A stretch of 64,000 nucleotides of DNA, from the NCBI GenBank assembly GCA_035545015.1, contig DASZZD010000016.1, positions 13,102 to 77,101 of the forward strand. The letters are read 5' to 3'. Shown one piece after another: positions 1 to 64,000 of this stretch. This DNA comes from Phycisphaerae bacterium. GTDB lineage: Bacteria > Planctomycetota > Phycisphaerae > WQYP01. A program made the translations under genes and the position numbers. The notes below the pieces were generated by a model, which worked only from the letters and a program-made list of their open reading frames with translations, was not told the DNA's origin and searched no databases. Each line of letters starts with the position of its first letter. Within the stretch, counting starts at the first letter, position 1.

Positions 1-208
1 GGCCTCGATGGCGGAGGACGGGCTGGGAATTGTGCCGTTCCCCTCGATCGTGGCGCGGGACAAGCAGCGCGAGACCACGTTGCGGCTCGTGGGCAAGACG
101 GATGAAGCGCGCGAGCGTTTTTATGCGGTTTCGCTGACGGAGAAGCAGAACCATCCGGCGGTCGCCGCAATCTGCGCAGCCGCCACACCGCAGTCTCTCT
201 TGAAGTAA
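1..208 (+). CDS. LysR-family regulator, C-terminal part (NhaR-like), truncated by window edge
   Basis: GLGIVPFPSIV...VGKTDEARERFYAVSLTEKQNHPAVAAIC resembles the NhaR/LysR substrate-binding C-terminus. Confidence 0.65.
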   Translation, partial: ASMAEDGLGIVPFPSIVARDKQRETTLRLVGKTDEARERFYAVSLTEKQNHPAVAAICAAATPQSLLK

Positions 209-233
209 CCCGGAATGTCGTGGCATCAAAACC

Positions 234-971
234 TCATCGCCGCCTCCTGCGCAGCAGCGCCAACGCTCCGACGCCCAGCACTCCCAGACTCGCGGGCTCG
301 GGCGCGACGAACTCGACGGTATACACCGGCGAATCCCCGAGGACGCCGTCCGACGCCCCCAGGCCGTTCGTGGCGTTCATATCAAACAACTGAAATGACA
401 CGTCATACGACCCCGCATTGCTGAACGTCCAATGCTGGCCGTGCCAGTGGTTTCCCGTCGGCACGCCATTATCCAGCGGGCCAAAATCCATGGTTCCCGT
501 CACATCCGTTGTCCAGCCGCCAAGCCCGTCGGGAACGACCGAGGCGGTCACCGTCTGGTCCGCGGGATTGCCCACATCTTCCTCGGCATCCTTTGGCGGC
601 GCCGTGATCAGCCACGTCAGGGTCGTCGCGCCTGCCCCGGCGACCGGCGTGATTTCCAGGACGCGCACCCCCACCTCGTGATTCTCGATATCAAAACTCT
701 GCTCGCCATCAAAATTTTCCAGCGTCGTGATCGTTGGCGCACTCACTGCAATTCCGGGCAAATACGCATCGGCCGCCCCGGTTGCTCCGAACGTCTCTGA
801 GTATTTCCTGGTCCCCCCCACCACAGCAAAATTTCCGTCGCTCGGCTCAAACACCAACTGCCCTCCTTGCGCATCGACAAAAAAATGCACATGCGCGGCC
901 CGTACGGAGCCGGTTCCCATCCCCATCGTCATCGCCGCCACCACCCCGCCGATCACCAATTCCATCTTCAT
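234..971 (-). CDS. PEP-CTERM surface protein with His motifs (probable metal binding)
   Basis: Signal peptide from MKMELVIGG; mature N-terminus AHVHF; NHWHGQHWTFSNAGSYDVSF; C-terminal APEPASLGVLGVGALALLRRRRR. Confidence 0.85.
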   Translation of the reverse strand: MKMELVIGGVVAAMTMGMGTGSVRAAHVHFFVDAQGGQLVFEPSDGNFAVVGGTRKYSETFGATGAADAYLPGIAVSAPTITTLENFDGEQSFDIENHEVGVRVLEITPVAGAGATTLTWLITAPPKDAEEDVGNPADQTVTASVVPDGLGGWTTDVTGTMDFGPLDNGVPTGNHWHGQHWTFSNAGSYDVSFQLFDMNATNGLGASDGVLGDSPVYTVEFVAPEPASLGVLGVGALALLRRRRR

Positions 972-1147
972 AAAAACACCTTTCCAAAAAACGCTCAAAA
1001 GACAGTCTGTCTCTGCAACGCAAAAACACTTTCCTCCCCGTCCGCCCCACCAGGCCAACGCCATTTGTGAATATTTGTGCAAATTGGTGGAGGATTCCCG
1101 TCCTTTCGTGTTTGTCATGATTTTCGTGGCCATTTACGCCCGCGAGC

Positions 1148-1774
1148 TTATTGCGCCACCGCCGGATCGAAGAAGCTTATCGCAGGCGAGAACGTCTTCT
1201 GGATATCCGCCCACGATTTCGCTTCCACGTGCCCATCGACGTACAGGTAGTTCGCCGACCCGTGATGGCGTTCGACCGCGATCCCCTCCGCCAGAAAATC
1301 CGCGGGCGTCGCAAAGCCATCCGTGTCCGTCACCACGTGCACGTGATCGGCCCCGGTCGTCGTCTCGACCATGAACACCGTCAGCAGCGGCCGGGGGATT
1401 TGCATCGTCTTCACATAGGGGTGTGGCGGCAGCATGTAATCGTTGGTCGAGTAGCTCGTCGAATTCACCGTGGGATTCAAAAAGCGCGGATCCTCCGGAC
1501 AGGCCCGGGCTTTGGCGTTCAACCCATACGGCAGCAGCGTGTTGAGCCACCCGCTCGTATCCGCCGTGGAATGGCTCGGCCGGGGGAAGAACTGCTGGTT
1601 ATCCTGCTCATAGAGCCAAATCGCGATGCCGATCTGCCGCATGTTGCTCTGGCAGGCCACGGCCTTGGCGCGCTTTTTCGCAAGCGCCAGCGCCGGCAGC
1701 AGAATTGCCATCAACACCGCGATGACCGCAATCACCACGAGCAGCTCGATCAGCGAAAACCCATGCGTCCGCAT
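1148..1774 (-). CDS. Prepilin-type N-methylation / H-X9-DG (DUF1559-type) protein
   Basis: GFSLIELLVVIAVIAVLMAILLPAL, CQSNMRQIG, RHHGSANYLYVDGHVE; extra DHVH motif; GGAG before ATG 1774. Confidence 0.92.
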   Translation of the reverse strand: MRTHGFSLIELLVVIAVIAVLMAILLPALALAKKRAKAVACQSNMRQIGIAIWLYEQDNQQFFPRPSHSTADTSGWLNTLLPYGLNAKARACPEDPRFLNPTVNSTSYSTNDYMLPPHPYVKTMQIPRPLLTVFMVETTTGADHVHVVTDTDGFATPADFLAEGIAVERHHGSANYLYVDGHVEAKSWADIQKTFSPAISFFDPAVAQ

Positions 1775-1847
1775 GGCGTCTCCGATCCGAACGACCATGC
1801 GCGCACGATCGCCCTATATTGTCCGTCAATCTCGAATCACAACCGGA

Positions 1848-2246
1848 TCAGGCCATCGCCGGCGGCGCCCGGCTCCCCACCGGGAGCCCCATCCGCACTC
1901 CATAGACCGCCGCCGCCCCGTCCCGCATGACCACCCAGCCCAACACTCCCGCCCTGGGCACCACGAGCGCGAAGCCCGTCCCCACCGACAAAAATACCGA
2001 CGCATTACAAATCGCGCAATTCCCGGATTTGTCCACCGGGGCCTGCTTGCCACCGGCATTCCCCTGGTCCGCACACCCCGCCCGCATGGCGCACATCGGG
2101 CAAGCGAAAACCCGCTCCACGCCACCCGGAGCCCCCTCGGCCCCGCGCACCAGCGGAATTTCCCCGCGCGTGTGGCCGGGAATCACGATCCCGGTCCACA
2201 AAAACCACAACCCCACCATGAAATATCGAAAGAAAGCCCCGGTCAT
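1848..2246 (-). CDS. DUF2946-like protein (CxxC + C-terminal RAPP; CruR/CutF-like leader)
   Basis: Hydrophobic N-terminus ending PGHT, CPMC and CAIC motifs, ends GSRAPPAMA. Confidence 0.7.
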   Translation of the reverse strand: MTGAFFRYFMVGLWFLWTGIVIPGHTRGEIPLVRGAEGAPGGVERVFACPMCAMRAGCADQGNAGGKQAPVDKSGNCAICNASVFLSVGTGFALVVPRAGVLGWVVMRDGAAAVYGVRMGLPVGSRAPPAMA

Positions 2247-2304
2247 TCCGCCACTCTAGCAACCCGCCGCCCTCCCGCAAGGTCCTTCGGTCTTGTGCCG
2301 GGGA

Positions 2305-2934
2305 CTACTCTAGGACGCCCATCTGGACGAGCATCCACTCCTGCCTCACCGTCAGCAACTGCGTCAAGGCCGCGCGCGCTTGCGCGAGCTTGGCTTCCGC
2401 CTCCGCGCGCTCCTGGCGCTGCTGCTCCAACTGGGCCTCCAGATCGGCGCTGGTCGCCTGGGGAACCTCCACCTTGTCCGCGGAGGAGCGTTTTTCGAGC
2501 GCATCGACGGCCCGGCGGCAACTCAGGACATCGGCCACCAGCGGCTTGAGCACCTGCCATTCCTCGGCGGTCGATCCGATGGCCTTTCCGATGCGGTCGA
2601 CGTCTGACAGGCGCGTGATCACCTGGATGGCGGTGCCATCGGCGGTCACCTTGCCCTTGATAGGCTCGCCGACGCGCACGGTGTCGGCAAAGGTGGCCGG
2701 GGCGCCGTCGAGCAAATACTGGGTCGCGGGCGCCGTTCTGATGGTCACTTCGTCGCCGCTTTTGACGCTGATGGTGAAGTACATGCCGTCGGGGCTTGCC
2801 GCGACGACGGTTCCGCGAAATGAGGCCGGCTGGATTTCCTGCCCGAGGGCCAGTTGCCCGATTCCGCCGGCCGCCACCAGAGCCGCACTGATCAGGCACC
2901 CGCGCCACAACCCATCATGTCTCGCTCCCATCAT
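2305..2934 (-). CDS. Secreted hypothetical protein (OB-fold-like N-domain + helical C-domain)
   Basis: Signal peptide, FRGTVVAAS...GKVTADG beta segment, coiled-coil tail LTVRQEWMLVQMGVLE. Confidence 0.6.
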   Translation of the reverse strand: MMGARHDGLWRGCLISAALVAAGGIGQLALGQEIQPASFRGTVVAASPDGMYFTISVKSGDEVTIRTAPATQYLLDGAPATFADTVRVGEPIKGKVTADGTAIQVITRLSDVDRIGKAIGSTAEEWQVLKPLVADVLSCRRAVDALEKRSSADKVEVPQATSADLEAQLEQQRQERAEAEAKLAQARAALTQLLTVRQEWMLVQMGVLE

Positions 2935-3070
2935 GGCGAAAACCCCATACTGCGCAATGCAAAGTAAGTTTAACGCCCGGCATGGCCCCGTTATTCCCGC
3001 AAAAGCACGAAGGCCCGATGTGCGGTTGTGCGCGACATCGGGCCTTCACAGTGCTGGCCAACTTTGCCGG

Positions 3071-3427
3071 TTAGCGGGATTCCTGCATCTGGCCCGCGGC
3101 CGCTTCTTCACCCGCGCGGGACATCATATCGCCGTTGGATGCCCCCTCCGCGCCCATCTCCGAGCCGTTGCGGGCCCGGTTTTGCGCCCGGGCCAGGCCG
3201 CCCTTGCGGCCGGCGACGCGGGCTTCTTCGGGGGTGAATTCATGCGCTGTGCCCCGCTCGTGGCCTCTTTTGGCGGCCATGGACGCTTCGTTCGAGCTGA
3301 ACTCGTGCGCCGTTCCCTTTTCGTGCGCCGCACGCCCGCCCTTGCTGGCAATCATTCGCTGTTTTTCCTTGTCCATCGAGGCGAAGCCCCGAAGGCTCCG
3401 GGCGGAGGTTCGTTCTGCGTTTTCCAT
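3071..3427 (-). CDS. KGG-repeat general stress protein
   Basis: RGFASMDKEKQRMIASKGG, repeated AHEF, AGRKGG; GGAG before ATG 3427. Confidence 0.9.
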   Translation of the reverse strand: MENAERTSARSLRGFASMDKEKQRMIASKGGRAAHEKGTAHEFSSNEASMAAKRGHERGTAHEFTPEEARVAGRKGGLARAQNRARNGSEMGAEGASNGDMMSRAGEEAAAGQMQESR

Positions 3428-3864
3428 CACCAAACTCCTGTTAGGTTCCCGACCAGTACCGGGACGCCCCATCCCTGCAACCATGGCCGTAAAAAAGGCA
3501 CAACAAAGGACGTGCCGAGGTCCTGCGGCGGCCCGGGTATTCCCCCGCTTTTTCACGGCACAACGCCCGTCCCCCCACGCCGTTGCTCACCAGAGCCATC
3601 GGAGCCTTGGAATTCGCTGAAGTTTCCTGTCTTTGCCCCCCCACCGATGCGACAATTCTCCAGAATCACATACGGCAAGATTGACGCGTTCGCGGAAAAA
3701 TTGTCGCGTTGTGCTTGCCGCTGAGTTCCAACCGACACCCCCCCGCGCCCGCCTTTTTCATGCCCTTACGCGGCCTTGGACGCACGCAAAAACAGCCAGA
3801 CCCGCCCGGTTCTCGCGAACCCGGCGGGCCTGCCTTGGCCTTGCGGCCCTGGAGGAACGCTCCA

Positions 3865-5460
3865 TCAGTCTTTCTTGGCGAACACCAGGCGTTCGGTGCC
3901 GTCGCTGGTCCGCACGATCATCCGCACGCCTTTGCTCAACGGGTTCCTGGCCAATGCGTCCTTGAGCTCCTGCGGGGTATTCACATCCTGGCGACCGACC
4001 CGGGTGATCACATCACCCGCATTCAGGCCCAGATTCGCCGCTTCGCTGTTCGGCGCCACCGACGTGATGATCACGCCCTGGCCGGCCTCGAGCCCGTACT
4101 GGCGTGCCTTGCCTTCCTGGAGGCCTTGGACGGTGACGCCCAGGTCGGAGGATTCGGCCTTGCTGGGACCGTTCGCCGAGGCCAACTGGGTTGCATCCCG
4201 GCCGGCGGGCTGGGTGCCGACGGGGAAGGTCACTTTGGTGGTCTTTCCGTCGCGGAAGAGTTCGAGGGTGACATCGGTGCCGGGCTTGGTGCGGGCGATC
4301 TGGTTGCGAAGGGTGTTGACGGTATCCACGGGCTTGCCGTCGAGCTGGGTGATGACATCGCCGGCGCGGAGGCCGCCTTTGCCGCCGGGGCTATCGGCGC
4401 TGATGCCGGCCACCAGCACGCCATTGTTGTCCTTGAACCCGGCGTCCCGGATGCTCTGGACGAGATCCTTGTCCTGCGGCGAGGGGTGGTTGATGTCTTC
4501 AATGAGCACGCCCAGGTATCCGCGCACGACCTTGCCGTTTTTGATGAGCGATTCCATGATGTACTTGGCTTCGTTGGAGGGGATCGAGAACCCGATGCCG
4601 TTGTAGGCGCCGGTGTTCGAGGCGATCGCCGCGTTGATCCCGATGACTTCGCCCTTGAGGTTGACGAGCGGTCCGCCGGAGTTTCCGGGGTTGATGGCCG
4701 CGTCGGTCTGGAGGAAGTCCTCGTAGGTGTAACCCGTGAGGTTGGGATCATGCTCTTCAATAATGGGCACATTGCGGCCCTTGGCGGAGATGATGCCCTG
4801 GGTCATGGTCTGCTCGAAATTGAACGGCGAGCCAAAGGCGAGCACCCAGTCGCCGACCTGCATCGCGTCGGAATCCCCGAACTTCGCGTAGGTGAGGTGG
4901 TCGGCGTCAATCTTCACCACCGCCAGATCCGTCTTGGGATCGGTGCCGATCACCTTGGCCTTGAACGTCCGGCCGTCATCGAGCCGCACGTTGATGGTGT
5001 CGGCTCCCTCGACCACGTGATTGTTCGTGAGGATGTACCCCTCCGCGTTGACGATGACGCCGGAGCCCGTTCCCTGGATCATCTCCTGGGGGCGCTGCTG
5101 GGCCTGGCCGCCGTCATCATCGCCGTTGTCGGGCTGGAAGCCCGGCGGCAGCATCTGGCGGAATTCCTTGGGCAGATTGTTCATGTCGATGCCCCCCATT
5201 TCGGCGCCGGAGACCTTCTTGGTGATGTCGATGTTCACCACGGCGTCTTTCATCGAGTTATGCACGGCGCGGAACGCGCGTGACAAATCCGAGGCGGGCG
5301 CGACGGCCTCGGGCTGAGGCTGTTCCGTCGGCTTGGCGGTCTGCGACTGCCCCTGGGCAAACACATGCGAGCCGTTGAGCGTCAGCGTGCCGAAATAGGA
5401 GCCCGTGGCGACGGCCATCGCCGCCACTACGGACCAGAGCATTTTTGGATGAGCCTTCAT
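3865..5460 (-). CDS. Do/DegP (HtrA) serine endoprotease with two PDZ domains
   Basis: TNNHVV, DLAVVK, QTDAAINPGNSGGPL catalytic motifs; two PDZ repeats. Confidence 0.95.
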   Translation of the reverse strand: MKAHPKMLWSVVAAMAVATGSYFGTLTLNGSHVFAQGQSQTAKPTEQPQPEAVAPASDLSRAFRAVHNSMKDAVVNIDITKKVSGAEMGGIDMNNLPKEFRQMLPPGFQPDNGDDDGGQAQQRPQEMIQGTGSGVIVNAEGYILTNNHVVEGADTINVRLDDGRTFKAKVIGTDPKTDLAVVKIDADHLTYAKFGDSDAMQVGDWVLAFGSPFNFEQTMTQGIISAKGRNVPIIEEHDPNLTGYTYEDFLQTDAAINPGNSGGPLVNLKGEVIGINAAIASNTGAYNGIGFSIPSNEAKYIMESLIKNGKVVRGYLGVLIEDINHPSPQDKDLVQSIRDAGFKDNNGVLVAGISADSPGGKGGLRAGDVITQLDGKPVDTVNTLRNQIARTKPGTDVTLELFRDGKTTKVTFPVGTQPAGRDATQLASANGPSKAESSDLGVTVQGLQEGKARQYGLEAGQGVIITSVAPNSEAANLGLNAGDVITRVGRQDVNTPQELKDALARNPLSKGVRMIVRTSDGTERLVFAKKD

Positions 5461-5603
5461 AACAACATTCCTCCAGATCAATCAGCCGTACAGGCAAAGG
5501 TCAACAAGCAAGACATCCTTACGACGCATGCTCGCGCGCATATCTAACGCCAGACCGGGAGGTTTTTCCGAGCTTTTGCAAAATATCCCGCCGCCGCGCC
5601 GCT

Positions 5604-6470
5604 CTACCGCTTCATGTGATACTGATGCCGGGGCGCGGGATACCGCCGTTCCCGCACGGCCGCCCGATAACCGGCCGCCGCCGCGGCAATAACCGCCGGG
5701 GCATCCCCCATGGCTTCGGCAAAGCGCGGCGGATGCGCGTTGAACCCCAGCAGGTCGTGCGTCACCACGACATGCCCATCGGCCGCCGGACCCGCCCCGC
5801 AGCCCAGCACGGGCACGCTCGTGCGTTTCTGAACCTCAGCGGTCACTTCGTTGGGGACGGCTTCGATCAGGAGCAACTGCGCCCCCGCATCCGCGAGCGC
5901 CACCGCATCTCCCACCAGCCGCGCCGCCTCCTCCGCCGTGCGTCCCTGGGCTTTGAATCCCCCCTGAAGCGCGGCCCGCTGTGGAAGCAGCCCGACGTGG
6001 GCGCACACCACGACGCCCGCGGCGGCGAGTCCCGCCACAATCGCCGCATGCCGCGCGTCGGCTTCCAGCTTGATGGCGTCCGCCTCCGCTTCGCGCACGA
6101 AGCGCGCCGCGTTGGCCACGGCGGTCGGCACGTCGGGATAGGAGCCAAACGGCATGTCCGCCATCAAAAACACGCTCGGGGCGCCCCGCCGCACGGCGTC
6201 CGTGATGGTGAGCAAAAACTCGAGCGTCACCCGGGTGGTCGAGTCATAGCCCAGCACCGTCGTCGCGACCGAATCCCCGACCAGCAGAATCTCGATCCCG
6301 GCCTCCGCCAGCAGCCGCGCCGTGGGATAGTCGTACGCCGTCAACATCGAGATCGCCTCCCCCCGCCGCTTCATCTCCCGCAGGGTTTGGAGCGTGATGC
6401 GCTCCCCGGGGGCCCCGCGCCCCGCCCCGGCGCCCGCCGCGGCCGAAACATCCAACGGAGTCGTGCTCAT
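5604..6470 (-). CDS. panB: 3-methyl-2-oxobutanoate hydroxymethyltransferase
   Basis: MLTAYDYPTA, LLVGDS, ADMPFGSY, HVGLLPQ, GCGAG. Confidence 0.95.
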   Translation of the reverse strand: MSTTPLDVSAAAGAGAGRGAPGERITLQTLREMKRRGEAISMLTAYDYPTARLLAEAGIEILLVGDSVATTVLGYDSTTRVTLEFLLTITDAVRRGAPSVFLMADMPFGSYPDVPTAVANAARFVREAEADAIKLEADARHAAIVAGLAAAGVVVCAHVGLLPQRAALQGGFKAQGRTAEEAARLVGDAVALADAGAQLLLIEAVPNEVTAEVQKRTSVPVLGCGAGPAADGHVVVTHDLLGFNAHPPRFAEAMGDAPAVIAAAAAGYRAAVRERRYPAPRHQYHMKR

Positions 6471-6574
6471 AACGCCGAATCACCCCATAAGAATCCCCGC
6501 ACGCGGCTTGGGCGTTTTTCGCGGCCATTTACGGTTTTTGAGCCGCCGGGATGTTTTTATTGTAGCGTGCCCGC

Positions 6575-6838
6575 TCACTCTTCGCCGAAGCGCGAATTCA
6601 CCAGCCGCTCGAGCGCGTCGAGCGCGGCGCCGGCATCCTGTCCCTCGGCCACGATCTTCAGCGCCGTGCCCTCGGTCGCCGCCAGCATCATCATCTGCAT
6701 GATGGATTTGCCATCGACCGCCTGGTCGCCCTTCCACACCTTGATGGCCGACTGATACTGGTTCGCCACGTCCACGAACTGCATCGCCGGCCGCGCGTGC
6801 AACCCAAGGGAATTCTGGATAGTGACCTGTCGATCCAT
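6575..6838 (-). CDS. ptsH: HPr family phosphocarrier protein
   Basis: GLHARPA (phospho-His) and DGKSIM (regulatory Ser). Confidence 0.92.
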   Translation of the reverse strand: MDRQVTIQNSLGLHARPAMQFVDVANQYQSAIKVWKGDQAVDGKSIMQMMMLAATEGTALKIVAEGQDAGAALDALERLVNSRFGEE

Positions 6839-6896
6839 ACGACTCTTTGTAAAAATCGGTGATGACTGACTCAGGGCGAGAGCCCGGCCCGCAGTC

Positions 6897-7373
6897 TCAG
6901 CGCGCGGCCCCCGCCTGGTCCGCCTCATCCAGCAAATCGACGATCTTCTGCCGCGTGTCCGCCTGCCGCAGGAAGCGCCGGAAGGTATCCTCCTGAAGGT
7001 TCCGGAAGATATTCTCCATGGCCTGCAAATGCCCGTCGGGATTGTTTGGCGGCGAGAGCAGCAGAAACACGCTGTACACCGGCGCCTGGTCCAATGCCGC
7101 GAAATCAATGCCCACCGTCGATCGCCCGATCGCCCCCACGCGTTTTTTGATCGCCGGATGCTTCACGTGCGGCACCGCCACCCCTTTCCCGAAGCCGGTC
7201 GAGCCGGTCCGCTCGCGATCGATGATGGCCTTCACCACCGCGTCCACATCGCCGGGCGCAATCGCCTTGGCCGCTCCCAGGGCCGCCACCAGCTCGCGCA
7301 CGACCGCGTCGCGCGTCGTGCCCTTGAGTTCCGGAATGATCGCTTCCTTGACGATGAAGTCGGCAAGTTTCAT
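6897..7373 (-). CDS. ptsN: PTS IIA (Ntr/fructose-type) component
   Basis: DRERTGSTGFGKGVAVPH, IDFAALD; located between hpf and HPr. Confidence 0.85.
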   Translation of the reverse strand: MKLADFIVKEAIIPELKGTTRDAVVRELVAALGAAKAIAPGDVDAVVKAIIDRERTGSTGFGKGVAVPHVKHPAIKKRVGAIGRSTVGIDFAALDQAPVYSVFLLLSPPNNPDGHLQAMENIFRNLQEDTFRRFLRQADTRQKIVDLLDEADQAGAAR

Positions 7374-7418
7374 GGAATCCTCTGTATGCGTCTCTCTTCC
7401 CGCCGCCCCCCGCTCGGC

Positions 7419-7730
7419 TCACGCGTTGTTCGGATGCTTCCGGTTCCGGAATTTTTCCTTGTGCGCCGTGAGCTGCTGCTGAATCTTATGCGTCGCCTGG
7501 TCGATGCACCCGTACAAATCCTCCCCCTCATGGTGCGCCACGAACATGTTGCGATGCTCCGCGTTCACGACGACCTCCGCCCGCTTCTGCTTCGCTTCAT
7601 GGCCGTCCAGGATGATCTCGATTTCTTTGATCAGGTCGTAGTATTTGGTCAATTTGCCGGCCTTTTCCTCCGCATGCGCGCGGATCGCCGCCGTTATCTC
7701 CAAATGCCGCCCGGTCACAATGATGTTCAC
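7419..7730 (-). CDS. raiA: Ribosome hibernation factor HPF/RaiA
   Basis: NIIVTGRHLEITAAIRAHAEEK...DLYGCIDQATHKIQQQLTAHKEK; GTG start after GAGGAG. Confidence 0.9.
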   Translation of the reverse strand: MNIIVTGRHLEITAAIRAHAEEKAGKLTKYYDLIKEIEIILDGHEAKQKRAEVVVNAEHRNMFVAHHEGEDLYGCIDQATHKIQQQLTAHKEKFRNRKHPNNA

Positions 7731-7961
7731 AGGGAACTCCTCCGCAACTCCCGCGCCACCCACGAGCACAGCGATCGGAACACACACATCCTCACACACG
7801 CCGCCGCAGCTAAAGGTAGCCGTCACTTCCAAGGTCGTCAACTAACAGCAGAACTCCGGGCCGCGTCCGGCCTTCCGTGGGGCCGCTTTCTTCTTTCGGG
7901 TTATCGGCGGCACCTGCTTTGCGCCCGGCGCATGGCGTCAACCCCGCGCCGGAGTCCCGCC

Positions 7962-8399
7962 ATGAAACACAAACTGCTCAACGCCGCCGCCGGCACCCGC
8001 TCCTTCGCGCTGGTCTTCGACACCGGCGACGAAGTCCTCGCCGGACTCCGCGAGTTCGCCGATTCCCGCAATCTCGCCGCCGCCCATTTCTCCGCCATCG
8101 GCGCTTTCCAGGACGTCATCCTCGGATGGTTCGACTGGGACCGGCGCGACTACCAACGCATCCCTCTTCGCGAACAGGTCGAAGTCCTCTCCCTCCTCGG
8201 CGACGTTACCCTCAACGACAACAAACGCACCGTCCACGCGCACGTCGTCGTGGGAACCAGCTCCGCCCAGGCCCGCGGCGGGCACCTTCTGGAAGCGCAC
8301 GTCCGCCCCACGCTTGAACTGTTCCTCCAGGAAGACCCATCCCACCTCCGCCGAACCTTCGACCCCCAGGCCCAAATCCCCCTCATCTCCCTCCAATAA
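7962..8399 (+). CDS. PPC/DUF296 domain protein
   Basis: FSAIGAF, EVLSLLGDV, HAHVVVG, RGGHLLEA. Confidence 0.9.
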   Translation: MKHKLLNAAAGTRSFALVFDTGDEVLAGLREFADSRNLAAAHFSAIGAFQDVILGWFDWDRRDYQRIPLREQVEVLSLLGDVTLNDNKRTVHAHVVVGTSSAQARGGHLLEAHVRPTLELFLQEDPSHLRRTFDPQAQIPLISLQ

Positions 8400-8432
8400 C
8401 GCCCGCCAGTATCTCTGGCACGCGCGCCCCCC

Positions 8433-8474
8433 GTTTCGTGTTTCGTGTTTCACGTTTCGTGTTTCGTATTTCGC
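8433..8474. repeat. Heptamer tandem repeat (GTTTCGT)x6
   Basis: gtttcgt gtttcgt gtttcac gtttcgt gtttcgt atttcgc between convergent genes. Confidence 0.85.
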
Positions 8475-8481
8475 GTTCCCC

Positions 8482-9180
8482 TCACCCCCCCATCCCGCGG
8501 CGCGCCAAGAACAAATTGTCATGCCCCGGCACCACCAGGTCCGCCACCTCGTACATCTCCACCAGCGATTCTTTCGCCGCCTTGACATCAAAACAATCCG
8601 CAAACACCTGGCCCGCGAAAAAATGCCCCGCCGTCGGCACCGCGTCCCCGGCAATGATCGTCGTGCTCGTCGCCTCTGAAATCAAAAGCCCGCACTGCCC
8701 CGCCGTGTACCCCGGCAGCGGATACAAATCCACGCCCGCGCCAAGCTCCTCCGGCGCCGCCTCCACGCGCGCCAGGAGCGCCCGCTCCTGCTCGATGAGC
8801 CGCTCCGCCTCCGGGCCCTGCCGGGCCGCGGCCTCCTCCGCGGCATCCAGCGCCTCCCGCGCCGCCTCGATCTCCCGCTCGTGCATCCACCAGGTCGCTC
8901 GTCCAAACGCCTCCAGCCCGCGCCGATGCACTGGCCGCCAGTTCGTCAAAAAAATGTGCGTGATCGCTTCGGGCTTCATCCCCGCCCGCTCATCCAGGCG
9001 CCCGGCCAACACCTGCCCCGGCAACGACGGATCCACCAGCAACGCCCGCCCCGCACGGTCCCCCTCCGCGGCCGTCGTCCGCACCAGCGTCGTGGTGGCA
9101 TGACTCGCCCGCACCGGCGTGCGCTCCGCCCACAACGGATTCTTCGAAAGCGCCCCAATGCTGACAACAATGACGTCCAT
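8482..9180 (-). CDS. MBL-fold protein with degenerate metal motifs
   Basis: LLVDP, ITHIFLTNWRPVH, PGYTAGQ, IAGDA, VPGHD. Confidence 0.8.
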   Translation of the reverse strand: MDVIVVSIGALSKNPLWAERTPVRASHATTTLVRTTAAEGDRAGRALLVDPSLPGQVLAGRLDERAGMKPEAITHIFLTNWRPVHRRGLEAFGRATWWMHEREIEAAREALDAAEEAAARQGPEAERLIEQERALLARVEAAPEELGAGVDLYPLPGYTAGQCGLLISEATSTTIIAGDAVPTAGHFFAGQVFADCFDVKAAKESLVEMYEVADLVVPGHDNLFLARRGMGG

Positions 9181-9269
9181 GGAGAATCGGGAATCCAGAA
9201 TCGAGAAGACAGGAGGAAGTCGTCAGGAGGCAGTACGCATAAGACGGGATTACGCCGCCGGGTACATGA

Positions 9270-10835
9270 TCATTTGTCGGTCCCTCCCGGCGCCGGCAAG
9301 AGCGTCGCGTTCCTCACGTGGATCACGCTCACCTGGGTGCCCGGTGCGATGTCGGTCGTCCCGCGCACGCCGATGTACTTGCCCACCAGCGACCCGATGT
9401 CCACATCCGCCGCCGGATCGACATAGGCGACCACGCGTCCGGTCGACGGATTCACCAGCGCATATTTCCCCTGCACCGCCGTCGAGGTTTGCAGCGTTCC
9501 CTCCGCCAGATACGGCCCGGTCTTTTCGTAATCTTCGATCGCCTTCTCCGCCGTCGCATATTCCTGCTGCAGGGCCGCCCGCTGCTGGTTGAGCGCATCC
9601 TGCGACTGCGTGTTCTCCTTCGCCAGCCGCTCGATGGCCGCCAGTTTCTGGAGGGCGCTCAACCGCGACTCGCTGCCCAGCTTCACCGAGGGCGCCAGAT
9701 CCTTTTCATTCAGCAGGTCCTGGTACGACTTGATCAGCGGATCCAGGTCTCGCTGCGCCGGCGGCTTCTGCAGCTCCGCCTGATACTGCGTGTTCAACTC
9801 GTCATACTTCTTGGCCGCATCCCCGTTGAACGTCACCGCCGGGGGCGGAGGAGCCGCATTCGTCGGTTGCGTTGCCGCCGCCGTCACCCCGTTTCCCACC
9901 TCGGGCCCCCGCGCCTGCCCGCCACCCGTTTCCGTCCCTCCGCCCACCGCCGTACCTCCGCCGCCGGTCATCGCCGTCCCGCCCGTTCCGCCAGTAGCTC
10001 CCGTTCCCCCCGCCGGCTCCGTCGCCGCGCCGCCACCGCCCGCAACCTGCCCGCCATTTCCCGTCCCCGCCCCAGTGCCCGGCGAAATCTCAATCGCCGT
10101 CGCCGGCAAGTTCTCCGGCGCAGTCACCGTATTCTTCGCGGGCCCGCTCACCCCGCCAGGCAACTTCAACTCCGGCACCTTGTATTCCGTCCCCGCAGGC
10201 GCCGCCTGCACAAACTGCGGGCTGATGTACACACGAGCCCCCTCGGGCGGCGCGATCTCGTAATACTTGTCCGTGCTCCCCAGAATCGTCAGCTTCGCCC
10301 CCTTCCGCAGCGTCGTCAGCACCGCCGATGGATCCCGGTTCGGATACAACGCCGTCCCCGCCCGCACATTGACATAATCCGCCTTCAACGTCCCGTTCTG
10401 CCCCGTCGCATCCGCATCCACGTATTCCTTCGCGATCATGCAGAACGTTCCATTGGGCGGCAAAATCTGATACCAGCCCAGCCGCGCCCCCGTCACCTGC
10501 ACCAGGTCCCCCTTCCCGAGTTGCCCCATCTCGTAATAGGCATTTCCCGGCCCCGCCCGCACATACACCTTGTCCCCTGTCACCACCCCCACGAACGGCT
10601 TGGTCTCATCCAGCGCCGCCCCCGCGCCGCCCGCCCCAGCCGCGGCGGCGCCTCCCGCTCCAGGCGCCGGCAGGGCCGCCGGCGCAGCCCCCGGCGTGGC
10701 AGTGGTCCCGCCCGGCGTCGTCGCCTGCGCCCACGCCGCCCCCGCCATGGCAACCGTCCCCGCCACCGCCGCCGCCAACAGCGCATCCCTACCCGCACCA
10801 CGCTTAAAACCACCAAACCGAACCGGCATCGCCAT
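9270..10835 (-). CDS. Secreted SH3b-domain protein
   Basis: Two bacterial SH3 repeats (VYVRAGPG; VNVRAGT), Gly/Thr linker, coiled coil; start uncertain. Confidence 0.8.
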   Translation of the reverse strand: MAMPVRFGGFKRGAGRDALLAAAVAGTVAMAGAAWAQATTPGGTTATPGAAPAALPAPGAGGAAAAGAGGAGAALDETKPFVGVVTGDKVYVRAGPGNAYYEMGQLGKGDLVQVTGARLGWYQILPPNGTFCMIAKEYVDADATGQNGTLKADYVNVRAGTALYPNRDPSAVLTTLRKGAKLTILGSTDKYYEIAPPEGARVYISPQFVQAAPAGTEYKVPELKLPGGVSGPAKNTVTAPENLPATAIEISPGTGAGTGNGGQVAGGGGAATEPAGGTGATGGTGGTAMTGGGGTAVGGGTETGGGQARGPEVGNGVTAAATQPTNAAPPPPAVTFNGDAAKKYDELNTQYQAELQKPPAQRDLDPLIKSYQDLLNEKDLAPSVKLGSESRLSALQKLAAIERLAKENTQSQDALNQQRAALQQEYATAEKAIEDYEKTGPYLAEGTLQTSTAVQGKYALVNPSTGRVVAYVDPAADVDIGSLVGKYIGVRGTTDIAPGTQVSVIHVRNATLLPAPGGTDK

Positions 10836-11038
10836 CTCCTTAAGGCTGCTCATCCCCAGCGTCCAACCAGCGACACTATCATCGGCAAAATGCACCGTCA
10901 ACCCGGAACCGCCGTGGACGGCCTTTGCCGCCCTTGCCCGCTCGAGTTCCCCCGGCCCGCGTGACTTCCCGCAGCCGCTTGCCCGGGGAAGCTCAGCCGC
11001 CGGCCCGAACGCCGGGCTGCCGGACGCGACGGGCGGCC

Positions 11039-14000
11039 TCAGCCCTGGAGTTCCGCGAGGTTTTTCTCGACGGCGCCGAGTTCTTCTTCCTGCCTGGCGA
11101 GTTGATCGCGCAGGCCGCGCAGGACAGCCGCGGGGGCTTTGGCGACGAAAGATTCGTTGCCCAGCTTGTTGCGGTTGCCGGTGATGTGCTTGAGGAGCTG
11201 GTCGCGTAGCTTGGCGAGCTTGGCGGCTTCCGCGGCTTTGTCGATGACGCCGCCGATGAAGATTTGTACGTCCGGCAGGACGCGGGCGGCGGCATCGGGG
11301 GGCTTGGCGGCGTCGAGGGCGTTTTGCGCGATGGGCGAACCGGTGAGGGACTCGATCACGGTGCGCGACTGGTCGATGGCCTGCTGCGTGGCGGCGTTGC
11401 GCGGGGCGAGCACCACCGCTTTGCCCTTGGCGGCGGGATAGCTGTTCTGGATGTCGCGAATCTGGCTGGTGATGGATTGAATGATGGCGATCTGCGCCTC
11501 GGCGGCCGAGTCGGCGGCTCGGGCGTCGGCGATGGGCCAGGCAGCGGTGACCAGCAGCGAGGTGCGGTTGGGCAGCTTGCTCCAGAGTTCCTCGGTGATG
11601 AAGGGCATGACGGGGTGGAGCAGCTTGAGCGACGTTTCCAGGCAGTGCAGCAGGATCGATTGCACCGTGGAATCGCCCGCGCGGATGCGGGCCTTGGCGA
11701 TTTCGAGGTACCAGTCGCAGAGGTCCGTCCAGAAGAAGGCGTAGAGGGCGGTGGCGACTTCCGCAAAGTGGAAGGCGTTGATCGAGGATTCGACGGTGGC
11801 GATGGTGGCGGCGAGACGTGAGAGAATCCAGCGGTCTTCCAGATGCTGAGTGCTCACGACCGAGGACGAAATACCGAGGGAAGGGGTGTCTTCGGCGAGG
11901 TTGGAGAGGATGAAGCGGCTAGCGTTCCAGATTTTGTTGGCGAAGTTGCGGCCGATGTCGAATTTCGGCGAGGTGTTGGCGCCGGTTTTGGCGTCTTTGA
12001 CCACGGGCATGCGGATGTCCTGGGTTTCGGTGGCCATCTGCGCGAGCGTGAAGCGCAGGGCGTCGGCGCCGTGGGAGTTGATGATGTCGACGGGATCGAC
12101 GCCGTTGCCTTTGGATTTGGACATGGTGCGGCCTTCGCCGTCCTGGATGACGGCGTGGACGTAGACGTCGCGGAAGGGGACATCGCCTTTGCAGTAGAGG
12201 CCGAACATGACCATGCGGGCGACCCAGAGGGTGAGGATGTCGCGCGCGGTGGAGAGGAGGGAGGTGGGGTAGAAGGTGTGCAGCAGTTGGTCGTCGGGGC
12301 TGTCGGAGGTGCCGGTGGCGGGCCAGCCCATGGTGGAGATTGGCCAGAGGGCGGAGGAGAACCAGGTGTCGAGGACGTCGGGGTCCTGCTGATAACCAAG
12401 CTTTTCTAGGTCACGCTCCTTATCCGGATTACCGGGTGCAACGGCAGTCCAGAGATACCAATTCCCTGCATCGTCGCGAAGTGCTCGAGTCCACGAGTGC
12501 CACTGATCCGTAGGACTTTTGCTTGTTCCGTAATGCACGTCTCCGCGACGGACTCCTTCCGCTGCTTGCACGCCCCAATTCGGAATATTGGTTTCAATAA
12601 ACCATTTATCGTTCTCTGTGGCAGGGCCATGCCACACGGGGATGCGATGCCCCCACCAGAGTTGGCGGGAGATGCACCAGTCGCGTTTTTGGCCGAGCCA
12701 GTCGAGGTAGCCTTTGGCGTAGCGGTCGGGGGTGATTTTGACACGGCCATCGGTGACGGCGTCCATGGCGGCCTGCGCGAGGCCGGAGGCGCGCTCGCCA
12801 TTGGCGAGGGTAATCCCAACCCCATCAGAGCCGCGACCGTGAGGGAGCGGTTGCAGCGAAGCGGCAAATTGCTCTCGATCGAGGTAAGCGCCGCTGAGAT
12901 TTTCCCCTTGCTTGTGCAGCGTATAATCCGCGGCTCCGGCAATGTCCTCTTCCTTCCAGAGGTAGGGCGTCGACCCGTGACGACTCCAGACCTTTGCATC
13001 CGCGGAGACCAATTCTGCTTCGCGCAAGCGGCGGGTGGCATACGACTTGAAATCGTTCATCATCTTCTCGGGGGAAGCGTCTCCCGAAACCACGGCATGT
13101 ACGTGGGTGGAACGCACATTGACCGCGTGGATCATCCATCCTCGGTGCTTTGCCACTTCTACCATTGTTTGGCAGATGGTTTGGCGTTGTTGTTCGGACA
13201 AGACCACGGGAGCACTTTTGGCGTTGGCCATTTCGCGTGCGAACAGCTCTGGATCGGGTGCGACGAAAGGTGTTCCGTAGTCGTTGTGATCGGCATCGAC
13301 GGAACCTGGTTCTTCGCCGCGGAGCCAGGTCGCGTAGGTGTGGAAGGTCAGGAAATAGGCGAGGGCGTTGGCGGAGGAAGGGTGTGCGCCCGGAGATTGC
13401 TCACGCAAACCGCTTCCTGACGGGCGCGGCTCTGATGGGGACGGCTCCATGATGTCGCCCATGCGGACGAACCATTGGTCGCTCAGGTAGGGTTCAATGG
13501 GCGTTTTGCTGCGGTCGCTGTGGCCGACTTCGTGTTCGTGCGGTTTCACCTCGGCGATGAGGCCGAGGGCTTCGAGGTCGGCGAGCACCGCCTTGCGCGC
13601 GGCGCTGGCGAATTTCAGGCCCGCATAAGAGTATTGCTTGCCCAAAAAGACTCCTGACCCCTTTTCGTTGACTTTGCCGTCGGGGGTGAGCAGGTTGATC
13701 TGTTCGAGGTGGTGGCGGACGCCGGTCGCGTAGTCGTTGGGATCGTGGGCGGGCGTGACTTTCACGACGCCGGTGCCGAAGGAAGGATCGACCAGCAGGC
13801 CGTCGGTGATGATGGGAATTCTGCGGCCCACCAGCGGCACGATCACGTGCTTGCCGTGGAGATGCGTGTAGCGTTCATCGTCGGGATGCACGGCCACGGC
13901 GGTGTCGCCGAGCATGGTCTCGGGGCGGGTGGTGGCGACGATCAGGTATTCGTCCGGCGAACCATCGACGGGATATTTGATCGAGGTCATCTGTCCTTTG

Positions 14001-14599
14001 ACGGTCTCGTGATAAATCTCATCGTCGGCGACGGCGGTTTGCAGGTGCGTGTCCCAGTTGACCAGGCGTTTGCCGCGGAAAATGAGGCCGTCTTTGAACA
14101 TTTTGAAGAAGGCTTCGCGCACGGCGCGGGCGCAGATGTCGTCCAGCGTGAAGCGCGTGCGGTCCCAGTCGCAGGAGGCGCCGATGGACTGAAGCTGCGA
14201 GAGGATGCGCGTGCCGAACTGTTCCTTCCATTCCCAGATGCGACGCACGAGTTCCTCGCGGCCCAGATCGTGGCGCGACTTGTTCTCCTTCTCAAAAATC
14301 GTCTTCTCCACGACCGCCTGCGTGGCGATGCCCGCGTGATCGATCCCCGGCATCCACAGCGTGTTGTCGCCCTTCATCCGGTGATAGCGCGTGAGAATGT
14401 CCTGAATCGTCCCGTTGATCGCATGGCCCAGGTGCAGCGCCCCGGTGACATTCGGCGGCGGAATCACGATCGAAAACGCCTTGCGCGCATCACCCTCTCC
14501 CCCAGCGACCGCATGAAAGACACGCGCCTCCAGCCACCGCTGATAGACGGGCTTTTCCACACTTTTGGGATCGTACTGCGGGGGGAGATCAATCTTCAC
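11039..14599 (-). CDS. valS: Valine--tRNA ligase carrying an in-frame HUH transposase insertion
   Basis: PPPNVTGALHLGH, ATTRPETMLGD, DWCISRQLWWGHRIP, DPDVLDTWFSS, TMSKS, C-terminal coiled coil; GTG start after AGAGGA. Confidence 0.96.
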   Translation of the reverse strand: MKIDLPPQYDPKSVEKPVYQRWLEARVFHAVAGGEGDARKAFSIVIPPPNVTGALHLGHAINGTIQDILTRYHRMKGDNTLWMPGIDHAGIATQAVVEKTIFEKENKSRHDLGREELVRRIWEWKEQFGTRILSQLQSIGASCDWDRTRFTLDDICARAVREAFFKMFKDGLIFRGKRLVNWDTHLQTAVADDEIYHETVKGQMTSIKYPVDGSPDEYLIVATTRPETMLGDTAVAVHPDDERYTHLHGKHVIVPLVGRRIPIITDGLLVDPSFGTGVVKVTPAHDPNDYATGVRHHLEQINLLTPDGKVNEKGSGVFLGKQYSYAGLKFASAARKAVLADLEALGLIAEVKPHEHEVGHSDRSKTPIEPYLSDQWFVRMGDIMEPSPSEPRPSGSGLREQSPGAHPSSANALAYFLTFHTYATWLRGEEPGSVDADHNDYGTPFVAPDPELFAREMANAKSAPVVLSEQQRQTICQTMVEVAKHRGWMIHAVNVRSTHVHAVVSGDASPEKMMNDFKSYATRRLREAELVSADAKVWSRHGSTPYLWKEEDIAGAADYTLHKQGENLSGAYLDREQFAASLQPLPHGRGSDGVGITLANGERASGLAQAAMDAVTDGRVKITPDRYAKGYLDWLGQKRDWCISRQLWWGHRIPVWHGPATENDKWFIETNIPNWGVQAAEGVRRGDVHYGTSKSPTDQWHSWTRALRDDAGNWYLWTAVAPGNPDKERDLEKLGYQQDPDVLDTWFSSALWPISTMGWPATGTSDSPDDQLLHTFYPTSLLSTARDILTLWVARMVMFGLYCKGDVPFRDVYVHAVIQDGEGRTMSKSKGNGVDPVDIINSHGADALRFTLAQMATETQDIRMPVVKDAKTGANTSPKFDIGRNFANKIWNASRFILSNLAEDTPSLGISSSVVSTQHLEDRWILSRLAATIATVESSINAFHFAEVATALYAFFWTDLCDWYLEIAKARIRAGDSTVQSILLHCLETSLKLLHPVMPFITEELWSKLPNRTSLLVTAAWPIADARAADSAAEAQIAIIQSITSQIRDIQNSYPAAKGKAVVLAPRNAATQQAIDQSRTVIESLTGSPIAQNALDAAKPPDAAARVLPDVQIFIGGVIDKAAEAAKLAKLRDQLLKHITGNRNKLGNESFVAKAPAAVLRGLRDQLARQEEELGAVEKNLAELQG
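12820..13440 (-). mobile_element. RAYT/IS200-like Y1 (HUH) transposase flanked by 33-bp inverted repeats, in frame within valS
   Basis: YFLTFHTYATWLRG, STHVH (HUH), FKSYATRRL, VWSRHGS, DY; IRs at 12820-12852 and 13408-13440 match at 30/33. Confidence 0.85.
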
Positions 14600-14618
14600 G
14601 GGGTCCTCTGCCTTATTG

Positions 14619-15110
14619 TTATCGCGGCTTGCACGGAATGATCCCCGGCACCGCATCAAAATCGTCGTCGTTGGTAATGAGATACTGAATCTGTTCCCGC
14701 TGCATCAATGCCACATGCGACGCGTCATCCGTGAGCAGTCGATGCCGGGATGCCACCTGTGCCGTCTTTTCAAGGTCGTTCGCGTCCATTGAAAGGACCG
14801 TGAGCGGCCACCGCCTCAGCGCTTTCGCCGCGGCGTGGTATCCCGAAAGAGTTGGAATAATCTCCGGCCGCCGCTGAACGTACGCCAATGGCTTCATCGT
14901 TTGATAGCGCGTGTGCACTTCCGACAACATCACACGATGCAACGTCTCAGACAGCACTGCCGGGCTGACGAAGCCGGCTACGTCGCCGTTTTCCATCCGC
15001 CTGACAAAAGCTTCGCTTGGCGCAGAGAACGTTGGATTCTGCGTAAAGTTGTAGACCAGGATGTTCGCGTCGACAAAGCACCGCGCGCCCGAAGGCGGTT
15101 CAGGCGTCAT
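14619..15110 (-). CDS. PIN-domain (VapC-like) toxin
   Basis: FVDANILVY, VLSE, LLTDDASHVA, LITNDDDFD acidic PIN motifs. Confidence 0.9.
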   Translation of the reverse strand: MTPEPPSGARCFVDANILVYNFTQNPTFSAPSEAFVRRMENGDVAGFVSPAVLSETLHRVMLSEVHTRYQTMKPLAYVQRRPEIIPTLSGYHAAAKALRRWPLTVLSMDANDLEKTAQVASRHRLLTDDASHVALMQREQIQYLITNDDDFDAVPGIIPCKPR

Positions 15111-15390
15111 CTTCTCCCTCCCCGAATCGGTCATACCCCGGCGACCGCGCGATTTTGTCTCCGATCTCCGGACCGACCGGCAACCTGTGGCGGGCCCACC
15201 AATCGATCAGCGCAGCGCCGTCCTCGGGCATCGGATCGTTCGGATCGTCGAACCGTGGCATCTCGACGGCCGGCCTTTGGGCTTCCGGACTGTCCACCGT
15301 TACCGTCAATTCCAGGTCCGCGGGAAGCTCCAGCTTCTCATGGGGCACCAGTACGCCATTGGCAAAATGTGCTCGAAAACGCCGCGTCAT
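15100..15390 (-). CDS. DUF104/AF2212-like antitoxin
   Basis: RAHFANGVLVPHEKLELP; overlaps PIN gene start. Confidence 0.8.
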   Translation of the reverse strand: MTRRFRAHFANGVLVPHEKLELPADLELTVTVDSPEAQRPAVEMPRFDDPNDPMPEDGAALIDWWARHRLPVGPEIGDKIARSPGYDRFGEGEDDA

Positions 15391-15414
15391 GTGATCCTCC
15401 AGTGGCGTGCCATT

Positions 15415-17124
15415 TTACCGCCCACCTTTTTCCCCCTCGTGCAGCAAATGATACTCCACGCCGTCGACAAGCGCCTGCCAGCTTGCGTCGATGATGTTTT
15501 CGCTGACGCCTACGGTCCCCAGCAGGCCGTGCGCTTCGGGCCCGTTGTCCCCCCCCACCGCGACCGCTCCGTGGGGGCTGCGAAACTCGATCATCACGCG
15601 CACCCGGGCGGCGGTCGCCGCGGTCGAGTTCACCACGCGCACCTTGTAATCGACCAGGCGCAGGGTTTCGAGCGAGGGGTAATGTTTCAGCAGCGCCGCG
15701 CGCAGGGCGTTGTCCAGCGCGTTCACCGGGCCGTCGCCTTCGGCGGAGGCGTTCACTTCCTTGCCGTCGACCTTCAGCGTCAGCGTCGCCTTGGTCACCG
15801 GTCGCCCGCTGCCCGAACGATGCACCGCCACGCGGTAATGATCCAGCTCGAAGAACGCCCGGTGCCGGCCGATCACCTTGCGCACGATCAGCTCAAACGA
15901 CGCCTCGGCCGCCTCGAATTGATAACCTTCCGCTTCCATTCGGGTCACTTCGTCGAGCACTTTTTTCTGCGCCGCACGATCATTTTCGATGCCGAACTTT
16001 TTGCCCGCCTTGGCCGCGATGTTGGATACGCCCGAAAGCTCGCTTACGAGAATGCGGCGCGTGTTGCCCACGCTCTCGGGGGGAACGTGCTCGTAACTGC
16101 GCGCCAGCTTGTTGACCGCGTGCACGTGCATGCCGCCCTTATGGGCGAACGCGCTGGGGCCCACGTAGGGCTGGCCGTTGACCAAGTTCAGGTTGGCGAT
16201 CTCATACACGTAGCGCGAGGCCTCTGTGAGTTGCTGCAGGCCTTGAGCGCCGGGGCGCAGGCATTCGTAGCCGAGCTTCAGTTTCAGATTGGCGATCACC
16301 GTGGTGATGTCGACGTTGCCGCAGCGTTCGCCGATGCCGTTCATCGTGCCCTGCACATGCGTCGCGCCGGCCTGCACGGCCGCGAGCGCGTTGGCCACCG
16401 CCAGGCCACAGTCGTTGTGCGGATGGATCCCAATCGCGCACCGATCTCCCACGCGCTCTTTCGCCGCGCGCACAAGCTCGGTGACGCGTTCCGGCATCGA
16501 TCCGCCATTGGTGTCGCACAGGCACACGATTGCCGCCCCCGCTTTGGCCGCCGCTTCGATGGTCTTGAGGCCATATTCCCGGTTGGCAGCGGTGCCATCG
16601 AAAAAATGCTCCGCATCGTAGATCACCCGCCGCCCCTGCTCGGTAAGCCACGCGACCGAGTCGCTGATCATCGCCAGGTTTTCGTCCAGCGACACGCCCA
16701 GCACTTCCGTCGCATGCAGGTCCGAGGTCTTGCCGACCACGGTAACGCAGCGCGTGCCGGCGTCTTTGAGGGCGTTCATGCCGACATCGTCCCGGGGATG
16801 CACGCCTTTGCGGCGCGTCATGCCGAAGGCGACAAGCTGCGCGTGATGCAGCTCCAGCGAGCGCGCTTCCTGAAAAAATGTCGCGTCCTTCGGATTGGAA
16901 AGCGGGTAGCCGCCCTCGACGTAATCCACGCCGAGTTCATCGAGCCGGCGGGCAATCAGCAGCTTGTCCTGCACCGACAGCGAAACGCCTTCCCCCTGCG
17001 TGCCATCGCGCAGCGTGGTGTCATAAATCTCCACGCGCGCCTTGCCCGCGGTCCCCTCGCTTCCGGTTTTCCGACGGTCCCCCGCCCCCCGGGTCCCCAT
17101 CGCATCATCCGATGAACTTGCCAT
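15415..17124 (-). CDS. cimA: Citramalate synthase
   Basis: YDTTLRDGTQGEG, YDAEHFFDG, HPHNDCG, GERCGN, AFAHKGGMH, LeuA-type regulatory domain. Confidence 0.92.
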   Translation of the reverse strand: MASSSDDAMGTRGAGDRRKTGSEGTAGKARVEIYDTTLRDGTQGEGVSLSVQDKLLIARRLDELGVDYVEGGYPLSNPKDATFFQEARSLELHHAQLVAFGMTRRKGVHPRDDVGMNALKDAGTRCVTVVGKTSDLHATEVLGVSLDENLAMISDSVAWLTEQGRRVIYDAEHFFDGTAANREYGLKTIEAAAKAGAAIVCLCDTNGGSMPERVTELVRAAKERVGDRCAIGIHPHNDCGLAVANALAAVQAGATHVQGTMNGIGERCGNVDITTVIANLKLKLGYECLRPGAQGLQQLTEASRYVYEIANLNLVNGQPYVGPSAFAHKGGMHVHAVNKLARSYEHVPPESVGNTRRILVSELSGVSNIAAKAGKKFGIENDRAAQKKVLDEVTRMEAEGYQFEAAEASFELIVRKVIGRHRAFFELDHYRVAVHRSGSGRPVTKATLTLKVDGKEVNASAEGDGPVNALDNALRAALLKHYPSLETLRLVDYKVRVVNSTAATAARVRVMIEFRSPHGAVAVGGDNGPEAHGLLGTVGVSENIIDASWQALVDGVEYHLLHEGEKGGR

Positions 17125-17135
17125 ACATGTCCTTC

Positions 17136-17165
17136 AATAAAAACGCCCTGCGCGGGGCAGGGCGT
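17136..17165 (-). terminator. Intrinsic terminator (attenuator) just upstream of cimA RBS
   Basis: Minus strand ACGCCCTG-ccccgcg-CAGGGCGT then TTTTATT, followed by GAAGGA RBS. Confidence 0.75.
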
Positions 17166-17191
17166 CCAGCGATCAATGCGTGTGGCAAACC

Positions 17192-17347
17192 CTACCCGTT
17201 TCCCGAAAAAACGCGGACCCCGCCAATAACGGCGCGGACAGAAAACCCGCCGAGCACCCTCGTCAGGATTCCGCCAACCCCGCGCGCGGCCGCATCACCC
17301 CTCACGGGATGGCCGCACGCCAGGATTCTTGGAACATCTGTCCGCAC
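17192..17347 (-). promoter_or_regulatory. Putative Ile/Leu/Val-rich leader peptide (51 aa) of cimA attenuator
   Basis: GAGG-n5-GTG start; ...VGGILTRVLGGFSVRAVIGGVRVFSGNG*; stop lies within GGGTAGGG, complementary to the terminator 5' arm. Confidence 0.6.
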
Positions 17348-17439
17348 GTAAACCTCGCCTTCAAGACACGCCATTATCCGTATTTCCCCGGCCCCGGTCA
17401 AACCCGCATTATTCTGCGAGCAGCCCGTCCGCCCGTCCA

Positions 17440-18432
17440 CTACGCCGGCCCCACCCCGTGCGTGCGCATCTGGATCGCGTAAATCGACTTGCTCACGGCC
17501 ATGAAAAGCGTGTGTCCGTCCTTCCCGCCGAAGCACGTGTTGCCGACCCAGCTATCGGCATCAATATGATCCAGCCGCTTGCCTTCTTTGCTGTAGATCG
17601 TCACGCCGCGGTTGCTGACGTAGACGTTGCCGTCCGAATCGATGGTCATGCCGTCCGATCCCGCATTGCAGAATGGCTTTTTGTCCGTCAGCGTCCCGTC
17701 CGGCTGGATCGTGTAGGACCACGTCTTGTTCGCCCCGATGTCCGAGACGTACAGCGTCTTGCCGTCCGGCGTCCCGATGATGCCGTTGGGCTTCCTGAAA
17801 TCCGTCACCACCGGCTTGAGCGTTTTGGCCGCCACGTCGAGATAGTACACATACTCCCCCGGCAACTGCGAGGTCGATTCGCGCAGGCCCTTCCACCAGT
17901 CGCGCTTGTACAGCGGATCCGTCAGATACATGTTCCCGTCCGGCCGAATCCATACATCGTTGGGGCCGTTGAGCAGCTTCCCCTGATAATCCTTCACCAG
18001 CACCGTCACCTTCTTATCCGGGGCGATCGACCACAATTCATTTTTCTCATCCGCGCAGGCGATCAGATTCCCCGCCGGGTCAAAGCTCATCCCGTTGGCG
18101 TAGTTGCTGGGATGCATGAACGTCGAGAGTTTCCCGCCGCTGTAATCCCCCTGGCGCTCTTTGCCGTCGAACGTCCACTTCAAGATGCTGTTGTTGGGCT
18201 GATCGATGAAGTAGACATCGCCGTTTTTGTCTGAGGTGCAGCCCTCGGTAAAGGCAAAATCGCCCGCCAGTTTGACCGCCTTGGCGCCCGGCGCTATCGG
18301 ACTCTCCGCCGGGCGCGCCGCCTCCGCATTGCCCATCGCCGCACTCCTTGAAGCCCCGCCGCCCGCCGCTCCCGCCGCCGCAAGCGCCGCCACAACCACC
18401 GCGCCCAGCGCCGCACCGTGCCAAATCCGCAT
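17440..18432 (-). CDS. SMP-30/gluconolactonase family protein
   Basis: FTEG, NGPNDV, FTDP-like LTDP, PNGI, SDGMTIDSDGNVYV; signal peptide. Confidence 0.92.
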   Translation of the reverse strand: MRIWHGAALGAVVVAALAAAGAAGGGASRSAAMGNAEAARPAESPIAPGAKAVKLAGDFAFTEGCTSDKNGDVYFIDQPNNSILKWTFDGKERQGDYSGGKLSTFMHPSNYANGMSFDPAGNLIACADEKNELWSIAPDKKVTVLVKDYQGKLLNGPNDVWIRPDGNMYLTDPLYKRDWWKGLRESTSQLPGEYVYYLDVAAKTLKPVVTDFRKPNGIIGTPDGKTLYVSDIGANKTWSYTIQPDGTLTDKKPFCNAGSDGMTIDSDGNVYVSNRGVTIYSKEGKRLDHIDADSWVGNTCFGGKDGHTLFMAVSKSIYAIQMRTHGVGPA

Positions 18433-18585
18433 AAAATGCCTCCATCGGCCTTGCCGCAGGCACTGATCCTACCCGCCGCGCCCGACTTCCCGCCAGTGAC
18501 CCCCGCCGCGCCGCCACCCTCCGCCCCCGCCGACCCTCGCCCAGCCCAGCGGCAGGGTGCGGCTTTTGCATGTACAATGCACCCC

Positions 18586-19344
18586 ATGGACCCTATCGTC
18601 CTTATCCACGGCATGCCTCTCGACTCCTCCATGTGGACCGAGCAGGCCGCCTTCCTGCGCTCCCGCGGGCACACCGTCCTCACGCCCGATCTTCCGGGCT
18701 TTGGCAGCGCCCCGGCCTTGGCCAAAGATCGCACCTCCATCGAAGCCTATGCCGCCGTCATCCGCGAGCTGATCGAAACCCAGGCCGGCGGAAGGGCCAT
18801 GGTCGGCGGCTTCTCCATGGGCGGATACGTGCTGCTCGCCCTCCTGCGCGAAGCCCCGCATCTCGTGTCCACCGCCATGTTTATCGACACCCGCCCCGAC
18901 CCCGACACTTCCGAAGCGCGCAAAGGCCGCCTCACCGCCATCGCCGGCATTGAAAGCCAGGGCCTCGCTCCCTTTTTCGACGCTTCCATCGCGCGCCTGA
19001 TGCGCAAGAAGCCCGATCCTGCCACCAAAGCGCGCATCCGCGCGATCATGGACCGCCAATCCGCCCCCGGCATCATCGCCGGACAACTCGCCATGAGCCG
19101 CCGCCGCGACCAGACCGACCTGCTCGCCGATCTGACTATCCCCGTCCTGGTGCTGGTGGGCGCCGAAGATGTCATCACGCCGCCCTCGGTGGCCCTCAAT
19201 ATGCAGTCGCACATGCCGCACGCGATGGTCGTGCAGGTGGTCGGCGCCGGGCATCTGGCGGTCATGGAGCAGCCCGCCGCCGTCAATGGCCATCTCGCAA
19301 CGTTCCTCGCCACCATTCGACACGCAGCCCCCAGCGGCGCATGA
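18586..19344 (+). CDS. Alpha/beta fold hydrolase
   Basis: LIHG, PDLPGFG, GFSMGG nucleophile elbow, GAED, AGH. Confidence 0.92.
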   Translation: MDPIVLIHGMPLDSSMWTEQAAFLRSRGHTVLTPDLPGFGSAPALAKDRTSIEAYAAVIRELIETQAGGRAMVGGFSMGGYVLLALLREAPHLVSTAMFIDTRPDPDTSEARKGRLTAIAGIESQGLAPFFDASIARLMRKKPDPATKARIRAIMDRQSAPGIIAGQLAMSRRRDQTDLLADLTIPVLVLVGAEDVITPPSVALNMQSHMPHAMVVQVVGAGHLAVMEQPAAVNGHLATFLATIRHAAPSGA

Positions 19345-19465
19345 AGCAATCCCGCGTCCGCATCCCCACCCCCGCGATCCTGGCATCCGCCGAACGATCA
19401 CGCGTTCTCCCTCCCGGCCCCGCCACCCGCCACCCCTGATTCCCAGGCCGGCGATGCGCTCCCCT

Positions 19466-20263
19466 TCAGCCGCCCTTCTTCGCGGGAGCACCGTCATCAT
19501 CCAGCGGGTCCGTGCCCGTCACCGCCCCCGCCGCGCTCACCATCAACTCAAACTTTTTGCCGCCGTCGGTGACATCCACCGCATAGGACCTCTGCTTCCT
19601 GGCCACCACCTCGCTGGCGCTGTCGATCGTGGTGTTCGGACGGGCCTTGGTCACGGCCGCTTTCACCGTCGCGGGCAAGTCCGCCACCGCCATGTCCGTT
19701 TCCTCCTCCGTCATGTCCCCCTGCAGCGTGAACGTGTCGAAATGCGTCTTGCCGTCCTTTTCGAACTCCGCGATGTAGAAGAACCGCTCGCTATCGACTT
19801 CAAACGACAGGGCGTTCACCTTCGCATCGCCCAGGGCCTTTGTGATGGCCGCGCGCACCGCCGCCGGCGCCGTTTCCACTTCCAGGTAGGTTGAATCATC
19901 ATTCGGATCGTCATCGGAAGCGTCGACAATCCCCAGATATTGCGCCCGTCCGGACGCCAGCACCGTCTCCGTCTTTCCCGCCGCTCCCGCCGTCTGCACC
20001 TTCACAAAATACAGGTGTCGCCCACTATCCACCTGTTCCTCCGCCCCGGTGATCGTTCCGCCGGGCACCTGCTTCTCGATCATCGCCTCGACATTCGCCG
20101 GCAACGTCTCCTGTGCCTCCTGCTGCGCCCCGGCTTTTTCGCCGCGCGCCGCCGCCCGCCCGCCCCCTCGGCCCGATCGCGCACCATTGGCCCCAAACGC
20201 GCCGCCCCCTGCCCCCGCCAGCACGGCACAGAGCATTCCCACCTGGAGCCACCGGGTTTTCAT
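19466..20263 (-). CDS. Secreted PepSY-like/BLIP-like repeat protein
   Basis: Three repeats of LPAxVxAAIxK followed by beta strands; signal peptide. Confidence 0.7.
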   Translation of the reverse strand: MKTRWLQVGMLCAVLAGAGGGAFGANGARSGRGGGRAAARGEKAGAQQEAQETLPANVEAMIEKQVPGGTITGAEEQVDSGRHLYFVKVQTAGAAGKTETVLASGRAQYLGIVDASDDDPNDDSTYLEVETAPAAVRAAITKALGDAKVNALSFEVDSERFFYIAEFEKDGKTHFDTFTLQGDMTEEETDMAVADLPATVKAAVTKARPNTTIDSASEVVARKQRSYAVDVTDGGKKFELMVSAAGAVTGTDPLDDDGAPAKKGG

Positions 20264-20278
20264 CGGATACCTCGCCAC

Positions 20279-20560
20279 TTATCGCAGATGGTTCGCATGG
20301 TTCAGATTGGCCGCCGGCGCCAGGGGCTTGGCGGGCGCGGCCGGGGTGACCGTCTTGATCGTATGGACCACGGCTTTCCTGATACGCCTGTGATGCTTGT
20401 GCCGATGCCTGCGAGCCTTACGCGCCTTCTTGACGACGACGATCACCTTCCCGGCATGAATGACCACGTCCTGGCCATTCTGCGTCACCGTCGCCGCCTG
20501 GGCCGATAGCCCGATTCCCATGGCCAGAACCGTCGCCAGCAGCCACCGTCCCACTTTCAT
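20279..20560 (-). CDS. Small secreted, highly basic hypothetical protein
   Basis: Signal peptide MKVGRW...SAQA; KKARKARRHRHKHHRRIRK; GGAG RBS. Confidence 0.6.
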   Translation of the reverse strand: MKVGRWLLATVLAMGIGLSAQAATVTQNGQDVVIHAGKVIVVVKKARKARRHRHKHHRRIRKAVVHTIKTVTPAAPAKPLAPAANLNHANHLR

Positions 20561-20755
20561 CTGCGTTGCTCCCGAAAGACCAGAACCCCATTCTTCACGC
20601 ATGAGGTTGCGGCGAGTTTCAATTCCTCCGCCGCCACGCAGGCGACAGGGTGTGCTTCCATGTTCACAAGCGACGCCTCGAACCGAGGGACGCCACGTAT
20701 TTCTGAAAATCTCAAGACCGCCCCATCATCGCCGGTGCACCGCTGGGAAAGAAGC

Positions 20756-20786
20756 AAAAAAAAGAAAAGCCGCGCACCTGCGCGGC
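20756..20786 (-). terminator. Intrinsic terminator after pilin-like copy 1
   Basis: GCCGCGC/GCGCGGC stem followed on minus strand by a long T tract. Confidence 0.65.
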
Positions 20787-20812
20787 CTTTCCTCACTGCC
20801 TGTTTGGAGCCG

Positions 20813-21643
20813 TTACTTCGAGCTGGCTGCCGAGTTTTCCCAGAGATAAATGATCGTATAGCAAGCGCTTGTGCCATACGGATTGGGGAACTGCGCCATC
20901 GTCTTGATCTTGGCGTTCTGGCCGAATTCCACGTGGGCATCGCCATACAAGCCGTTGGAACCGGCGTTGCCGGCATGCGGAACCGAGATCACATCATAAA
21001 TCCGGTCGGACATAAGCCAGATGTCCTTGGGGAACTGGGTGGTCTTGGTGTAGGCCGCACCGTAGAAGGGGCCGCCACCGGGGCCAGACACATTCTGTTT
21101 GCCGTTGGCCAGCGCCGAGAACGTGGGGTTCTTGCCCGAGTGCACCTGGTACTCATAGCCGGAGTGGTTGTTGAAGGGGGCATTGAGGAAGGTGTAGGGA
21201 TCGGTGCTGGAGGTGGGCGCCTTGGTGTACTGCCAGGAGCCATTGGATTGTCCGGGGCAGTAGAAGACGCGCGGATCCTTGACGATGCCGTCATCCATGC
21301 ACATCAGCTCGCGCCAATGGCCGTCCTGAGTCTGCCCGTTGGGGAAGGTATAGATCGTGGGGGGGCCGCTGGCGGGATTGCGACGCAAATACAAACGCTC
21401 GGTCGTGGTGAAGTCGGAATCGATGTAGCCGCGGGAGGTTTCCGGCGGGAGGTTGTTGTCGAATTCAGCCGCATAGGTTGTCAGCGCAATGCCAATCTGG
21501 TGCAGATTGCTGGCGCAGGCGGTTTTCTTGGCCTGGTCCCTGGCACGCGCGAGGCTGGGCAGGAGGATCGAGATCAGCAGTGCAATGATGGCGACCACCA
21601 CCAGCAGCTCGATCAGGGTGAAACCGGAACGACGACGCTTCAT
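20813..21643 (-). CDS. Prepilin-type (DUF1559-type) protein, tandem copy 1
   Basis: [51 protein letters not shown]. Confidence 0.93.
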
Positions 21644-21702
21644 AGAAAACAGCCTCCAAAGGGGTTGGGCAGGTCAGTGGACGCAGAATATTGGGCGCAA
21701 CG

Positions 21703-21745
21703 TTCACACCCATGAAAATGCAGCGAGTTTTTCACACCCGTGAAA
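21703..21745. promoter_or_regulatory. Tandem quasi-palindromic 15-bp sites (possible TF operators)
   Basis: TTCACACCCATGAAA (21703-21717) and TTCACACCCGTGAAA (21731-21745) upstream of copy 1. Confidence 0.45.
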
Positions 21746-21916
21746 GGAAGGTCCGGATATCCATCGGTTGGCGTATCTCCAATAGAATGCACAAATTTTA
21801 CGTCGATTGCAACAAAAATAAAATACCATTTTGCAATTTCCGCAAATAATGGCGCAAACCGCAATCGACCCCCTCGAACGCCGACGTTCTTGCGCGTTTC
21901 CAGCTCCCCGCGCAGC

Positions 21917-21955
21917 AAAAATCGACAGGAGGTTGTGCGAGCACACAACCTCCTG
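21917..21955 (-). terminator. Terminator hairpin after pilin-like copy 2
   Basis: Perfect 12-bp stem CAGGAGGTTGTG/CACAACCTCCTG with T tract on minus strand. Confidence 0.7.
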
Positions 21956-21997
21956 CCGCCTGCGCGTTTTCCCCCCACCTTCCCATGTTCTCCGCCT

Positions 21998-22810
21998 TTA
22001 CCTACTGCTGGCTGCCGAGGTTTCCCACAGGTAGATCAAATTGTAAACCTGCGACTCCGAATAGGGATTCGGGAACTTGGACAGGGTCTTGATCTTGACG
22101 TTCTGGCCGAACTCCACATGGGCATCGCTGTAGAGCCCGTTGGACCCCGCATTGCCTGCGTGCGGGATGGAAATGACATCATAGATTTTGTCGGACATCA
22201 GCCAGATATCCTTGGGCATCTGGGTCAACTTCGTATAGGCCGCGCCGTTGAACTTGCCATCCACGTTGTCGCTGGGCCCGTTAAACGGGGGGTTCATCGT
22301 GGGATTCTTGCCCAGGTGCAACTGATAAGAGTATCCCGAGTGGTTGTTGAAGGGCGCGTTGAGGAACGTGTAGGGGTCCGTGCTGGAGGTCGGGGCCTTT
22401 GTGTATTGCCAGGACCCGTCGGTCTGGCCAGGGCAGAACATGACGCGAGGGTCCTTGATGATGCCGTCGTCCATGCACATCAATTCGCGCCAGTGGCCGT
22501 CCTGAGTCGTCCCATTCGGGAAGGTGAACGTGGTATAGCCGCGACGCAGGTACAGGTTTTCCGTCGATGCCGTGCCGTAACCATAGCTCTTGAAGTGGCG
22601 CGAGGTTTCCGGCGGAAGGTTGTTATTGAATTCCGAGGCATAGGTCGTGAGCGCCACGCCAAGCTGGTGGAGGTTGCTGGCGCATGCCGTCTTTTTCGCC
22701 TGATCACGAGCGCGGGCGAGGCTCGGCAAAAGAATGGAGATCAGGAGCGCGATAATCGCAACCACCACGAGCAGTTCAATGAGAGTAAAGCCGGTTCGAC
22801 GACGCTTCAT
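21998..22810 (-). CDS. Prepilin-type (DUF1559-type) protein, tandem copy 2
   Basis: [14 protein letters not shown]...; same scaffold as copy 1; GGAGG RBS. Confidence 0.93.
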   Translation of the reverse strand: MKRRRTGFTLIELLVVVAIIALLISILLPSLARARDQAKKTACASNLHQLGVALTTYASEFNNNLPPETSRHFKSYGYGTASTENLYLRRGYTTFTFPNGTTQDGHWRELMCMDDGIIKDPRVMFCPGQTDGSWQYTKAPTSSTDPYTFLNAPFNNHSGYSYQLHLGKNPTMNPPFNGPSDNVDGKFNGAAYTKLTQMPKDIWLMSDKIYDVISIPHAGNAGSNGLYSDAHVEFGQNVKIKTLSKFPNPYSESQVYNLIYLWETSAASSR

Positions 22811-23070
22811 GGCAAAAAGCCTCCATTTGGGGGGGAACAAAAAAAGAAAAAAAGGCGCCCCCGGAAAGGCAGGCAACCTCGGCATGTCGTCGCCAAAAAG
22901 ATTTGTCACGCGGTACGAAACGAGAGATGAGGGATTTGTACCCCCCCACTATCCGCCCGGCCCCGCCTTCATTCAAGGACAAAATGAGATATTTTTGAGA
23001 ATCTTTTTAGAAGTTGATGTGAGTTTATAACTATTTGTCCAAACATACCTTAGGTCGTCCTTGGTGACGC

Positions 23071-23115
23071 AAAAACAAAAAAGCATCGGCATCATGCGAC
23101 GCATGATGCCGATGC
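23071..23115 (-). terminator. Intrinsic terminator after pilin-like copy 3
   Basis: 15-bp stem GCATCGGCATCATGC/GCATGATGCCGATGC followed by a T tract on minus strand. Confidence 0.8.
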
Positions 23116-23139
23116 CTGTGTGCGTGGCTGAAAACAAGG

Positions 23140-23979
23140 TTACTTACTGCCGGCGGCGGAGCTTTCCCACAGATAAATCATCGTGTAGGAATTCGATTCC
23201 GAGTAGGGGTTCGGGAAGGCTGAGAGTGTCTTGATCTTGGCGTTCTGGCCGAACTCCACGTGCGCGTCGCCATACATTCCGTTGGCTCCAGCGTTGCCGG
23301 CGTGTGGGATCGAGATCACATCATAAATCCTGTCGGACATGAGCCAGATATCTTTGGGGAATTGGGTGGTCTTCGTGTAGACCGCGCCATTAAAGGGGCC
23401 GCCACCCTTCACGCCCGGCACATTAAACGAGCCATTGGCCAGCGCCGAGAAGTTGGGGTTCTTGCCCAGATGCAACTGATATTCATAACCAGAGTGGTTG
23501 TTGAACGGGGCGTTGAGGAAGGTGTAGGGATCGGTGCTGGAGGTGGGCGCCTTGGTGTACTGCCAGGAACCATCAGATTGTCCGGGGCAGTACATGACGC
23601 GCGGATCTTTAATGATCCCATCATCCATGCAGATCAGCTCGCGCCAATGGCCGTCCTGAGTCTGGCCATTAGGGAAGGTGAAGATGGTGGGTTGGCCACT
23701 GGCGGAATTGCGACGCAGGTACAGATGCTCGGTACCCAAGCTACCATACGCGTAGTGCGTGTAGCCGCGGGAGGTTTCCGGGGGCAGGTTGTTGTCAAAT
23801 TCGGCCGCATAGGTTGTGAGAGCAATGCCAATCTGATGAAGGTTGCTGGCGCAGGCGGTCTTTTTGGCCTGGTCCCTGGCACGCGCGAGGCTGGGCAAGA
23901 GGATCGAGATCAGCAGCGCGATGATGGCGACCACCACCAGCAGCTCGATCAGGGTGAAACCGGAACGACGACGTTTCAT
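23140..23979 (-). CDS. Prepilin-type (DUF1559-type) protein, tandem copy 3
   Basis: Same scaffold; closest to copy 1. Confidence 0.93.
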
Positions 23980-24211
23980 GCGAAAATCTCCAAGAGGCGA
24001 GCGGTGAATGCGGGCGGCACCGTGTCACGGTTCTCCGACCACCGCGCCCGATACAAAGTGTCAAAACAGTCAGTCAACAACGTCGCGGCCGCGACGCTGG
24101 AAGCGCCGCCAGCCGCGACGGAATGCCCTGTACGAACCGAAGTCCGCAATTCAGGCACTGTGAACTCCTACCGGTAACTGCTTCATCTGCCGGAAGCGAC
24201 CGTAGCTGCAA

Positions 24212-25045
24212 TTACTTGCTGCTCGCGGCGGAGCTTTCCCACAGATGTACCATGTTGTAGGTGTCGGTCGGATGGTAAGGATTGGGGAAGACCTGCAGGT
24301 ATTTGATCTTCGGGTTCTGGCCAAACTCGACGTGGGCGTCGCCGTACAGGCCGTTCGAGCCACAGTTGTTGGCGTGCGGGATCGAGATCACGTCGTAAAT
24401 CTTGTCCGACATGAGCCAGAGGTCCTTGGGAAACATGGTCGTTTTCGTGTAGACGGCCCCATTGAACGGACCGCCGCCGGGACCTTTGACATTCGGAGCG
24501 CCGTTGAACGGGCCGGCGGAATTCGGATTCGAGCCCAGGTGCAACTGGTAGGAATAACCGGCGTGACTGGAGAGGACGTCGCAGAAGGCGTACGGGTCGG
24601 TGCTGGAAGTGCTCGGCTTGATATACTGCCAGGAGCCATCGGTCTGGCCAGGGCAGAACATAACTCTCGGGTCCTTGATGATTCCATCATCCATGCAAAT
24701 CAGCTCGCGCCAGTGGCCAATTTGGGTCTGGCCATTCGGGAAGGTATATATGGTCGGGGGGCCTCCGGCCGGATTGTCACGCAGGTAGAGGTGTCTGGTC
24801 GCGCCTGTACCATACCCGTAGTCCGTGTAGCCGCGATCCGTTTCCGGCGGCAAGTTGTTTTCGAATTCCGCCGCGTACGTTGTGAGCGCGATGCCCAACT
24901 GGTGAAGGTTGCTGGCGCAGGCCGTCTTTTTGGCCTGGTCTCTGGCCCGCGCGAGGCTGGGTAAGAGGATTGAGATCAGCAGCGCGATGATGGCGACCAC
25001 CACCAGCAGCTCGATCAGGGTGAAACCGGAACGACGACGTTTCAT
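24212..25045 (-). CDS. Prepilin-type (DUF1559-type) protein, tandem copy 4
   Basis: Same scaffold with two additional Cys (AFCDV, NNCGS); GGAGG RBS. Confidence 0.93.
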
Positions 25046-25418
25046 GAACAACCTCCCAAAAAGAAAGCGCGCAGGTCCAAACGAGGCGTAAAACACACGT
25101 TTCAAAATCGCCGCAGTTGTGGCGGCAGGTGACAGGACCAACCTATAAAAACCGAGCCATTCAGATATGGCGATGCCGGCTCGGGCTACATCTTCAGCAT
25201 GTCAGACAGACGCTCTCCACGCAACTGTATTTCCGCGGAATTTCGACGTTTTTTGCACTTGATCGCGCCTTCTGACGCCTGGCCAAAAGTCGTTTTTTCA
25301 AATGCGCCGACAGATAAAGCGTTCTTGTATTTTGCGACACCGCGGAGCCTTTCCCTTTCCTTGCCAGCGGCGTTATTCTCACTACTCGTTCTTCCGCAAT
25401 ACATATTGGGCAATCCCT

Positions 25419-26222
25419 ATGAATCGCCTCTCGGAGACTTTCGCCAACGCTCGTCAGCGCTCTCTAAAACTCTTGTGCCCGTTTCTCACGGCCGGATTCC
25501 CAGCGCCTCACAGCACGGTAGATTTGCTTATCGCGGCCCAGCAAGGCGGGGCAGGCGTGGTCGAACTGGGAATCCCTTTCTCGGATCCCGTCGCCGATGG
25601 CCCGGTGATTCAAGGCTCCTACACCCAAGCGCTGCTGCAGGGCGCCACGGTGGAGAACGCGCTCGACGCCCTCGCACAGGCACGCCGCCGCGGGCTGACG
25701 GTTCCGGTGATGGCGATGGTTTCCTTCTCGATTATTTTCAAGCGCGGCACGGAGCGGTTTGCGCGCCAGTGCGCCCAAGCCGGCGCCGATGGTCTGATTC
25801 TTCCAGACGTGCCTCTTGAAGAAGCGCCGGCGATCGTCGCGGTGCTGCGAGAAAACAATCTGCGCACGGCCCTGCTGGTCGCCCCCACAACGCCGCCCGA
25901 AAGGCGGGCCGCCATCGCCAGGCTCTGCGACGGATTCATCTATTATTTGTCAGTTTCGGGCATCACCGGCGAGCGTAAGGCGCTTCCCGCGGACATCGCC
26001 CCCAATGTCGCCGACTTGCGACGGGCCACCGATGCGCCGATTTGCGTGGGCTTCGGCATTTCGACGGCGGAGCAGGTGCGGGAAGTCACGCGGGTGGCGG
26101 ATGGTGCGATTGTGGGCAGCGCGCTGATCCGGCGGCTTGCGGACAAGGTCGAGGCATCCCCTGCCGAGCAGGCGGAAGCGGTGCGGGGGTTTGTTGCGGA
26201 GCTGGCGACGGGCCTGGCGTAA
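25419..26222 (+). CDS. trpA: Tryptophan synthase alpha chain
   Basis: ELGIPFSDPVADGPVIQ, LVAPTT, SVSGITG, VGFGIS, ADGAIVGSA. Confidence 0.96.
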   Translation: MNRLSETFANARQRSLKLLCPFLTAGFPAPHSTVDLLIAAQQGGAGVVELGIPFSDPVADGPVIQGSYTQALLQGATVENALDALAQARRRGLTVPVMAMVSFSIIFKRGTERFARQCAQAGADGLILPDVPLEEAPAIVAVLRENNLRTALLVAPTTPPERRAAIARLCDGFIYYLSVSGITGERKALPADIAPNVADLRRATDAPICVGFGISTAEQVREVTRVADGAIVGSALIRRLADKVEASPAEQAEAVRGFVAELATGLA

Positions 26223-26492
26223 TTCATCTTTATGAAACTCGGCGAAGCCGCAGACGCTATCGATACGTAAAATTTTTCAGGCTGTTGCGTGTTTTCGGTC
26301 GTCTTGGCGCTTGCTTTCCTGAACGCCCACCGGCTCGGCTGCCGAATTATCTGGCGGATAGCCCTTGGGTCTTCCGCGGCCCTCAAGTACCATGGCGGGC
26401 CAGATTGGCGACGCCCGAGAATCACCGATTCGGTGCTTTCCCGTTCCCGGTACTCCTGCCGCGGTCGAATTTCCTATCTGCGGGAGGCTATC

Positions 26493-27185
26493 ATGGCGGG
26501 AAAAGCAGCGGCCACGACTAACGATCCACGCAAACCCGGGTCTAACCCCATGAGCCAGCGGATGCCAAACGATGCCCAGGCCCACAGCCTTCAGGAGCAG
26601 GCCAAGCAGGCCGCTCATGAACTGGGGCTGGTGATCGCCTCGAAAGCAGGGGATCGCCGCGCGTTCGGTCTGTTGGCGCAGCACTATCAGCGGCAATGCG
26701 CCGCGGTGGCGCTGCGGCTCCTTGGCAATACGCACGATGCCGCCGAGCTGGTCCAGGACGCCCTGGTGAAGGCGTTCAAAAGCCTCGACCAGCTCCAGCA
26801 ATCCGAACGCTTCGGCCCATGGCTGATGCGGATCGTCACCAACCTGGCCCTGAACTACCGCCGGTCGCGCGGCCGGAGACAGGCGCTGTCGCTCGAGCAA
26901 ACGCTCGGGGATTCGACGGAGGGTGATGATCTTCGCGCCAGCGTGGCAGGGAGCGTTCTCGACGCGCCCGATCAACCCGCGGCCTCCGCGGAACTCGGCG
27001 ACGCCATCCAGATCGCGCTCAACGGCCTGCCGGAAAAGCAGCGTTTGGCGCTGGTGATGTTCGCCATCGAGAAAATGCCGCAGAAGGATGTGGCCGAAGT
27101 GTTGAACTGCTCCGTCGAAGCTGTGAAGTGGCACGTGTTTACCGCCCGGAAGCAACTGAAGAAATCACTCGGGAACTATTTGTAA
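26493..27185 (+). CDS. ECF sigma-70 factor
   Basis: GDRRAFGLL, DAAELVQDALVKAF, FGPWLMRIVTN, region 4 LPEKQR...VAEVLNCSVEAVK. Confidence 0.93.
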   Translation: MAGKAAATTNDPRKPGSNPMSQRMPNDAQAHSLQEQAKQAAHELGLVIASKAGDRRAFGLLAQHYQRQCAAVALRLLGNTHDAAELVQDALVKAFKSLDQLQQSERFGPWLMRIVTNLALNYRRSRGRRQALSLEQTLGDSTEGDDLRASVAGSVLDAPDQPAASAELGDAIQIALNGLPEKQRLALVMFAIEKMPQKDVAEVLNCSVEAVKWHVFTARKQLKKSLGNYL

Positions 27186-27248
27186 GTCTCCCGCGTTTTG
27201 AAAAACGACTGGCCGCCATGTTGTGGCGGCCCGATATTTCTGGAAGCC

Positions 27249-27974
27249 ATGCAGCACGACCACCAACATCTCGACTTCCTGATCAGCCAACACGTGGATG
27301 GATCGCTGGATGCGGCGGGCAAGAAGTCCGTCGAACAGCGGCTGCTGACGGATCCCGAAGCGCGCAAGCTGTATCAGGAACATCGGGAAGTGCAGGATGT
27401 CCTGGACGATTGGGGCAGCCGGATTCCGATGATCAACTGGGAGGACTTCGACAGGAAGCTGGCGGGGCGGCTGGAGAAGGAAACGGTGGGGACGCCGGCG
27501 CAGCGGACGCCGGGCTGGTGGAAGCCGGTCGCCGCGGCTGCGGCGCTGTTCGTGGCGGCGTGGGGGGGCTATGCGTGGCATGCGATTTCGGGCAATGGAT
27601 CGCAAACGGCGGTGGCGACGGTGGCGCGGCCTGCTGCGGGCGGTGGCTTCGCGACAGCGTCCGTGAAGATAGATGACAACGGTTCGGCGCCGGTGGCAAG
27701 CTCGGCGCGGTTCCGCGTGGATGATTCGCCCATGAGTCTGGGAGCGCCGGAAGCGACGGCGTCGAATGTCAGTGTGGCGGCGCCCGGTGATGTGGCGGCG
27801 TCGGAAGCGCTTCGCGATGCGGTGATGAGCGGTCTTTCGCATCTGAGCAACATGGCGAACATCGACAGCAAGCCGGGGTCGGCGTCGGCGATGAATGGCT
27901 TTGAGAAGCCGAATCATGCGTCGGATGATGCGGCCGCCCCTGTGGATCGCGACGCGGTTCCGCCGCTGCCCTGA
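27249..27974 (+). CDS. Membrane anti-sigma factor
   Basis: LISQHVDGSL N-terminal ASD, TM segment VAAAAALFVAAW; directly follows ECF sigma. Confidence 0.75.
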   Translation: MQHDHQHLDFLISQHVDGSLDAAGKKSVEQRLLTDPEARKLYQEHREVQDVLDDWGSRIPMINWEDFDRKLAGRLEKETVGTPAQRTPGWWKPVAAAAALFVAAWGGYAWHAISGNGSQTAVATVARPAAGGGFATASVKIDDNGSAPVASSARFRVDDSPMSLGAPEATASNVSVAAPGDVAASEALRDAVMSGLSHLSNMANIDSKPGSASAMNGFEKPNHASDDAAAPVDRDAVPPLP

Positions 27975-28002
27975 TGGGTCTGAGCTTTCCCTGCCAAGAG
28001 TG

Positions 28003-28440
28003 TTACAGATGATCGTCGGCCGGCGAATACAAGCGCGGGTGCGGCTGCATGCGCGACTGGACGCAGTTGCCGCAGAGATAGAAGCGTGCCGGCTGGGGGT
28101 AGTCGATCGAATCGGTGTCATCGCCTTCGATCCACTGGCGGCAGGGCGTGTTGACGGCGCCGCAGAGTGCGCAGGTGGTGGGTCCGCCGCCGTTGCGGAG
28201 GAGGAGTTCTTCGGAGAGGCGGGGATGCTTTTTCAATTCACCGCGGCCGTGGGCGGGGAGGATTTCATGCGCGAGGTGGTGGCGTTTGAGCCATTCGTTG
28301 AGGGGGCCGATTTCCTGCTCGTCGCAGAAACGTATCCAGGTTTTGAAGGGCGGATCGAAGAAAAAGCCCATGTCTTCGAGGCGTTCCTGCACCAGGGGGT
28401 CGGGCCAGGTGGTGATCTTCACCGTTTTTCGGGCAGTCAT
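28003..28440 (-). CDS. Hypothetical protein with CxxC...CxxC zinc finger
   Basis: CALC and CGNC; globular, non-shadow-like composition. Confidence 0.65.
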   Translation of the reverse strand: MTARKTVKITTWPDPLVQERLEDMGFFFDPPFKTWIRFCDEQEIGPLNEWLKRHHLAHEILPAHGRGELKKHPRLSEELLLRNGGGPTTCALCGAVNTPCRQWIEGDDTDSIDYPQPARFYLCGNCVQSRMQPHPRLYSPADDHL

Positions 28441-28579
28441 GCAGAGGGGTATACCCGTGCGGGGGTGGGATTGCAATTTGAGGGGGCGGGAGGATTTGGC
28501 AGGGGGCGTCGTGAGGGCGTGCGTGCCGGGCGAAGGGGTATTCCTTATAATGCGTGAGCTTTCACAAAACGGAGAGTTG

Positions 28580-29503
28580 ATGTCCATGACCGTTTCGCCC
28601 GCGCCCGACCTTGCCGCGTTTTTGAAGGATGCCGCCGCCCGCACGGACGCGTTTCTGAGGAGCTATCTGGAGTCGCTGCGTGAGTCGCCGGCGAAGCTGA
28701 GCGAATCGATCGCGTATTCGCTGTTTGGTCCGGGCAAGCGGATTCGGCCGGCCTTGACGCTGCTGTGTCACGGGGCGGTAGGTGGGAAAGATCCGGCCGC
28801 GGCGCTGCCGGCGGCGGCGGCGGTGGAGATGATCCATTGCTTTTCGCTGATTCACGACGACCTGCCGGCGATGGATGATGATGATCTTCGGCGTGGCCGG
28901 CCGACGAATCACAAGGTGTATGGCGACGCGCTGGCGATCCTGGCCGGGGACGCGCTCAACACGATGGCGTTTGAGGTGATCGCGCGCCAGGTGGACAACG
29001 CGGGTCTTGCGTCGCGGCTGATTTTGGAACTGGCCTATGCGACCGGGCCGGAAGGGATGATCGGGGGGCAGGTTCTGGATACGTGTCACCCGACGGAAGC
29101 GCGGCAGCTTGCCGAAGCGCCGTCGCTGGCCAAGCTGCAGCAGATTCACCGGATGAAGACGGGGGCGTTGATCCGCTGCGCATGCCGCATGGGCGCGCTG
29201 GCGGCGAGCGTCAACGAAGCGACGCTGGCGGCGATCGATACGTATGGGCGTGCGATCGGGCTGGCGTTTCAGATCGTGGATGACATTCTGGACGTGGTGG
29301 CCACGGCGGAGCAGATGGGCAAGAGGACGGGCAAAGACGCGGCGATCGGCAAGCTGACGTATCCGTCGCTGGTGGGTCTGGAGAAGGCGCGCGAGTATCT
29401 GGAGGAGCAGGTGCGCATTGCCGATACGATTTCGGCACAGCTTGGCCCGCACGCGGCGCTGCTGTCTCAGCTCGCCCACGACCTGGCGAATCGGACGCAT
29501 TAA
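28580..29503 (+). CDS. ispA: Polyprenyl (farnesyl/geranylgeranyl) diphosphate synthase
   Basis: GKRIRP, SLIHDDLPAMDDDDLRRG, KTGAL, FQIVDDILD, GKD. Confidence 0.93.
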   Translation: MSMTVSPAPDLAAFLKDAAARTDAFLRSYLESLRESPAKLSESIAYSLFGPGKRIRPALTLLCHGAVGGKDPAAALPAAAAVEMIHCFSLIHDDLPAMDDDDLRRGRPTNHKVYGDALAILAGDALNTMAFEVIARQVDNAGLASRLILELAYATGPEGMIGGQVLDTCHPTEARQLAEAPSLAKLQQIHRMKTGALIRCACRMGALAASVNEATLAAIDTYGRAIGLAFQIVDDILDVVATAEQMGKRTGKDAAIGKLTYPSLVGLEKAREYLEEQVRIADTISAQLGPHAALLSQLAHDLANRTH

Positions 29504-29661
29504 GCGGGCATTGGTTTTTGCGAATGGTGGCCGTGTTTTGAGGCTGCGTTGCAAGCGGCAGTGGCAATCGCCGCGCCTTCCGCAATAATGACCCATGCGA
29601 CCTGCGCCGCCGGCGCAGCGCGACACCGCCGCCCGACCGCCGATGAGGACCACCGCTTCGC

Positions 29662-30399
29662 ATGCTTTGGGTTCGACTGTTTCTCACCCACTTCACGTAT
29701 GTGGCGCTGATTGTGGTGCTCGTTGGCGCCGGTGTGGGTTTGCCGATCCCCGAGGATGTCCCGCTGATTTTTTCGGGCTACCTGTGCAACAAGCATTATT
29801 CGCCGATCGCGTCGGTGATTCCGGCAGCGCCCGGGGAAGCGGAGCAGGACAATCCGGCGACGGATGTGGACAACTCCGACGAGCTCATTCCGCCGCTGGA
29901 CATTACGGCGCGGACGCCGCACATCCTGTTGATGATGCTGGCGGGCATGATCGGCGTGCTGGGGGGCGACTCGGTGGTGTTTTCGATCGGGCGGCGCGGC
30001 ATCACGGGGACGAGCTTCGTGGCGCGGCATCTTCAGAAGGTGATGCACTCGAAGCGGCGGGAAAAGGTGGAGCGGCATTTTGCGCGGCATGGAAACTGGA
30101 CGGTGTTCGCGGGGCGATTTTTTCCCGGCGCACGTTCGGTGGTCTTCGCTTTTGCCGGCATGTCGCGCATGAGCTACCTGCGCTTCGTGATCATCGACGG
30201 CATGGCGGCGGCGATATCGGTGCCGCTGTTCATTTTTATCGGCTACCGGTTTGCCGGAAAAATCGAGAGGATTTTTCGCGAGATCGAGCGGGTGCGGCAT
30301 ATCGTGATTCCGGTCGTGGCGGTGGTGGCGGTGGTGCTGCTGGGGGCGTGGCTGGTGCGGCGGCGGCGGGCGGCACATGCGGCGGTTCATCAGAGCTGA
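29662..30399 (+). CDS. DedA family membrane protein
   Basis: GLPIPEDV, GDSVVFSIGR, FAGRFFPGAR, AGMSRM. Confidence 0.92.
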   Translation: MLWVRLFLTHFTYVALIVVLVGAGVGLPIPEDVPLIFSGYLCNKHYSPIASVIPAAPGEAEQDNPATDVDNSDELIPPLDITARTPHILLMMLAGMIGVLGGDSVVFSIGRRGITGTSFVARHLQKVMHSKRREKVERHFARHGNWTVFAGRFFPGARSVVFAFAGMSRMSYLRFVIIDGMAAAISVPLFIFIGYRFAGKIERIFREIERVRHIVIPVVAVVAVVLLGAWLVRRRRAAHAAVHQS

Positions 30400-30466
30400 G
30401 CGCGCCCGGGCTTGCCGCCCTTTTTGTCATGGCGCCTACATTCGTTGGAGGATCGCATTCGTGCGC

Positions 30467-32008
30467 ATGATGGCCTGGGCCTTGAGTGCGCTGTTGCTGC
30501 TGGGCTCGACCGTGCGCGCTGCGCCGCTGGAGCTGGCGCATGCGGATCCGCTGCGCGACAACTCGTGGGAGCTCGTCCGGGTCAACGTCGACGAACTTGC
30601 CGACGGTCCGCCGGCGCTGGGAACGACGATCACGTTGCAGGACGCCCGCGGCGGAATGGCCGTAAGCCGGGGCGCGCCGGCGGCGCGGGCGGGAGCCAGC
30701 GTGCTTTTTCCGCTGCCGGCGGTGGCGACGGGAAATCTTGGCGATCACTGGCCGCTGCGACTGACGATCGCCGGCCGCGATCCGCGGATCATCTCGATTC
30801 CCCTGCCGCCCGCGGTGACGGCTCCGGCGTTTCGGGTGGCGGCGCCGCCGGATGTCGAGAGCATCCGCGCGGCGGGAGCGGTGGCTCCGGCGGGGACGCG
30901 GCTGGAGCTGATTCACATCAGCGATGACGATTATCTGAACGGTTCGCCGTTGCTTTTCGCGGGGATGGACGCCGTTTTTTTGCCACGGCGGATGACGCAG
31001 AATTTTCCGGAGGAGCGTGCCGCCGCGATCGCCGGCGCGGGACCGAGGCTGATTGCCCCGGAGGATGAGGAGGCGGGCCTGGGGTCGCTTCGCCGCATGG
31101 CGTGGGTGCGTCTTCTGGATGGGAAGGGGGCCCCCGTGGCGGATCTGCTGTGGCGTTTTCCGTCGGGCGATCAGCGCTCGCTTGCCGCGAGCATCGCGCC
31201 GCGGGTTGCGCCCATCCAAGCGGGATTGGATCATGTTCCCGGATTGCTCGCCCCCCCCACCGCAGGCATGCGCACGCGGCGGGTGATTGTCCTTGTGCCG
31301 CTGGCGGCGCTGGTGGTGCTGCTGCTGGCGCGCGGGCTTTTTCGGCGCGGAGCGCTGATGCTGGCGGTGACCGGCGCGGCCATGGTGGCGCTGCTCGCCG
31401 GCGCGTTGCGACTGCTGCAAACCGATGCGGCGCCGATCGTGCGCAGCGCACATTGGATCGACGGCGGCGGGGGTTTGCGCGTGGACGAATCGCTCACGGC
31501 CACGGCTTCGTTCTTTCGCATGACCCTGCGTCAGCATGCCGATCCGGGCCAGGTGCTGGCGCCGCTCTGGCCAAGCGCGGAGGATTTTTTCGCAGAGGCG
31601 TGCACGCTGGATCTCGATCAGGCGACCGACACGCAGGTTCCAACGCCGGCGGGATCGCGGGGGTCGCTGCTGACGGTTTCGATCCCGCCGCGGCAGGGGG
31701 TGGTCGTTTTGAGCCGGGGAGGGCAGAGTGCGGTGGGGTTCCGCGCCGCCGCGGACATGCAACATCCCAACGACACGGCGCCCGCGTGGTGGATCGTGGC
31801 GGGCCACATGGTGAATGCGGCCGGTCCACCGCCGGGCGAAAGGGATGCGCTGGCGGGCCCCGCGCTGTCGGAATGGTTTGCCGACCAGAGTCCCGCCACG
31901 GCCGACTTGCGCGCGTGGTACGAGCTGCGGTTTGACGCCCATCGGCGGTATCTGCTGTCGCAGGCGCCTTACGCGGCTCCCGAGATCATCACGGTGTTGC
32001 CGCGCTAG
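30467..32008 (+). CDS. Hypothetical membrane protein
   Basis: Signal peptide and two central TM segments; co-oriented with flanking genes. Confidence 0.6.
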   Translation: MMAWALSALLLLGSTVRAAPLELAHADPLRDNSWELVRVNVDELADGPPALGTTITLQDARGGMAVSRGAPAARAGASVLFPLPAVATGNLGDHWPLRLTIAGRDPRIISIPLPPAVTAPAFRVAAPPDVESIRAAGAVAPAGTRLELIHISDDDYLNGSPLLFAGMDAVFLPRRMTQNFPEERAAAIAGAGPRLIAPEDEEAGLGSLRRMAWVRLLDGKGAPVADLLWRFPSGDQRSLAASIAPRVAPIQAGLDHVPGLLAPPTAGMRTRRVIVLVPLAALVVLLLARGLFRRGALMLAVTGAAMVALLAGALRLLQTDAAPIVRSAHWIDGGGGLRVDESLTATASFFRMTLRQHADPGQVLAPLWPSAEDFFAEACTLDLDQATDTQVPTPAGSRGSLLTVSIPPRQGVVVLSRGGQSAVGFRAAADMQHPNDTAPAWWIVAGHMVNAAGPPPGERDALAGPALSEWFADQSPATADLRAWYELRFDAHRRYLLSQAPYAAPEIITVLPR

Positions 32009-32099
32009 CTGCGCCGCTCGACCGTGCGGGAATGCGGTTTCCTTGACAGTCCGCACCGCGTTCTCTACAAGCAAGGCTGCTATTGCGCCCTGCGATGAG

Positions 32100-32927
32100 G
32101 TGGCTGTGACCGGCAGTGTTGAACGGCTCGGAAAGCGCGGACTCGACTGGGTGGACGCTCTGGGGGATTACGGGCGCTTCAGCGGGGCCATTTGCGGGTG
32201 GATTTTTCGGGGGCCCGGGCGTTTCGCACGCCGGCAGATTCTCGTGCAGATGTATGAAGTGGGCACGCTGTCGATTCCGGTGGTGATGATCACGGGCGCG
32301 TTCATCGGCGCAGTGCTGGCCATCGAAGCACATCCGCAGTTCAAGGCGATCGGCCTGGAGTCGCGCATCGGTTCGGTCATCAACGTGTCGGTGGTCAAGC
32401 AGATCGGCCCCGTGCTCACCGGCGTGATGCTGGCCGGCCGGGTGGGCGGGGCGCTGACGGCGGAACTGGGGACGATGAAGGTCACCGAGCAGATTGACGC
32501 GCTGCGCGCGATGGCGACCGATCCGATTCGCGTGCTGGCGGTGCCGCGATTCGCCGCCTGCCTCATCATGATGCCGATCCTCACCATTTTTTCCGACCTG
32601 CTGGGGATGTTCGGCGGGTGGTTCATGTCGGTGCACATGCTGGGGGTGGATGCCGCGGCTTATTGGCAGAATTCGATTGATTCGCTGGATCTTTACACGA
32701 TCAACACGGGGTTTCTCAAGGCGTTATTTTTCGGCGCCGCCATCGCATCGATCGGATGTTACAAAGGGTTTCATTGCGGTTCGGGCGCCCAGGGCGTCGG
32801 GCGCGCGTGCACCGAGGCCTTTGTCGCTTCCTTCGTGACGATCCTGGTGATGAACTTCTTCATCGCGATGGCCATGAATTCGATCTATATCATGTTCTGG
32901 CCCAACACGGGGAGCATCCTCGGATGA
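32100..32927 (+). CDS. mlaE: MlaE-family ABC permease
   Basis: GPVLTGVMLAGRVGGALTAELGTMKVTEQIDALRAM, VPRF, GAQGVGRA. Confidence 0.92.
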   Translation: MAVTGSVERLGKRGLDWVDALGDYGRFSGAICGWIFRGPGRFARRQILVQMYEVGTLSIPVVMITGAFIGAVLAIEAHPQFKAIGLESRIGSVINVSVVKQIGPVLTGVMLAGRVGGALTAELGTMKVTEQIDALRAMATDPIRVLAVPRFAACLIMMPILTIFSDLLGMFGGWFMSVHMLGVDAAAYWQNSIDSLDLYTINTGFLKALFFGAAIASIGCYKGFHCGSGAQGVGRACTEAFVASFVTILVMNFFIAMAMNSIYIMFWPNTGSILG

Positions 32928-33751
32928 CCTCCCCTCCCTCCACTTTACCATCGCCTGCCGCGTCGTCCGTCGATTCCTGCCCCATGCATATGCGGCTGGT
33001 GAACGTGCACAAAAGCTTCGGATCGCTGGTGGTGCTCAACGGCCTGAGCCTGGACATCCACGAGCGCGAGTCGGTCGTGATCCTCGGCCCCTCGGGCACG
33101 GGAAAATCGGTCCTGCTCAAACACCTGGTGGGTCTGCTGAAACCGGACTCCGGCGAGGTCTTCTTCCGCGACATGCGCATCGACACGCTGCCCGAACGGC
33201 AGCTCGAACCCATCCGCGAGCACTTCGGCTTTCTTTTCCAGATGGGGGCGTTGTTCGATTCCATGAGCGTTTTCGAGAATATCGCTTTCCCGATGCGCGA
33301 GCACCGGCGCTATCCGGAGCGGGAAGTGCGCGACCGCGTGGCGCAGAAACTGGCCATGGTCGGTCTCGACGGCACGCAATCCAAGATGCCCGGGGAACTT
33401 TCCGGGGGCATGAAAAAGCGCGTCGCCCTGGCCCGCGCGATCGCCCTCGATCCCGAAGTGGTCCTGTACGATGAGCCCACCACCGGGCTTGATCCGATCC
33501 GCTCGGATGTGATCAACGAGCTGATTCTCAAGCTCAATGACGAACTGCATGTCACGTCGGTGGTGGTGACGCACGACATGGCGTCGGCGTTCAAAGTGGG
33601 CGATCGGCTGGTGATGTTGTCGGAGGGCAAGGTCATTGCGGAAGGCAAGCCGGACGATTTCCGCCACTCGACCAACGAGGAGGTGCGCCGCTTCGTGGAC
33701 GGCAAAGCCAGTCCGGACGAGCTCGCCGCCCTCGAGCGTAAAAGGCGCTGA
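32924..33751 (+). CDS. mlaF: MlaF-family ABC ATP-binding protein
   Basis: GPSGTGKS, FQMGALFDS, LSGGMKKR, LYDEPTTGLDP. Confidence 0.92.
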   Translation: MTSPPSTLPSPAASSVDSCPMHMRLVNVHKSFGSLVVLNGLSLDIHERESVVILGPSGTGKSVLLKHLVGLLKPDSGEVFFRDMRIDTLPERQLEPIREHFGFLFQMGALFDSMSVFENIAFPMREHRRYPEREVRDRVAQKLAMVGLDGTQSKMPGELSGGMKKRVALARAIALDPEVVLYDEPTTGLDPIRSDVINELILKLNDELHVTSVVVTHDMASAFKVGDRLVMLSEGKVIAEGKPDDFRHSTNEEVRRFVDGKASPDELAALERKRR

Positions 33752-33866
33752 GCTCTTGCCGCCACGTCCCGCCTGCGTACCATGGGTGGAACTTCGCAAC
33801 AATAATCCGGCTCCCGCTTCGTTTGCCTGTGATACGACCTTTCACATGCCTGGCCTTGAGGTTCTT

Positions 33867-36800
33867 ATGCGCAACATTCCCTTGCTGCTTGCCGCCGCCG
33901 TTCTCTCCGCCGCGCCCGCGTTCGCGGCCGGGCCGGTCACCGTTACGGACCTCCAGGTGGAGCACGCCGCGCAACCCGTCGGCATCGGCGTGACGGCCCC
34001 GCGCTTCTCCTGGAAGATCATCTCCGACCATCCGGGCGCCAAACAAACCGCCTACGAAATCATCGCCAGCCCCAGGCATTACGGTCCTCTGGCGGGCGAG
34101 ATCACTCCGCTCTGGTCCTCCGGGAAGGTTGATTCCGATCAATCCGTTCTGGTTCCATGGGGGGGCAAACCGCTCGATTCGCGCGCGGATGTCGAGTGGA
34201 AGGTCCGCATCTGGGACGAAACCGGCGCCCCCACCGAATGGTCGGCCCCCGCGTCGTTCGAGCTGGGCATTCTCGATCCGGCCAAGGAGTGGAAGGGCCA
34301 GTGGATCACCTCCGAGCTTCCGCGCGTGGACATGATGGCCGAGCCTCTGGCCAAGACCCATTGGGTCTCCGGCGGCGCGGCGGCGAACCAATCCACGGGC
34401 ATCCGGAAGATCATCGAGGTCCCCGAGGGCGCCAAGATCCTCTCGGCCACCTGTGATGCCAACGCCGACGGGCTGATCGCCCTGTACGTCAACGGCAACG
34501 CCATCAAGCAGGGGCCCTCCAGCCACACCGCTCCGTTCCATGCCGACTTCATTACCGATCTCAAGCCCGGCAAGAACACCGTCGCGATTTTTTCGCTTGC
34601 CGTGCGCCGGCCCACGCCGCAGGACAAGCGCAACGCCATCGCCGCGCACCTCACCATTGATCTCGCCGACGGCCAGCATCTTGAAGCGGTTACCGATGGC
34701 GACTGGAAAGCCACCGTCGCGCCCGAGGGCAACTGGTACGCCACGGACTACGACGACTCCTCGTGGAAGCCCGCCTCCGACCTCGGCCCTTATGACGCCA
34801 GCAAGGTGGCCCCGTCCGCCGACAGCACGCTGGGTCCCGGCCGGTACATGCGCCGCGATTTTTCGATCTCCAAGCCCATCGCCAAGGCCCGGCTTTATTA
34901 CACGGCGTTGGGCACGTGCGAGCCGGCCATCAACGGCAAGCGCATCAACGACCATCTGCTCGATCCGGGCTGGACGGAATATTCCAAGCGCACGATGGTG
35001 CGCGAGCAGGATGTCACCAACCTGCTTACGCAGGGGCAGAATGCTGTCGGCGTGGTGCTTGCCGATGGCTGGTTCGCCGGGCGCGTCGGCTGGGCGGGTT
35101 TGGCGCAGTATTCCCAGATCAGCCGCCGGCCGCTGTTCAACGCCCAGCTTGAAATCACCTACACCGACGGCACCACGGACACCATCGCCACGGACGGTTC
35201 GTGGAAATTCGGCGACGGCCAGATCGTCGGCAGCGACCAGCAGCTCGGCGAAATCATCGACGATCGCAAACCGGGCCTCGAATGCACCGTTCCTTCGTTC
35301 GACGACTCCCAGTGGAAACCCGCGGTCGTCGACAGCAATATTCAGGTTCCCCTCACGCCCTCCGTCGGGCCGCCGGTCACCGTCCTCACCGAACTCAAGC
35401 CCGTCAAGATCAACCGCTTCGGGGACACGTTCGTCGTCGACTTCGGCCAGAACATGGTCGGCCACGTGCGCATCACGGCCAACGGCAAGCCCGGCACCGA
35501 AATCACCGTCTCTCACGGCGAAATGCTGCAACCCGACGGCACCATCTACAACGAGAATCTCCGCCAGGCCATTTCCATCGACAAGTTCATCCTCAAAGGC
35601 AACGGCTCGGAAACGCTCGAACCCCAGTTCACCTTTCACGGGTTCCGCTACGCCCAGATCACCGGATACCCCGGCGATCTCAACCCGGACGACATCAAGG
35701 CCATCGTGATCTCCTCCGATTGCCCCACCACCGGCACGTTCGAATGCTCGAACCCGGAGGTGAACCGCCTCTACGAAAACACCGTCTGGGGCATGCGCAG
35801 CAATTACATCTCGATCCCCACCGATTGCCCGCAGCGCGACGAGCGCATGGGCTGGATGGGCGACGCGCAGGTTTTCGCCCCCACCGCCGCGCGCCATGCC
35901 GACGTCTCGGGGTTCTTCATGAAGTGGATGCAGGATGTCGATGACGGGCAGAACGCCAATGGCTCGTTCAACAATGTCAACCCGCGCGCCCGCGAGTCGC
36001 AGTCTTATCCCGTCTGGGCGGATGCCGGCGTCGTGATCCCCTGGACGATGTACACCACGTATGGCGACCCCGCGTTCCTCTCGATCAACTACTCCAATAT
36101 GCAGCGCTACGTCGATTACGAAGAGCGCACCTACACCAACCTCATGCCCACCGGCGGCGTCGGCGACCACCTCGCGCCCATGGGCCAGCGGGGAGGCGGT
36201 CCTGGCCGCGGCGGCGCTCGGCAGGGCGCTGCACTCCCACTTTCCGACGGCACTTACTTCACCGCCGCACCCGCGGCCGGCGCCGGCGCGGGAGCCGCGC
36301 GCGGGCGCGGACGGGGCTTCGGCCGCGGCGGCTTTGGTCGCGGCGGACGGGGCTTCGGCGGACCCAGCGTCACCACCATCGTCGATACCGCCTACTTCGC
36401 CCACTGCGCCTGGATCGTTTCCCAATCCGCCACCATCCTCGGCAAACCCGACGACGCCAAAAAATACGACGACCTCTATCACCGCATCTGCGACACCTTC
36501 ACCAAAAACTTCGTCCAGCCCGACGGCTCCATGCCCGCCGGATCGCAGACCACCTATTGCCTCGCCCTCGAATTCAACCTCGTCCCCGACACGATGCGCG
36601 CGTCGCTCATGAAACACCTCACCGACGACATCGACCAGCGACAGCACCTCTCCACCGGCTTCGTCGGCGTCGGCTACATCAACCTCGTCCTCGGACAGCA
36701 CGACCGCTCCGACGAAGCCTACAAGCTCCTCCTCACCGACACCTACCCAAGCTGGCTCTATGAAGTGAAAAACGGCGCCACCACGATGTGGGAACGCTGG

Positions 36801-37229
36801 GACGGCTGGACCGACACCGGCGGCTTCCAGTCCTCCTCCATGAACTCCTTCAACCACTACTCCTTCGGCGGCGTCGGACGGTGGATGTACGAAGGCATGG
36901 AAGGCATCACGCTCGACGAAGCCCACCCCGGCTACAAACAATTCCTCCTCCAGCCCGAGTTTTCCTCCTCGATGTCCTACGTCAAAGGCTCCATTGACTC
37001 CCCCTACGGCAAGATCGTTTCCAATTGGCGCATCGACGGCGACAACCTTATCTACGATGTCACCGTGCCGCCGAATTCCAGCGCCATCATGACCCTGCCC
37101 GTGTCCGCCGCCAACCTCAAATCCAGCGGCGATCCCACCGGCAAGATCGAGGAAAAAGACGGCTCCGTGAGCGTTCCGCTCCCCGCCGGCACCTATCAGT
37201 TCACGATGCCCAAGACCGTCGCGAAGTGA
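33867..37229 (+). CDS. Secreted alpha-L-rhamnosidase (GH78)
   Basis: PRFSW, DFGQNMVG, FTFHGFRY, PTDCPQRDERMGWMGDAQ, GATTMWERW, MNSFNHYSFG. Confidence 0.95.
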   Translation: MRNIPLLLAAAVLSAAPAFAAGPVTVTDLQVEHAAQPVGIGVTAPRFSWKIISDHPGAKQTAYEIIASPRHYGPLAGEITPLWSSGKVDSDQSVLVPWGGKPLDSRADVEWKVRIWDETGAPTEWSAPASFELGILDPAKEWKGQWITSELPRVDMMAEPLAKTHWVSGGAAANQSTGIRKIIEVPEGAKILSATCDANADGLIALYVNGNAIKQGPSSHTAPFHADFITDLKPGKNTVAIFSLAVRRPTPQDKRNAIAAHLTIDLADGQHLEAVTDGDWKATVAPEGNWYATDYDDSSWKPASDLGPYDASKVAPSADSTLGPGRYMRRDFSISKPIAKARLYYTALGTCEPAINGKRINDHLLDPGWTEYSKRTMVREQDVTNLLTQGQNAVGVVLADGWFAGRVGWAGLAQYSQISRRPLFNAQLEITYTDGTTDTIATDGSWKFGDGQIVGSDQQLGEIIDDRKPGLECTVPSFDDSQWKPAVVDSNIQVPLTPSVGPPVTVLTELKPVKINRFGDTFVVDFGQNMVGHVRITANGKPGTEITVSHGEMLQPDGTIYNENLRQAISIDKFILKGNGSETLEPQFTFHGFRYAQITGYPGDLNPDDIKAIVISSDCPTTGTFECSNPEVNRLYENTVWGMRSNYISIPTDCPQRDERMGWMGDAQVFAPTAARHADVSGFFMKWMQDVDDGQNANGSFNNVNPRARESQSYPVWADAGVVIPWTMYTTYGDPAFLSINYSNMQRYVDYEERTYTNLMPTGGVGDHLAPMGQRGGGPGRGGARQGAALPLSDGTYFTAAPAAGAGAGAARGRGRGFGRGGFGRGGRGFGGPSVTTIVDTAYFAHCAWIVSQSATILGKPDDAKKYDDLYHRICDTFTKNFVQPDGSMPAGSQTTYCLALEFNLVPDTMRASLMKHLTDDIDQRQHLSTGFVGVGYINLVLGQHDRSDEAYKLLLTDTYPSWLYEVKNGATTMWERWDGWTDTGGFQSSSMNSFNHYSFGGVGRWMYEGMEGITLDEAHPGYKQFLLQPEFSSSMSYVKGSIDSPYGKIVSNWRIDGDNLIYDVTVPPNSSAIMTLPVSAANLKSSGDPTGKIEEKDGSVSVPLPAGTYQFTMPKTVAK

Positions 37230-37232
37230 TCC

Positions 37233-38501
37233 GTGAGCCCGCTGCTCATTGGCCTTCTTGCGGGCGCCGCCCTGGTGAGCGCGATGTGGCTCTACGCCCT
37301 GCTGCTGCCCTCGCAGTGGCGCGCCATCCGCTTCCTCTATGACGTCGGCGATTCCCCCGCCGTCACCAACAACGGCTTCCCCCACGATGACGCCCCCGCC
37401 GTTTATGCCGGCGATCCCGATCCCTGGCCCGACGTCCTGATCATCGCCCCGGGCCGCAACGAGGGGCACCTTCTCGAAAAGACCATCGGCTCGCTGTGCG
37501 CGATGACCTACCCGCGCTTCCGCGTGGTGTTCGTCGATGATCAATCCACCGACAACACGCGTGAAGTCTGCGAAAAACTCGCCGCCCGTTTCCCGCACTT
37601 TTCCGTCATTCACAACATCACTCCCCCGCCGCCGGGCTGGATCGGCAAAACCTGGGCCGTCGCGCAGGCCGAACCGCTGACGCAATCCGCCGAGTGGATC
37701 CTTTTCACGGATTCCGACCTCGAGTATCACCCCGAGTGCCTCACCCAGGCGGTCCGGCTTCAGCACCACCGCAGCGCCGATCTGGTCAGCTTTCTGCCCG
37801 CGCTCAAATTCGAAACCCTCGGCGAACTCCTCGGCCTTCTGCCCGCCATGACCCTTATCTGCATCAAGATCCCGCTCGCCGCCGCCAATGATCCGGCCGA
37901 TTCCCGCGCCCTGATCGCCGGAGGCTTCTTTCTGATCCGGGGCGAACTCTACCGCCACCTCCGGGGGCACAGCGGCGTGCGCGGGCAGGTCATCGAGGAC
38001 ATCGCCTTCGGCCAGCGCGCCAAGGCCGCGGGCAAGCGCGTCTTCACCGCCGCCACCCATACGCTCTTCTCCGCCCGCATGTACGAAGGCTGGGCGGACA
38101 CCTACAACGGTCTGAAGAAAAACGCCTACGCCGGCGCCAATTACCGCCCGCTGGCGATCCTCCCGATCACGTTTTTCCTGCTTTTCATCGGCGCCCTGGT
38201 CCCCGCCTACGCCCTCGCCGCCGCCATCGCCTGCATTCTCCACCCGACGCCTGTCACCATCGCCCTGCTGGCCGTCACGCTCACCGGCTTCGCCGCCCAA
38301 CTCGCCGTGGGCATCCGCTCGGCCTGGTTTCTCTCGCTGCGTCCGCTCACCGCCTTCGCGCTGGCCCCGGGATTCGCCTTTTACGCCCTGATCTTCCTCG
38401 CCTCCGTCCTCGATCACTACCGCGGCGGCAACACCTGGGCCGGCCGCCGCATGGCCCCCCAAAACGTCCGGTCCCTCGCGCAGACCGACCGCGACGGATA
38501 A
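37233..38501 (+). CDS. GT2 glycosyltransferase (HpnB/carotenoid-GT-like)
   Basis: PGRNE, DDQSTD, PPGWIGK, FTDSD, IEDIAFG, RMYEG; C-terminal TMs. Confidence 0.88.
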   Translation: MSPLLIGLLAGAALVSAMWLYALLLPSQWRAIRFLYDVGDSPAVTNNGFPHDDAPAVYAGDPDPWPDVLIIAPGRNEGHLLEKTIGSLCAMTYPRFRVVFVDDQSTDNTREVCEKLAARFPHFSVIHNITPPPPGWIGKTWAVAQAEPLTQSAEWILFTDSDLEYHPECLTQAVRLQHHRSADLVSFLPALKFETLGELLGLLPAMTLICIKIPLAAANDPADSRALIAGGFFLIRGELYRHLRGHSGVRGQVIEDIAFGQRAKAAGKRVFTAATHTLFSARMYEGWADTYNGLKKNAYAGANYRPLAILPITFFLLFIGALVPAYALAAAIACILHPTPVTIALLAVTLTGFAAQLAVGIRSAWFLSLRPLTAFALAPGFAFYALIFLASVLDHYRGGNTWAGRRMAPQNVRSLAQTDRDG

Positions 38502-38504
38502 ACC

Positions 38505-38661
38505 GTCCACAAATTTTCACAAATCAACACAACTATGTTTTCTATATGTGACTGGCTCGCACCCACCGGTTCCCTCACTCCAACCCTATTTTCGTGTCCG
38601 TCGTGCTTTTCATGGCAGGTTACTGTGATTCGTGTCCATTCGTGCGCATTCGTGGACAATT
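38505..38661. repeat. Facing decamer-triplet repeats between convergent genes
   Basis: gtccacaaattttcacaaatcaacacaa facing attcgtgtcc-attcgtgcgc-attcgtggacaatt. Confidence 0.6.
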
Positions 38662-40838
38662 CACAGCCGCAAGTCCGGCGTCGTCGAATCCAGAATTGCC
38701 CGCCACACCCGTTCCGCCACGTTCGTCCGGCGGTCCACTAAAATCTCCGCGCGACCAGTCATGCCATCCGCCAGAAATCCCGCATCCGGAGGCAGATTCA
38801 CGAACACCGTGCTCCGCCGGTTCGTCGACCGCACCTGCCCCTTCGCATCCGCCTTCACATCCACATCGCCGCGCACCGCGCTGCTGAGCGCCGGATGCAG
38901 CAACTGATCCGATATCTCCGAGCTCACCCGGCTCACCGTCGACTCGATCGGATTCGCCGGGTCCGACCACAGCCGGATTTTCACCGGCATCCCCGGCTTC
39001 ACCACCGCGGCCTGCTGCTGGGGCAGGCTCAGCCGCGCCTGCAGCTTGTCGGTGCGAATGACCCGGCACAGCGCCACGTTCGAGGCCACAAAGTTCCCCA
39101 CGAGGCTCTTGAGCGATGTGTCGCGCACGATCACGCCATCCACCGGCGCCCGCAGCGTCAGGTTGGCGATTTCCTGCTGGACGAAGGCTATGCGCTTGTC
39201 ATACGCCGCGATCGCATCATCCGCCGCCGCGCTCAAGCTCGGGTTGCCATGCGCCAGAGCCTCGCTCGATTGCAGCGCCGCCGCCGCGCGCTGGCTCTGC
39301 ACCTGCTCCAGTTCCGTCGTCAGCGTCGGGTCCGTCAGCTTCACGATCACCTCTCCCTTGGTGACGCGTTCCCCCGTGTCTTTGGCCACCGATTCCACAT
39401 ATCCGGGCGTGCGCACGAACACCGGCTCGTCGCTGGCGCTCAGCACCACCAGCGGCTCGCGAATCGACCGCGTCCAGGGCATGAAGGCCACGCCCAGCAG
39501 AATGATCGCCGCCGCCCCGGCCACGGCCCCCATGTACGCCAGCCGCTTGCCCATGTCCCAGCGCTGTTTCCACACAAACGCCATCGACTTGAGCATCGGC
39601 CAGAGCACCGTCATCACGACGTATACCACCGCCAGCAATATCCCGAACGGCGCCAATCCGAACTGCCCGAAGAAGTAATACAGCAGCGTGATCACCCCGA
39701 AGATCACCATCCATTTGTACACCGTGCTGGCCACCGCGAAGCCCACCAGCCAGCCTGCGCGCCCCTGGTCGGGCGGTGCCTGGGGCTTGAGCTTGAGCAC
39801 CCACTTCTGCAGGTAGTAGCCAATGAGCTGCCGGCCCTTGGTCATGAGGTTGGGAATTTCCAGCAGGTCGGCCAGGAAGTAGTAGCCGTCATAACGCAGC
39901 AGCGGGTTGGCGTTGAAAAACAGCGTCGCCACGCTGCAGGAGATCATCGTATTGAGCGCGATCTGGTTGATGACGCCATCGGAGGGCGTGTACAGCCACA
40001 CGAATGTCGCCAGCGCCGCGATCACCAGCTCCACCACCACCCCGCCCGCGTTGATCCACAGCCGCGCGCTGCGCGAGGGAATCATCCAGGCGTCGCTGGT
40101 ATCGCAGTAAAAGCTCGGCGTGATGACGAACAGCATCACCCCCATGCTCGACACTTCGCCCCCGAAATGCTTCGCCGTCAGGCCGTGCCCGAATTCGTGG
40201 AACACCTTCGTGCAGATGAACACGCCATAGAGCACCAGCAAATTCTGCCACGACAGCAGGTTGTAGGGCAGGTTCGCCAGGCGGTCGGTGCTCATCAGCA
40301 CATTCCACAGCGCCACCAGCACCAGCCCGATCGCGGCGATCCCGGTGATCGGATTAAAGATCACCTTGCCGATCGTGTCATCGAGGAACGTCAGCAGCCG
40401 GTCGGGATGAAACACCGGGACCTTGAAAAACAGAAAATTCTGCGCCAGCTCCATCCATCGCTGCCGCCGCGCCGCCGAGCGGCGCTTGGTCAGCCACTCC
40501 GCGTGCCCCAGCCCCTCGCCCACCAGCAGGTGCGATTCATGGAGCATCCCCACGAACCGCAGGACATCCTGCACCGTCAGGCTGCTTTCGGGAAACTGCT
40601 GCTGGATCAGCCCCAGCAGGTCCCGCGCCGTCCGCTGGCCGTCGAACTGCGTGATGAGGAAATGCTCGACCGGCTGCAAACGGAAATAGCGCAGCGTCAC
40701 GGGATCCTTCATCACGAAGCACAACTGCCCGTAAAAAAGCTGCGGGCTGATCACGATGTCCGCGCGCAGCGGCGAGATCGGCCGATCCGCCGGCTCCGCC
40801 CCCACCGCCACCCGATAATCCCGCCGCTCTTCGCGCAT
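38661..40838 (-). CDS. M50 (site-2) metallopeptidase fused to HlyD-type adaptor, with PqqD-like N-domain
   Basis: KDPVTLRYFRL...FDGQRT, FHEFGH (HExxH), NPLLRYDGYY, lipoyl half-motifs TGERVTKGE / LRAPVDG. Confidence 0.88.
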   Translation of the reverse strand: MREERRDYRVAVGAEPADRPISPLRADIVISPQLFYGQLCFVMKDPVTLRYFRLQPVEHFLITQFDGQRTARDLLGLIQQQFPESSLTVQDVLRFVGMLHESHLLVGEGLGHAEWLTKRRSAARRQRWMELAQNFLFFKVPVFHPDRLLTFLDDTIGKVIFNPITGIAAIGLVLVALWNVLMSTDRLANLPYNLLSWQNLLVLYGVFICTKVFHEFGHGLTAKHFGGEVSSMGVMLFVITPSFYCDTSDAWMIPSRSARLWINAGGVVVELVIAALATFVWLYTPSDGVINQIALNTMISCSVATLFFNANPLLRYDGYYFLADLLEIPNLMTKGRQLIGYYLQKWVLKLKPQAPPDQGRAGWLVGFAVASTVYKWMVIFGVITLLYYFFGQFGLAPFGILLAVVYVVMTVLWPMLKSMAFVWKQRWDMGKRLAYMGAVAGAAAIILLGVAFMPWTRSIREPLVVLSASDEPVFVRTPGYVESVAKDTGERVTKGEVIVKLTDPTLTTELEQVQSQRAAAALQSSEALAHGNPSLSAAADDAIAAYDKRIAFVQQEIANLTLRAPVDGVIVRDTSLKSLVGNFVASNVALCRVIRTDKLQARLSLPQQQAAVVKPGMPVKIRLWSDPANPIESTVSRVSSEISDQLLHPALSSAVRGDVDVKADAKGQVRSTNRRSTVFVNLPPDAGFLADGMTGRAEILVDRRTNVAERVWRAILDSTTPDLRL

Positions 40839-40846
40839 CCCAATCC

Positions 40847-40895
40847 TTACTGACTACTCACTACTAACTACTGACTTCTGTCTACTGACTACTCA
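40847..40895. repeat. Heptamer tandem repeat (CTACTGA)x7
   Basis: ttactga ctactca ctactaa ctactga cttctgt ctactga ctactca fills the intergenic gap. Confidence 0.85.
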
Positions 40896-42935
40896 GAAAA
40901 ACAACGTCATCTTCAACAACCGCATCGCCCCGCGCGTCCACTGCGTCGCCAGCGGCTTGTGCCCCACGTGAATCTTCGCACGCCCCGTCACGCCGCTCAT
41001 CGCGATCCCCGGCGGCAGATTGTCCTTCTTGAGCTTCACCTGCAGCCGGAACACGTTCGCATTCTTGTCCTGCGTCGACGCCGGCAACAACGTCGCCGTT
41101 CCGATCGCGTGCACCTCGTACCGCTCGTCCGGCCACGGATACAAAATGTACTCAACCTCGATCCCCGGGTCCGGCTTGTCCTCCGCCGCCGCCTGCCGCG
41201 ACGCTTTCTCCAGCGCCCCCTGCACCGTCGCCACCTCGCTCTCGGGCACGTCCACCACCAGCTCCCAATCCGAAAAGCTCGCCACTTCCATCAGCGGCTC
41301 GCCTTTCTTGGGCGTGCTCCACTGCTTCTGCTCCACGTTTTCCGTCAGCACCGTCCCGTCGATCGGGCTATACACCGTGCACAGGTCAATCTCGTGCTCC
41401 AGTTGCTTGGCCTCGCTGGCGATCTGGTCCATGTCCTGGTGCAGCGACTGCACCTTCGCCGCGTCGCCCTTCTGCTCCGCCACCTGCAAATCGCTCTGCT
41501 TCTGCCGATAGTCCGACACCACCTTCGCGTGCTCCGTCAACAACTCCGTGTCGTCGAACACCGCCAGCGGCTTGACCAGGTCGCCTTTCTCCGCCTGCAT
41601 GCTCCTGGGATACACGTGCTCTCCCGCACGCACCGGAATGTCCACGATCCGCCCATCCAGCGGCGCCACGATCGGCAATTGCGCCGTCGGACGCACCTGG
41701 CAATCCGCCTTGATCGAAAAATCCATCGGAATCACCCCGATGATCGCAATCGCAATCGCGATCGCCCCGCCCACGATCAACCCCACCGTCCGCTTCGGAC
41801 TCGCCGGCTTCCGCCACAGATCGCGCACCGCGTGGAACGCTTTCATCAGTGGCACCGATTCCACCTCGATCGCGTTGGTCACGCTCGCCACGCTCAGCCG
41901 CGACACCTCCGCCAGCAGCGCCTGATGCTCCTGCGCCGCCTCCGTGGTGGAATACTCGACGAAGATCACCCCCAGCACGGGGTCCGTCGGCGCATCGCCT
42001 TTGATCGGCGCCGCCAGAAACGCCTCAAACGTGCTTGCCGCGAAATACGCCGTCGCCGCATCCTGCAAGTCCGGATCGCTCACCAGTTGCTTCACCGCCC
42101 CGCGGTCCAGCGCCACCGGCACGTGGCGGTCGCGCACGTAATCGAAAATCAGCCGCTGCACCTGGAACAGGTTCGCCCGTTTGTTGGGCTCATCGACATT
42201 GGACACCGCCAGCACGCGCTTCCGCACCCGCGGATACGCCTCCACCGTCACCCGCTCGGCCTCCAGCACGTCGCGCGACAGATTCGCAATGTCCACCGTC
42301 ACCTGCCCCAGGAACAGGTGCTTGTGAATCTCATCCGTGAAGCGCACCAGCTTGTTGCTCGTCCCCCGGTCCTTCTCCATCAAACTCAAATGCCGCTCGG
42401 TGAGCGTCTGCTCCACCGCCCCCACCATCCGCGCCAGAAAATTCAAAAACGTCCGGTGCAGCGTCCCATCACTCACCGGCGGCGGCGGCACCGCCATCAT
42501 CAGCACCATCGCCGCCTTCCCATGCAGCCGCATCGGTACAAATAGCAGTTCCATCGCCGACGGATTCATCGGCGAATCCACACCCTCCGATTCCACATAA
42601 AACGCCGGCACAATCAGCGGCTTCCCCTCCCGCGCGCACCGCCGCACCCCCGTCACCACCCCCGCGATCGCCGCCCCCTCCGCCAGCAACTGGAGGCCCC
42701 CCAACTGGTGTTCCAGAATCAACTCCGGCTTGTCGGGATGCTCCGTCACCCACCCCCCCGCCCCGCCCGCCTGCAACGCCGCTCCGCTCAGCCGCACCAT
42801 CTCCGCCAGAATCCGATCCGTCGCCGGCTTCGCTTCGATCACCTTCCCCAGCGCCTGCACCGCCTGCTGCAGAACCGTCGCCAGATCGCCCCCGCCCGCC
42901 CCCGTCATGTTCGGAACAACACCCGCTGGCGTCAT
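40893..42935 (-). CDS. GAF-like domains + HlyD-family periplasmic adaptor
   Basis: Two GAF-like N-domains, TM, IVAPLDGRI...VRAGE, coiled coil, VYSPIDGTV, GVTGRAKI. Confidence 0.82.
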   Translation of the reverse strand: MTPAGVVPNMTGAGGGDLATVLQQAVQALGKVIEAKPATDRILAEMVRLSGAALQAGGAGGWVTEHPDKPELILEHQLGGLQLLAEGAAIAGVVTGVRRCAREGKPLIVPAFYVESEGVDSPMNPSAMELLFVPMRLHGKAAMVLMMAVPPPPVSDGTLHRTFLNFLARMVGAVEQTLTERHLSLMEKDRGTSNKLVRFTDEIHKHLFLGQVTVDIANLSRDVLEAERVTVEAYPRVRKRVLAVSNVDEPNKRANLFQVQRLIFDYVRDRHVPVALDRGAVKQLVSDPDLQDAATAYFAASTFEAFLAAPIKGDAPTDPVLGVIFVEYSTTEAAQEHQALLAEVSRLSVASVTNAIEVESVPLMKAFHAVRDLWRKPASPKRTVGLIVGGAIAIAIAIIGVIPMDFSIKADCQVRPTAQLPIVAPLDGRIVDIPVRAGEHVYPRSMQAEKGDLVKPLAVFDDTELLTEHAKVVSDYRQKQSDLQVAEQKGDAAKVQSLHQDMDQIASEAKQLEHEIDLCTVYSPIDGTVLTENVEQKQWSTPKKGEPLMEVASFSDWELVVDVPESEVATVQGALEKASRQAAAEDKPDPGIEVEYILYPWPDERYEVHAIGTATLLPASTQDKNANVFRLQVKLKKDNLPPGIAMSGVTGRAKIHVGHKPLATQWTRGAMRLLKMTLFF

Positions 42936-43279
42936 ACAGTTTCCTCGCTCAGAGTGGTACGCCTCCGCGAACCCCGCCCTTTTCACATCGTCACAAGACG
43001 ATCCGCCCCACCACAAACTCATGCAATTACAAGGAGCTAAGTGTAGGCAATCCCCCCCGCCGAGAAAAGCAAAACCTCCCCCCTTTTCGAGAAAGTTACC
43101 CCGGCTCAACCGACGTCACGCCCTCTGTAAAATCCTCAGCCCTGGCGATCCCCAAGGGAATTCGCACCAATACTCAAAGCGTTCGTGGTCCTTCACTCAT
43201 TCGTGTCTTCGTGTTGAAGTCCGTCGTCGCCGGCGCGCCTACAATCCCACGAGGCGCATGCAGCGCCGAATCGAGGTGC

Positions 43280-43990
43280 ATGATGCCCGCCACTCTCCAC
43301 CGCCCGCATGCCCGCACGCACGCTCCCGCAAAGCGACCCTTCGACATCCATAAGGCCATCCCGCTCCTGCGCGAGGCCGTCGAACCCTTCCCCGCCGCCG
43401 CCATGTTCGAGCTGCGTGACAAAGGCTATTCCACCCTTTTTCAGCAGCTCATCGCCTGCATCATTTCCATCCGCACGCGCGACGAAGTCTCCCTGCCCAC
43501 CGCCATTGGCCTCTTCGAAAAAGCCGCCACCCCCCACGCCATCGCCGACCTCACCGTTACCGAAATCGACCAGCTCATTCACGCCGCCACTTTCCACTAC
43601 CCCAAAGCCAAAACCATTCACGACATCGCCAGAAAAATCCTCTCCGATTTCCACGGCCACCTTCCCCCCGACCGCGACATCCTCCTCGCCCTCCCCGGTG
43701 TCGGCCCCAAGTGCGCCTCGCTGGCCCTCGGCGTCGCCGAAAAACAGCCCCACATCTCCGTCGACATCCACGTCCACCGCGTCACCAACCGCTGGGGTTA
43801 CATCCACGCCAAGACGCCCGAAAAAACCATGCTCGCCCTCATGGAAAAACTCCCCGAGGAATTCTGGATCGAACTCAACCGCCTCCTCGTCCCCTTCGGC
43901 AAACACATCTGCACCGCCGCCGCCCCCAGATGCTCCACCTGCCCCCTGCTCTCCATGTGCCAGCAAATCGGCGTCACCAGCCACCGCTGA
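43280..43990 (+). CDS. nth: Endonuclease III
   Basis: Hh[23 protein letters not shown], 4Fe-4S motif [17 protein letters not shown]. Confidence 0.92.
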
Positions 43991-44020
43991 TCCATCTATC
44001 GCCAATCCACATCCCCACAA

Positions 44021-44054
44021 ATTTGTGTTCATTGGTGTGCATTTGTGGACAATT
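44021..44054. repeat. Decamer-triplet intergenic repeat
   Basis: atttgtgttc-attggtgtgc-atttgtggacaatt; same family as 38628 and 45849. Confidence 0.6.
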
Positions 44055-44148
44055 TATCCGTTGCGTTCCCACCGGGCGCAGCGGTATCGTGCAAAAATCA
44101 CGGTGCAACACCGCACGTCCCGTTCGTCCAAATCTTGAGGAGGTTCCC

Positions 44149-45642
44149 ATGACCACGATGTCCTCCGCGCCCACGCGCTCCGCCACGTCCAAGCCCCCCG
44201 TCGACATCAAGCAAACCAAAATGCTCATCAACGGCGTCTGGCAAAATGCCGTCAGCGGCAAAACTTTCGAAACCCTCAACCCCGCCACCGGCGACGTCAT
44301 CGCCAAGGTCGCCGAAGGCGACAAGGCCGACGTCGACAAGGCCGTCGCCGCCGCACGCCACGCCTTCGACAAAGGCCCCTGGAAAAAAATGAACGCCCGC
44401 GAGCGCGGCAAAATCCTCTTCCGCCTCGCCGACCTCGTCGAAAAAAATCTCGAAGAACTCGCCAGGCTCGAATCCCTCGACAATGGCAAACCCCTCAACG
44501 ACGCCCGCACCGCCGACCTCCCCCTCGCCATCGACTGCTACCGCTACTACGCCGGATGGGCCGACAAAATCGAGGGCAAAACCATCCCCATCAACGGCAA
44601 CTTCTTCTGCTACACCCGCCACGAGCCCGTCGGCGTCGTCGGCCAGATCATCCCCTGGAATTTCCCCATCCTCATGCAGGCCTGGAAACTCGGACCCGCC
44701 CTCGCCACCGGCTGCACCATCATCCTCAAGCCCGCCGAGCAAACCCCGCTGACCGCCCTGCGCGTCGGCGAACTCGCCATGGAAGCCGGCCTCCCCGAAG
44801 GCGTCCTCAACATCATCCCCGGCTACGGTGAAACCGCCGGCGCCGCCATCGCCGAACATTACGATGTCGACAAGGTCGCCTTCACCGGCTCCACCGAGGT
44901 CGGCAAGCTCATCATGCAGGCCGCCGCCAAATCCAACCTCAAACGCGTCACCCTCGAGCTCGGCGGAAAATCCCCCAATATCGTCTTCGCCGACTCCGAC
45001 CTCGACGCCGCCGTCGAAGGCGCCTTCTTCGCCCTCTTCTTCAATCAGGGCCAGTGCTGCTGCGCCGGCTCACGCCTCTTCGTCGAACAGAAAGTCCACG
45101 ACCAGTTCGTCGAAAAACTCCACGCCCGCACCAAAAAGCAACGTGTCGGCGATCCCTTCAGCCCCGACACCACCCAGGGACCCCAGGTCTCCCAGGAGCA
45201 ATTCGACCGCGTCATGTCCTACATCGAATCCGGCAAACAACAGGGCGCCAAGCTCCTCCATGGCGGCAACCGCGTCGGCGACAAAGGCTTCTTCATCGAG
45301 CCCACCATCTTCACCAACGTCCAGGACAACCACAAAATCGCCCAGGAAGAAATCTTCGGACCCGTCCTCTCCGTCATCTCCTTCAAGGATGTCGAAGAAG
45401 TCATCGAGCGCGGCAACAAAAACATGTACGGCCTCGCCGCCGCCGTCTGGACACGCGACGTCAAAAAAGCCCACCGCCTCGCCGCCGAACTCAAGGCCGG
45501 CACCGTCTGGATCAACTGCTACGACGTCTTCGACGCCGCCGCCCCCTTCGGCGGCTTCAAAATGTCCGGCATCGGCCGCGAACTCGGCGAATACGCCCTC
45601 CGCAACTACACCGAAATCAAAACCGTCACCGTCGCCCTGTAA
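44149..45642 (+). CDS. Aldehyde dehydrogenase (ALDH1/2-like)
   Basis: [41 protein letters not shown]. Confidence 0.96.
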
Positions 45643-45647
45643 CACCT

Positions 45648-45925
45648 TAAATGGCCACGAAACGCACGAAAGGCACGAAAAACATCGCCTTTTACAAAAT
45701 CTGAACTCCCCTTCTGAATTCCCCTCCTGCCCAATAAAAAGCCCGCACTGCTCACACAGCGCGGGCTTCTTTTACACACCAAAATAGCCACTCAAGTCAC
45801 ATCCACGACCCGCACACCAGACCCGCCCTCCCTAAACAACCAAAAACCATTCGTGCGCATTCGTGTGCATTTGTGGACAATTCCCGTCGTCCTTTCGTGC
45901 TTTTCGTGCCTTTCGTGGCCATTTA
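45648..45925. repeat. MITE-like element with 33-bp terminal inverted repeats
   Basis: taaatggccacgaaacgcacgaaaggcacgaaa (45648-45680) matches reverse complement of 45893-45925 at 31/33. Confidence 0.7.
45736..45773. terminator. Probable bidirectional terminator
   Basis: AAAAA-GCCCGC...GCGGGC-TTCTTTT between convergent genes. Confidence 0.6.
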
Positions 45926-45936
45926 CCGTCGTCGCG

Positions 45937-48309
45937 TCACCGCAACGGCGCCTGCGCCGCATCCGGCGCCGCATCCTCGTTTAACTCCAGTCGCAGGTAA
46001 TCCCACACCACGCCGCTGTCCAGGTCCCCGCCTGGAACCGTCAGCGTCATGTGGTTCTCTCCCTGCTTCAACTGCGACGCATCAAACGCCTGCGCGTATT
46101 GATACCACAGCCCATGATCCGTGTTGTACCGCAACGCATTCGTCGACGCCGTCCGAATCGTCCCAACATCCTTCCCGTTTACTCCCACGGCCAGGCCACC
46201 GCCACCGTCCGAACCCGCCAGCGCCACACGCAGCGTCGCCTGCCCCTTGGGCGCATGATCCATGTTGAAATTGATCGTCCACGTCACCGGTCCGCCCCGG
46301 CCGAACAAGTTCCAGGGCGTCCCCTTGCTTTCGTTCTGCGGATACTGCTCCAGGCTGAACGTCTTTACCCACCCGAACCGCTGGTTCGCCACGTCCTTGG
46401 CATCCGGATTCGCCCACACCGATTGCTCCGCCGATTGCCGCGGAACTTCCTCGAAGAACCAATCCTTCGCTGGATCGCTCTTCCCAATCGTGTAGTTCAC
46501 ATCCCCCTTGTTGAACAACGCCCCATACCGCACCGGCCAACCCCACAGCCAGTAATCCGCCCCGTCCCCTTTGAAAAATTCCCGCGACGTCTTGTTGGGA
46601 TACCCGATCTCCCACACCTGTTTCCCATACCGCAGCGGCTCCCACTTCAACTGCCCCAGATCAATGCTCTTGCCCGGCTCCACCGTGATGTCCGCCTTGG
46701 CAAAATCGCCCAGCACGCCATCCGCCCACGCATGCAGCGTGTATTTCCCCGGACGCACGTCGGCAATCGTGAATTTCCCATCATCCGTCCCGGTCACCCA
46801 GAACTGATAGTGCTTCGCATCATGCTTGTAATCGCGCGCTCCAAACCCAAATCCCCCGAACCCGCCGCGTCCGCCAAACCGCCCGCCCCGCGCACCCGGC
46901 GCGCCCCCGGGACCGCCCCGGCCCCTTCCCGGCGCCGCCGCCGCGGTCAGCATCGTCCCGTCGGGCAGCATCTCCGGACCCGTCGCCCCACGCCCCCGGC
47001 CACGACCGCCGGCACCGCCCTCGGGCGCGGGCTCATCCGGATACGCCAGCCCCACCGTCAGCCCCGGCAGCTTCGTCGTCTTGGCCTGCGGATCATCCAG
47101 CACCAACTGCCCCGTCACCGTCCCACGCTGGTCCTTGTGCGGATAATCCACCCCGTTCACCCAGTCATACGGCCACGCCGCGCGCTCCTTCTTCGCCTGC
47201 GCCAGCGCATCGTCAAACAACGCCGTCTGGTTCGCCGTCCACGACGCCGGTACCGTCGGATTCCCTTGCGTCGCCTTCAGCGTCGCCAGTTCCTCCGGTG
47301 TCGTCGGCTGCGGCTGCGACAGCGAGTTCACGTAAATAAAGATCGGCCCGACAACCTTCGTCCACTCCTCCCCTTCGTTGATGCTCGCCGACGCTCCCCC
47401 ACCGTAATGCGTCCCACGCCAGTAATCCAAAAGAATCGGATCCGGATCGTCATTGTCCCCAAGGTGCACGTCCAGTTCGCACTTGCTCGCACCGCCGCTC
47501 AAATACTCGATCGTCGGATTGATGAACCACACCCCCACGTGATCCTTCGTGCTCGACCACCCGTACGCCGGGCAATCAAACTGCACCCCCGTGTAGCTGT
47601 ACTTGTGCTCCACCGAATTCTTGTAATTCCCCTGGTCCATGATCCGCTGTTCTTTCGCATGCACCACCACCCCCGTCCCCCAATCCTTCGGCGCACACTC
47701 CAGCAGGTTCCGGTCCTTGTCCACGCTGATCCAGTTGAAGTCCTGGTTCACCCGCATGATGAACCGGTCCTCCGGCACATTCAGCCGGCCATACTCCTTC
47801 GGATGCGAAAAGATCGCATACACGTGCGCCCCGCTCTCGCCACGCGCCAGCGACCACCGCACCTCCTCATCCATGTTCATCGTCCCGCCCCGCGCACCTC
47901 CCGGTGATCCCGGCGTCAACCCCACCTTCCCACCGGTCACCCCCTTGATCGACACCTCCGCCCGGTCCCCGTTGTTCTTGCTCGGATCGATCGTGATCGA
48001 ATCCGTCAGCCCCCCCACCTGCGCCGCCGCCGACGGCTCCGTCTCCCACCCGCCCACCGTCCCCTGGTCGTGCCCGCACAGGTCCTGCCCCTTGTAGAAC
48101 AGTTGCAGCGTCCCCCCCGTCTTCTTGCTCACCACCACCTTCACGATGCCATTATCCAGCGTGAACGTCTCCGCATCCTGTGACACCGTCACCGGCGTAT
48201 TGCCCGCCGGCTTATCCACGACCGGATCCGCCGCCCGCGCCACTGCCGCCGACAGCGCCATCGCCACAAGCGCACCCGACGCCACCGCCACACCACGCAT
48301 CTGGTTCAT
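45937..48309 (-). CDS. Secreted rhamnogalacturonan lyase (PL4-like)
   Basis: TLDNGIV, VEHKYSY, NPTIEYLSGG, WTKVVGP, AWPYDW, YQFW, VRPGKYTLHAW, WEIG, VVWDYLRLE. Confidence 0.88.
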   Translation of the reverse strand: MNQMRGVAVASGALVAMALSAAVARAADPVVDKPAGNTPVTVSQDAETFTLDNGIVKVVVSKKTGGTLQLFYKGQDLCGHDQGTVGGWETEPSAAAQVGGLTDSITIDPSKNNGDRAEVSIKGVTGGKVGLTPGSPGGARGGTMNMDEEVRWSLARGESGAHVYAIFSHPKEYGRLNVPEDRFIMRVNQDFNWISVDKDRNLLECAPKDWGTGVVVHAKEQRIMDQGNYKNSVEHKYSYTGVQFDCPAYGWSSTKDHVGVWFINPTIEYLSGGASKCELDVHLGDNDDPDPILLDYWRGTHYGGGASASINEGEEWTKVVGPIFIYVNSLSQPQPTTPEELATLKATQGNPTVPASWTANQTALFDDALAQAKKERAAWPYDWVNGVDYPHKDQRGTVTGQLVLDDPQAKTTKLPGLTVGLAYPDEPAPEGGAGGRGRGRGATGPEMLPDGTMLTAAAAPGRGRGGPGGAPGARGGRFGGRGGFGGFGFGARDYKHDAKHYQFWVTGTDDGKFTIADVRPGKYTLHAWADGVLGDFAKADITVEPGKSIDLGQLKWEPLRYGKQVWEIGYPNKTSREFFKGDGADYWLWGWPVRYGALFNKGDVNYTIGKSDPAKDWFFEEVPRQSAEQSVWANPDAKDVANQRFGWVKTFSLEQYPQNESKGTPWNLFGRGGPVTWTINFNMDHAPKGQATLRVALAGSDGGGGLAVGVNGKDVGTIRTASTNALRYNTDHGLWYQYAQAFDASQLKQGENHMTLTVPGGDLDSGVVWDYLRLELNEDAAPDAAQAPLR

Positions 48310-48369
48310 AAAAACCTCCGTTTCGCCAAGTGCAACGCGCCGCCCCGCTCCTTTATTGCCATCGCGCCC

Positions 48370-48397
48370 ATTACCAATTACTAATTACCAATTACTC
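48370..48397. repeat. Heptamer tandem repeat (ATTACCA)x4
   Basis: attacca attacta attacca attactc in the divergent promoter region. Confidence 0.7.
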
Positions 48398-48434
48398 CCT
48401 GCTATACTCCCCGACCTTCCAATCCGGAGCCCCC

Positions 48435-49670
48435 ATGCCCAACATCACCATCACCGCCGTCAAAGGCATCCGCACCGCCGCCCTCCACTGTGGCATCAAA
48501 GAGTCCGGCAAGCCCGACCTCGCCCTCCTCGTCTCCGACGTCCCCGCCGCCGCTGCCGCCGTCTTTACCACCAACAAAGTCGTCGGCGCGCCCGTCCTCG
48601 TCGGCCGCCGCCACATCCAGCACGGCATCCTCCGCGCCTGCATCACCAACTCCGGCTGCGCCAACGTCTGCACCGGTCAGCGCGGCATCGACGACGCCCT
48701 CGAAATGTGCGCCCTCACCGCCGACGGCCTCGCCAAACTCTCCGGCGATGAAGTCCCCGCCTCCGCCGTCCTCCCCTTCTCCACCGGCGTCATCGGCCGC
48801 TTCCTCCCCATGGACAAAATCCGCGCCGGCATCCCGCAAGCGTTCGCGCAACTCTCCAACACGCAGGAGGCCGGCGAAGCCTTCGCTCTCGGCATCCTCA
48901 CCACCGACCTCGTCCCCAAATCCGCCCACGCATCCTTAACGCTTGGTGGAAAACGCGTCACCATCGCCGGCCACTGCAAAGGCTCCGGCATGATCGCCCC
49001 CAACATGGCGCTTCCCCCCCAGGCCACCATGCTCGCCTACGTCGCCACCGACGCTTCCATCCCCCCCGCCACCCTTCGCAAACTCATCGCCCCCGTCGCC
49101 GATCAAACCTTCAACTGCGTCACCGTCGATCAGCACACCTCCACCTCCGACACCTTCGTCCTCCTCGCCACCGGCCTCTCCGGAAGCCGTAAACTCACCG
49201 CCTCCCCCGATCTCGCCAAGTTCTCCAAAGCCCTCCTCGAAGTCTGCGATTCCCTCGCCCGCCAGATCGCCCGCGACGGCGAAGGCGCCACCAAGCTCGT
49301 CACCGTCACCGTCACCGGCGCCAAATCCCCCCAGGACGCCCGCCGCGCCGCCGACGCCATCGCCAACTCCCCCCTCTGCAAAACCGCCATCCACGGCGGC
49401 GATCCCAACTGGGGCCGCTTCGTCTCCGCCGCCGGCTATTCCGGCGCCGCCATGAACCCCGATCGCGCTTCCTGCAAAATCGGCAACCTCACCGTCTTCA
49501 AAAACGGCCAACCCACCGCCGCCGACCTCGCCGCCGTCGAAAAAATCATGCAGCAGGAAAAACTCGCCATCACCGTCGACCTCGGCACCCCCGGCAAGTC
49601 CTCCCACCGCACCTATACCTGCGACCTCTCCCGCGACTACATCACCATCAACGCCGATTACCACACATAA
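48435..49670 (+). CDS. argJ: Ornithine acetyltransferase/N-acetylglutamate synthase
   Basis: NSGCANVCTG, STGVIG, KGSGMIAPNM...ATML, RDGEGATK, DPNWGR, INADY. Confidence 0.95.
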   Translation: MPNITITAVKGIRTAALHCGIKESGKPDLALLVSDVPAAAAAVFTTNKVVGAPVLVGRRHIQHGILRACITNSGCANVCTGQRGIDDALEMCALTADGLAKLSGDEVPASAVLPFSTGVIGRFLPMDKIRAGIPQAFAQLSNTQEAGEAFALGILTTDLVPKSAHASLTLGGKRVTIAGHCKGSGMIAPNMALPPQATMLAYVATDASIPPATLRKLIAPVADQTFNCVTVDQHTSTSDTFVLLATGLSGSRKLTASPDLAKFSKALLEVCDSLARQIARDGEGATKLVTVTVTGAKSPQDARRAADAIANSPLCKTAIHGGDPNWGRFVSAAGYSGAAMNPDRASCKIGNLTVFKNGQPTAADLAAVEKIMQQEKLAITVDLGTPGKSSHRTYTCDLSRDYITINADYHT

Positions 49671-49764
49671 TCACTTGTCAGTTCCTCAATGAACTGGCAA
49701 ACTCAACCCGGCCATTTCAGGCCCGCATGCCCCAATCTCGCCGTCTCTCGAGGAGGAACTTCCC

Positions 49765-50103
49765 ATGTCCATGCCCGTCACCACCACCTTCACCATCGAA
49801 GGCTACCGCATCGTCAAATACCTCGGCGTCGTCCGCGGCCTCATCGTCCGCGCACCGACCATCTCCCAGGGCATCCTCGGCGGCCTTAAATCCATCGTCG
49901 GCGGTCAGATCGGCGCCTACTCCCAGATGTGCGAGCAAGCCCGCCAGCAGGCCTATGACCTCCTCATCGACCACGCTCGCGCCGTCGGCGCCAACGCCAT
50001 CGTCGGCCTCTGTTACGACGCTTCCGAAATCGGCGGCAAAACCTCCGGCGCCACCGAAGTCCTCTGCTATGGCACCGCCGTCGTCATCGAACAAATCCAG
50101 TAA
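49765..50103 (+). CDS. YbjQ/UPF0145 family protein
   Basis: IEGYRIVKYLGVVRG, GANAIVG, EVLCYGTAV. Confidence 0.93.
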   Translation: MSMPVTTTFTIEGYRIVKYLGVVRGLIVRAPTISQGILGGLKSIVGGQIGAYSQMCEQARQQAYDLLIDHARAVGANAIVGLCYDASEIGGKTSGATEVLCYGTAVVIEQIQ

Positions 50104-50113
50104 CCCCTACCCC

Positions 50114-50572
50114 TCACGTCCCGTCGGCGCTCCGCTCCCGCGGCTTCGGCCCCGCATGAAACGCCTGGTCCTGCGCCGGCAACTGCTGCCGCGCACGCCA
50201 CCGCCTGATGAACCAGTGCGGATCGCGCCGGTACTCCTCGATCTCCCAGTGATCGATCTTCTCCCCGCATTCCGGGCACCGATGTCCGTCCGCCATCCCC
50301 GTCAGGTTGTACCCGCAGTGAATGCAGAACGGCTCCTTCCGCCGCTGCAACGCACGCCGCGCCGCCGCCGTCCCCGCCGTCACCGGCAACGCCACCGCAA
50401 TCACCGTCAGCTTCCACCACGCCAGCATCAATATCGGCACCACCACCATCAGCGCCAGCAACGGGATCAACACCAGAAAATAAATCACCCGCCACCCCAT
50501 CAGCCGCACCCGCTCCCCGACCCCCGGCAAATACCACCGGGGCTCCTCCGGCAATCCTCCAGTCACACCCAC
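50114..50572 (-). CDS. Membrane protein with zinc ribbon
   Basis: Two TMs then CIHCGYNLTG...CPECG. Confidence 0.75.
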   Translation of the reverse strand: MGVTGGLPEEPRWYLPGVGERVRLMGWRVIYFLVLIPLLALMVVVPILMLAWWKLTVIAVALPVTAGTAAARRALQRRKEPFCIHCGYNLTGMADGHRCPECGEKIDHWEIEEYRRDPHWFIRRWRARQQLPAQDQAFHAGPKPRERSADGT

Positions 50573-50608
50573 CTCCTCTTCCTCCCGGCGCTTGCTGCCG
50601 CGACCTCT

Positions 50609-50884
50609 TTATTTCCCCGGCCGCTTCGCCTCGATGTACGCCGCCAGCGTCGAGATGTTCGTGAGCGCCTGGTGCACCTGCGCTTCCTCTTCTTCCAGCG
50701 ACACGGAAAAATGCTTGTCCAGCAGCACGGCTATTTCCAGGATATCCACGGAATCCAGCCCCAGCGTGTCCGTGCCCGCCGGCACGTTGCGCGTAATCGC
50801 CGTCTGCGGCGTCATCGGCCCCGTCCGTTGCAGCTTGAGACCTTTCGACAGCACCTGGATGAGGGATTCTTCGGTGGGGGTCAT
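50609..50884 (-). CDS. Acyl carrier protein
   Basis: LGLDSVDILE phosphopantetheine site, ISTLAAYI. Confidence 0.9.
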   Translation of the reverse strand: MTPTEESLIQVLSKGLKLQRTGPMTPQTAITRNVPAGTDTLGLDSVDILEIAVLLDKHFSVSLEEEEAQVHQALTNISTLAAYIEAKRPGK

Positions 50885-50937
50885 GAGGTTCCTTCGGAGA
50901 AAAAGGTCAACACGCAAAACGCAGAGCATCCGCCAGA

Positions 50938-51759
50938 TCATGCGGCGGCATGCGCGGGTGGCGGGGTGGCGGCCTGCGCGGGTGTCTCCAGGGCGTCCGC
51001 GATCAACGCGTGCGCCTGCCGTCGAAGCTTCGCATGCGCCTTGGGATCGTTCGCACCGCCACGCAGGACGCCCAGCACTTCGATCGACAGCCGCGGATGA
51101 AACACCCACCCCTGCCCCGGCGGCATGCACGCAAACGTGCCGCGAATCGCCACCGGCACGATCGGCCGCCCGGTCCGCGCCGCCAGCAGGAACGCCCCCT
51201 CCCGAAAACGCCCCACCCGCCCCGTGCGCGTCCGCGACGATTCCGGAAACACCAGCAGCGACGAGCCATCCGCCAGACAATCCCGCGCGTCCGGCAAAAT
51301 GTTGAAATCGTTCACGAACAAATGCCCCGACAGCCGCATCAGCGCCCCCAGCAGCGGCACCTTGAACGGCCAATCCTTAGCCCACACACGCCCGGTTCCG
51401 GCGGGCAGCGGCAGCATCATCAACAGCAGCACGTCCATGCACGAACTGTGATTCGCCACGATGATGCACGGCCCCAACGCCGCAAAATCGACATTCCCCA
51501 GTCGACGCTCCAGAGGATTCCCCGCCAGCCGGCAGTAATGCCGGATCATCCGCGGAAACACCGCCCGCACGCACCGCCGCGCCAGCGTGCGCCGCCGATC
51601 CACCGTAAGCCCCGCCAGCAGCAGAACAGGCCCCAGGAATAGCATGAAGAAAAACAGCGCCAGCAAAAGCGTGGAATGAATGTAGAGCGTGCGCAGGATA
51701 TCGCGCGGACGGGGACGCGGACGGACACGAGAACCGGAGCTGTGGCGTGAACTGTGCAT
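50938..51759 (-). CDS. Lysophospholipid (PlsC-type) acyltransferase
   Basis: NHSSCMD, VFPESSRT, FREGAF, PIVPVAI; start uncertain. Confidence 0.88.
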   Translation of the reverse strand: MHSSRHSSGSRVRPRPRPRDILRTLYIHSTLLLALFFFMLFLGPVLLLAGLTVDRRRTLARRCVRAVFPRMIRHYCRLAGNPLERRLGNVDFAALGPCIIVANHSSCMDVLLLMMLPLPAGTGRVWAKDWPFKVPLLGALMRLSGHLFVNDFNILPDARDCLADGSSLLVFPESSRTRTGRVGRFREGAFLLAARTGRPIVPVAIRGTFACMPPGQGWVFHPRLSIEVLGVLRGGANDPKAHAKLRRQAHALIADALETPAQAATPPPAHAAA

Positions 51760-51806
51760 GCGTCCCTTGGCGCGAAACCAATAACGGTCCGAGCGCCGCC
51801 GGGCGC

Positions 51807-52595
51807 TCACGATGCCGCTGATTGTAGACCGACCGCGAAATCTTTGCCTGCCCTGTCTTTGTCCAGCAGCGCTTCCACCAGCGGCAGAACGTGCAGCTCC
51901 TTTTCCGCCAGGCCCGCCAGCACCGCCGGCAGCGCTTCCGCCGTGTGCGCTTGCCCCGCCGCACTTTTCCGATGCGGATCGACCCCATCGTGCAAAAGCA
52001 GGATGCCGTGGCCCGTCGACTGGCGCAACAACTTGGCGGCCAGCTTCCTCGCAGCAATCGGACGCGTATCGTACGCCCGCGCGCTCCACCCAATGATCGG
52101 CAACCCCGCCTCCTTCACCGCCGCCGCCAGGCTGCGCGTCTTGAATCCCATCGGCGGCCGGAACAACAGCGGCGGCTGCCCCGTGATATCCGCGACAATC
52201 TTCTGCGTCTCCTGAACCTGCTTTCGCCAATACGCCCGGTTCCCATTCACCCCGAAATGATCGTGATCGAGCGAATGGTTGCCCACCGTGTGACCCGCCC
52301 CCGCGATCCGGCGCAGCATTTCCTGATGCTCACGCGCATGCCGGCCGATCACGAAAAACGTCGCCGGCGCCTGGTGCGCCGCAAGGATGTCCAGAATCCG
52401 CGGCGTCACCTCCGCATCCGGCCCGTCGTCAAACGTGAGCACGATCCCGTCGCGCTGCGGAATCCCCCGGATCACCGGCGCCCAGAACTGGCACCGCGGC
52501 GAAAACACCGAATACGCCGCCGCCGTCGCCGCCGAGACGACCCCGGCGCTCAGACCGGTTAACAGAACAGGCAAAATGGGAGTTGTGTCCGTCAT
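51807..52595 (-). CDS. Polysaccharide deacetylase (CE4/NodB)
   Basis: LTFDDGP, GNHSLDH, LFRPPMG, LLLHD. Confidence 0.92.
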   Translation of the reverse strand: MTDTTPILPVLLTGLSAGVVSAATAAAYSVFSPRCQFWAPVIRGIPQRDGIVLTFDDGPDAEVTPRILDILAAHQAPATFFVIGRHAREHQEMLRRIAGAGHTVGNHSLDHDHFGVNGNRAYWRKQVQETQKIVADITGQPPLLFRPPMGFKTRSLAAAVKEAGLPIIGWSARAYDTRPIAARKLAAKLLRQSTGHGILLLHDGVDPHRKSAAGQAHTAEALPAVLAGLAEKELHVLPLVEALLDKDRAGKDFAVGLQSAAS

Positions 52596-52741
52596 CGATT
52601 TCGCATTCAATCCTAATAAACCCGGTGGGCGCGATGCAAACGGCATGGCACGACGAATCTTCCGCAAACGGCCACGAATGAACCCCGGCCTTTCCACGGC
52701 AAACGACCACCGCGCTCGGCCGATTTTTTCAGGTAAGCAGC

Positions 52742-53827
52742 GTGCGTATCGGCATCGAATCTCCGACGGGATGGGTGGACGGGATGGGAAAGCTGAGGGA
52801 CGTTTTCGCAAAGTGGCTCGCCGCCGCACCAGCGACAAACCATACAGAACGATTGGACTGGCAAGAGCTGGTATGGCCGATCGTCCAACAAACACTCCAT
52901 AAGGCCGGTGACGTCGACGGCGTCATCCTCGCCACCACCAAAGGCGACATCGCGAAACAAGTGGCCTGGATGCGCGCGCTCGACGCCGGACACGCACAAC
53001 CCTCGGAACCGCCGACATTGGGCGCAACGCTGGCCGAGCTAATGAACGCCTCCGGCCTCACCAGAAAGCCCGGCTGGATCGTCTCCACCGCCTGTTCCTC
53101 CGGCCTCGTCGCCCTCATCGACGCCGCCATCGCCGTGCAACAGGGCGAAATGCAACGCGTACTCGTCGTCGCCGCCGATGTCAGCGACTCCTTCATGGAA
53201 CAGGGCTTCGCCGCGCTCAAAGCACTCTCCGCCACCGGCGTTTGCCGCCCCTTCGATCGCCACCGCGACGGTCTCATGCTCGGTGCCGCCGCAGCCGCCT
53301 GCATCGTAAGTCCCTTGACCGATCGCTCAATCTGCGAGCTGCGCAGCTTCGGCATCAGCAACGACGCCACCCACATGACCGCCCCCGACCGCGAAGCCCG
53401 CGGCCTCATCCGCGCCATCCAGCAAACCCTCGCCCGCGCCTCACTCACCCCCAACGATATCGACGCCCTCTTCCTCCACGGCACCGGCACCCGATACAAC
53501 GACGCCATGGAAGCCACCGCCCTGCGCCAAGTCTTCAGCCCCGCCGGCCACACCCCCGCCGTCACCGCCGTCAAAGGGCTGATCGGCCACACACTCGGCA
53601 CCTCCGGCCTCGTCGAAGCCCTCCTCGCCGCACAAATGATCGCCGAACAAACAATCCCCGGCATCATCGGCCTCGAAGACCCGGAATACCCCGACATCGC
53701 CCCAGTCCGTCCACACGAATCGCCGCCCGCTCCCCCCCCCCGCCGCCCCATCCGCCACATCCTCAAAACCGCCAGCGGCTTCGGCGGAATGAACGCCGCA
53801 GTCCTGCTCTCGAAGGTGACCGAGTGA
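52742..53827 (+). CDS. Beta-ketoacyl-ACP synthase (FabB/F-like)
   Basis: STACSSG (Cys), HGTGT, KGLIGHTLG, SGFGG. Confidence 0.9.
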   Translation: MRIGIESPTGWVDGMGKLRDVFAKWLAAAPATNHTERLDWQELVWPIVQQTLHKAGDVDGVILATTKGDIAKQVAWMRALDAGHAQPSEPPTLGATLAELMNASGLTRKPGWIVSTACSSGLVALIDAAIAVQQGEMQRVLVVAADVSDSFMEQGFAALKALSATGVCRPFDRHRDGLMLGAAAAACIVSPLTDRSICELRSFGISNDATHMTAPDREARGLIRAIQQTLARASLTPNDIDALFLHGTGTRYNDAMEATALRQVFSPAGHTPAVTAVKGLIGHTLGTSGLVEALLAAQMIAEQTIPGIIGLEDPEYPDIAPVRPHESPPAPPPRRPIRHILKTASGFGGMNAAVLLSKVTE

Positions 53828-54471
53828 ACGAAGCAGCGACCATCGCCATCACCGCCGCCGCCGCCGCCGCCGTGGACGGCGACACAACAATCGCTCGCGG
53901 CCAAGCGCGCCTGACAGATCCCATCCCCCACGCCGACCCCCTCGCCGCCGCACTGCTCCAAGCCGCCGAAATGCTCATCGCCCACCTGACCCCCGCCGAG
54001 CGCGACCGCACCGGCCTCGTCCTCGCCACCCTCCATGGATGCCTCGCCACCGACTGGACCTTCGACCGTTCCCGCCGCGACGAACCCCGCTTCGCCAGCC
54101 CCGCCGCCTTCTCCCGCACCCTCCCCAGCACCCTCGCCGCCGAAGCCGCCCTCCGCCTCACCCTGCGCGGCCCCAGCGTGGTCCTCACCCCCGCCAACCA
54201 CGCCTCCGCCGCCCTCGCCCTCCACCGCGCCGCCGCCTGGATGCACGCCTTCTCCCTCACCCACTGCATCACCGGCGCATTCGACCTCGAAGAAAACCGA
54301 GCGCGCGTTGCCTTGGTGCTCCTCGAAACAGGGCATCCCGATAATCACCTCGCATCGCTCCAACTCTCACACAGTCCTGCGGACAAAGAATTCACCCTTC
54401 CAGACCTGCTGGCCTGGATACGCTGCCCCACGCCTGTCTTCGCGCCCCGCGCCGGAATCACGCATCCATAA
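53824..54471 (+). CDS. Ketosynthase N-terminal-like / chain-length-factor-like protein
   Basis: TGLVLATLHG, ASPAAFSRTLPS, LRGPSV; overlaps KS stop (GTGA); no catalytic Cys. Confidence 0.75.
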   Translation: MNEAATIAITAAAAAAVDGDTTIARGQARLTDPIPHADPLAAALLQAAEMLIAHLTPAERDRTGLVLATLHGCLATDWTFDRSRRDEPRFASPAAFSRTLPSTLAAEAALRLTLRGPSVVLTPANHASAALALHRAAAWMHAFSLTHCITGAFDLEENRARVALVLLETGHPDNHLASLQLSHSPADKEFTLPDLLAWIRCPTPVFAPRAGITHP

Positions 54472-54889
54472 AAAGAGCAGGCGAAACGTGGAAGTGCCTG
54501 CCAAGCGTCAGGGCGTGTTCCCACGCGACCCGGCGATCCCCCTTCGCCAGCTTGGATCCCATGCTGGGATGAATTCCCAAAAGCCGGGCAAGATCTGAAC
54601 CGGACAACCCCGCTTCTTGAAGAACATGACGGAGCATCTGCCGAGGAGAAATTCTCGCCAGGTCCAACGCCTGACGCTTCGCTTCGTAAGACTCCACGAG
54701 TTCCACAAGCGTTTCAAGGTACGCCGCCTGCCCCGCGGACAGATGCGAAACCTGCATCAGCCGATCGATCATGGCCACGGTATTGCCGTGATGAATATCA
54801 TCTTGAATCGCCATCGGCGGCAAAAGCGCCACGAGACGCGCGTACGAGCGCGGAAGAGCGCCTTCGACACTGAATGTTTTCATATGCAT
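54458..54889 (-). CDS. HigA-like HTH antitoxin
   Basis: YLETLVELVESYE, LRHVLQEAGLSGSDLARLLG, KGDRRV, HFHVSPALF. Confidence 0.85.
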   Translation of the reverse strand: MHMKTFSVEGALPRSYARLVALLPPMAIQDDIHHGNTVAMIDRLMQVSHLSAGQAAYLETLVELVESYEAKRQALDLARISPRQMLRHVLQEAGLSGSDLARLLGIHPSMGSKLAKGDRRVAWEHALTLGRHFHVSPALFMDA

Positions 54890-54894
54890 GCGGC

Positions 54895-54981
54895 TTACTC
54901 CTTCCACGCCTCGCGCGTGAATTGGGCATGCGTGAGAACCCTTCGCACGTTGATCAGTTGCCAGTCATACCGAATCGATGC
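54895..54981 (-). pseudogene. C-terminal remnant of HigB toxin
   Basis: Translates ASIRYDWQLINVRRVLTHAQFTREAWKE*, resembling the HigB C-terminus; no 5' half. Confidence 0.65.
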
Positions 54982-55349
54982 TAGGGCTGCTTCACTTGGT
55001 CTTCCGCCGCCTCCCCCGCATCCCGCGCAAACTGCTCCTGCGCCCAGCTCCACGCCGCCACCGTCCGGGGAAACCCCACCGTGTTCATCCCCAGCAAAAT
55101 CGCCTGCTCCACCTCCTCCGCCGTCGCCCCCGCCTGCCGCGCCCGCCGCACATGACTTTTCACCGCCGATTCCAGCCCTGCCCCCAGCGCAATGCCAATC
55201 TTCACCAGCGCCAACTCCTTCTTCCCCAACGGCCCCGCCGCCTCCACCGCCCGCGCCACCTCCTCATGCGCCCGTCCCAACGCCGGATACTTCCCCACAA
55301 ACGCCTTAAACGTCCCCGGCAGCCCCTTGCCCACTTTCGATTCCGCCAT
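54981..55349 (-). CDS. Carboxymuconolactone decarboxylase family protein
   Basis: AGPLGKKELALVKIGIA, VKSHVRRARQAGATAEEV, TVGFP. Confidence 0.9.
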   Translation of the reverse strand: MAESKVGKGLPGTFKAFVGKYPALGRAHEEVARAVEAAGPLGKKELALVKIGIALGAGLESAVKSHVRRARQAGATAEEVEQAILLGMNTVGFPRTVAAWSWAQEQFARDAGEAAEDQVKQP

Positions 55350-55429
55350 GCTCAACCTCCTGTGTACGCCCCTCATTGGTAATGCCCCCCAGCCCCCGAC
55401 GCAAGTCAGGCGAGCCAACTAACCCACGC

Positions 55430-56164
55430 TCATTTAGGTGTTAGTGCAAGCCCCGTGAAGGTATACACATCCGTGGCGCTGGCCCAGTCGCTGTCGCTGG
55501 GCGCCGTAGCGCTCTTGATCCGCTTGACCACCAGCGTCGTGCCGGTCAATTCCACCTGCACCCACACCGTATCGGAGCTGCCGATGCTGGTGATGCCCAC
55601 GCTCGAACTCGAGGGGCTGATGCTATAGCCATCCGGCCCGGTAAGCGTCACCGCCACATTCGTGCCATCGCTCTGCAGCCCCACAAGGTATCGCAAGTCC
55701 GTCCCCTGGGCGTCAAAGAGGAAGTTCATCGCCGCGGAGCCTTCATAGTTGACCGAGAAGGTCGCCTGGAAGCGCGCCAGCGTCAGGTTGTTTAACAGCA
55801 CCGGCTCGGGGCTGATCAAGCTCGACCAGCCGCCAAGGGTCAATGTGTCGGTCGTCGGATCGATCATGTCGAAGTTGCTGCCGCCCTCGATCGCATCCAC
55901 ATTGGGCACGTAGCTCGTCCAGCGGGCGGTCAAAGGCGTGCTGGCTCCCACCTGCCAGTACGAGACATCGTTGAACTTGATGCCCGCCACATTGATGTAC
56001 AGCCCGATCTTGCCCGAGGGGAAGCCATCGGGGAAGCTGCTCCAGAAGGGCCGGCCCATGGACTTGCCATCGGTGACGAACTGGATGCTTCGGCTGGTGC
56101 CGCTGGTCCAAGTATTGGAAGAGGCAACCACGCTGCCCTTGGCGCCATCGACCACGTGATACAC
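55430..56164 (-). pseudogene. Fragment of a large extracellular beta-rich protein
   Basis: Ser/Thr/Gly-rich beta-strand sequence, no signal peptide or clear start; inside decayed islet. Confidence 0.4.
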
Positions 56165-56412
56165 CTTCAGGTGACGTGCGACGGTTGCGTTGTCGGGGCG
56201 ACCCTCGGTTGCCGGTGGTAGAAATCACGCGACGAGCTGCCTGAGGTACCTGCCGGCAGCGAACGTGCATTTACCATCAAAGGACATGATGGCGATGATA
56301 AGGCCGCCGCCGACGGCCCTGGCAGTGCGCATTAGGTCGTTAAATTTTCACACTTTTATATACCTTAATTTACCCTAGGCCAGTACAAATGCTTCGTTAC
56401 ACTTGTTACAGT

Positions 56413-56928
56413 TCAAACGTCAAGAGGAAAACCCCGGGCCTCTTTATGAATTCGTATTACTTGAGTACGGGCGATAATGTCGCACAATGATACTCCTTTT
56501 ATACAAATCAAAAGCATGGAAATTACAGTCATGCCCACAATCATATATAAGGATAAGTACAGTACTATGGTCACTAGAGTTTCTGACCGAGTGAATAATG
56601 CTAAAATCCATAGAAAGAATGGCGTCGTCTTAACTGCTCCTCTCAAAAAGGCCTGGTCACTGGAAAGTTTTTCATTCCTTAATGTTCGCACCTCCAGCGA
56701 CAAAAGATATTTGCCGGTACTTGCGCCCCGAAGCACTTCAATACCAACATATCCAAAAGGCAGGATAAGTAATGGAGTCCAATAAATTCGAGGCGTGGAA
56801 TCCGCAAACGATAAGATAAATAGAATATTGGCTAGCAGCCACCATGCGACTCCGAGAAATAAACAATCAAGTACAGCCGCCGCAATACGTCTCGCTTTTA
56901 TTGGCATATTATCCGTAATCATATTCAC
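56413..56928 (-). CDS. RDD family membrane protein (AT-rich)
   Basis: RRIAAAVLD, GASTGKYLLSLEV, LCDIIARTQVI. Confidence 0.85.
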   Translation of the reverse strand: MNMITDNMPIKARRIAAAVLDCLFLGVAWWLLANILFILSFADSTPRIYWTPLLILPFGYVGIEVLRGASTGKYLLSLEVRTLRNEKLSSDQAFLRGAVKTTPFFLWILALFTRSETLVTIVLYLSLYMIVGMTVISMLLICIKGVSLCDIIARTQVIRIHKEARGFPLDV

Positions 56929-56976
56929 GCAATAAAATGTACATAGCTATCTCAATATAAAAATGCTAACGCTCGC

Positions 56977-57957
56977 TTATGCTATTACGTGTATGGGAAA
57001 GGTCCATTTAATCGGCGGAGGTGGTGGTGGTGGTGGTGGTGGTGGACGATAACTGTGCTTGCGGGTCTCAAAGGGCCACCCGCTGGCCGTCACTTCCTTT
57101 TTGGTTTCAGGATCCCTGATTAAAGTTGCATCTTCGTGCCATTTCACTTTGATGGTGTAGTCTTTCGCCTTTCCATGGGAGATGGCACGTCCCATGGAGG
57201 CCTTCATAGGATCCGAACTATAACGGTAATTTGGGTCAATAATATCGTTCCACGTGTAATCCAAGGAAAGTGCAACCGAACATGGCTTCGCCATTGTTGC
57301 CGTGCCGTGTATTTGGTAGTCCCCCACAGTTGCATTGCTTCCGCCAAGATAATTATAGCCAGTCATTTATTCCCCGGCTTCCATATCTGCATGAGTTTAG
57401 ATATCAACACGCCGTATTTCAAAAATGGCCCCTGAATAAAACATGTCACGAATTGATGTTCTGACCTTGATTTCAGTCAGAGCGCGCACGAGGTTTCCCG
57501 AAGAGTCGACGATCCCCTTCACGTTCCAGCCAGCGTCCTGCAGCGCCGTGTAGGCCGTGTCGCAGGTGTTGTCCGTGCCGGGATTGGAGTTCACCGCCGT
57601 CTGCACCAGATCATTGACGTACTGCAGGCCCCACACATTTTGCTTGATCGTCGCTCCCGAGCCGTCATCATCGCCGGTCTTCTGCTCGATGAGCTGATCG
57701 CCGTCATAGTAGTTCTGGTAGGTCTGATCATGCCCCGAGCCTTCCCCTGAGATCGCCTCGGTGATCAGCCTTCCAAGGCCGTCATAGCTCATCGTGTCGA
57801 ACGTCTCGCCACTCTGCACGTCGCCGCTCCCATCGGTATAGCCGTGGGCCACGCCCACCAGCCTGTTCCACGCATCATAGGTGTACACCTGCGTGCCATC
57901 AAAGGTCAGGTTCCCGTTGTCGTTGCACACCCGCTCGCCACCCGAGTCTCCTGCCAT
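56977..57957 (-). pseudogene. Degraded Rhs/YD-repeat gene: core fragment joined to a C-terminal (toxin-like) domain
   Basis: NGNLTFDG, YTYDAWNRL, YDGLGR, VWGLQYVNDL, QDAGWNVKGIVDSSGNLV; same frame continues through two TAA stops into ORF 56977-57366. Confidence 0.75.
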
Positions 57958-57966
57958 CCGTGCGCA

Positions 57967-58731
57967 TCAGCGAGCCGATGCCGCGCGCGGAAACGCTTTC
58001 TTGAGATGCAGCGCCTTCCGCTGCGCCGCGTGCAACTCCGCGATCCCCGCCGACGCCAGCTTCAGCATCTTCTCCAGCTCCGCCGCCGAAAACGTCGCAT
58101 GCTCGCCCGTCCCCTGCACCTCCACATACGTGTTGTCCGCCAACATCGCGACGTTCATGTCCACGTGCGCCTCGACATCCTCGGCATAATCGAGATCGAG
58201 CACCGGCGTGCCCTCGACAATGCCGACGCTCACCGCCGCCACCTGGTTGCGAATCGGTTCGGCAGTCTTGGCCAGGACCGCCGCTTTCTTCGCCGCCGTG
58301 ACTGCATCCATCACCGCCACCCACGCCCCGGTAATCGCCGCCGTGCGCGTGCCGCCATCCGCCTGCAAAACATCGCAATCAACAAAAAGCGTCAGGCCGT
58401 CAAGCTGCGCGAGATCGATGCAGGAACGCAGCGCCCGCCCGATGAGCCGCTGAATCTCCACGGAGCGCCCGTCCGGTTTTCCGGAATCGCGGCGCTTGCG
58501 CGTGGTCGTGGACGACGGCAGCATGCCATATTCCGCTGTCAGCCACCCGCCCGCGCCCGGCCCCTTCGCCCGCAGCCACGGCGGCAGATCTTTTTCCAGC
58601 ATCGCGGTGCACAGAACGCGCGTGTCGCCGAAGCTGATCAGCACGCTGCCTCCCGCATGCCGGGTGAAATGCCGGCGAATCGAAATGGGACGAAGCTGTG
58701 CGGGATTGCGACCATCATGACGCTTGGACAT
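57967..58731 (-). CDS. rph: Ribonuclease PH
   Basis: GWLTAEYGMLP, EIQRLIGRALR, CDVLQADGGTRTAAITG, LDLDYAED, EVQGTGE. Confidence 0.96.
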   Translation of the reverse strand: MSKRHDGRNPAQLRPISIRRHFTRHAGGSVLISFGDTRVLCTAMLEKDLPPWLRAKGPGAGGWLTAEYGMLPSSTTTRKRRDSGKPDGRSVEIQRLIGRALRSCIDLAQLDGLTLFVDCDVLQADGGTRTAAITGAWVAVMDAVTAAKKAAVLAKTAEPIRNQVAAVSVGIVEGTPVLDLDYAEDVEAHVDMNVAMLADNTYVEVQGTGEHATFSAAELEKMLKLASAGIAELHAAQRKALHLKKAFPRAASAR

Positions 58732-58825
58732 CGAAAACTCCTCCTGATCCCCGGCCACTCTAACCGCAACCGCACACCACGGCGACGCGGTCGCGACGCG
58801 CACCGTGATCCTCTATGATGCGGCC

Positions 58826-60190
58826 ATGAAATCCGACGGCGCAAAACCGGCAACTCTCGAATACTCCTCCGCTCCCAACGCACAGCGCAACGCCCCCGCC
58901 TTGCGCCTGCGCGCCGCCGAACCCATCGCCCGCGCACCCGTCATCATCCTCATCGCCCTCCTGCTGATGACCGCGATCTGGCGGCTCGTGCTCGCGATGG
59001 AAATCCTCGCCAAGCCCACGCTTGAGAACAACCTGGGCGCCATGGTGCAGTGGCGGCAGCTCGACATCTTCGCCGGCCCACTCGCCCTGCTGCTCCTGGC
59101 CATCGCCAGCCGGCGCTGGTCGATCGCGGCGACGGTTTTGGCCGCCGGCGGAATCGTTCTCGACGCGCTGGGCCTGCTGGCGGAACAAAGCGGCGTCTCG
59201 ATGGGGATCACCGATGGCCTGTTGCGCTCGGGAATCGTCGCGATCGCGCTCGCTGCCGTCGTCATCGTCCTGCGCGAGCTGCGCATGGCAGCCAAGCGCC
59301 TCGAACCCGCGCCGGCAAGTCGCACCGCCCCGACCGGTGACGCGCAAAGCGGCCTCGACCTCATCGACCTCTGGCGCCTCCTGACCGTCCAGTGGGTCCT
59401 CGTCTGGGCCGCCGCCGAAACGCTTCTCCGCTTCCGTTTCGCCACCGTCGATCTGGCGGCCAATCCGGACATCCGGCTCCTCCTCTTCCTCCTGCCCGCC
59501 GTCGGCGTGCTGCCCAACGTGATCCTGTGGATCACCCTCGCCTGGGCCGGGACGCTCGGGATCAGCGGCAAGGGAGCGGGGGCCGGACAAGCGCGGGGCA
59601 GCGGTCGGCCGCGGGCGTGGGTGGTGGCGATGATCGTCTTCAACGTCGGCGCCATTCTGCTGGTCACCTCGCCGACCAAGGCCGGCAGTGCGGGAGCGGT
59701 GCTGATGGCGGCGGGGCTCGGCGTTTACCTGCTCGGCTTTCCGCGCGGGGCGTGGCGCGGGCTGGGAGGGGCGATGATTGTCGGCGGCGTCGCGATCCTG
59801 GCGATTGGCGCCGTGCTGCTGGGCGGATCGCAGTTCTACAGCTATGCCACCTCGCAGGCGGTGACGGAATATGCGTCGACGGCCATGCGAATCCTTATCT
59901 TTCCGGCGTTCCCCATCCTGTGGCTCGCGGGGGTCGGAATCTGTGCGTTGCGGCGGTGCGTTCCGGAGCGGTTGCAGCCGCGGCAGGCGGGGGTGATCGC
60001 GGCGGTGCTGCTGGTGGTGGCGGCGGTGGGGACGGCGATCGTCTTTTTCGTGGTCGCGGCGACGGGGCCGGAAGCTGGGGGATTTCAGCTTCTGTCGGCG
60101 ACGGCGATCCTGGATGCGGCGGGCGTGGGCTTGGGGGCCCTGGTGACACTGCGCGGGTTAAGCGTTTCGGGGCAACCGGTGCGTGGGTAG
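58826..60190 (+). CDS. Multi-pass membrane hypothetical protein
   Basis: About a dozen hydrophobic segments; no family recognised. Confidence 0.65.
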   Translation: MKSDGAKPATLEYSSAPNAQRNAPALRLRAAEPIARAPVIILIALLLMTAIWRLVLAMEILAKPTLENNLGAMVQWRQLDIFAGPLALLLLAIASRRWSIAATVLAAGGIVLDALGLLAEQSGVSMGITDGLLRSGIVAIALAAVVIVLRELRMAAKRLEPAPASRTAPTGDAQSGLDLIDLWRLLTVQWVLVWAAAETLLRFRFATVDLAANPDIRLLLFLLPAVGVLPNVILWITLAWAGTLGISGKGAGAGQARGSGRPRAWVVAMIVFNVGAILLVTSPTKAGSAGAVLMAAGLGVYLLGFPRGAWRGLGGAMIVGGVAILAIGAVLLGGSQFYSYATSQAVTEYASTAMRILIFPAFPILWLAGVGICALRRCVPERLQPRQAGVIAAVLLVVAAVGTAIVFFVVAATGPEAGGFQLLSATAILDAAGVGLGALVTLRGLSVSGQPVRG

Positions 60191-60475
60191 GGTTGGGGAT
60201 TGGGCGACATGCTGATGAGCGGGGGTGGCGGCGGAGTGATCGCCGGCGTAGGTGTGGATGATCAGCGCGACGAGGAGGGCGAGGAGGACGAAGGAAACGG
60301 TTGTGTAGAGGCGGATGGCTTTTTCGACGCGCGTGCCGGAGCGGCCGTTGAAATGTTTGCCGCAGTCGGTGCACTTGACCAGCGAGAAGAGGCGTGGGCC
60401 GACGACGCCGCCCCAGGGGGTGAAGCGGACTCGGGAGGCTTCGGAGGCATTGCAATAGGGGCAGGGCTGAGGCAT
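60158..60475 (-). CDS. Small zinc-ribbon membrane protein
   Basis: CPYC...FTPWGGVVGP...CTDCG then a TM segment. Confidence 0.65.
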   Translation of the reverse strand: MPQPCPYCNASEASRVRFTPWGGVVGPRLFSLVKCTDCGKHFNGRSGTRVEKAIRLYTTVSFVLLALLVALIIHTYAGDHSAATPAHQHVAQSPTLPTHRLPRNA

Positions 60476-60559
60476 GGTTGGGACTCCGGTCGCGGGGATC
60501 CCTTGGAAAACGGAATTGGGGGCGGGAAAGTTCCGGAAAAAACTCAAAACGCAAAACAT

Positions 60560-61762
60560 TCAGGAGGCCAGGGTCCAGTTGGTCGGGGCGCTGCCTTCGG
60601 GACGGATGACGTGGCGGTAGAGGGTGTCGCGTTCGATGGGGGTGAAGCCGGCTTCGTGGATGAGGCGGCGGATGGTGTCGACGGTTTGTTCCTGGTGGGT
60701 TTTGCGGTCGCCTCGGGCGGCTTCGCGTTTGGTGATGTCGTACCAGACGACGGTGCCGTCGAGGTCGTCGACGCCCCAGTTGAGGCTGACCTGGGAGAGC
60801 TTCATGGATTGCATGATCCAGAAGGCTTTGACGTGGGCGAAGTTGGGGAGCATGAGGCGGGAGATGGCGAGCATTTTAAGGTCTTCGAGGCCGGTGTTGC
60901 CGGGGAGGTGGCCGAGCTCGGAGCCGTCGGGGATGAAGCTCAGGGGGATGATGGTTTGGAAACCACTATTGGCGGGGGCTTCGGATTGGAGTTGGCGGAG
61001 GGCGAGAAGATGGCGTACTCGTTCTTCGCGGGTTTCGATGTGGCCGTAGAGGATGGTGGCGTTGGTGCGGATGCCGAGCTGATGGGCGGTGCGGTGGACG
61101 TCGAGCCAGCCATCGGCGCGGAGCTTACCTTTGAAGACTTCATCGTGGACACGGTCGTCAAAGACTTCGGCGCCGCCGCCGGGGAGGGAGCCGAGGCCGG
61201 CTTCCTTGAGGGCGATGAGGACTTCGCGGGTGGAGAGCCTGGCGATTTTGGTGAGGTGGTTGATTTCGATGGCGGTGAAGGCTTTGAGGTGGAGGCGGGG
61301 GTAGCGGCTGCGCAGGCCGCGGAGCATGTCGAGGTACCAGTCGAAGGGGAGCCAGGGGTGGAGCCCGCCGACGATGTGGATTTCGGTGGCGCCGGCGGCG
61401 GCGGCTTCGCCGGCCATGCGGAAGATGTCGTCGTGGGAGAATTCGTAGGCGCCGGCTTCGCCGCGTTTGCGCTGGAATTCGCAGAACTTGCAGGAGAGGG
61501 CGCAGATGTTGGAGTAGTTGATGTGGCGGTTGATGTTGTAGAAGGCGAGGTTGCCGTGGCGTTGGGTGCGGAGGTGGTGGGCGAGTTGGCCGAGGGAGAA
61601 GATGTCGCGGGTGTTCCAGAGGGCCATGCCGTCGGCGAAGTCGAGGGGGGTGTGGGCGAGGAGTTTTTCGGCGATGGGGCGGAGGGCGGGGTCGGCGAAG
61701 TTCTGAGGATTGAGGGGTGAGGGCTCAATGGGGGGTGCCGGGGGGTGGAGGAGGGTGGTCAT
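60560..61762 (-). CDS. mqnE: Aminofutalosine synthase (radical SAM, CofH/MqnE family)
   Basis: INYSNICALSCKFCEF, HIVGGLHP, KAFTAIEI, PGGGAE, HVKAFW, ERDTLY. Confidence 0.88.
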   Translation of the reverse strand: MTTLLHPPAPPIEPSPLNPQNFADPALRPIAEKLLAHTPLDFADGMALWNTRDIFSLGQLAHHLRTQRHGNLAFYNINRHINYSNICALSCKFCEFQRKRGEAGAYEFSHDDIFRMAGEAAAAGATEIHIVGGLHPWLPFDWYLDMLRGLRSRYPRLHLKAFTAIEINHLTKIARLSTREVLIALKEAGLGSLPGGGAEVFDDRVHDEVFKGKLRADGWLDVHRTAHQLGIRTNATILYGHIETREERVRHLLALRQLQSEAPANSGFQTIIPLSFIPDGSELGHLPGNTGLEDLKMLAISRLMLPNFAHVKAFWIMQSMKLSQVSLNWGVDDLDGTVVWYDITKREAARGDRKTHQEQTVDTIRRLIHEAGFTPIERDTLYRHVIRPEGSAPTNWTLAS

Positions 61763-62555
61763 GGGCGCCTCGGGTGGGGTGAGGGGGTATTGTAGCGAAA
61801 GTTCAATTGTTTTTGAAACTTGGTGCAGGGAAGGGGGAAGTGGGGGGAGAGGAGGTGGGGTTTTGCTCGTAGATTTTGGGGTGTTTTGCAAAAAAGGGTG
61901 AGTTTTTGCCGTTGTGTTTTTGCAGATGTGGGGTTTTTGCCGTTGTGTATCGGGGTTTTGGGGGAATTCGACACACAGTGCGGAGAATGCGGAGGGCGCG
62001 GAGGGGTGACGACGATCCCCCCCCACCCCGACGGACGACGACGTAAATTGGCCACGAAAGTCACGAAAAACACGAAAGCGGAGATTTGGGAATTTTGTTT
62101 GGGCGCGAAGAAAGGGCGCGATAGCAGGATGACGATTTTTTGGGGGGGTGGAAGGGGCGCGGGGCTGCTTTTGGCGGCGGAGGGCGAGGCTGCCGCGTTT
62201 TTGGGCATGGATAGGGGGTGTGGCCGAGAAGGGGGCGGGGGTGGTGTTCATGATCTTCTCCCGGTGCGACGGGGACAATGTCGGCCAAGGCCGACCGCTA
62301 AAAGGGGTGTCGCCTAGAGAGAACGGATGGGGGCGGGGAAAGGTTCCCGGGAAGTTTGGGTTTTGGTGGGGGTTTTTGCGGGGGGGGGAAGGCGAGGAGG
62401 GCGCGACCTTGGGTGTTGGGCGCAATGTGGGGAGTGGACGGTAGGAGATTTTGGTGGTGACGTAGGCGAGTGCGGGGAATAATAGCAGTGTGCGATCCGG
62501 GCGGGAAACTGGGGCGGTTCGGATAGTATCGAGACCAATTGGGGTTATTCCGCAG

Positions 62556-62885
62556 ATGTCGTTCTACGTTTCGAATCAGCAGGGCGAGTCAGAGAGGGAC
62601 GTGACGCCTGAGCGAATGGCGCAACTCCTGGTGGGCATCGATCCGGCAGACGTCGAACATCCGGACGTGTGGCTCACTCACTCCTCAGGCTGGACTATCA
62701 GCGTGTTCGGCTCTGGGCTTGTGATTCTTACAAATCTCGCTGCCCGCGGTACTCTGGCAATGCATCAACGGCTTGCGGGTCCGTTGATGGCGCTGCCGCT
62801 GTGGGAGCAACTGGCTCGGGGCGATGTTGCTGGTGTGCAGGCGCGCCCATGGCAGCCGGGGTATGGAGGTGTGGTGGCAAGATGA
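62556..62885 (+). CDS. Hypothetical protein (immunity-like)
   Basis: EHPDVWLTHSSGWTISVF...LWEQLARG...RPWQPGY; small gene next to Imm53. Confidence 0.6.
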   Translation: MSFYVSNQQGESERDVTPERMAQLLVGIDPADVEHPDVWLTHSSGWTISVFGSGLVILTNLAARGTLAMHQRLAGPLMALPLWEQLARGDVAGVQARPWQPGYGGVVAR

Positions 62886-63004
62886 CAAGCGCTGCCGCGG
62901 ACCGGCTCGTAGCGATTCAGGATATATGTTTTTATCGTGCGGCCACGCATTCATCGTGAGCCGGCAACGACGTGCTCCGTTTTGCGGCTTAGCCGCTTGG
63001 CACT

Positions 63005-63253
63005 ATGAAAGAGAATTGGCTTCAGCGGCGGGTTGTTTTTGAAGAGGAGGTCGATCGACTGTCTCGCCTCCCACTCGCGGATCCCGGGCGGACCGTGTCA
63101 GAGTTTCGGCTCTGGTACTGCGAACGCTTTCGGATCGGCGATGAATTGTGGTGGTATGACACGGGCATGTGGGAGGAAGCGGCCGGTGAGAATGGATACG
63201 CACTTGTGCGCAATGGCGGCATCGCCTTCATGTACCCATGCATGCGGAATTGA
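63005..63253 (+). CDS. Small hypothetical protein (immunity-like)
   Basis: GDELWWY...WEEAAGENGYALVRNG. Confidence 0.55.
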   Translation: MKENWLQRRVVFEEEVDRLSRLPLADPGRTVSEFRLWYCERFRIGDELWWYDTGMWEEAAGENGYALVRNGGIAFMYPCMRN

Positions 63254-63360
63254 GGTAATGCTGTGCGTGCGCACATGTCGCGATACGATGTTGTTTGTTG
63301 TTCCAGTGGTCGTTGTGGGCGTCGTGGTGGTGACTACACAAGTTTTCGTTGGGAGCCCTG

Positions 63361-63711
63361 ATGCCCAGTGTCCTTGAACGTATTCAGCAATGGTACGCGG
63401 ACCAGTGCGACGGGGAGTGGGAGCATGATTTCGGGGTCAGGATTGAGTCGCTCGACAATCCCGGATGGCTGTTGAGGATTAATCTTGCGGGAACAGCTCT
63501 TGAGAGTCGCCCATTCGCGACGCTTGCCGAAGGACTGGAGGAGGACGAAGGTGCAGGGCATCCCACTTCGATCACCTGGCATTCGATTTCGGTAAAGGGG
63601 AATGTGTTCGAAGCTGCGGGCGATCCGTCGAAGCTGGAGTTTTTTTTGAGAACTTTTCTCGATTGGGCGAAACAGCAGGCTCCGGTGGTAAAGTCCGATT
63701 GGCCGTTTTGA
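63361..63711 (+). CDS. Imm53 family immunity protein
   Basis: LERIQQWYADQCDGEWEHDFGVRIESLDNPGW signature. Confidence 0.9.
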   Translation: MPSVLERIQQWYADQCDGEWEHDFGVRIESLDNPGWLLRINLAGTALESRPFATLAEGLEEDEGAGHPTSITWHSISVKGNVFEAAGDPSKLEFFLRTFLDWAKQQAPVVKSDWPF

Positions 63712-64000
63712 TCAACCGCGGAATTGTGCGACGGTGACGCTTCGGTCGATCATTTCAGGCGCGGCGCCGATTCTGTACGTTTCGCATGACCTGGAGGATG
63801 ACGGGTGGCAGTTTCTGGACGGAAGGACGTTCGATAGGGCGGACGCGGCGCTGGTCGGGCTGGGTGAGATCGTGCGGCGGGATCCGTCGGTGTCGGAGTT
63901 GGCCGACATGCCGCCAGGATGGGTGGCGACGCGGGAGACGAAGCAATCGCCGTGGCGGCGTAATGAGGGCGGGGGGAGTGGAAGGAGCGTCCTGATGGAA
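63707..64000 (+). CDS. DUF2185/Imm33-like immunity domain in the +1 frame after Imm53, open to window end
   Basis: FDQPRNCATVT...ILYVSHDLEDDGWQFL...DPSVSELADMPPGW; not in the ORF track, no own start for its N-terminus. Confidence 0.65.

Follow-up and report, generated by a model that had tools for sequence, protein, structure and literature searches.

CruR-type leaders are a recently recognised bacterial route to metal sensing by way of a nascent chain. To our knowledge, only two members have been studied so far, both of them proteobacterial. The DUF2946 family is defined by CXXC and RAPP motifs that lie 45 residues apart (+-1-2), with the RAPP three residues from the end, and in the CruR system copper controls the downstream receptor (Roy et al. 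2022, PMC9426467). According to a survey of upstream ORFs (PMC12992588), the in vitro arrest of CruR places its two proline codons in the P and A sites, the strongest arrest comes from RAPP and RGPP, which are among the most avoided tetrapeptides of bacterial proteomes, and the downstream gene classes include TonB-, Cu- and YcnI-related proteins. CutF of Rhodobacter capsulatus, described in a preprint (10.1101/2025.02.05.636593), has a CXXXC motif, PPP, a dependence on EF-P and a multicopper oxidase as cargo; its copper-induced stalling opens a stem-loop that shields the ribosome-binding site of the next gene. In ApdA, ApdP, SecM and the uORFs of PMC12992588, a localisation signal at the N-terminus is combined with a C-terminal RAPP or RGPP core close to the stop codon, and a co-oriented gene follows. 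These features are shared by the leader described here, but the monitoring by ApdA, ApdP and SecM targets Sec or YidC.

The window analysed here is a stretch of 64,000 nt from a Phycisphaerae bacterium (GCA_035545015.1, contig DASZZD010000016.1, 13,102 to 77,101 of the forward strand; GTDB lineage Bacteria; Planctomycetota; Phycisphaerae; WQYP01). Three co-oriented genes on the minus strand encode a leader (1848..2246), a short H-X9-DG prepilin-like protein of 208 aa (1148..1774) and a PEP-CTERM protein of 245 aa (234..971), and all features were found where the original prediction had placed them. The GC3 of the leader (0.80) resembled that of the neighbouring pilin (0.81) and PEP-CTERM (0.74) genes. 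We put at about 60% the probability that this is a CruR/DUF2946-type leader which, through arrest and metal sensing, controls a pilin/PEP-CTERM metal-capture or acquisition module.

The leader ORF, a candidate arrest peptide of the CruR/DUF2946 type, encodes 132 aa including the Met and ends at a TGA (1848-1850). The N-terminal hydrophobic segment (residues 4-23, 2178..2237), a probable signal anchor by Kyte-Doolittle analysis (mean of 1.62 for residues 4-22), leads into the motif PGHTRG (residues 23-28, 2163..2180). Further along are a first cysteine motif, C49PMC52 (2091..2102), the putative metal-binding CXXC, C77AIC80 (2007..2018), and the candidate arrest motif, R126APP129 (1860..1871; CGG GCG CCG CCG), which is located 45 residues past CAIC and is followed by AMA and the stop codon. 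When 29 sequences were aligned, the N-terminal segment was hydrophobic in all homologs and P23, H25, R27, G28, C52, C77, C80, P128 and P129 were invariant. The original prediction had drawn attention to two CxxC motifs and a terminal RAPP. All were present, and the second CxxC and the RAPP-type motif were conserved, but the first CxxC was not; only C52 is invariant, other members having CC or CPxC.

The synteny set consisted of 41 leader loci, of which 39 were parsed for motifs and 37 for spacers. PxHxRG occurred in all 39 parsed loci and in 148 of 149 database representatives, C-A-[IV]-C in 132 of the 149. The xxPP motif was found 1-8 residues ahead of the stop codon in 39/39 parsed loci, and its distance from the CxxC was 44 residues in 31 loci, 45 in seven and 48 in one. 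The C-terminal motif of the parsed loci was RAPP (21), RGPP (8), TGPP (5), CGPP (3), SGPP (1) or FAPP (1), so that RAPP or RGPP was present in 29 of the 39 parsed among 41 examined; RDPP was found in two further loci beyond the 39, and ten of the 41 had no Arg ahead of [AG]PP (TGPP, CGPP, SGPP, FAPP). The leader family had at least 621 representatives (clusters at 50% identity) at E<=1e-3. Among the best 149 of the 621, 121 had RAPP (72) or RGPP (49), with a spacing of 44 residues in 124 and 45 in seven. Among the genomes searched, the branch was almost confined to the class Phycisphaerae. Since the motifs were invariant in 29 sequences and the spacing was 44 or 45 residues in 38 of 39 parsed loci, the leader is not a chance ORF.

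Conservation extended beyond the arrest core, and PxHxRG at the membrane edge together with C52 suggests a folded metal site, as would be expected if the 132-aa product were stable and served as a small membrane metalloprotein or chaperone to partner the pilin, its RAPP tail having no part in regulation. This reading is quite improbable. A fixed spacing of 44-45 residues to a motif near the stop is a need of arrest peptides, not of a mature protein, RAPP and RGPP belong to the most avoided tetrapeptides (PMC12992588), and the leader gene was always the first, followed by a spacer with a median length of 93 nt (37 loci).

The proposed link to DUF2946 was found in the homologs and not in the window's leader itself. 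PF11162 matched 20 of 29 homologs at E<=10, with a best value of 2.9e-8, but there was no match to the window's own leader even at E<=10, and a search of this protein against Pfam and NCBIfam gave no match at E<=1. Across the window's own genome, PF11162 yielded sub-threshold matches only, none of them the leader. The leader is placed in DUF2946 because its homologs match PF11162 and because of the motifs; its 45 residues from CXXC to RAPP agree with the published CruR spacing. CruR (Bp2923 of Bordetella pertussis, PF11162) is, like the leader, the product of a small first operon gene, with an N-terminal export-type segment, a semiconserved upstream Cys, CXXC-45-RAPP three residues ahead of the stop, and a long spacer followed by metal-related cargo. 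The leader branch differs in that it adds the invariant PxHxRG, in that about one quarter of its members have [TCS]GPP, and in its cargo, a pilin-like protein and an N-terminal-His protein, whereas that of CruR is a TonB receptor and PepSY_TM. On these sequence features we assign the leader ORF to the copper-sensing arrest peptides of the DUF2946/CruR type, within which it falls in a branch from Phycisphaerae.

The order of leader, pilin and His protein was conserved, with a pilin gene downstream in 29 of the 41 loci. The cargo after the pilin was DUF4198 (6 of the 29 pilin loci), PepSY_TM (1 locus) or PEP-CTERM proteins, and the pilin-less sister loci encoded Phenol_MetA_deg-type outer-membrane barrels with CopC, CopD or YHS. 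A signal peptide followed by His was found in 27 of 52 downstream non-pilin ORFs, compared with 118 of 4051 ORFs of the window's own genome. Pilin clades followed the type of partner, with nine label changes, the minimum possible (shuffled mean 20.2; 0 of 200 shuffles as low). From gene order and annotation, the leader appears to be the first gene of its operon, separated by a spacer from cargo that in the sister loci has to do with metal homeostasis (CopC, CopD, YHS, PepSY_TM, DUF4198). None of the three computable tests, motif conservation, synteny and the DUF2946 link, refuted the core of the original prediction.

A monitor of secretion or assembly of the SecM/ApdA type, responding to Sec, YidC or pilin-assembly capacity with metals irrelevant, would also have the N-terminal TM segment and C-terminal RAPP seen in ApdA and ApdP, and the gene downstream of the leader does encode an exported, membrane-inserted pilin. 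We consider such a monitor highly improbable, as it leaves the invariant CxxC, Cys and His of the leader unexplained. Moreover, the sister cargo includes CopC, CopD, YHS, DUF4198 or PepSY_TM, no sec or yidC gene appeared in the cargo scanned at the 41 loci, and the pilin and PEP-CTERM genes downstream of the leader do not encode protein-localisation components.

Copper is likely to be the metal sensed by the CruR/DUF2946-type leader. It is not certain because some sister operons carry DUF4198, a binder of Ni or Zn. The possibility that nickel, zinc or cobalt is sensed and handled instead of copper is somewhat doubtful. It is consistent with the DUF4198 genes after the pilin in 6/29 pilin loci, characterised members of which bind Ni2+ through the N-terminal His (PMC12537917) or Zn2+ (PMC12663993), with the presence of DUF2946 genes in the Zur-affected czr cluster of Caulobacter (PMC4176598), and with the four invariant His of the PEP-CTERM protein, which fit Ni/Zn as well as Cu. 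On the other hand, the pilin-less sister loci encode members of families linked to copper (CopC, CopD and YHS), the leader's invariant set of Cys3-His ligands suits Cu(I), and CruR and CutF, the only family members tested in print, respond to copper according to the reports cited above.

The window's own genome contains a second ORF of like architecture, with a TM segment, CPVC, 44 residues and RGPP, that precedes genes for a TonB-dependent receptor, ExbB and ExbD. When the leader profile was compared by hhalign with this ORF and with a leader-like ORF of a locus outside Phycisphaerae (L155), where a prepilin gene comes next, the probabilities were about 1%; these ORFs share only the architecture with the leader. 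The same genome encodes two prepilin peptidases above cut-off, three exosortases and 16 T2SS-E type ATPases above cut-off.

A prepilin/H-X9-DG protein had been proposed 73 nt after the leader, and the gene starts there, with its ATG at 1774. Its N-terminus, MRTHG|FSLIELLVV, has the cleavage motif G5|F6, it exceeded the cut-off of PF07963 (30.2 bits; cut-off 21.2), and H170-x9-D180G181 is visible by eye, the score against the H-X9-DG model TIGR04294 being 16.5 bits and under the cut-off of 19. The match to PF07596/DUF1559 (26.4 bits; cut-off 23.3) is limited to positions 6-59 of the 268 in the profile. The AlphaFold2 model (pLDDT 88.1) has a long alpha1 helix, and its best structural matches were type IV pilins (PilA4: Z 6.4, rmsd 3.8 Å, 121 residues aligned); 22 of the best 23 VIA rows were pilins or pseudopilins. 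Foldseek with this model returned nothing at E<=0.001, and a search of the sequence against solved structures matched the N-terminal helix only. The cleavage and methylation motif and the modelled pilin fold place the protein in the type IV pilin/prepilin superfamily, and it is the sole H-X9-DG pilin among the 16 prepilin-motif ORFs of its genome.

The DUF1559/H-X9-DG proteins of Planctomycetota and Verrucomicrobiota share with the window pilin the cleavage/methylation motif, a conserved Cys pair, the C-terminal H-X9-DG and the type IV pilin fold. One planctomycete has 68 paralogs, two of them essential, with no known function (PMC10632474). Canonical DUF1559 proteins are longer than the window pilin by about 100 aa, and the pilin matches only the first 54 of the 268 profile positions. 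It has DGH, whereas DGS is found in 21 of 25 canonical DUF1559 proteins from one genome. The extra His motifs of the original prediction, DHVH (residues 143-146, 1337-1348, minus strand) and RHH (169-171), the latter part of R169H170...D180G181H182 (1229-1270, minus strand), were present, but they are not a special adaptation to this setting because RH...DGH and DH motifs are present in other phyla as well, at 17 of 80 pilin loci that lack a leader. The scan of genome contigs with the pilin alignment responded to the generic N-terminal pilin pattern alone, so the matches listed are a sample and not a survey.

The third gene encodes, as had been claimed, a PEP-CTERM protein with AHVH and HWHGQH motifs. 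It exceeded the cut-offs of PF07589 (23.8 bits; cut-off 20.7) and TIGR02595 (19.6 bits; cut-off 16). A signal peptide precedes A26-H27-V-H29 (885-896), H175-W-H177-G-Q-H180 lies at 432-449 and the PEP-CTERM tail at 237-305, all on the minus strand. H27, H29, H175 and H177 were invariant in the 10 aligned sequences, and the likeliest cut of the signal peptide, VRA|AH, would leave His at mature position 2, not 1. The PEP motif, TM segment and basic tail, together with the exosortases of the genome, mark the protein as a predicted exosortase substrate. No Pfam domain was detected besides the sorting tail, and there was no match to PF10670 (DUF4198). The protein atlas returned unnamed PEP-CTERM clusters only, and the search of the sequence against solved structures found no relative, the best being lectins at E 0.02.

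The structure model of the PEP-CTERM protein is a beta-sandwich (pLDDT 73.9). Its best structural match, a laccase domain (Z 5.5, rmsd 4.0 Å, 124 aligned), is below the common level of Z 8, as are all of the 24 among 50 structural rows with multicopper-oxidase or cupredoxin titles; Foldseek gave nothing at E<=0.001. As judged from the model, the protein is without a confident structural relative. The periplasmic DUF4198 metal-capture proteins IsDUF4198 and Zcp, and the 'anglerases', are secreted beta-sandwiches that chelate metal with the mature N-terminal His and further His residues (PMC12537917, PMC12663993). Unlike these, the window's protein has an exosortase sorting signal, no detectable similarity to DUF4198 and a His that is probably at mature position 2. 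By analogy, it may have a DUF4198-like mode of action while not being a member of that family.

The intergenic region between leader and pilin (1775..1847, minus strand, 73 nt) is predicted by RNA folding to form a GC-rich hairpin at about 1814-1791 and gave folding z scores of -2.28 and -2.72. In the minimum-energy fold it is closed by a stem of GAUCC (1849-1845) and GGAUC (1788-1784), minus strand. A switch had been envisaged from the pairing of GATCCGG (1849-1843) with TCGGATC (1790-1784). The two segments exist and form five pairs in the minimum-energy fold, but a role as the switch was not supported because the pairing misses the Shine-Dalgarno sequence, which has a separate hairpin. This local hairpin (1754..1783, minus strand) contains the Shine-Dalgarno GGAG (1783-1780) and the pilin AUG (1774-1772), with the core CCAUGC-GGAC-GCAUGG (1776-1761, minus). 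The mean unpaired probability from Shine-Dalgarno to AUG was 0.18, the lowest among the 37 loci, and the hairpin stayed paired once the first 12 nt, which a stalled ribosome would cover, were removed. Folding of the span named in the original prediction, 1760-1900, yielded an unremarkable z of -0.68.

Searches for other regulatory signals gave little. No Rfam family was found in 1-3200, and a promoter scan of the same region gave 0 sites with a consensus that may not fit the phylum. A terminator-like call at 1776-1761 was rejected; it is the pilin start-codon hairpin and, as a terminator, is not conserved in an ortholog. Terminator-like hairpins or intrinsic attenuators were found in 4 of 37 spacers, with 1.38 +-1.14 expected from shuffles. 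With 26 G to 16 C, the window spacer is G-rich and does not resemble the C-rich loading sites of Rho. The 37 spacers together had 1112 G and 1251 C, with no uniform C-rich signature across the set. No common fold was shared by the spacers of four loci of the window's pilin clade. The intergenic RNA held no clear switch.

The strongly paired Shine-Dalgarno and AUG (z -2.3 to -2.7) recall CutF, which like the leader is an exported DUF2946-family protein with C-terminal prolines and has the next ribosome-binding site in a stem-loop. With a CutF-like polarity, the opposite of that of CruR, metal would prolong the arrest and the stalled ribosome would melt the RNA, turning on a module for sequestration/detoxification rather than for uptake; excess metal could equally be buffered by CopC and surface His proteins, and copper-induced opening of a stem-loop is the mechanism reported for CutF (10.1101/2025.02.05.636593). 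This polarity is unlikely here. About 90 nt separate the putative stall site from the downstream Shine-Dalgarno hairpin, which survives the 12-nt removal, the leader family has the CruR signature CXXC-45-RAPP and not the CXXXC and PPP of CutF, and the sister cargo (PepSY_TM, CopCD, barrels and the TonB receptor of the second operon) resembles the sets of uptake genes reported by Roy et al.

The favoured polarity is that of CruR, and by analogy the module would most likely be one of metal-repressed acquisition under nascent-peptide control. Ribosomes translating the leader would be halted by the nascent chain at R126-A-P-P129, one Pro codon occupying the P site and the other the A site. By then the ligands H25, C52 and C77xxC80, at least 45 residues behind, would have just emerged from the exit tunnel or translocon, and their binding of a thiophilic metal, copper being the likeliest, would change the duration of the arrest. 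We infer that this duration would set the expression of the pilin and PEP-CTERM genes, at the level of transcription or translation. When metal is scarce the arrest would persist and the operon would be on; metal would relieve the arrest and turn it off. The pilin fills the first cargo slot, which is held by a TonB-dependent receptor in proteobacteria and in the second operon of the window's own genome, and the PEP-CTERM-sorted beta-sandwich protein would display four invariant His at or next to its mature N-terminus, the two proteins together forming a metal-capture or acquisition module. Metal uptake by way of the pilin is a role that we infer for it. In its most specific form, which is tentative, a retractile or membrane-anchored H-X9-DG pilin and a surface N-terminal-His 'angler' would replace the TonB receptor in Phycisphaerae for the capture of copper (or nickel/zinc) and its passage across the envelope, switched by a nascent-peptide metal sensor.

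The branch of leaders that the locus defines is separate and well conserved, numbers 621 or more clusters (50% identity) and has an extra invariant ligand motif. The word 'pilin' is absent from the main text of Roy et al. 2022 (PMC9426467), and 'pilin' and 'PEP-CTERM' are absent from that of PMC12992588. The locus ties a candidate sensor to H-X9-DG/DUF1559-type pilins and to unannotated N-terminal-His PEP-CTERM proteins, and the pairing of leader and pilin, recurrent in related bacteria, hints at an undescribed form of metal handling. If the proposal is true, it would give a testable hypothesis for both orphan families, the pilin and the PEP-CTERM protein, would mean that soil and rhizosphere Planctomycetota can acquire metal without TonB, and would assign a function for the first time within the DUF1559/H-X9-DG pilins of PVC bacteria, a huge orphan family.

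The original observation of three co-oriented genes was borne out at positions 234-2246 of the window, all on the minus strand. The first, the leader (1848-2246), encodes 132 residues with a hydrophobic segment at residues 4-22 (Kyte-Doolittle mean 1.62), two CxxC motifs, C49PMC52 and C77AIC80, and the C-terminus S-R126-A-P-P129-A-M-A, followed directly by the stop codon. The ORF appears to be coding, since its third-position GC content (0.80) was comparable with that of both neighbouring genes (pilin, 0.81; PEP-CTERM gene, 0.74). The second gene, encoding a 208-residue prepilin-like protein, begins with an ATG at 1774, 73 nt 3' of the leader stop, with GGAG upstream and the N-terminal sequence MRTHG/FSLIELLVV. 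The product of the third (234-971) passed the PEP-CTERM models and carries AHVH right behind the signal peptide and HWHGQH at a more distal position. The operon is bounded on its 3' side by a convergent gene fragment, and the housekeeping genes DegP, panB, HPr and valS lie upstream. The ValS ORF (11039-14659, minus strand, 1206 residues) aligned with the ValS model as two stretches, between which residues 481-580 gave weak matches to IS200/REP-associated tyrosine transposases (E about 2e-6); this gene looks as though it carries an internal insertion.

No Pfam or NCBIfam model matched the window leader. The proposed relationship to DUF2946 (PF11162) is carried by the homologs, 20 of 29 of which matched this model at E<=10 (best 2.9e-8), the window protein itself giving no match. 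Leader homologs were present in Phycisphaerae MAGs; of 401 genomes drawn from this class, 49 gave a match to the leader profile, a tally that takes in the window's own genome and an unpublished one, G283, which otherwise enters only the 30-locus listings and is excluded from all other counts. A sample of 401 genomes from the phylum gave matches in only eight, of which six are Phycisphaerae genomes and the remaining two are weak matches. A search of a 1.84-billion-protein representative library with the 29-sequence profile returned 621 proteins at E<=1e-3, 527 of them at E<=1e-10; Roy et al. (PMC9426467) mention "a few" family members in Planctomycetes.

The expected conservation was confirmed for the RAPP-type motif and the second CxxC. 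P23, H25, R27, G28, C52, C77, C80, P128 and P129 were invariant in the 29-sequence alignment (without G283). The spacing from CxxC to xxPP could be parsed in 39 of 41 loci (the window and 40 extended loci), and was 44 residues in 31, 45 in seven and 48 in one. The C-terminal motif of the parsed loci was RAPP in 21, RGPP in eight, TGPP in five, CGPP in three, and SGPP and FAPP in one each, always 1-8 residues ahead of the stop, while both unparsed loci carry RDPP. Among the best 149 of the 621 representatives, PxHxRG occurred in 148, RAPP in 72 and RGPP in 49, and the spacing was 44 in 124 and 45 in seven. RAPP and RGPP have been reported to be the strongest arrest cores and RDPP to be partly permissive (PMC12992588). 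In CruR of Bordetella pertussis, RAPP is located three residues from the C-terminus (Roy et al. 2022, PMC9426467), and the window leader matches CruR exactly in its 45-residue spacing and three-residue tail. On the basis of the conserved motifs and spacing, the PF11162 matches of the homologs and the fit to the published CruR signature, the leader was classed as a divergent CruR-family protein and a candidate arrest peptide.

The alignment showed that the leader carries an arrest-type motif at a fixed spacing from invariant putative ligands. CruR arrest in the PURE system occurred with both proline codons at the P and A sites (PMC12992588). In the leader, the ribosome would pause with Pro128 and Pro129 at these sites; C80 would then have emerged just beyond the tunnel, some 48 residues away from the peptidyl-transferase centre. 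If metal drives folding around H25, C52, C77 and C80, this could alter the pulling force and, with it, the duration of arrest, an idea that has a further basis in force-sensitive arrest peptides. Such a force effect was proposed for CruR by Roy et al. (PMC9426467).

The leader-pilin spacer of the window folded better than its shuffles (z -2.28; 6 of 200 shuffles were equally stable). The suggested GAUCC/GGAUC switch was not supported: the pairing closes the spacer fold, but the Shine-Dalgarno sequence and AUG lie in a separate hairpin that persists without the first 12 nt. This start-codon hairpin (1761-1776, minus strand) is a perfect 6-bp palindrome, CCAUGC-GGAC-GCAUGG, followed by GUUUUCG. 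It was flagged as terminator-like by the scan; the hairpin is kept in the same-genus ortholog, where the U-tract is absent. The spacer is G-rich (26 G versus 16 C), unlike a Rho loading site. No spacer structure shared across loci and no Rfam family in the spacer region were found.

Synteny between leader and pilin, also predicted, was observed in 29 of the 41 loci, in which a prepilin-motif gene follows on the same strand. In 27 of these, no more than 560 nt separate the leader stop from the pilin start, and two PEP-CTERM genes intervene in the remaining two. The 12 loci with no pilin include one truncated at the end of its contig and another that is partial. Three of them (L036, L037 and L066) have Phenol_MetA_deg-type outer-membrane barrels above the cut-off, and five (L038, L040, L050, L052 and L068) have a family of about 300 residues with HGF/YxGxRFFPPT after the signal peptide; CopC, CopD or YHS genes then follow. 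The latter family, the first gene after the leader, had no Pfam match above the cut-off, is followed by CopC, plus CopD in two loci, and could represent an outer-membrane channel bearing a histidine at its N-terminus. One locus (L045:5538-7039, genome G312) has, downstream of its first leader, two pilins and a BNR-repeat gene, a second ORF, which ends in HGRAPPTVCC and precedes another prepilin gene; the two may form a second leader-pilin unit in tandem.

The window pilin passed the N-terminal methylation model PF07963 and also DUF1559 (PF07596), but the latter only over 54 positions at the start of its 268-position profile. Its H-X9-DG model score was below the cut-off; nonetheless, H170-x9-D180-G181 is present in the sequence. 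F6, L8, E10, L11, L12, L21, L25, P27, C41, Y108, D180 and H182 were invariant in 29 leader-linked pilins, and V14, I18, L29, A32, R46, L80, C92, P93, H144, R169, H170, G181 and P204 were at least 90% conserved. The predicted structure was confident (pLDDT 88.1, pTM 0.82), and type IV pilins or pseudopilins accounted for 22 of the top 23 structural matches (best match PilA4: Z 6.4, rmsd 3.8 Å, 121 residues aligned). Canonical DUF1559 proteins, a family scarcely mentioned in the literature searched, are about 100 residues longer than the leader-linked pilins, and in a set of 25 from a single Planctomycetia genome, DG is followed by serine in 21 and by histidine in one. The database held 6282 pilin relatives at E<=1e-5, many of them possibly matching through the N-terminal helix alone. 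Of the 16 prepilin-motif ORFs in the window's own genome, only one encodes an H-X9-DG pilin; the genome also has three exosortases and, above the cut-offs, two prepilin peptidases and 16 T2SS-E type ATPases.

The idea that the pilin histidine motifs are special to this setting was not supported. Of 80 pilin loci taken from other phyla, none had a leader of the window's family, yet 17 encode RH...D[GSAC]H pilins, so the motifs characterise short H-X9-DG pilins more widely. At these 17 loci, two downstream ORFs fit the histidine pattern and neither was partner-like; it is the pairing with a partner that distinguishes the leader-linked pilins.

The gene after the pilin encodes DUF4198 in six loci, PepSY_TM in one, or a PEP-CTERM protein; in the CruR operon, the third gene likewise encodes a PepSY_TM-family protein. 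A hydrophobic run followed by small-x-small and histidine was found in 27 of 52 downstream non-pilin ORFs, compared with 118 of 4051 ORFs in the window's own genome. The window PEP-CTERM protein misses this pattern because the likeliest cut, between VRA and AH, leaves histidine second. It has eight close homologs, one on a contig of 11,242 bp; a leader homolog is likewise on an 11,242-bp contig. H27, H29, H175 and H177 were invariant in 10 sequences. The AlphaFold2 model was a beta-sandwich (pLDDT 73.9, pTM 0.73), for which Foldseek gave nothing at E<=0.001. In a wide structural search (best Z 5.5, rmsd 4.0 Å, 124 residues aligned), 24 of 50 titles were multicopper oxidases or cupredoxins and the others mostly fimbrial Ig-like folds, a resemblance of the model to cupredoxins that is suggestive only.

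In a maximum-likelihood pilin tree, partner type followed the clades with nine label changes, the minimum possible, while shuffled labels averaged 20.2 and none of 200 shuffles was as low. The window's pilin clade covers two taxonomic families. At one locus of the window's genus (L034, genome G156), the leader is 84% identical to that of the window and the pilin and partner belong to another clade, of the "GHGP" PEP-CTERM type, indicating that the cargo cassette was exchanged behind the leader. As related genomes share labels, the tree shows co-inheritance of the cassette and is not proof of interaction.

After such leaders, a TonB receptor (proteobacteria and contig C59 of the window's own genome), a small outer-membrane barrel or the pilin takes up the first cargo slot. 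Since it fills the slot otherwise taken by a receptor or barrel, the pilin may be an envelope-crossing or uptake component. The C59 ORF (84412-84867, minus strand; L112:6416-6868) is a second small ORF with a transmembrane N-terminus, a His-rich stretch, and CPVC separated by 44 residues from CRGPP, which lies 10 residues from the stop; it had no Pfam match. About 135 nt downstream are a TonB-dependent receptor (PF00593), ExbB and ExbD. No homology with the window leader was detected by hhalign (probability about 1%), the architecture alone being in common. A His-rich small ORF in a Planctomycetaceae MAG contig (JAXMBU010000007.1; L155:1729-2217) has CSVC and, after a 43-residue spacer, RGPP, which ends two residues short of the stop; about 250 nt downstream lies a full-length canonical DUF1559 pilin (L155:2465-3388; PF07596, E 5.5e-60). 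This sole such case among 80 generic pilin loci sampled hints at leader-pilin pairing outside Phycisphaerae.

In its make-up of CopCD, PepSY_TM, barrels and a TonB receptor, the sister cargo is similar to the sets of uptake genes described by Roy et al. (PMC9426467). This favours the CruR-like direction of control, in which metal would repress a module for acquisition. Induction, the opposite polarity, as for the Rhodobacter capsulatus relative CutF, is unlikely. Copper is the likeliest metal, judging from CopC, CopD and YHS, the sensor's richness in cysteine and both relatives that have been studied. Nickel or zinc is a less likely alternative suggested by the DUF4198 partners, as proteins of this family are periplasmic metal binders that bind Ni2+ (PMC12537917) or Zn2+ (PMC12663993) through an N-terminal histidine.

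The regulatory principle is already known. Three aspects are absent from the main texts of Roy et al. (PMC9426467) and PMC12992588: the lineage-specific branch with PxHxRG, the cargo of a pilin and an N-terminal-His protein, and the cassette-like co-inheritance of the pilin with its partner.

Follow-up and report, generated by a model that had tools for sequence, protein, structure and literature searches.

A complete class-3 Y1 (HUH) transposon unit carried in frame within a surface loop of a Phycisphaerae valyl-tRNA synthetase

The window analysed, a 64,000-nucleotide stretch of contig DASZZD010000016.1 from a Phycisphaerae bacterium, carries on its minus strand a valS open frame in which the N- and C-terminal parts of valyl-tRNA synthetase (ValRS) are separated by a stop-free insert of 621 bp or 207 codons (12820-13440), exactly the span between inverted repeats given in the original prediction (Table 1). 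The identity of the product as a valine--tRNA ligase was established with the NCBIfam models NF004349 (1046.8 bits, cut-off 704) and TIGR00422 (954.5 bits, cut-off 612.1), the former matching in two stretches split at the insert; alignment with the T. thermophilus enzyme 1gax (residues 365-416) picks up again at GLAQAAM. Since the window's own ValRS in the protein collection (P0151) is 1186 aa long, translation may in fact begin 20 codons downstream of the TTG. Measured from QWFVRM to GLAQAA, the relevant stretch amounts to 711 nt in the window as against 84 nt in the nearest empty allele (genome G003), so that the predicted insertion into ValRS stands but its estimated size of about 220 residues falls to 209. 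The insert comprises a whole class-3 Y1 (HUH) transposon unit, a nuclease gene plus two inverted ends, and lies in sense and in frame in a length-variable surface loop of ValRS directly after the QWFVRMGD strand.

Table 1. Features of the valS locus, in window coordinates.
Feature	Position	Strand	Basis and remarks
valS open frame	11039..14659	minus	1206 codons from TTG; ORF list and NCBIfam match
ValRS N-terminal part (Rossmann fold and editing domain), ends ...SDQWFVRMGDIMEPS	13441..14659	minus	Pfam tRNA-synt_1 38-405; first stretch of valS profile 28-406; alignment with relatives
Upstream terminal inverted repeat, read (P)SEPRPSGSG(L)	13408..13440	minus	starts with CAGA foot; 24-nt core 2 positions off genome consensus
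Y1/HUH nuclease core, insert residues 25-180	12902..13369	minus	Pfam Y1_Tnp, AlphaFold model, Foldseek, conserved columns
HVH motif (H113, H115)	13097-13105	minus	alignment
Candidate catalytic Tyr173 (in AADYTL)	12923-12925	minus	putative catalytic role, from alignment
Gln178	12908-12910	minus	conserved column
Downstream terminal inverted repeat, read (Q)PLPHGRGSD(G)	12820..12852	minus	24-nt core identical to genome consensus
ValRS C-terminal part, GVGITLANG...GLAQAAMDAV via DWCISRQ, KMSKS, anticodon-binding domain and C-terminal arm	11039..12819	minus	Pfam Anticodon_1 and Val_tRNA-synt_C

A repeat search of positions 12600-13700 returned a sole inverted pair, the two 33-nt arms of Table 1, which stand 555 nt apart and are 91% complementary (30/33); the degree of match and the peptides read from the arms were both as predicted, and every motif then quoted (YFLTFHTYATWLRG, THVH, FKSYATRRL and AADYTL) was located in the translation. 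Both ends of the insert read ..ATCAGA/GCCGCG.. and thus show a CAGA foot, which is CGGA in some genomic copies. A single repeat unit folded no better than its shuffles (z -0.8 to +0.4), and a repeat doublet formed a significant hairpin (-37 kcal/mol, z -6.95). Because one unit alone does not constitute a palindrome, the insert ends act as terminal inverted repeats and not as REP hairpins. RAYTs are HUH nucleases with REP palindromes at their flanks, and the label of REP palindrome for the ends of the insert was dropped on account of the same folding result. Outside the repeat units, no target motif was visible by eye in 13 aligned copies. The insert contains neither a stop codon nor an ATG (Met) codon ahead of the domain; for that reason it presumably forms part of the translated ValRS, joined to it by flexible linkers that the repeat-encoded peptides presumably provide.

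When the genome, a 104-contig metagenome bin that is 94.6% complete, was searched with the 24-nt core (up to 4 mismatches), 29 occurrences were recorded as against none for the reversed pattern, so the repeat cannot be put down to chance; the inverted repeat accordingly belongs to a dispersed family of 29 units, and identical unit cores are present at other places in the genome. Repeat units were present in frame in five other genes, coding respectively for IleRS (ileS), a GFO/IDH/MocA oxidoreductase, an MmeI-type methylase, an SSF symporter and a class-III aminotransferase, and IleRS has a hypervariable loop. The valS insert was the one class-3 gene found in the genome, and no other PF01797 locus lay near any of the units listed. 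Other Y1 genes (PF01797) of the genome could act on the units. The single Y1 copy of the element indicates no recent burst of an autonomous element.

As predicted, the insert proved to contain a domain of the HUH family: Pfam Y1_Tnp (PF01797), with a cut-off of 23 bits, gave 28.6 for the entire ValRS and 31.5 for a 247-aa piece. The AlphaFold model of the domain (mean pLDDT 87.7, pTM 0.82) gave as its best Foldseek match in the PDB 4er8_A, the REP-associated transposase of E. coli (E 1.5e-5), followed by IS200, ISDra2 and IS608 TnpA; the best 30 matches were all RAYT, IS200, ISDra2 or IS608 chains (E 1.5e-5 to 2e-3, TM by target 0.5-0.7), and a profile search of the PDB with the domain retrieved IS200 2f4f (E 0.0012). 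Over 60 aligned sequences H113-V-H115 was invariant and both Y173, which falls in the predicted helix 164-176 of the model, and Q178 were at least 90% conserved. The consensus of these 60 relatives comprises ...RTNHVH..., W.RHGST and YV...QG together with a conserved N-terminal AYFLTFHTY.TWL.G...GSVD; the window copy reads THVH, WSRHG and YTLHKQ, and the copy in genome G002 reads NHVH.

Quentin, Siguier, Chandler and Fichant 2018 (PMC6006769) describe class 3 TnpA-Y1, a little-studied group, as having the motifs NHVH, W[TA] and YV[VI][AENY]EQ (Y----Q) and an N-terminally extended core covered by a 155-aa profile, coded for by genes of ~178 aa in Planctomycetes, Acidobacteria and Proteobacteria, and flanked by weakly structured units with a 5' CnGA foot that can be dispersed in the genome. 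On sequence grounds the insert enzyme fits this class by motifs (HVH, Y----Q and extended N-terminal conservation) and by flanks (a CAGA foot at both ends, 29 dispersed units and weak folding of the single unit), the match being one of motif. It departs from the consensus of that paper in reading THVH for NHVH and W-S for W[TA], and from the members described there, which are free-standing, in that the domain lies within a 1206-codon frame, in frame inside valS, and lacks a stop or preceding ATG of its own. By way of contrast, the RAYT model NF047646 (27.7 and 30.2 bits, cut-off 80) and the IS200/IS605 model NF033573 (27.8 and 30.7 bits, cut-off 55) scored below their cut-offs, and neither a RAYT-type GT[AG]G foot nor self-palindromic flanking REPs were found at the insert ends. 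The original description of a Y1/RAYT-like domain holds for Y1/HUH, on both Pfam and fold, and needs refining as regards RAYT, the enzyme being closer to class 3 TnpA-Y1 than to the classical RAYTs.

Comparison of the window genome (G000) with G002 gave a dN/dS of 0.15 over 155 core codons as against 0.13 over 386 codons of the N-terminal flank, ratios that are rough because dS is high (1.45 in the core), and these values indicate that the insert domain is under purifying selection and not decaying. Purifying selection could act on foldability alone, protecting ValRS. The residues H113, H115, Y173 and Q178 were retained in 20 of 21 embedded copies and 15 further family-conserved positions in nearly all of them; the near-invariant Gly37 is replaced by Ala in both G000 and G002. 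In all seven embedded elements for which DNA was compared, the 24-nt core occurred forward before the domain and in reverse after it with 0-3 mismatches, the proteins themselves being just 44-62% identical, and among 49 proteins the upstream unit was translated in three different frames (21/49, 16/49 and 2/49). The element ends are thus conserved as DNA.

Only one locus above the TIGR00422 cut-off was detected in the genome, namely the window copy; another that matched the valS profile, on contig C93, is IleRS (TIGR00392 816 bits against 621), and weaker matches on C100 and C44 fell below the cut-off. No second valS was thus detected by profile search, although, the genome being 94.6% complete, the assembly may be missing another valS or a free-standing class-3 gene. 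As the only valS found, the interrupted gene presumably still specifies a functional ValRS.

Within the comparison set of 21 ValRS loci of the family, two (G000 and G002) contained the Y1 insert, one a repeat doublet at the same point, two short unrelated extras, and 16 the short loop GDxxxGITLADG. Empty sites were consequently present in sister species: the insert is shared with one congener (G002) and missing from two more, as well as from 16 other members of the family. In the ValRS tree G000 was paired with the empty G003 (support 100) and G002 with G001 (93), a distribution within the genus that calls for a pair of events, both of them losses or both gains. The locus was found in DNA runs (X1-X6) and in no RNA run. 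The one contig (in X2) that skips the insert, passing from 12787 to 13455 with 40 other letters between, was considered as an excision product and rejected, since it represents a sister allele like that of G003 (4 differences over 87 nt).

The closest relatives of the domain likewise occupied in-frame positions inside host proteins, at two sites in ValRS and two in AlaRS as well as in AddB, an HrpA-like helicase, GlnE and DNA methylases. Long proteins with the domain numbered 38 (ValRS 27, AlaRS 5, others 6), and AddB, an HrpA-like helicase, a lactonase and DUF1156 proteins were further hosts beyond these 38. One AlaRS, P0155, has Y1 inserts at both sites that are 74% identical to each other; this pair forms a clade with a site-2 copy (support 100) and is 52-57% identical to other site-1 copies, so that these two related copies would count for mobility while embedded. 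The inserts at ValRS site A form one clade (99; SH-aLRT, quick searches), within which the identities of host and insert were weakly related (rho 0.20 over 55 pairs), and the host and element trees, built by quick searches with SH-aLRT support, showed two supported conflicts (P0151/P0156 and P0159), one involving a partial protein. Among 300 genomes sampled from the phylum, just 2 of 48 matches outside G000 lay in long frames, so that embedding is the exception for this Y1 family. Ten ValRS and AlaRS carriers examined by cluster look-up came exclusively from metagenome bins. No description of an in-frame Y1 transposase inside a host protein was found in the literature searched, though supplements such as those of PMC6006769 and PMC3733652 may list cases.

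Several other readings of the locus have to be weighed against these data. That it is an assembly chimera might be suspected from its source in a 104-contig bin and from the tendency of assemblies to break at repeats, but next to no probability attaches to this, given that both junctions are bridged without a single difference by contigs of an independent study (X5 records 9 and 10; two studies in all) and that the architecture recurs in another 26 ValRS clusters (JGI, NCBI and ENA), the contigs concerned being up to 3.05 Mb long. It is likewise very improbable that the insert is removed before the enzyme matures, whether at the RNA level, with the inverted repeats guiding splicing or processing, or at the protein level through splicing or cleavage. 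Base pairing between the 33-nt arms in the mRNA could draw the flanks together, and inteins are known to occupy similar niches, but Rfam gave no match at E up to 1 to either strand of 12300-14000, the 7 Pfam families matched by the whole protein at E up to 0.01 included no Hint or intein family, and an intron would have no need of the conserved frame and protein sequence of the insert.

More serious is the case for an inert passenger, a single chance insertion that happened to be in frame and tolerated, with the fold kept so that ValRS does not misfold and the nuclease no longer acting. The solitary copy in the genome, the change of Gly37 to Ala, the rarity of embedding in the phylum sample and the readiness of the loop to accept unrelated insertions (G001, G017), like the hypervariable loop of IleRS, are all compatible with it, as is the fact that no excision joint of the same strain occurs among the contigs, which cannot reveal rare excised forms. 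We nonetheless think it unlikely, because the catalytic His, His, Tyr and Gln and the other conserved positions survive in nearly all embedded copies, repeats that merely code for linkers are conserved as DNA across different reading frames, one AlaRS possesses two related copies, and identical unit cores occur elsewhere in the genome. Domestication, by which the Y1 domain would have become a nucleic-acid-binding or regulatory module of benefit to ValRS and other nucleic-acid enzymes, draws on selection as strong as that on ValRS itself, on the share of ValRS clusters among the long proteins (27 of 38, over two sites) and on a range of hosts that mostly handle nucleic acids (aminoacyl-tRNA synthetases, AddB, helicase, methylases). 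It is disfavoured by the patchy presence of the insert and the multiplicity of hosts, and must be considered quite improbable: sister species lack the insert, host and insert identities appear decoupled in site-A ValRS with trees that seem to conflict at supported nodes, a lactonase, GlnE and a DUF1156 protein are also among the hosts, and a module that served for binding would have no need of conserved terminal repeats or of a catalytic Tyr kept intact.

The explanation that best accommodates the evidence, and on balance probably the correct one, is that put forward in the original prediction, namely that a mobile element has survived by being fused translationally into a ValRS loop, in an intein-like manner without splicing; to this we add that its nuclease likely mobilises the dispersed repeat units. 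The fusion reading is supported by the empty alleles, by the dispersed end repeats, by the unrelated hosts that have the same domain and repeats, and by the two-copy AlaRS. The nuclease domain would have been kept catalytically competent and, as the sole class-3 enzyme found in the genome, would be the likeliest agent for cutting and joining repeat units at the CnGA foot. By analogy with the 'peel and paste' of IS200/IS605 and with TnpA-REP, the enzyme may move or copy repeat singlets and doublets and occasionally itself, with selection retaining only those copies in frame within tolerant loops; this last step would explain why most surviving units are inside genes. The seamless excision and short-target insertion of IS200/IS605 'peel and paste' would fit the patchy filled and empty alleles. 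IS200/IS605 transposases work as dimers, and dimerisation is perhaps hard for a domain tethered within a 130-kDa enzyme, a point that counts against an active fusion.

Comparison with IS200/IS605 elements (IS608, ISDra2) reveals the same HUH plus Tyr fold and a Y...Q motif related to class 1, but the insert has inverted-repeat ends in place of asymmetric subterminal hairpins, no tnpB, and a low autonomous copy number. The RAYT/TnpA-REP system with its REPs and REPINs (4er8; cf. PMC3116915 and PMC3333891) likewise combines one nuclease gene per genome with flanking short repeats in inverted orientation and dispersed singlets and hairpin doublets, whereas the insert has no GTAG foot, no hairpin in the single unit and a tyrosine motif other than YxxxNP. 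Intragenic REPs and Rickettsia palindromic elements, in the account of Di Nocera 2013 (PMC3733652), are units and dimers lying in frame in functional genes, including those for tRNA synthetases and repair enzymes, to which they add 20-30 residues; the units in ileS and other genes of the window genome are of this same kind, but those elements carry no enzyme, and the valS insert has a complete nuclease gene, read through, between its repeats. IStrons, a combination of a group I intron and an IS200/IS605-type transposon (PMC4227781), resemble the insert as transposons that render their own gene insertions harmless; they do so by RNA self-splicing, whereas in valS, with no ribozyme match in Rfam, harmlessness would come from translation as a loop domain. 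Inteins with homing endonucleases are also selfish nuclease elements in frame in conserved essential nucleic-acid enzymes at sites that recur across lineages, but here no Hint domain was found by Pfam, the insert would remain in the mature protein, and the enzyme is a Y1 ssDNA transposase and not of the LAGLIDADG or HNH type.

A bolder proposal, offered tentatively and with rather less than even confidence, is that a class-3 Y1 lineage has a niche inside large, mostly nucleic-acid-handling enzymes, in which it would be expressed by the host without a start or stop of its own, be protected from deletion because imprecise loss kills the cell, re-use the same loops in a homing-like fashion (two sites each in ValRS and AlaRS) and seed in-frame units through the proteome, the fusion being an active nuclease. 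Should that proposal be correct, the lineage would constitute a DNA-transposon counterpart of inteins for which splicing is not needed.

The 2018 survey of PMC6006769 set aside 'unexpectedly long proteins', which it took for fusions or for errors of annotation; surveys that drop 'too long' transposase matches in this way will miss embedded class-3 elements. If the fused nuclease is active, the locus would offer a practical handle on the little-studied class-3 Y1 enzymes, for which PMC6006769 calls for experiments, together with a natural internal fusion of a sequence-specific ssDNA-binding HUH module.

Such a fusion is of interest because HUH domains are in use as covalent DNA tags. The expectation for a transposon is that it will either disrupt the gene in which it lands or remain in the space between genes, and to our knowledge the known ways of living in an essential gene are those of inteins and self-splicing introns, both of which remove themselves. 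In the present case a complete HUH/Y1 unit appears to persist simply through its translation, as a loop domain, together with an essential enzyme, and the same solution recurs in ValRS, AlaRS, AddB, helicases, GlnE and DNA methylases. An active fused nuclease would accordingly represent a novel way for selfish DNA to be expressed and maintained, and may be a source of new protein loops and domains.

The valyl-tRNA synthetase (ValRS) gene valS occupies a single open frame, the product of which was confirmed as a valine--tRNA ligase by NCBIfam NF004349 (1046.8 bits; cut-off 704) and TIGR00422 (954.5 bits; cut-off 612.1), each match falling into two stretches broken near residue 406. The insert, preceded by ...SDQWFVRMGDIMEPS and followed by GVGITLANG...GLAQAAMDAV, adds 209 residues relative to the nearest empty allele, rather than the 'about 220' of the original prediction, the remaining anatomy of which was borne out: 33-bp inverted repeats bound an element of 621 bp, or 207 codons, that is open from repeat to repeat, and its motifs, including HVH and the tyrosine of AADYTL, are present as described. 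Pfam Y1_Tnp (PF01797) matched the insert with 28.6–31.5 bits against a cut-off of 23, in agreement with the proposed HUH/Y1 affiliation, while the NCBIfam RAYT and IS200 equivalogs gave weak matches of about 28–31 bits (cut-offs 80 and 55).

Features of the valS element and of type-1 end-repeat units elsewhere in the same genome (G000; C-numbers are its contigs, L-numbers loci)
Feature	Position	Strand	Remarks
valS open frame	14659 to 11039	minus	single frame, 1206 codons
Inverted repeat arms	12820-12852 and 13408-13440		33 nt, 91% complementary; sole pair from repeat search
HVH	13097-13105	minus	read from sequence
Tyr of AADYTL	12923-12925	minus	read from sequence
ileS doublet, SEPRPSGSG-RALAGQ-PLPHGRGSD	C93:6764-6838 (outside window)		L004/L092; in frame
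Class-III aminotransferase unit	C4:18498		L030; in frame
GFO/IDH/MocA oxidoreductase unit	C7:34303		L018; in frame
MmeI-type DNA methylase unit	C32:126594		L023; in frame
SSF symporter doublet	C89:13626-13697		L025; in frame
Dus unit	C11:68614		L022; N-terminal edge of frame

Two further features of the gene were recorded. A second variable insertion region of the G000 ValRS lies between HRIPVW and DPDVLDTWFSS (approximately 12300-12560 of the window; residues ~700-790), where G000 and its congener G002 could not be aligned between flanks that are 80-90% identical. Directly upstream of valS lie two small minus-strand ORFs (171 and 96 aa; 14619-15390), the first overlapping the 5' end of the valS frame, which by eye resemble a toxin-antitoxin pair.

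When 1.84 billion representative proteins were searched with the 207-residue insert, 2439 relatives were found at E ≤1e-3 (134 at E ≤1e-30), mostly 160–230 aa in length. Alignment with 59 free-standing relatives showed H113, H115, K132 and S157 (insert numbering) to be invariant, and Y173, Q178 and 13 further positions to be at least 90% conserved. An AlphaFold2 model based on this alignment (mean pLDDT 87.7, pTM 0.82; pLDDT <50 for the first 17 residues, which constitute the upstream repeat peptide) was most alike in fold, among PDB chains compared by Foldseek, to 4er8_A, the REP-associated tyrosine transposase of E. coli in complex with a REP hairpin (E 1.5e-5), followed by the IS200, ISDra2 and IS608 transposases; a profile search of PDB sequences returned IS200-family transposases only (best E 0.0012). 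By sequence, the motifs (HVH; W-S/T-RHGST; Y-x4-Q), the conserved N-terminal stretch AYF[LI]TF.TYGTWL.G..GSVD and the CAGA 'foot' preceding GCCGCGACCGTnAGGGAGCGGT at both element ends match class 3 TnpA-Y1 as set out in Quentin et al. 2018 (PMC6006769), where experiments on the origin and behaviour of this class are called for.

The possibility that the insert was an assembly artefact was ruled out by aligning contigs of public runs to 12400-13900: records 9 (12581-12856) and 10 (12828-13472) of X5, a run from an independent study, and records 2 and 4 of run X2 bridge both junctions with zero differences. The X2 contigs also include an empty allele like that of congener G003, and those of X6 a diverged relative whose insert is similarly long. 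Only one locus of G000 (104 contigs, 4.86 Mb, 94.6% completeness) exceeded the valS cut-off, so that no second valS was found; a further match on C93 proved to be the isoleucyl enzyme, IleRS (TIGR00392, 816 bits versus 621), and weaker matches lay on C100 and C44. The only valS found thus carries the complete class-3 unit within a variable loop, in frame and in the sense orientation.

Comparison of 21 ValRS loci from the family-level group of G000 revealed empty alleles, with a short loop, GD-xxx-GITLADG, in 16 of them, including G003; the Y1 insert was confined to G000 and G002, relative G014 carried a repeat doublet at the insertion point, and G001 and G017 had 13–16 unrelated extra residues. 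The equivalent place in T. thermophilus ValRS (1gax) reads just ...RM-RP-LAEE.... Because a ValRS tree built without the insert columns paired G000 with G003 (support 100, starred) and G002 with G001 (93), the two pairs joining at 97 (starred), the insert pattern requires two events in one loop, both of them losses or both gains.

Between G000 and G002, dN/dS was 0.15 for the Y1 core (155 codons, 68% identical), 0.13 for the N-terminal ValRS flank (386 codons, 85% identical) and 0.34–0.43 for the C-terminal ValRS segments, ratios that are rough because dS is high (1.45 in the Y1 core). H113, H115, Y173 and Q178 were retained in 20 of 21 embedded copies, protein P0035 having H115Q, and the near-invariant Gly37 is Ala in both the window copy and G002. 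On these comparisons the embedded domain is being maintained rather than decaying.

Embedding was found in other hosts as well. In a phylum sample of 300 genomes (at least 90% completeness), 30 had a match at E ≤1e-15, and of the 48 matches found outside G000 just 2 lay in frames longer than 1000 aa, both in the window's class; embedding is therefore a minority state in a mostly free-standing family, related loci of which belong to Phycisphaerae and Planctomycetota bins. Four of 60 relatives' genomes carried the domain in long open frames, namely G002 (ValRS) and G016, G013 and G031, where it follows ...LCKKDRKRVLL amid repeat-peptide arrays in a DUF1156 protein. In these last (L036, L038 and L039, from three genera) the domain occupies one site, long in-frame arrays and tandem GRGSDI-like repeats lie on both sides of it, and such arrays recur at a second, upstream site. 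Among the best 150 representatives, 21 extended at least 100 residues past the domain; Pfam identified 7 alanyl-tRNA synthetases (AlaRS), 3 ValRS, 1 AddB, 1 HrpA-like helicase and 1 lactonase in 18 long representatives, the other 5 having no second family above cut-off. A length-restricted search (E ≤1e-10), biased to close relatives of the query, gave 38 long proteins: 27 ValRS, 5 AlaRS and 6 others (Eco57I, MmeI and N6_N4 methylases, a Type ISP enzyme, GlnE and DUF7008 proteins).

Of 30 ValRS proteins placed (one truncated protein being left out), 11 carried the insert directly past QWFVRMGD (site A) and 19 past the next helix, LAGAALRAM (site B). Two sites are likewise in use in AlaRS, and P0155 (1481 aa, on a 10.4-kb JGI contig) has a complete Y1 copy at both, residues 311-497 and 692-888. 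Since these copies are 74% identical, fall with the site-2 copy P0141 in a clade of starred support 100, and are just 52–57% identical to other site-1 copies, one embedded copy gave rise to another, and two element lineages entered AlaRS site 1. A FastTree phylogeny of 148 domains (10 partial rows left out) required at least 9 changes of the embedded label, versus a shuffled mean of 19.9, with starred branches forcing 2. For the site-A proteins, insert identity tracked host identity poorly (rho 0.20 over 55 pairs) and the trees disagree at two supported nodes, which hints weakly at replacement or re-invasion.

The element ends proved to be conserved as DNA. In all seven embedded elements compared at this level, a forward core precedes the domain and a reverse core follows it, with 0–3 mismatches, their proteins being just 44–62% identical; recognisable units also lay within 500 nt of 4 of 9 free-standing loci, one of these, with a single mismatch, coming from a gammaproteobacterial bin. 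Translation of the downstream unit gives LPxGRGS in 41 of 53 embedded proteins, and the upstream unit is read, in 49, in frame 3 (SRDRxGA; 21), frame 2 (EPRPSGS; 16), frame 1 (2) or not at all (9). Preservation across reading frames indicates preservation as nucleotide sequence, which is what nuclease recognition sites, rather than linker peptides, would be expected to show.

The repeat also recurs across the genome, the 24-nt core having 29 copies in G000 at ≤4 mismatches versus 0 for the reversed pattern: 14 of the valS type (type 1) and 15 of another, GAGACGCGACCGTGAGGGAGCGTT, which differs at 2-3 fixed positions (e.g. C28:68471, C51:36682, C94:134777). Several genes whose identity Pfam or NCBIfam confirmed carry type-1 units in frame. 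The ileS doublet, found only in G000 among the relatives' loops compared, sits some ten residues past the QWFV strand, in the homologue of the loop that carries the valS insert and with the same orientation and reading frames; in relatives this loop is hypervariable (59–95 residues between flanking motifs at the 9 loci in which the motif was located). Several singlets are followed immediately by runs of 9-14 G, read as Gly runs. The valS copy was the one class-3 gene found in G000 (1 match among 13 candidates), and no other PF01797 locus there lay near any listed core unit. A single unit folds no better than shuffles (z -0.8 to +0.4), whereas two inverted units, as in ileS, form a strong predicted hairpin (-37 kcal/mol, z -6.95); the ends thus act as terminal inverted repeats, resembling in this the 'TIRtrons' described by Di Nocera et al. 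2013 (PMC3733652).

Variation among units was also seen. G002 valS (L035) has an extra forward unit within the downstream flank of its Y1 element and, at ~815-845 of the alignment, a further in-frame doublet, PSEPRPSGSDPVAANPDGSLPHGRGSD, ahead of its ...LLQTFYPT segment. A variant core, GAGCCGCGCCCGTnAGGAAGCGGT, with the co-occurring changes A9C and G18A, occurs in the window element's left repeat and in both repeats of L082 and L083, which have different hosts, a recurrence that suggests two subtypes of end repeat.

Class-3 Y1 genes with CnGA-footed units (PMC6006769) and in-frame intragenic REPs, with tRNA synthetases among their hosts (PMC3733652), were already known from these papers, the former of which set aside proteins longer than expected as fusions or annotation errors; full-text searches of open-access articles, supplements aside, brought up no earlier account of host proteins in which an entire Y1 transposon unit is read through. 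The valS element is under purifying selection, retains its catalytic residues and has ends drawn from a dispersed, largely intragenic repeat family. As the original prediction had noted, no intein termini are visible, and Pfam and Rfam found neither intein nor intron signatures in the insert. Since no stop codon interrupts it and no ATG precedes the domain, the element would be read by the ribosome as part of ValRS, and the low pLDDT of the repeat peptides suggests that they may serve as flexible linkers. IS200/IS605 and TnpA-REP enzymes (4er8, IS608) provide a cut-and-join analogy for the class-3 domain, by which it may still act on the unit's single-stranded copies, cutting and joining them at the CnGA foot, selection probably keeping just those copies that lie in frame in tolerant loops.

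Follow-up and report, generated by a model that had tools for sequence, protein, structure and literature searches.

A genus-conserved array of diversified prepilin-type paralogs beside trpA in a planctomycete, with probable old exchange of gene segments

Four tandem genes for prepilin-type proteins adjoin trpA in the window (the whole 64-kb stretch of DNA that was analysed), and the reading that we consider probable is that of a genus-conserved array of diversified paralogs, between which segments were exchanged long ago and which is not subject to programmed switching. According to this reading, the array would be a standing set of separately terminated, diversified paralogs with an enlarged pilin-like head, in which sequence variation is concentrated in three loop patches. 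Segments (head, loops/body, and tail) have been exchanged between copies by gene conversion or an equivalent homologous exchange, so that separate parts of the genes have separate histories, and swaps of patches would be occasional. This is ordinary gene-family evolution and the mechanism itself is textbook.

Layout of the array and its conservation in the genus

All four genes are intact, as the earlier note had described, and lie on the minus strand, encoding products of 276, 270, 279, and 277 amino acids (copies A, B, C, and D, respectively; copies 1 to 4 of that note). Copy A (20813-21643), the last in transcription order, possesses a unique tail patch, and copy B (21998-22810) has short loops 1 and 2 and many unique synonymous changes. 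The nearest paralog of copy C (23140-23979) is A (84% nucleotide and 87% amino acid identity). Copy D (24212-25045) is the first in transcription order and combines the most diverged body with a head close to those of C and A and with a tail of the type of G3_3, the positional counterpart of C in the sister genome G003. With the ATG starts of B and D fixed by paralog alignment and by a GGAG(G) located 7-10 nt upstream, all four copies are full-length and are provided with ATG and an upstream GGAG(G). Intrinsic-terminator-like hairpins followed by T-runs were found, as had been claimed, after A (20761-20794, 15 pairs), B (21923-21958, 16 pairs), and C (23081-23117, 17 pairs), all on the minus strand, whereas no terminator was found after D, in the spacer between D and C. 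The upstream spacers of the four copies are mutually unrelated within the genome (local-alignment z <=0.3), in agreement with the earlier description. The spacer upstream of A (21644-21997, minus strand) is orthologous to that upstream of G3_1 in G003 (264/333 identical, z 74) and contains a candidate promoter in the form of a conserved AT-rich block; the spacer upstream of B (22811-23139, minus strand) is orthologous to that upstream of G3_2 (236/307 identical, z 65), and so is the region from D to the divergent trpA gene (25046-25301, minus strand; z 31) to its equivalent in G003. For the spacer between D and C (23980-24211, minus strand), no ortholog was detected in G003 (score 72 vs a shuffled mean of 68.9). 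Upstream regions of three of the four copies are therefore kept between species. Separate transcription of the copies is plausible, based on the terminators of three copies and on an upstream region of its own for each.

The host of the array is an uncultured soil planctomycete. The array locus adjoins trpA also in other genomes of the genus (G001, G002, and G003). The independently assembled G003 aligns collinearly over 17118-23980 and 24212-28086 and displays the same four-copy layout, with orthologous outer flanks and two of three inner spacers orthologous; G001 carries a syntenic array of three copies between trpA and the same hydrolase gene and G002 at least one copy beside trpA. Because the upstream spacer of each of A, B, and D has an ortholog in G003, these positions are older than the species split, and the alignments show that the array was in place before at least two species separated. 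Duplication of the unit does occur, as G3_3 in G003 is preceded by a copy of the G3_2 upstream spacer (z 44). The subfamily is small: this genome encodes five full-length copies, and 4 of 41 related genomes yielded full-length matches.

Family, fold and predicted machinery

The products consist of a short basic leader ending in Gly, followed by Phe at +1, Glu at +5, and a hydrophobic helix of about 50 residues, and a leader reading MKRRR(S/T) plus 11 further residues is present in all four copies. N_methyl (PF07963) is matched at 33.2-35.4 bits (cut-off 21.2) and TIGR02532 at 27.7-29.4 (cut-off 16.3) by each of the four, so that by leader and profile all are prepilin-type proteins. An AlphaFold model (pLDDT 88.7) displays a helix from residue 10 to 60 and a beta head. 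In a VIA-align comparison, pilins or pseudopilins occupied 17 of the best 20 rows, at Z values of only 2.9-5.1, Foldseek gave no match at E <=0.001, and sequence matches to solved pilins end at about residue 75. The DUF1559 label that had been attached to the genes is marginal: PF07596 (SBP_bac_10) is matched at 23.8-25.5 bits, just over the Pfam cut-off of 23.3, with only 37-38 of 268 profile positions covered (2-38). Membership in the H-X9-DG family, taken from its name as His, nine residues, and Asp-Gly, was rejected, as the copies read H-X11-D-A-H and none of the four matched TIGR04294 at E <=0.01. That profile is matched by 6 of 65 aligned relatives, which as a set show little or no variation at H226, D238, and H240. 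The subfamily is a small Phycisphaerae group that is only distantly related to DUF1559 / H-X9-DG pilin-like proteins.

Elsewhere in the genome, genes for prepilin peptidase (Peptidase_A24, 2 loci over cut-off), T2SSF (18 domain matches), and secretin (5 matches) were detected; none of the three was found among the 16 neighbouring products scanned. The leader may be cut by the prepilin peptidase encoded elsewhere in the genome and the products, judged from family and fold only, may function as subunits or accessories of one of several type II secretion or type IV pilus-like machines, the paralogous products presumably differing in their exposed loops.

Divergence of the copies and histories of gene segments

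Although the copies had been called near-identical, pairwise identities among A-D are only 71-84% for nucleotides and 76-87% for protein, and dS amounts to 0.58 for the closest pair, A-C, and to 0.9-1.8 for the other pairs. Because dS values of 0.9-2.5 for most pairs are near saturation, dating is rough. The three hypervariable patches of the earlier note were borne out, and the peptides quoted there as shared between copies are all present. In copy C, patch 1 (23680-23772, minus strand; amino acids 70-100) lies directly after the long N-terminal helix, varies at 24 of 31 positions, contains a 5-residue insertion common to A, C, and D only, and is modelled by AlphaFold with a pLDDT of about 60. 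Patch 2 (23383-23460, minus strand; amino acids 174-199; 18 of 26 positions variable) is coil in the model and has a longer form common to A, C, and D, and patch 3 (23179-23235, minus strand; amino acids 249-267), which follows FPNPY, varies at 11 of 19 positions and yields a tree in conflict with the body tree. Outside the patches, 24/73 and 13/49 positions vary in the cores and 5/69 in the N-terminal helix (C numbering). The protein is free to vary in the three loops and is fixed in the helix, at two cysteines, and in the His...Asp-x-His motif. The main split among the four copies is AC|BD, with 25 sites; the two alternative splits have 13 and 10.

At the 5' end, copy B stands apart as had been noticed, with 22 of its 86 unique sites in nt 1-126 vs 2 of 71 D-unique sites in nt 1-150. 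The head of D (nt 1-150; 24896-25045, minus strand) differs from that of C at 8/150 sites vs 82/369 in the core (Fisher p 8e-7), a contrast that is absent in five control pairs (p 0.41-1). The heads of G1_a, G2_a, G2_b, and G3_4 also show only about 7-9 differences from the C head in their first 93 nt, and in one rhizosphere run head words occur at a depth of 175-610 vs about 5 for the rest of the gene. The reported 5' near-identity is therefore seen among A, C, and D but is not private to the array, being in part a genus-wide and community-wide nucleotide conservation, and since it extends beyond this genome, selection on head nucleotides or assembly collapse of a shared head may contribute to it.

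In the whole-gene tree, (D,(A,C)) is supported at 100/99 and B groups with G3_2, located at the same position in G003, at 83/94. Nucleotide identity is 84% for A-C vs 76%, 74%, and 73% for the positional counterparts A-G3_1, C-G3_3, and D-G3_4, respectively; paralogs within the genome are thus closer than positional counterparts, although the duplication is older than the split. When partitions were compared using clades chosen once the identity table was known, the loops gave (A,C,D) at 100/99 and rejected (D,G3_3) (AU 0.026), whereas the tail gave (D,G3_3) at 98/98 and rejected (A,C,D) (AU 0.029). Breakpoints were also obtained from an AICc scan, the best being at nt 210 and 750, and in AU tests that included each partition's own best tree among the candidates, the tail rejected the body tree and the whole-gene tree (AU 0.010 and 0.013), the body rejected the head and tail trees (AU below 1e-40), and the head rejected the body tree (AU 0.009). 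The tail of C is nearest to that of G3_4 (81%) and the tail of D to that of G3_3 (80%), and A and G3_4 agree at 17 consecutive polymorphic sites (alignment nt 723-763). The PHI test was not significant for the four copies (p 0.13) and gave p 0.042 for eight; GENECONV-like tracts were short and borderline after Bonferroni correction (0.009-0.07). The trees of head, body, and tail are mutually rejected, so that no one tree fits all segments, and the mosaic sharing that the earlier note had attributed to gene conversion is supported as segmental conversion between paralogs. The sequence comparisons show that exchanges within this genome are mostly old (dS >=0.58) and that purifying selection dominates, dN/dS being below 1 in every partition (loops 0.13-0.43, tail 0.17-0.40).

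Programmed surface variation, in which a dedicated high-frequency conversion would shuffle the loops of a ligand-binding or phage-receptor surface as in pilin antigenic variation, is very unlikely. Variability is indeed clustered in three loop patches, and type IV pilins have a variable alpha-beta loop directly after the N-terminal helix, at the place of patch 1. Strain variants from two other assemblies, P0002 and P0123 (known as protein records only), are equal to A except for 11/276 columns, 9 of which convert loop 1 of A to the RRGYTTFTF of B, and in run X7 a low-depth contig joins the exact 5' part of D to a B-like middle. However, each of the four copies is complete and has both an SD and an ATG, which leaves no silent cassettes of the pilS kind described in PMC4534519; the dS of the closest pair, 0.58, is about that of between-species orthologs (E copies 0.60, hydrolase 0.68, trpA 1.06); and the dN/dS values argue against antigenic variation. 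G4 motifs number 0 on either strand in 20300-25500 vs 22 in the whole window, neither inverted repeats flanking the spacers nor an invertible segment was found at the array, no recombinase is encoded among the 16 neighbouring products scanned, and loops 2 and 3 had no variants over a 10% reporting threshold in contigs of 4 runs, a type of data that drops rare variants. The analogy to pilin antigenic variation drawn previously is therefore not sustained. An assembly artefact, with strain variants of one or two genes strung together or patches mixed by the assembler, would fit a source that is a 104-contig metagenome-assembled genome and identical 5' stretches that could be collapsed repeats; also, public short contigs end at the shared heads of A, C, and D, so that the order of the D piece relative to the C-B piece rests on the genome assembly alone. 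It is nevertheless highly improbable, given the unique spacers, the orthology of two inner spacers and both flanks with the same four-copy layout in G003, and the syntenic three-copy array in G001. Moreover, pieces of the array occur in public contigs of all 4 runs examined. In contigs of 3 studies, bodies are continuous with their downstream spacers, and B with the spacers on either side, at 0-5 differences; one contig of 1935 nt extends with 0 differences from half of C through the whole of B and both spacers to the start of A.

Birth-and-death without conversion, in which independent duplication and loss at a fixed locus would leave mosaics due to homoplasy, ancestral states, or unequal rates, is consistent with a copy number that varies by species (4, 4, 3, and at least 1), with the copied G3_3 spacer, with a D-C spacer that lacks an ortholog, with the fit of the motifs shared by B and D to the main split, and with the PHI result for four copies. 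It is unlikely all the same, as A, B, and D have upstream spacers with orthologs in G003 but A, C, and D cluster in one clade, the partition trees reject each other, and the tail of D goes with G3_3 while its loops go with A and C. Import by homologous recombination from co-occurring strains or species, with conserved head and scaffold as anchors, is less improbable but still not favoured: P0122 matches A exactly over 177 residues and G3_4 over the last 28, its contig neighbours show no difference from G3_3 and from the beginning of G3_2, its switch point is the 17-site run common to A and G3_4, and the tails of C and D are nearest to those of G3_4 and G3_3. The P0122 contig, of 2628 nt and from a metagenome bin, could equally be an assembly chimera at that shared run, and import leaves unexplained the restriction of long loops 1 and 2 to three copies in a single genome; import and intragenomic conversion are not mutually exclusive. 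A more speculative proposal, to which we give a small chance, is an open repertoire at the population level, with four copies each expressed from its own promoter, ongoing short-tract exchange of loop patches in natural soil populations among paralogs and with co-occurring relatives, and a conserved 5' head acting as both targeting signal and recombination anchor. It would yield alleles such as A with the loop of B or D with a foreign middle. If true, a free-living planctomycete would possess a counterpart of pilin variation that works without cassettes, with phages or grazers that use the fibres as the presumed driving force. Old segment exchange among diversified paralogs is the reading retained here.

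Comparison with known systems and meaning of the locus

In concerted evolution as described by Wang and Chen (2018, PMC6053082), paralogs within a species are more alike than orthologs of another species. The present array resembles such cases of ectopic gene conversion between bacterial paralogs in its within-species similarity despite an older array and in its segmental mosaic histories, but here the process is partial and patchy, B having escaped and identity being only 71-84%, and it acts on diversifying envelope proteins instead of dosage-balanced core genes. In the Neisseria pilE/pilS system, according to PMC4534519, one expressed gene is accompanied by silent copies without promoter and RBS, and a guanine-quartet element lies near the recipient gene. 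Pilin-type proteins, variable surface patches, tandem copies, and short-tract conversion are common to both, whereas the array is without a single expression site, defective silent copies, or a G4 element and shows no sign of high-frequency one-way transfer; a pilE/pilS-type system was accordingly rejected, as there are four complete copies, three with their own terminators, and 0 G4 motifs. Neisseria opa and the tandem full-length genes of Mycoplasma gallisepticum, described as complete, separately expressed variable surface copies (PMC4534519), likewise combine several complete copies, few exposed variable regions, and recombination between copies. Such phase-variable opa-like or vlhA-like families differ in having a variable simple-sequence repeat in or before each copy, and the present case concerns a soil organism without known host immune pressure. 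At the array no phase-variable simple-sequence repeat was found, only six homopolymer runs of 7-8 nt, for which contigs of 4 runs contained no length variants; the only length variants in these runs were at 20756 and 24053, neither in a gene nor at a start site.

DUF1559-type pilin-like proteins form the largest paralog families of planctomycetes, and in a limited literature search no function for them was found in print. The prepilin leader, the N-terminal helix, the region just after the helix, and a similar C-terminal His...Asp-x-His motif are common to the array products and the DUF1559 / H-X9-DG families, which belong to the same phylum, Planctomycetota, and names of that type are given in the sources to distant full-length relatives (29-38% identity). 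These families differ in comprising dozens of members per genome (68 and 74 planctomycetal DUF1559 paralogs of unknown function are described in PMC10632474 and PMC2754498), compared with five full-length copies and the H-X11-D-A-H spacing here. The locus is a compact, genus-conserved case in which the variable parts of such a protein, the three loops, can be seen against the fixed ones; it shows movement of the variable parts between copies and offers concrete targets for structural and expression work.

Array layout, flanking genes and gene products

The four intact tandem paralogs described in the earlier note were confirmed as complete genes on the minus strand spanning 20813–25045: copy A (20813–21643, 276 aa), copy B (21998–22810, 270 aa), copy C (23140–23979, 279 aa) and copy D (24212–25045, 277 aa), which correspond to copies 1–4 of that note; D, C, B, A is the order of transcription. 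Longer reading frames beginning with GTG or TTG are unlikely starts for B and D because all four products align from MKRRR at an ATG, which in each copy is preceded at 7–10 nt by GGAG(G). A, B and C are each followed by a strong terminator-like hairpin of 15–17 pairs and a T-run, as had been proposed for copies 1–3, and no terminator-like hairpin was found after D; terminator-like sites numbered 13 in total compared with 5.6 (sd 2.2) in shuffles. The four upstream regions lack mutual similarity (z 0.3 or less), bearing out the claim of unrelated spacers. Rfam analysis of 20300–25500 gave three hits at E 1 or better, none of which reached the gathering score and each of which lay on the terminator hairpin of A; no known RNA family exceeded the threshold in the leaders. 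A C7 run (coding strand) lies within loop 1 of A (21359–21365), and T7, T7 and C7 runs are located at 22829–22853, directly upstream of the ribosome-binding site of B; this second set is conserved in the related genome G003, where the run lengths differ slightly. No length variants of these runs were seen in contigs of four metagenome sequencing runs.

Neighbors of the array encode TrpA, an ECF sigma factor, a polyprenyl synthetase, a PepSY-like protein, a hydrolase and a gluconolactonase-like protein, and no pilus machinery was found among the neighbors scanned; genes for prepilin peptidase, T2SSF platform proteins and secretins are present elsewhere in the genome. Just past trpA, the region 26289–27974 (plus strand) contains the ECF-type sigma factor gene followed by a gene for a 258-aa product without Pfam match, and this pair is kept next to the array in G003, G001 and G002, three other genomes of the genus. 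Farther away, in a valyl-tRNA synthetase-like product of 1206 aa (11039–14659, minus strand), residues 486–553 match the Pfam domain of IS200-like Y1 transposases (E 1.7e-6, 28.6 bits, cut-off 23); this segment sits between both halves of the synthetase core. The segment 56001–57000 has a GC content of 0.47 compared with 0.58–0.70 in the remaining window, and a tRNA scan of the whole window detected no tRNA genes.

All four copies possess a prepilin-type leader and helix (PF07963, 33–35 bits, cut-off 21.2) and score above cut-off for TIGR02532. Their designation as DUF1559 proteins holds only at threshold (23.8–25.5 bits, cut-off 23.3) and the match covers only 37–38 of 268 profile positions. 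TIGR04294, the H-X9-DG model, did not match A–D and matched six of 65 aligned relatives; the motif spacing in A–D is H-X11-D-A-H, and C43, C131, D238 and H240 are invariant in the 65 relatives. An AlphaFold model of C built on these relatives (pLDDT 88.7) predicts a helix at residues 10–60 followed by a mixed head. A Foldseek comparison of this model with the PDB returned nothing at E 0.001 or better, and pilins or pseudopilins made up 17 of the top 20 rows of VIA-align, with Z scores of just 2.9–5.1; sequence matches to solved pilins end near residue 75. Family membership and predicted fold suggest a pilin-like function.

In contrast to the near-identity previously claimed, the copies share 71–84% of nucleotides and 76–87% of amino acids, and dS is 0.58 for the closest pair, A–C, and 0.9–1.8 for the remaining pairs. 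The three variable patches are real, and every peptide quoted for them is present: in C numbering, 24 of 31 positions vary at residues 70–100, 18 of 26 at 174–199 and 11 of 19 at 249–267, compared with 24 of 73 and 13 of 49 in two cores and five of 69 in the N-terminal helix. In the model of C, patch 1 directly follows the helix with a pLDDT of about 60 and patches 2 and 3 are coil; within the head domain, coil accounts for 67 of 96 variable and 70 of 123 invariant positions, a weak excess (Fisher p 0.067). B carries 86 unique sites, mostly synonymous, and differs from its tree partner G3_2, the G003 copy at the same position, with a dS of 1.6 and a dN of only 0.045. This dS exceeds the between-species dS of neighboring genes (0.6–1.1) and may reflect escape from homogenization, conversion in G003 or saturation noise.

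Distribution and assembly of the array

The window genome, a metagenome-assembled genome that the source names of close relatives assign to Phycisphaerae, encodes one further full-length paralog, E, on a different contig (67% identity), and its remaining relatives share only the N-terminal 60-odd residues. Among 41 related genomes searched, full-length matches at 65% identity or more were restricted to four genomes of the same genus, and in a large protein collection about 20 clusters matched at E 1e-100 or better, followed by one at 3e-61 and the next at 3e-33. G003 possesses four copies (G3_1 to G3_4) at the same place, with collinear alignment over 17118–23980 and 24212–28086; A, B and D have upstream regions orthologous to those of G3_1, G3_2 and G3_4 (z 74, 65 and 31; 77–79% identical), and the flank downstream of A is orthologous as well. 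The D–C spacer has no counterpart in G003, and the third spacer of G003 (upstream of G3_3; 6830–7180 of its contig L013) is a diverged copy of its second (upstream of G3_2; 5670–6040; z 44), so each species has remodeled this junction in a different way. In G001, three copies lie between trpA and the same hydrolase gene, and in G002 a copy adjoins trpA at a contig end. This conserved placement indicates that the array predates the species.

The array is not an assembly artefact of strain variants, a possibility raised in the earlier note: pieces of it occur in all four metagenome runs, which come from three studies, at a depth of about 5, and the independent assemblies of relatives share its layout. 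One contig spans 21608–23542 with zero differences. Public contigs are interrupted at each of the heads of A, C and D, so that the D piece is ordered relative to the C–B piece by the genome assembly alone; coverage was lacking in runs X2 and X7 for parts of the array, among them the loop-1 region of A, which was not taken as evidence. Some variants were found. P0002 and P0123, protein records from two other assemblies, differ from A at only 11 of 276 columns; at nine of these the long loop 1 of A is replaced by RRGYTTFTF, exactly the loop of B. A copy of C with one change is encoded on their contig as well. In the partial protein P0122 (from a 2628-nt contig of another bin) 177 residues are identical to A and the last 28 to G3_4, and its neighbors are genes identical to G3_3 and G3_2, so that P0122 stems either from recombination between lineages or from chimeric assembly at a run common to A and G3_4. 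A 299-nt contig of X7 (depth 4.5) matches the 5' part of D exactly (24840–24968), continues with 43 other letters and ends in a B-like stretch (22435–22561) with 16 differences in 127; it could come from a close strain whose D allele differs in its middle part. When the metagenomes were scanned for variant contigs, one of 48 candidate stretches encoded a relative, similar in the N-terminal part only (53% identity, residues 1–66).

Conflicting trees and the shared 5' head

The whole-gene tree united A, C and D (100/99) despite positional orthology, and placed B with G3_2 (83/94). A and C share 84% identity compared with 76% for A–G3_1, 74% for C–G3_3 and 73% for D–G3_4, and only A, C and D have a loop 1 with a five-codon insertion and an extended loop 2. 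In the loops the clade (A,C,D) was recovered (100/99) and (D,G3_3) was rejected (AU 0.026), whereas in the tail (D,G3_3) was recovered (98/98) and (A,C,D) was rejected (AU 0.029). As these clades were chosen after the identity table had been seen, breakpoints were also scanned blindly, and the best single ones lay at nt 210 and nt 750, where AICc changed by -73.8 and -57.2, a measure that also rewards rate differences. When trees were exchanged between partitions, the tail rejected the body tree (AU 0.010) and the whole-gene tree (0.013), the body rejected the trees of both head and tail (AU below 1e-40), and the head rejected the tree of the body (AU 0.009) without rejecting that of the whole gene (0.11). 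Because the partitions reject each other's trees, no single tree fits all segments, and the mosaic sharing noticed from the sequence is upheld. Weaker tests gave a mixed picture: in the PHI test the four copies yielded p 0.13, eight copies 0.042 and the G003 set of four 0.016, and the longest identical runs between copies are short and borderline after correction. Conversion was considered as the source of the motifs shared by B and D; their run at nt 391–412 (Bonferroni p 0.009) fits the main AC/BD split and the outgroup states and is therefore read as retained ancestry.

In the 5' head, eight of 150 sites distinguish C from D, compared with 82 of 369 in the core (Fisher p 8e-7), and A–D shows the same contrast (p 1.6e-4), whereas five control pairs showed none (p 0.41–1). 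Codon bias does not account for the shared head, as the C head uses the commonest codon at 16 of 30 positions compared with 49% in the remainder of the gene and retains the minor codon CGT at three places. A and D share 26 and 28 of 30 codons with the C head, and twelve other prepilin genes of the genome, similar in the N-terminal part only, share 25–70% at identical residues within the first 31 codons. The head of D was therefore probably homogenized with those of C and A. The head is also nearly kept in copies of other species (about 7–9 differences in 93 nt). In addition, words from the first approximately 60 bases of A, C and D (21582–21643, 23915–23979 and 24983–25045) reach a depth of 175–610 in the rhizosphere run X7, 35–120 times deeper than the rest, and 15–48 in X1 and X3, where the rest of the array is at about 5. 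Many contigs at the heads continue into unrelated sequence, which together with this depth indicates that head DNA is common to many genes or organisms in these communities. General nucleotide-level conservation of the head appears to add to this 5' signal, and assembly collapse of the head possibly contributes.

Mode and age of diversification

The earlier note had likened the array to pilin antigenic variation. The features that define pilE/pilS and opa-like families were taken from PMC4534519, and the analogy was not supported: pilE/pilS systems as described there include silent copies whereas all four copies here are complete, a regex search detected 0 G4 motifs in 20300–25500 and 22 in the whole window, there are no inverted repeats around the spacers, and no recombinase was present among the neighboring products scanned.

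By partition, dN/dS was 0–0.09 in the head, 0.02–0.14 in the cores, 0.03–0.43 in the loops and 0.05–0.40 in the tail, suggesting that the patches evolve faster without net positive selection, by a test that is blunt at such high dS. Between species, dS amounts to 0.60 for the single-copy gene E, 0.68 for the hydrolase gene and 1.06 for trpA, and from the A–C value of 0.58 the homogenization of A and C would be about as old as the species split. The array gives no indication of a dedicated mechanism of variation and presents a well-supported evolutionary case, in which sequence comparison argues strongly that segmental gene conversion has shaped four diversified pilin-like genes in an array conserved across the genus.
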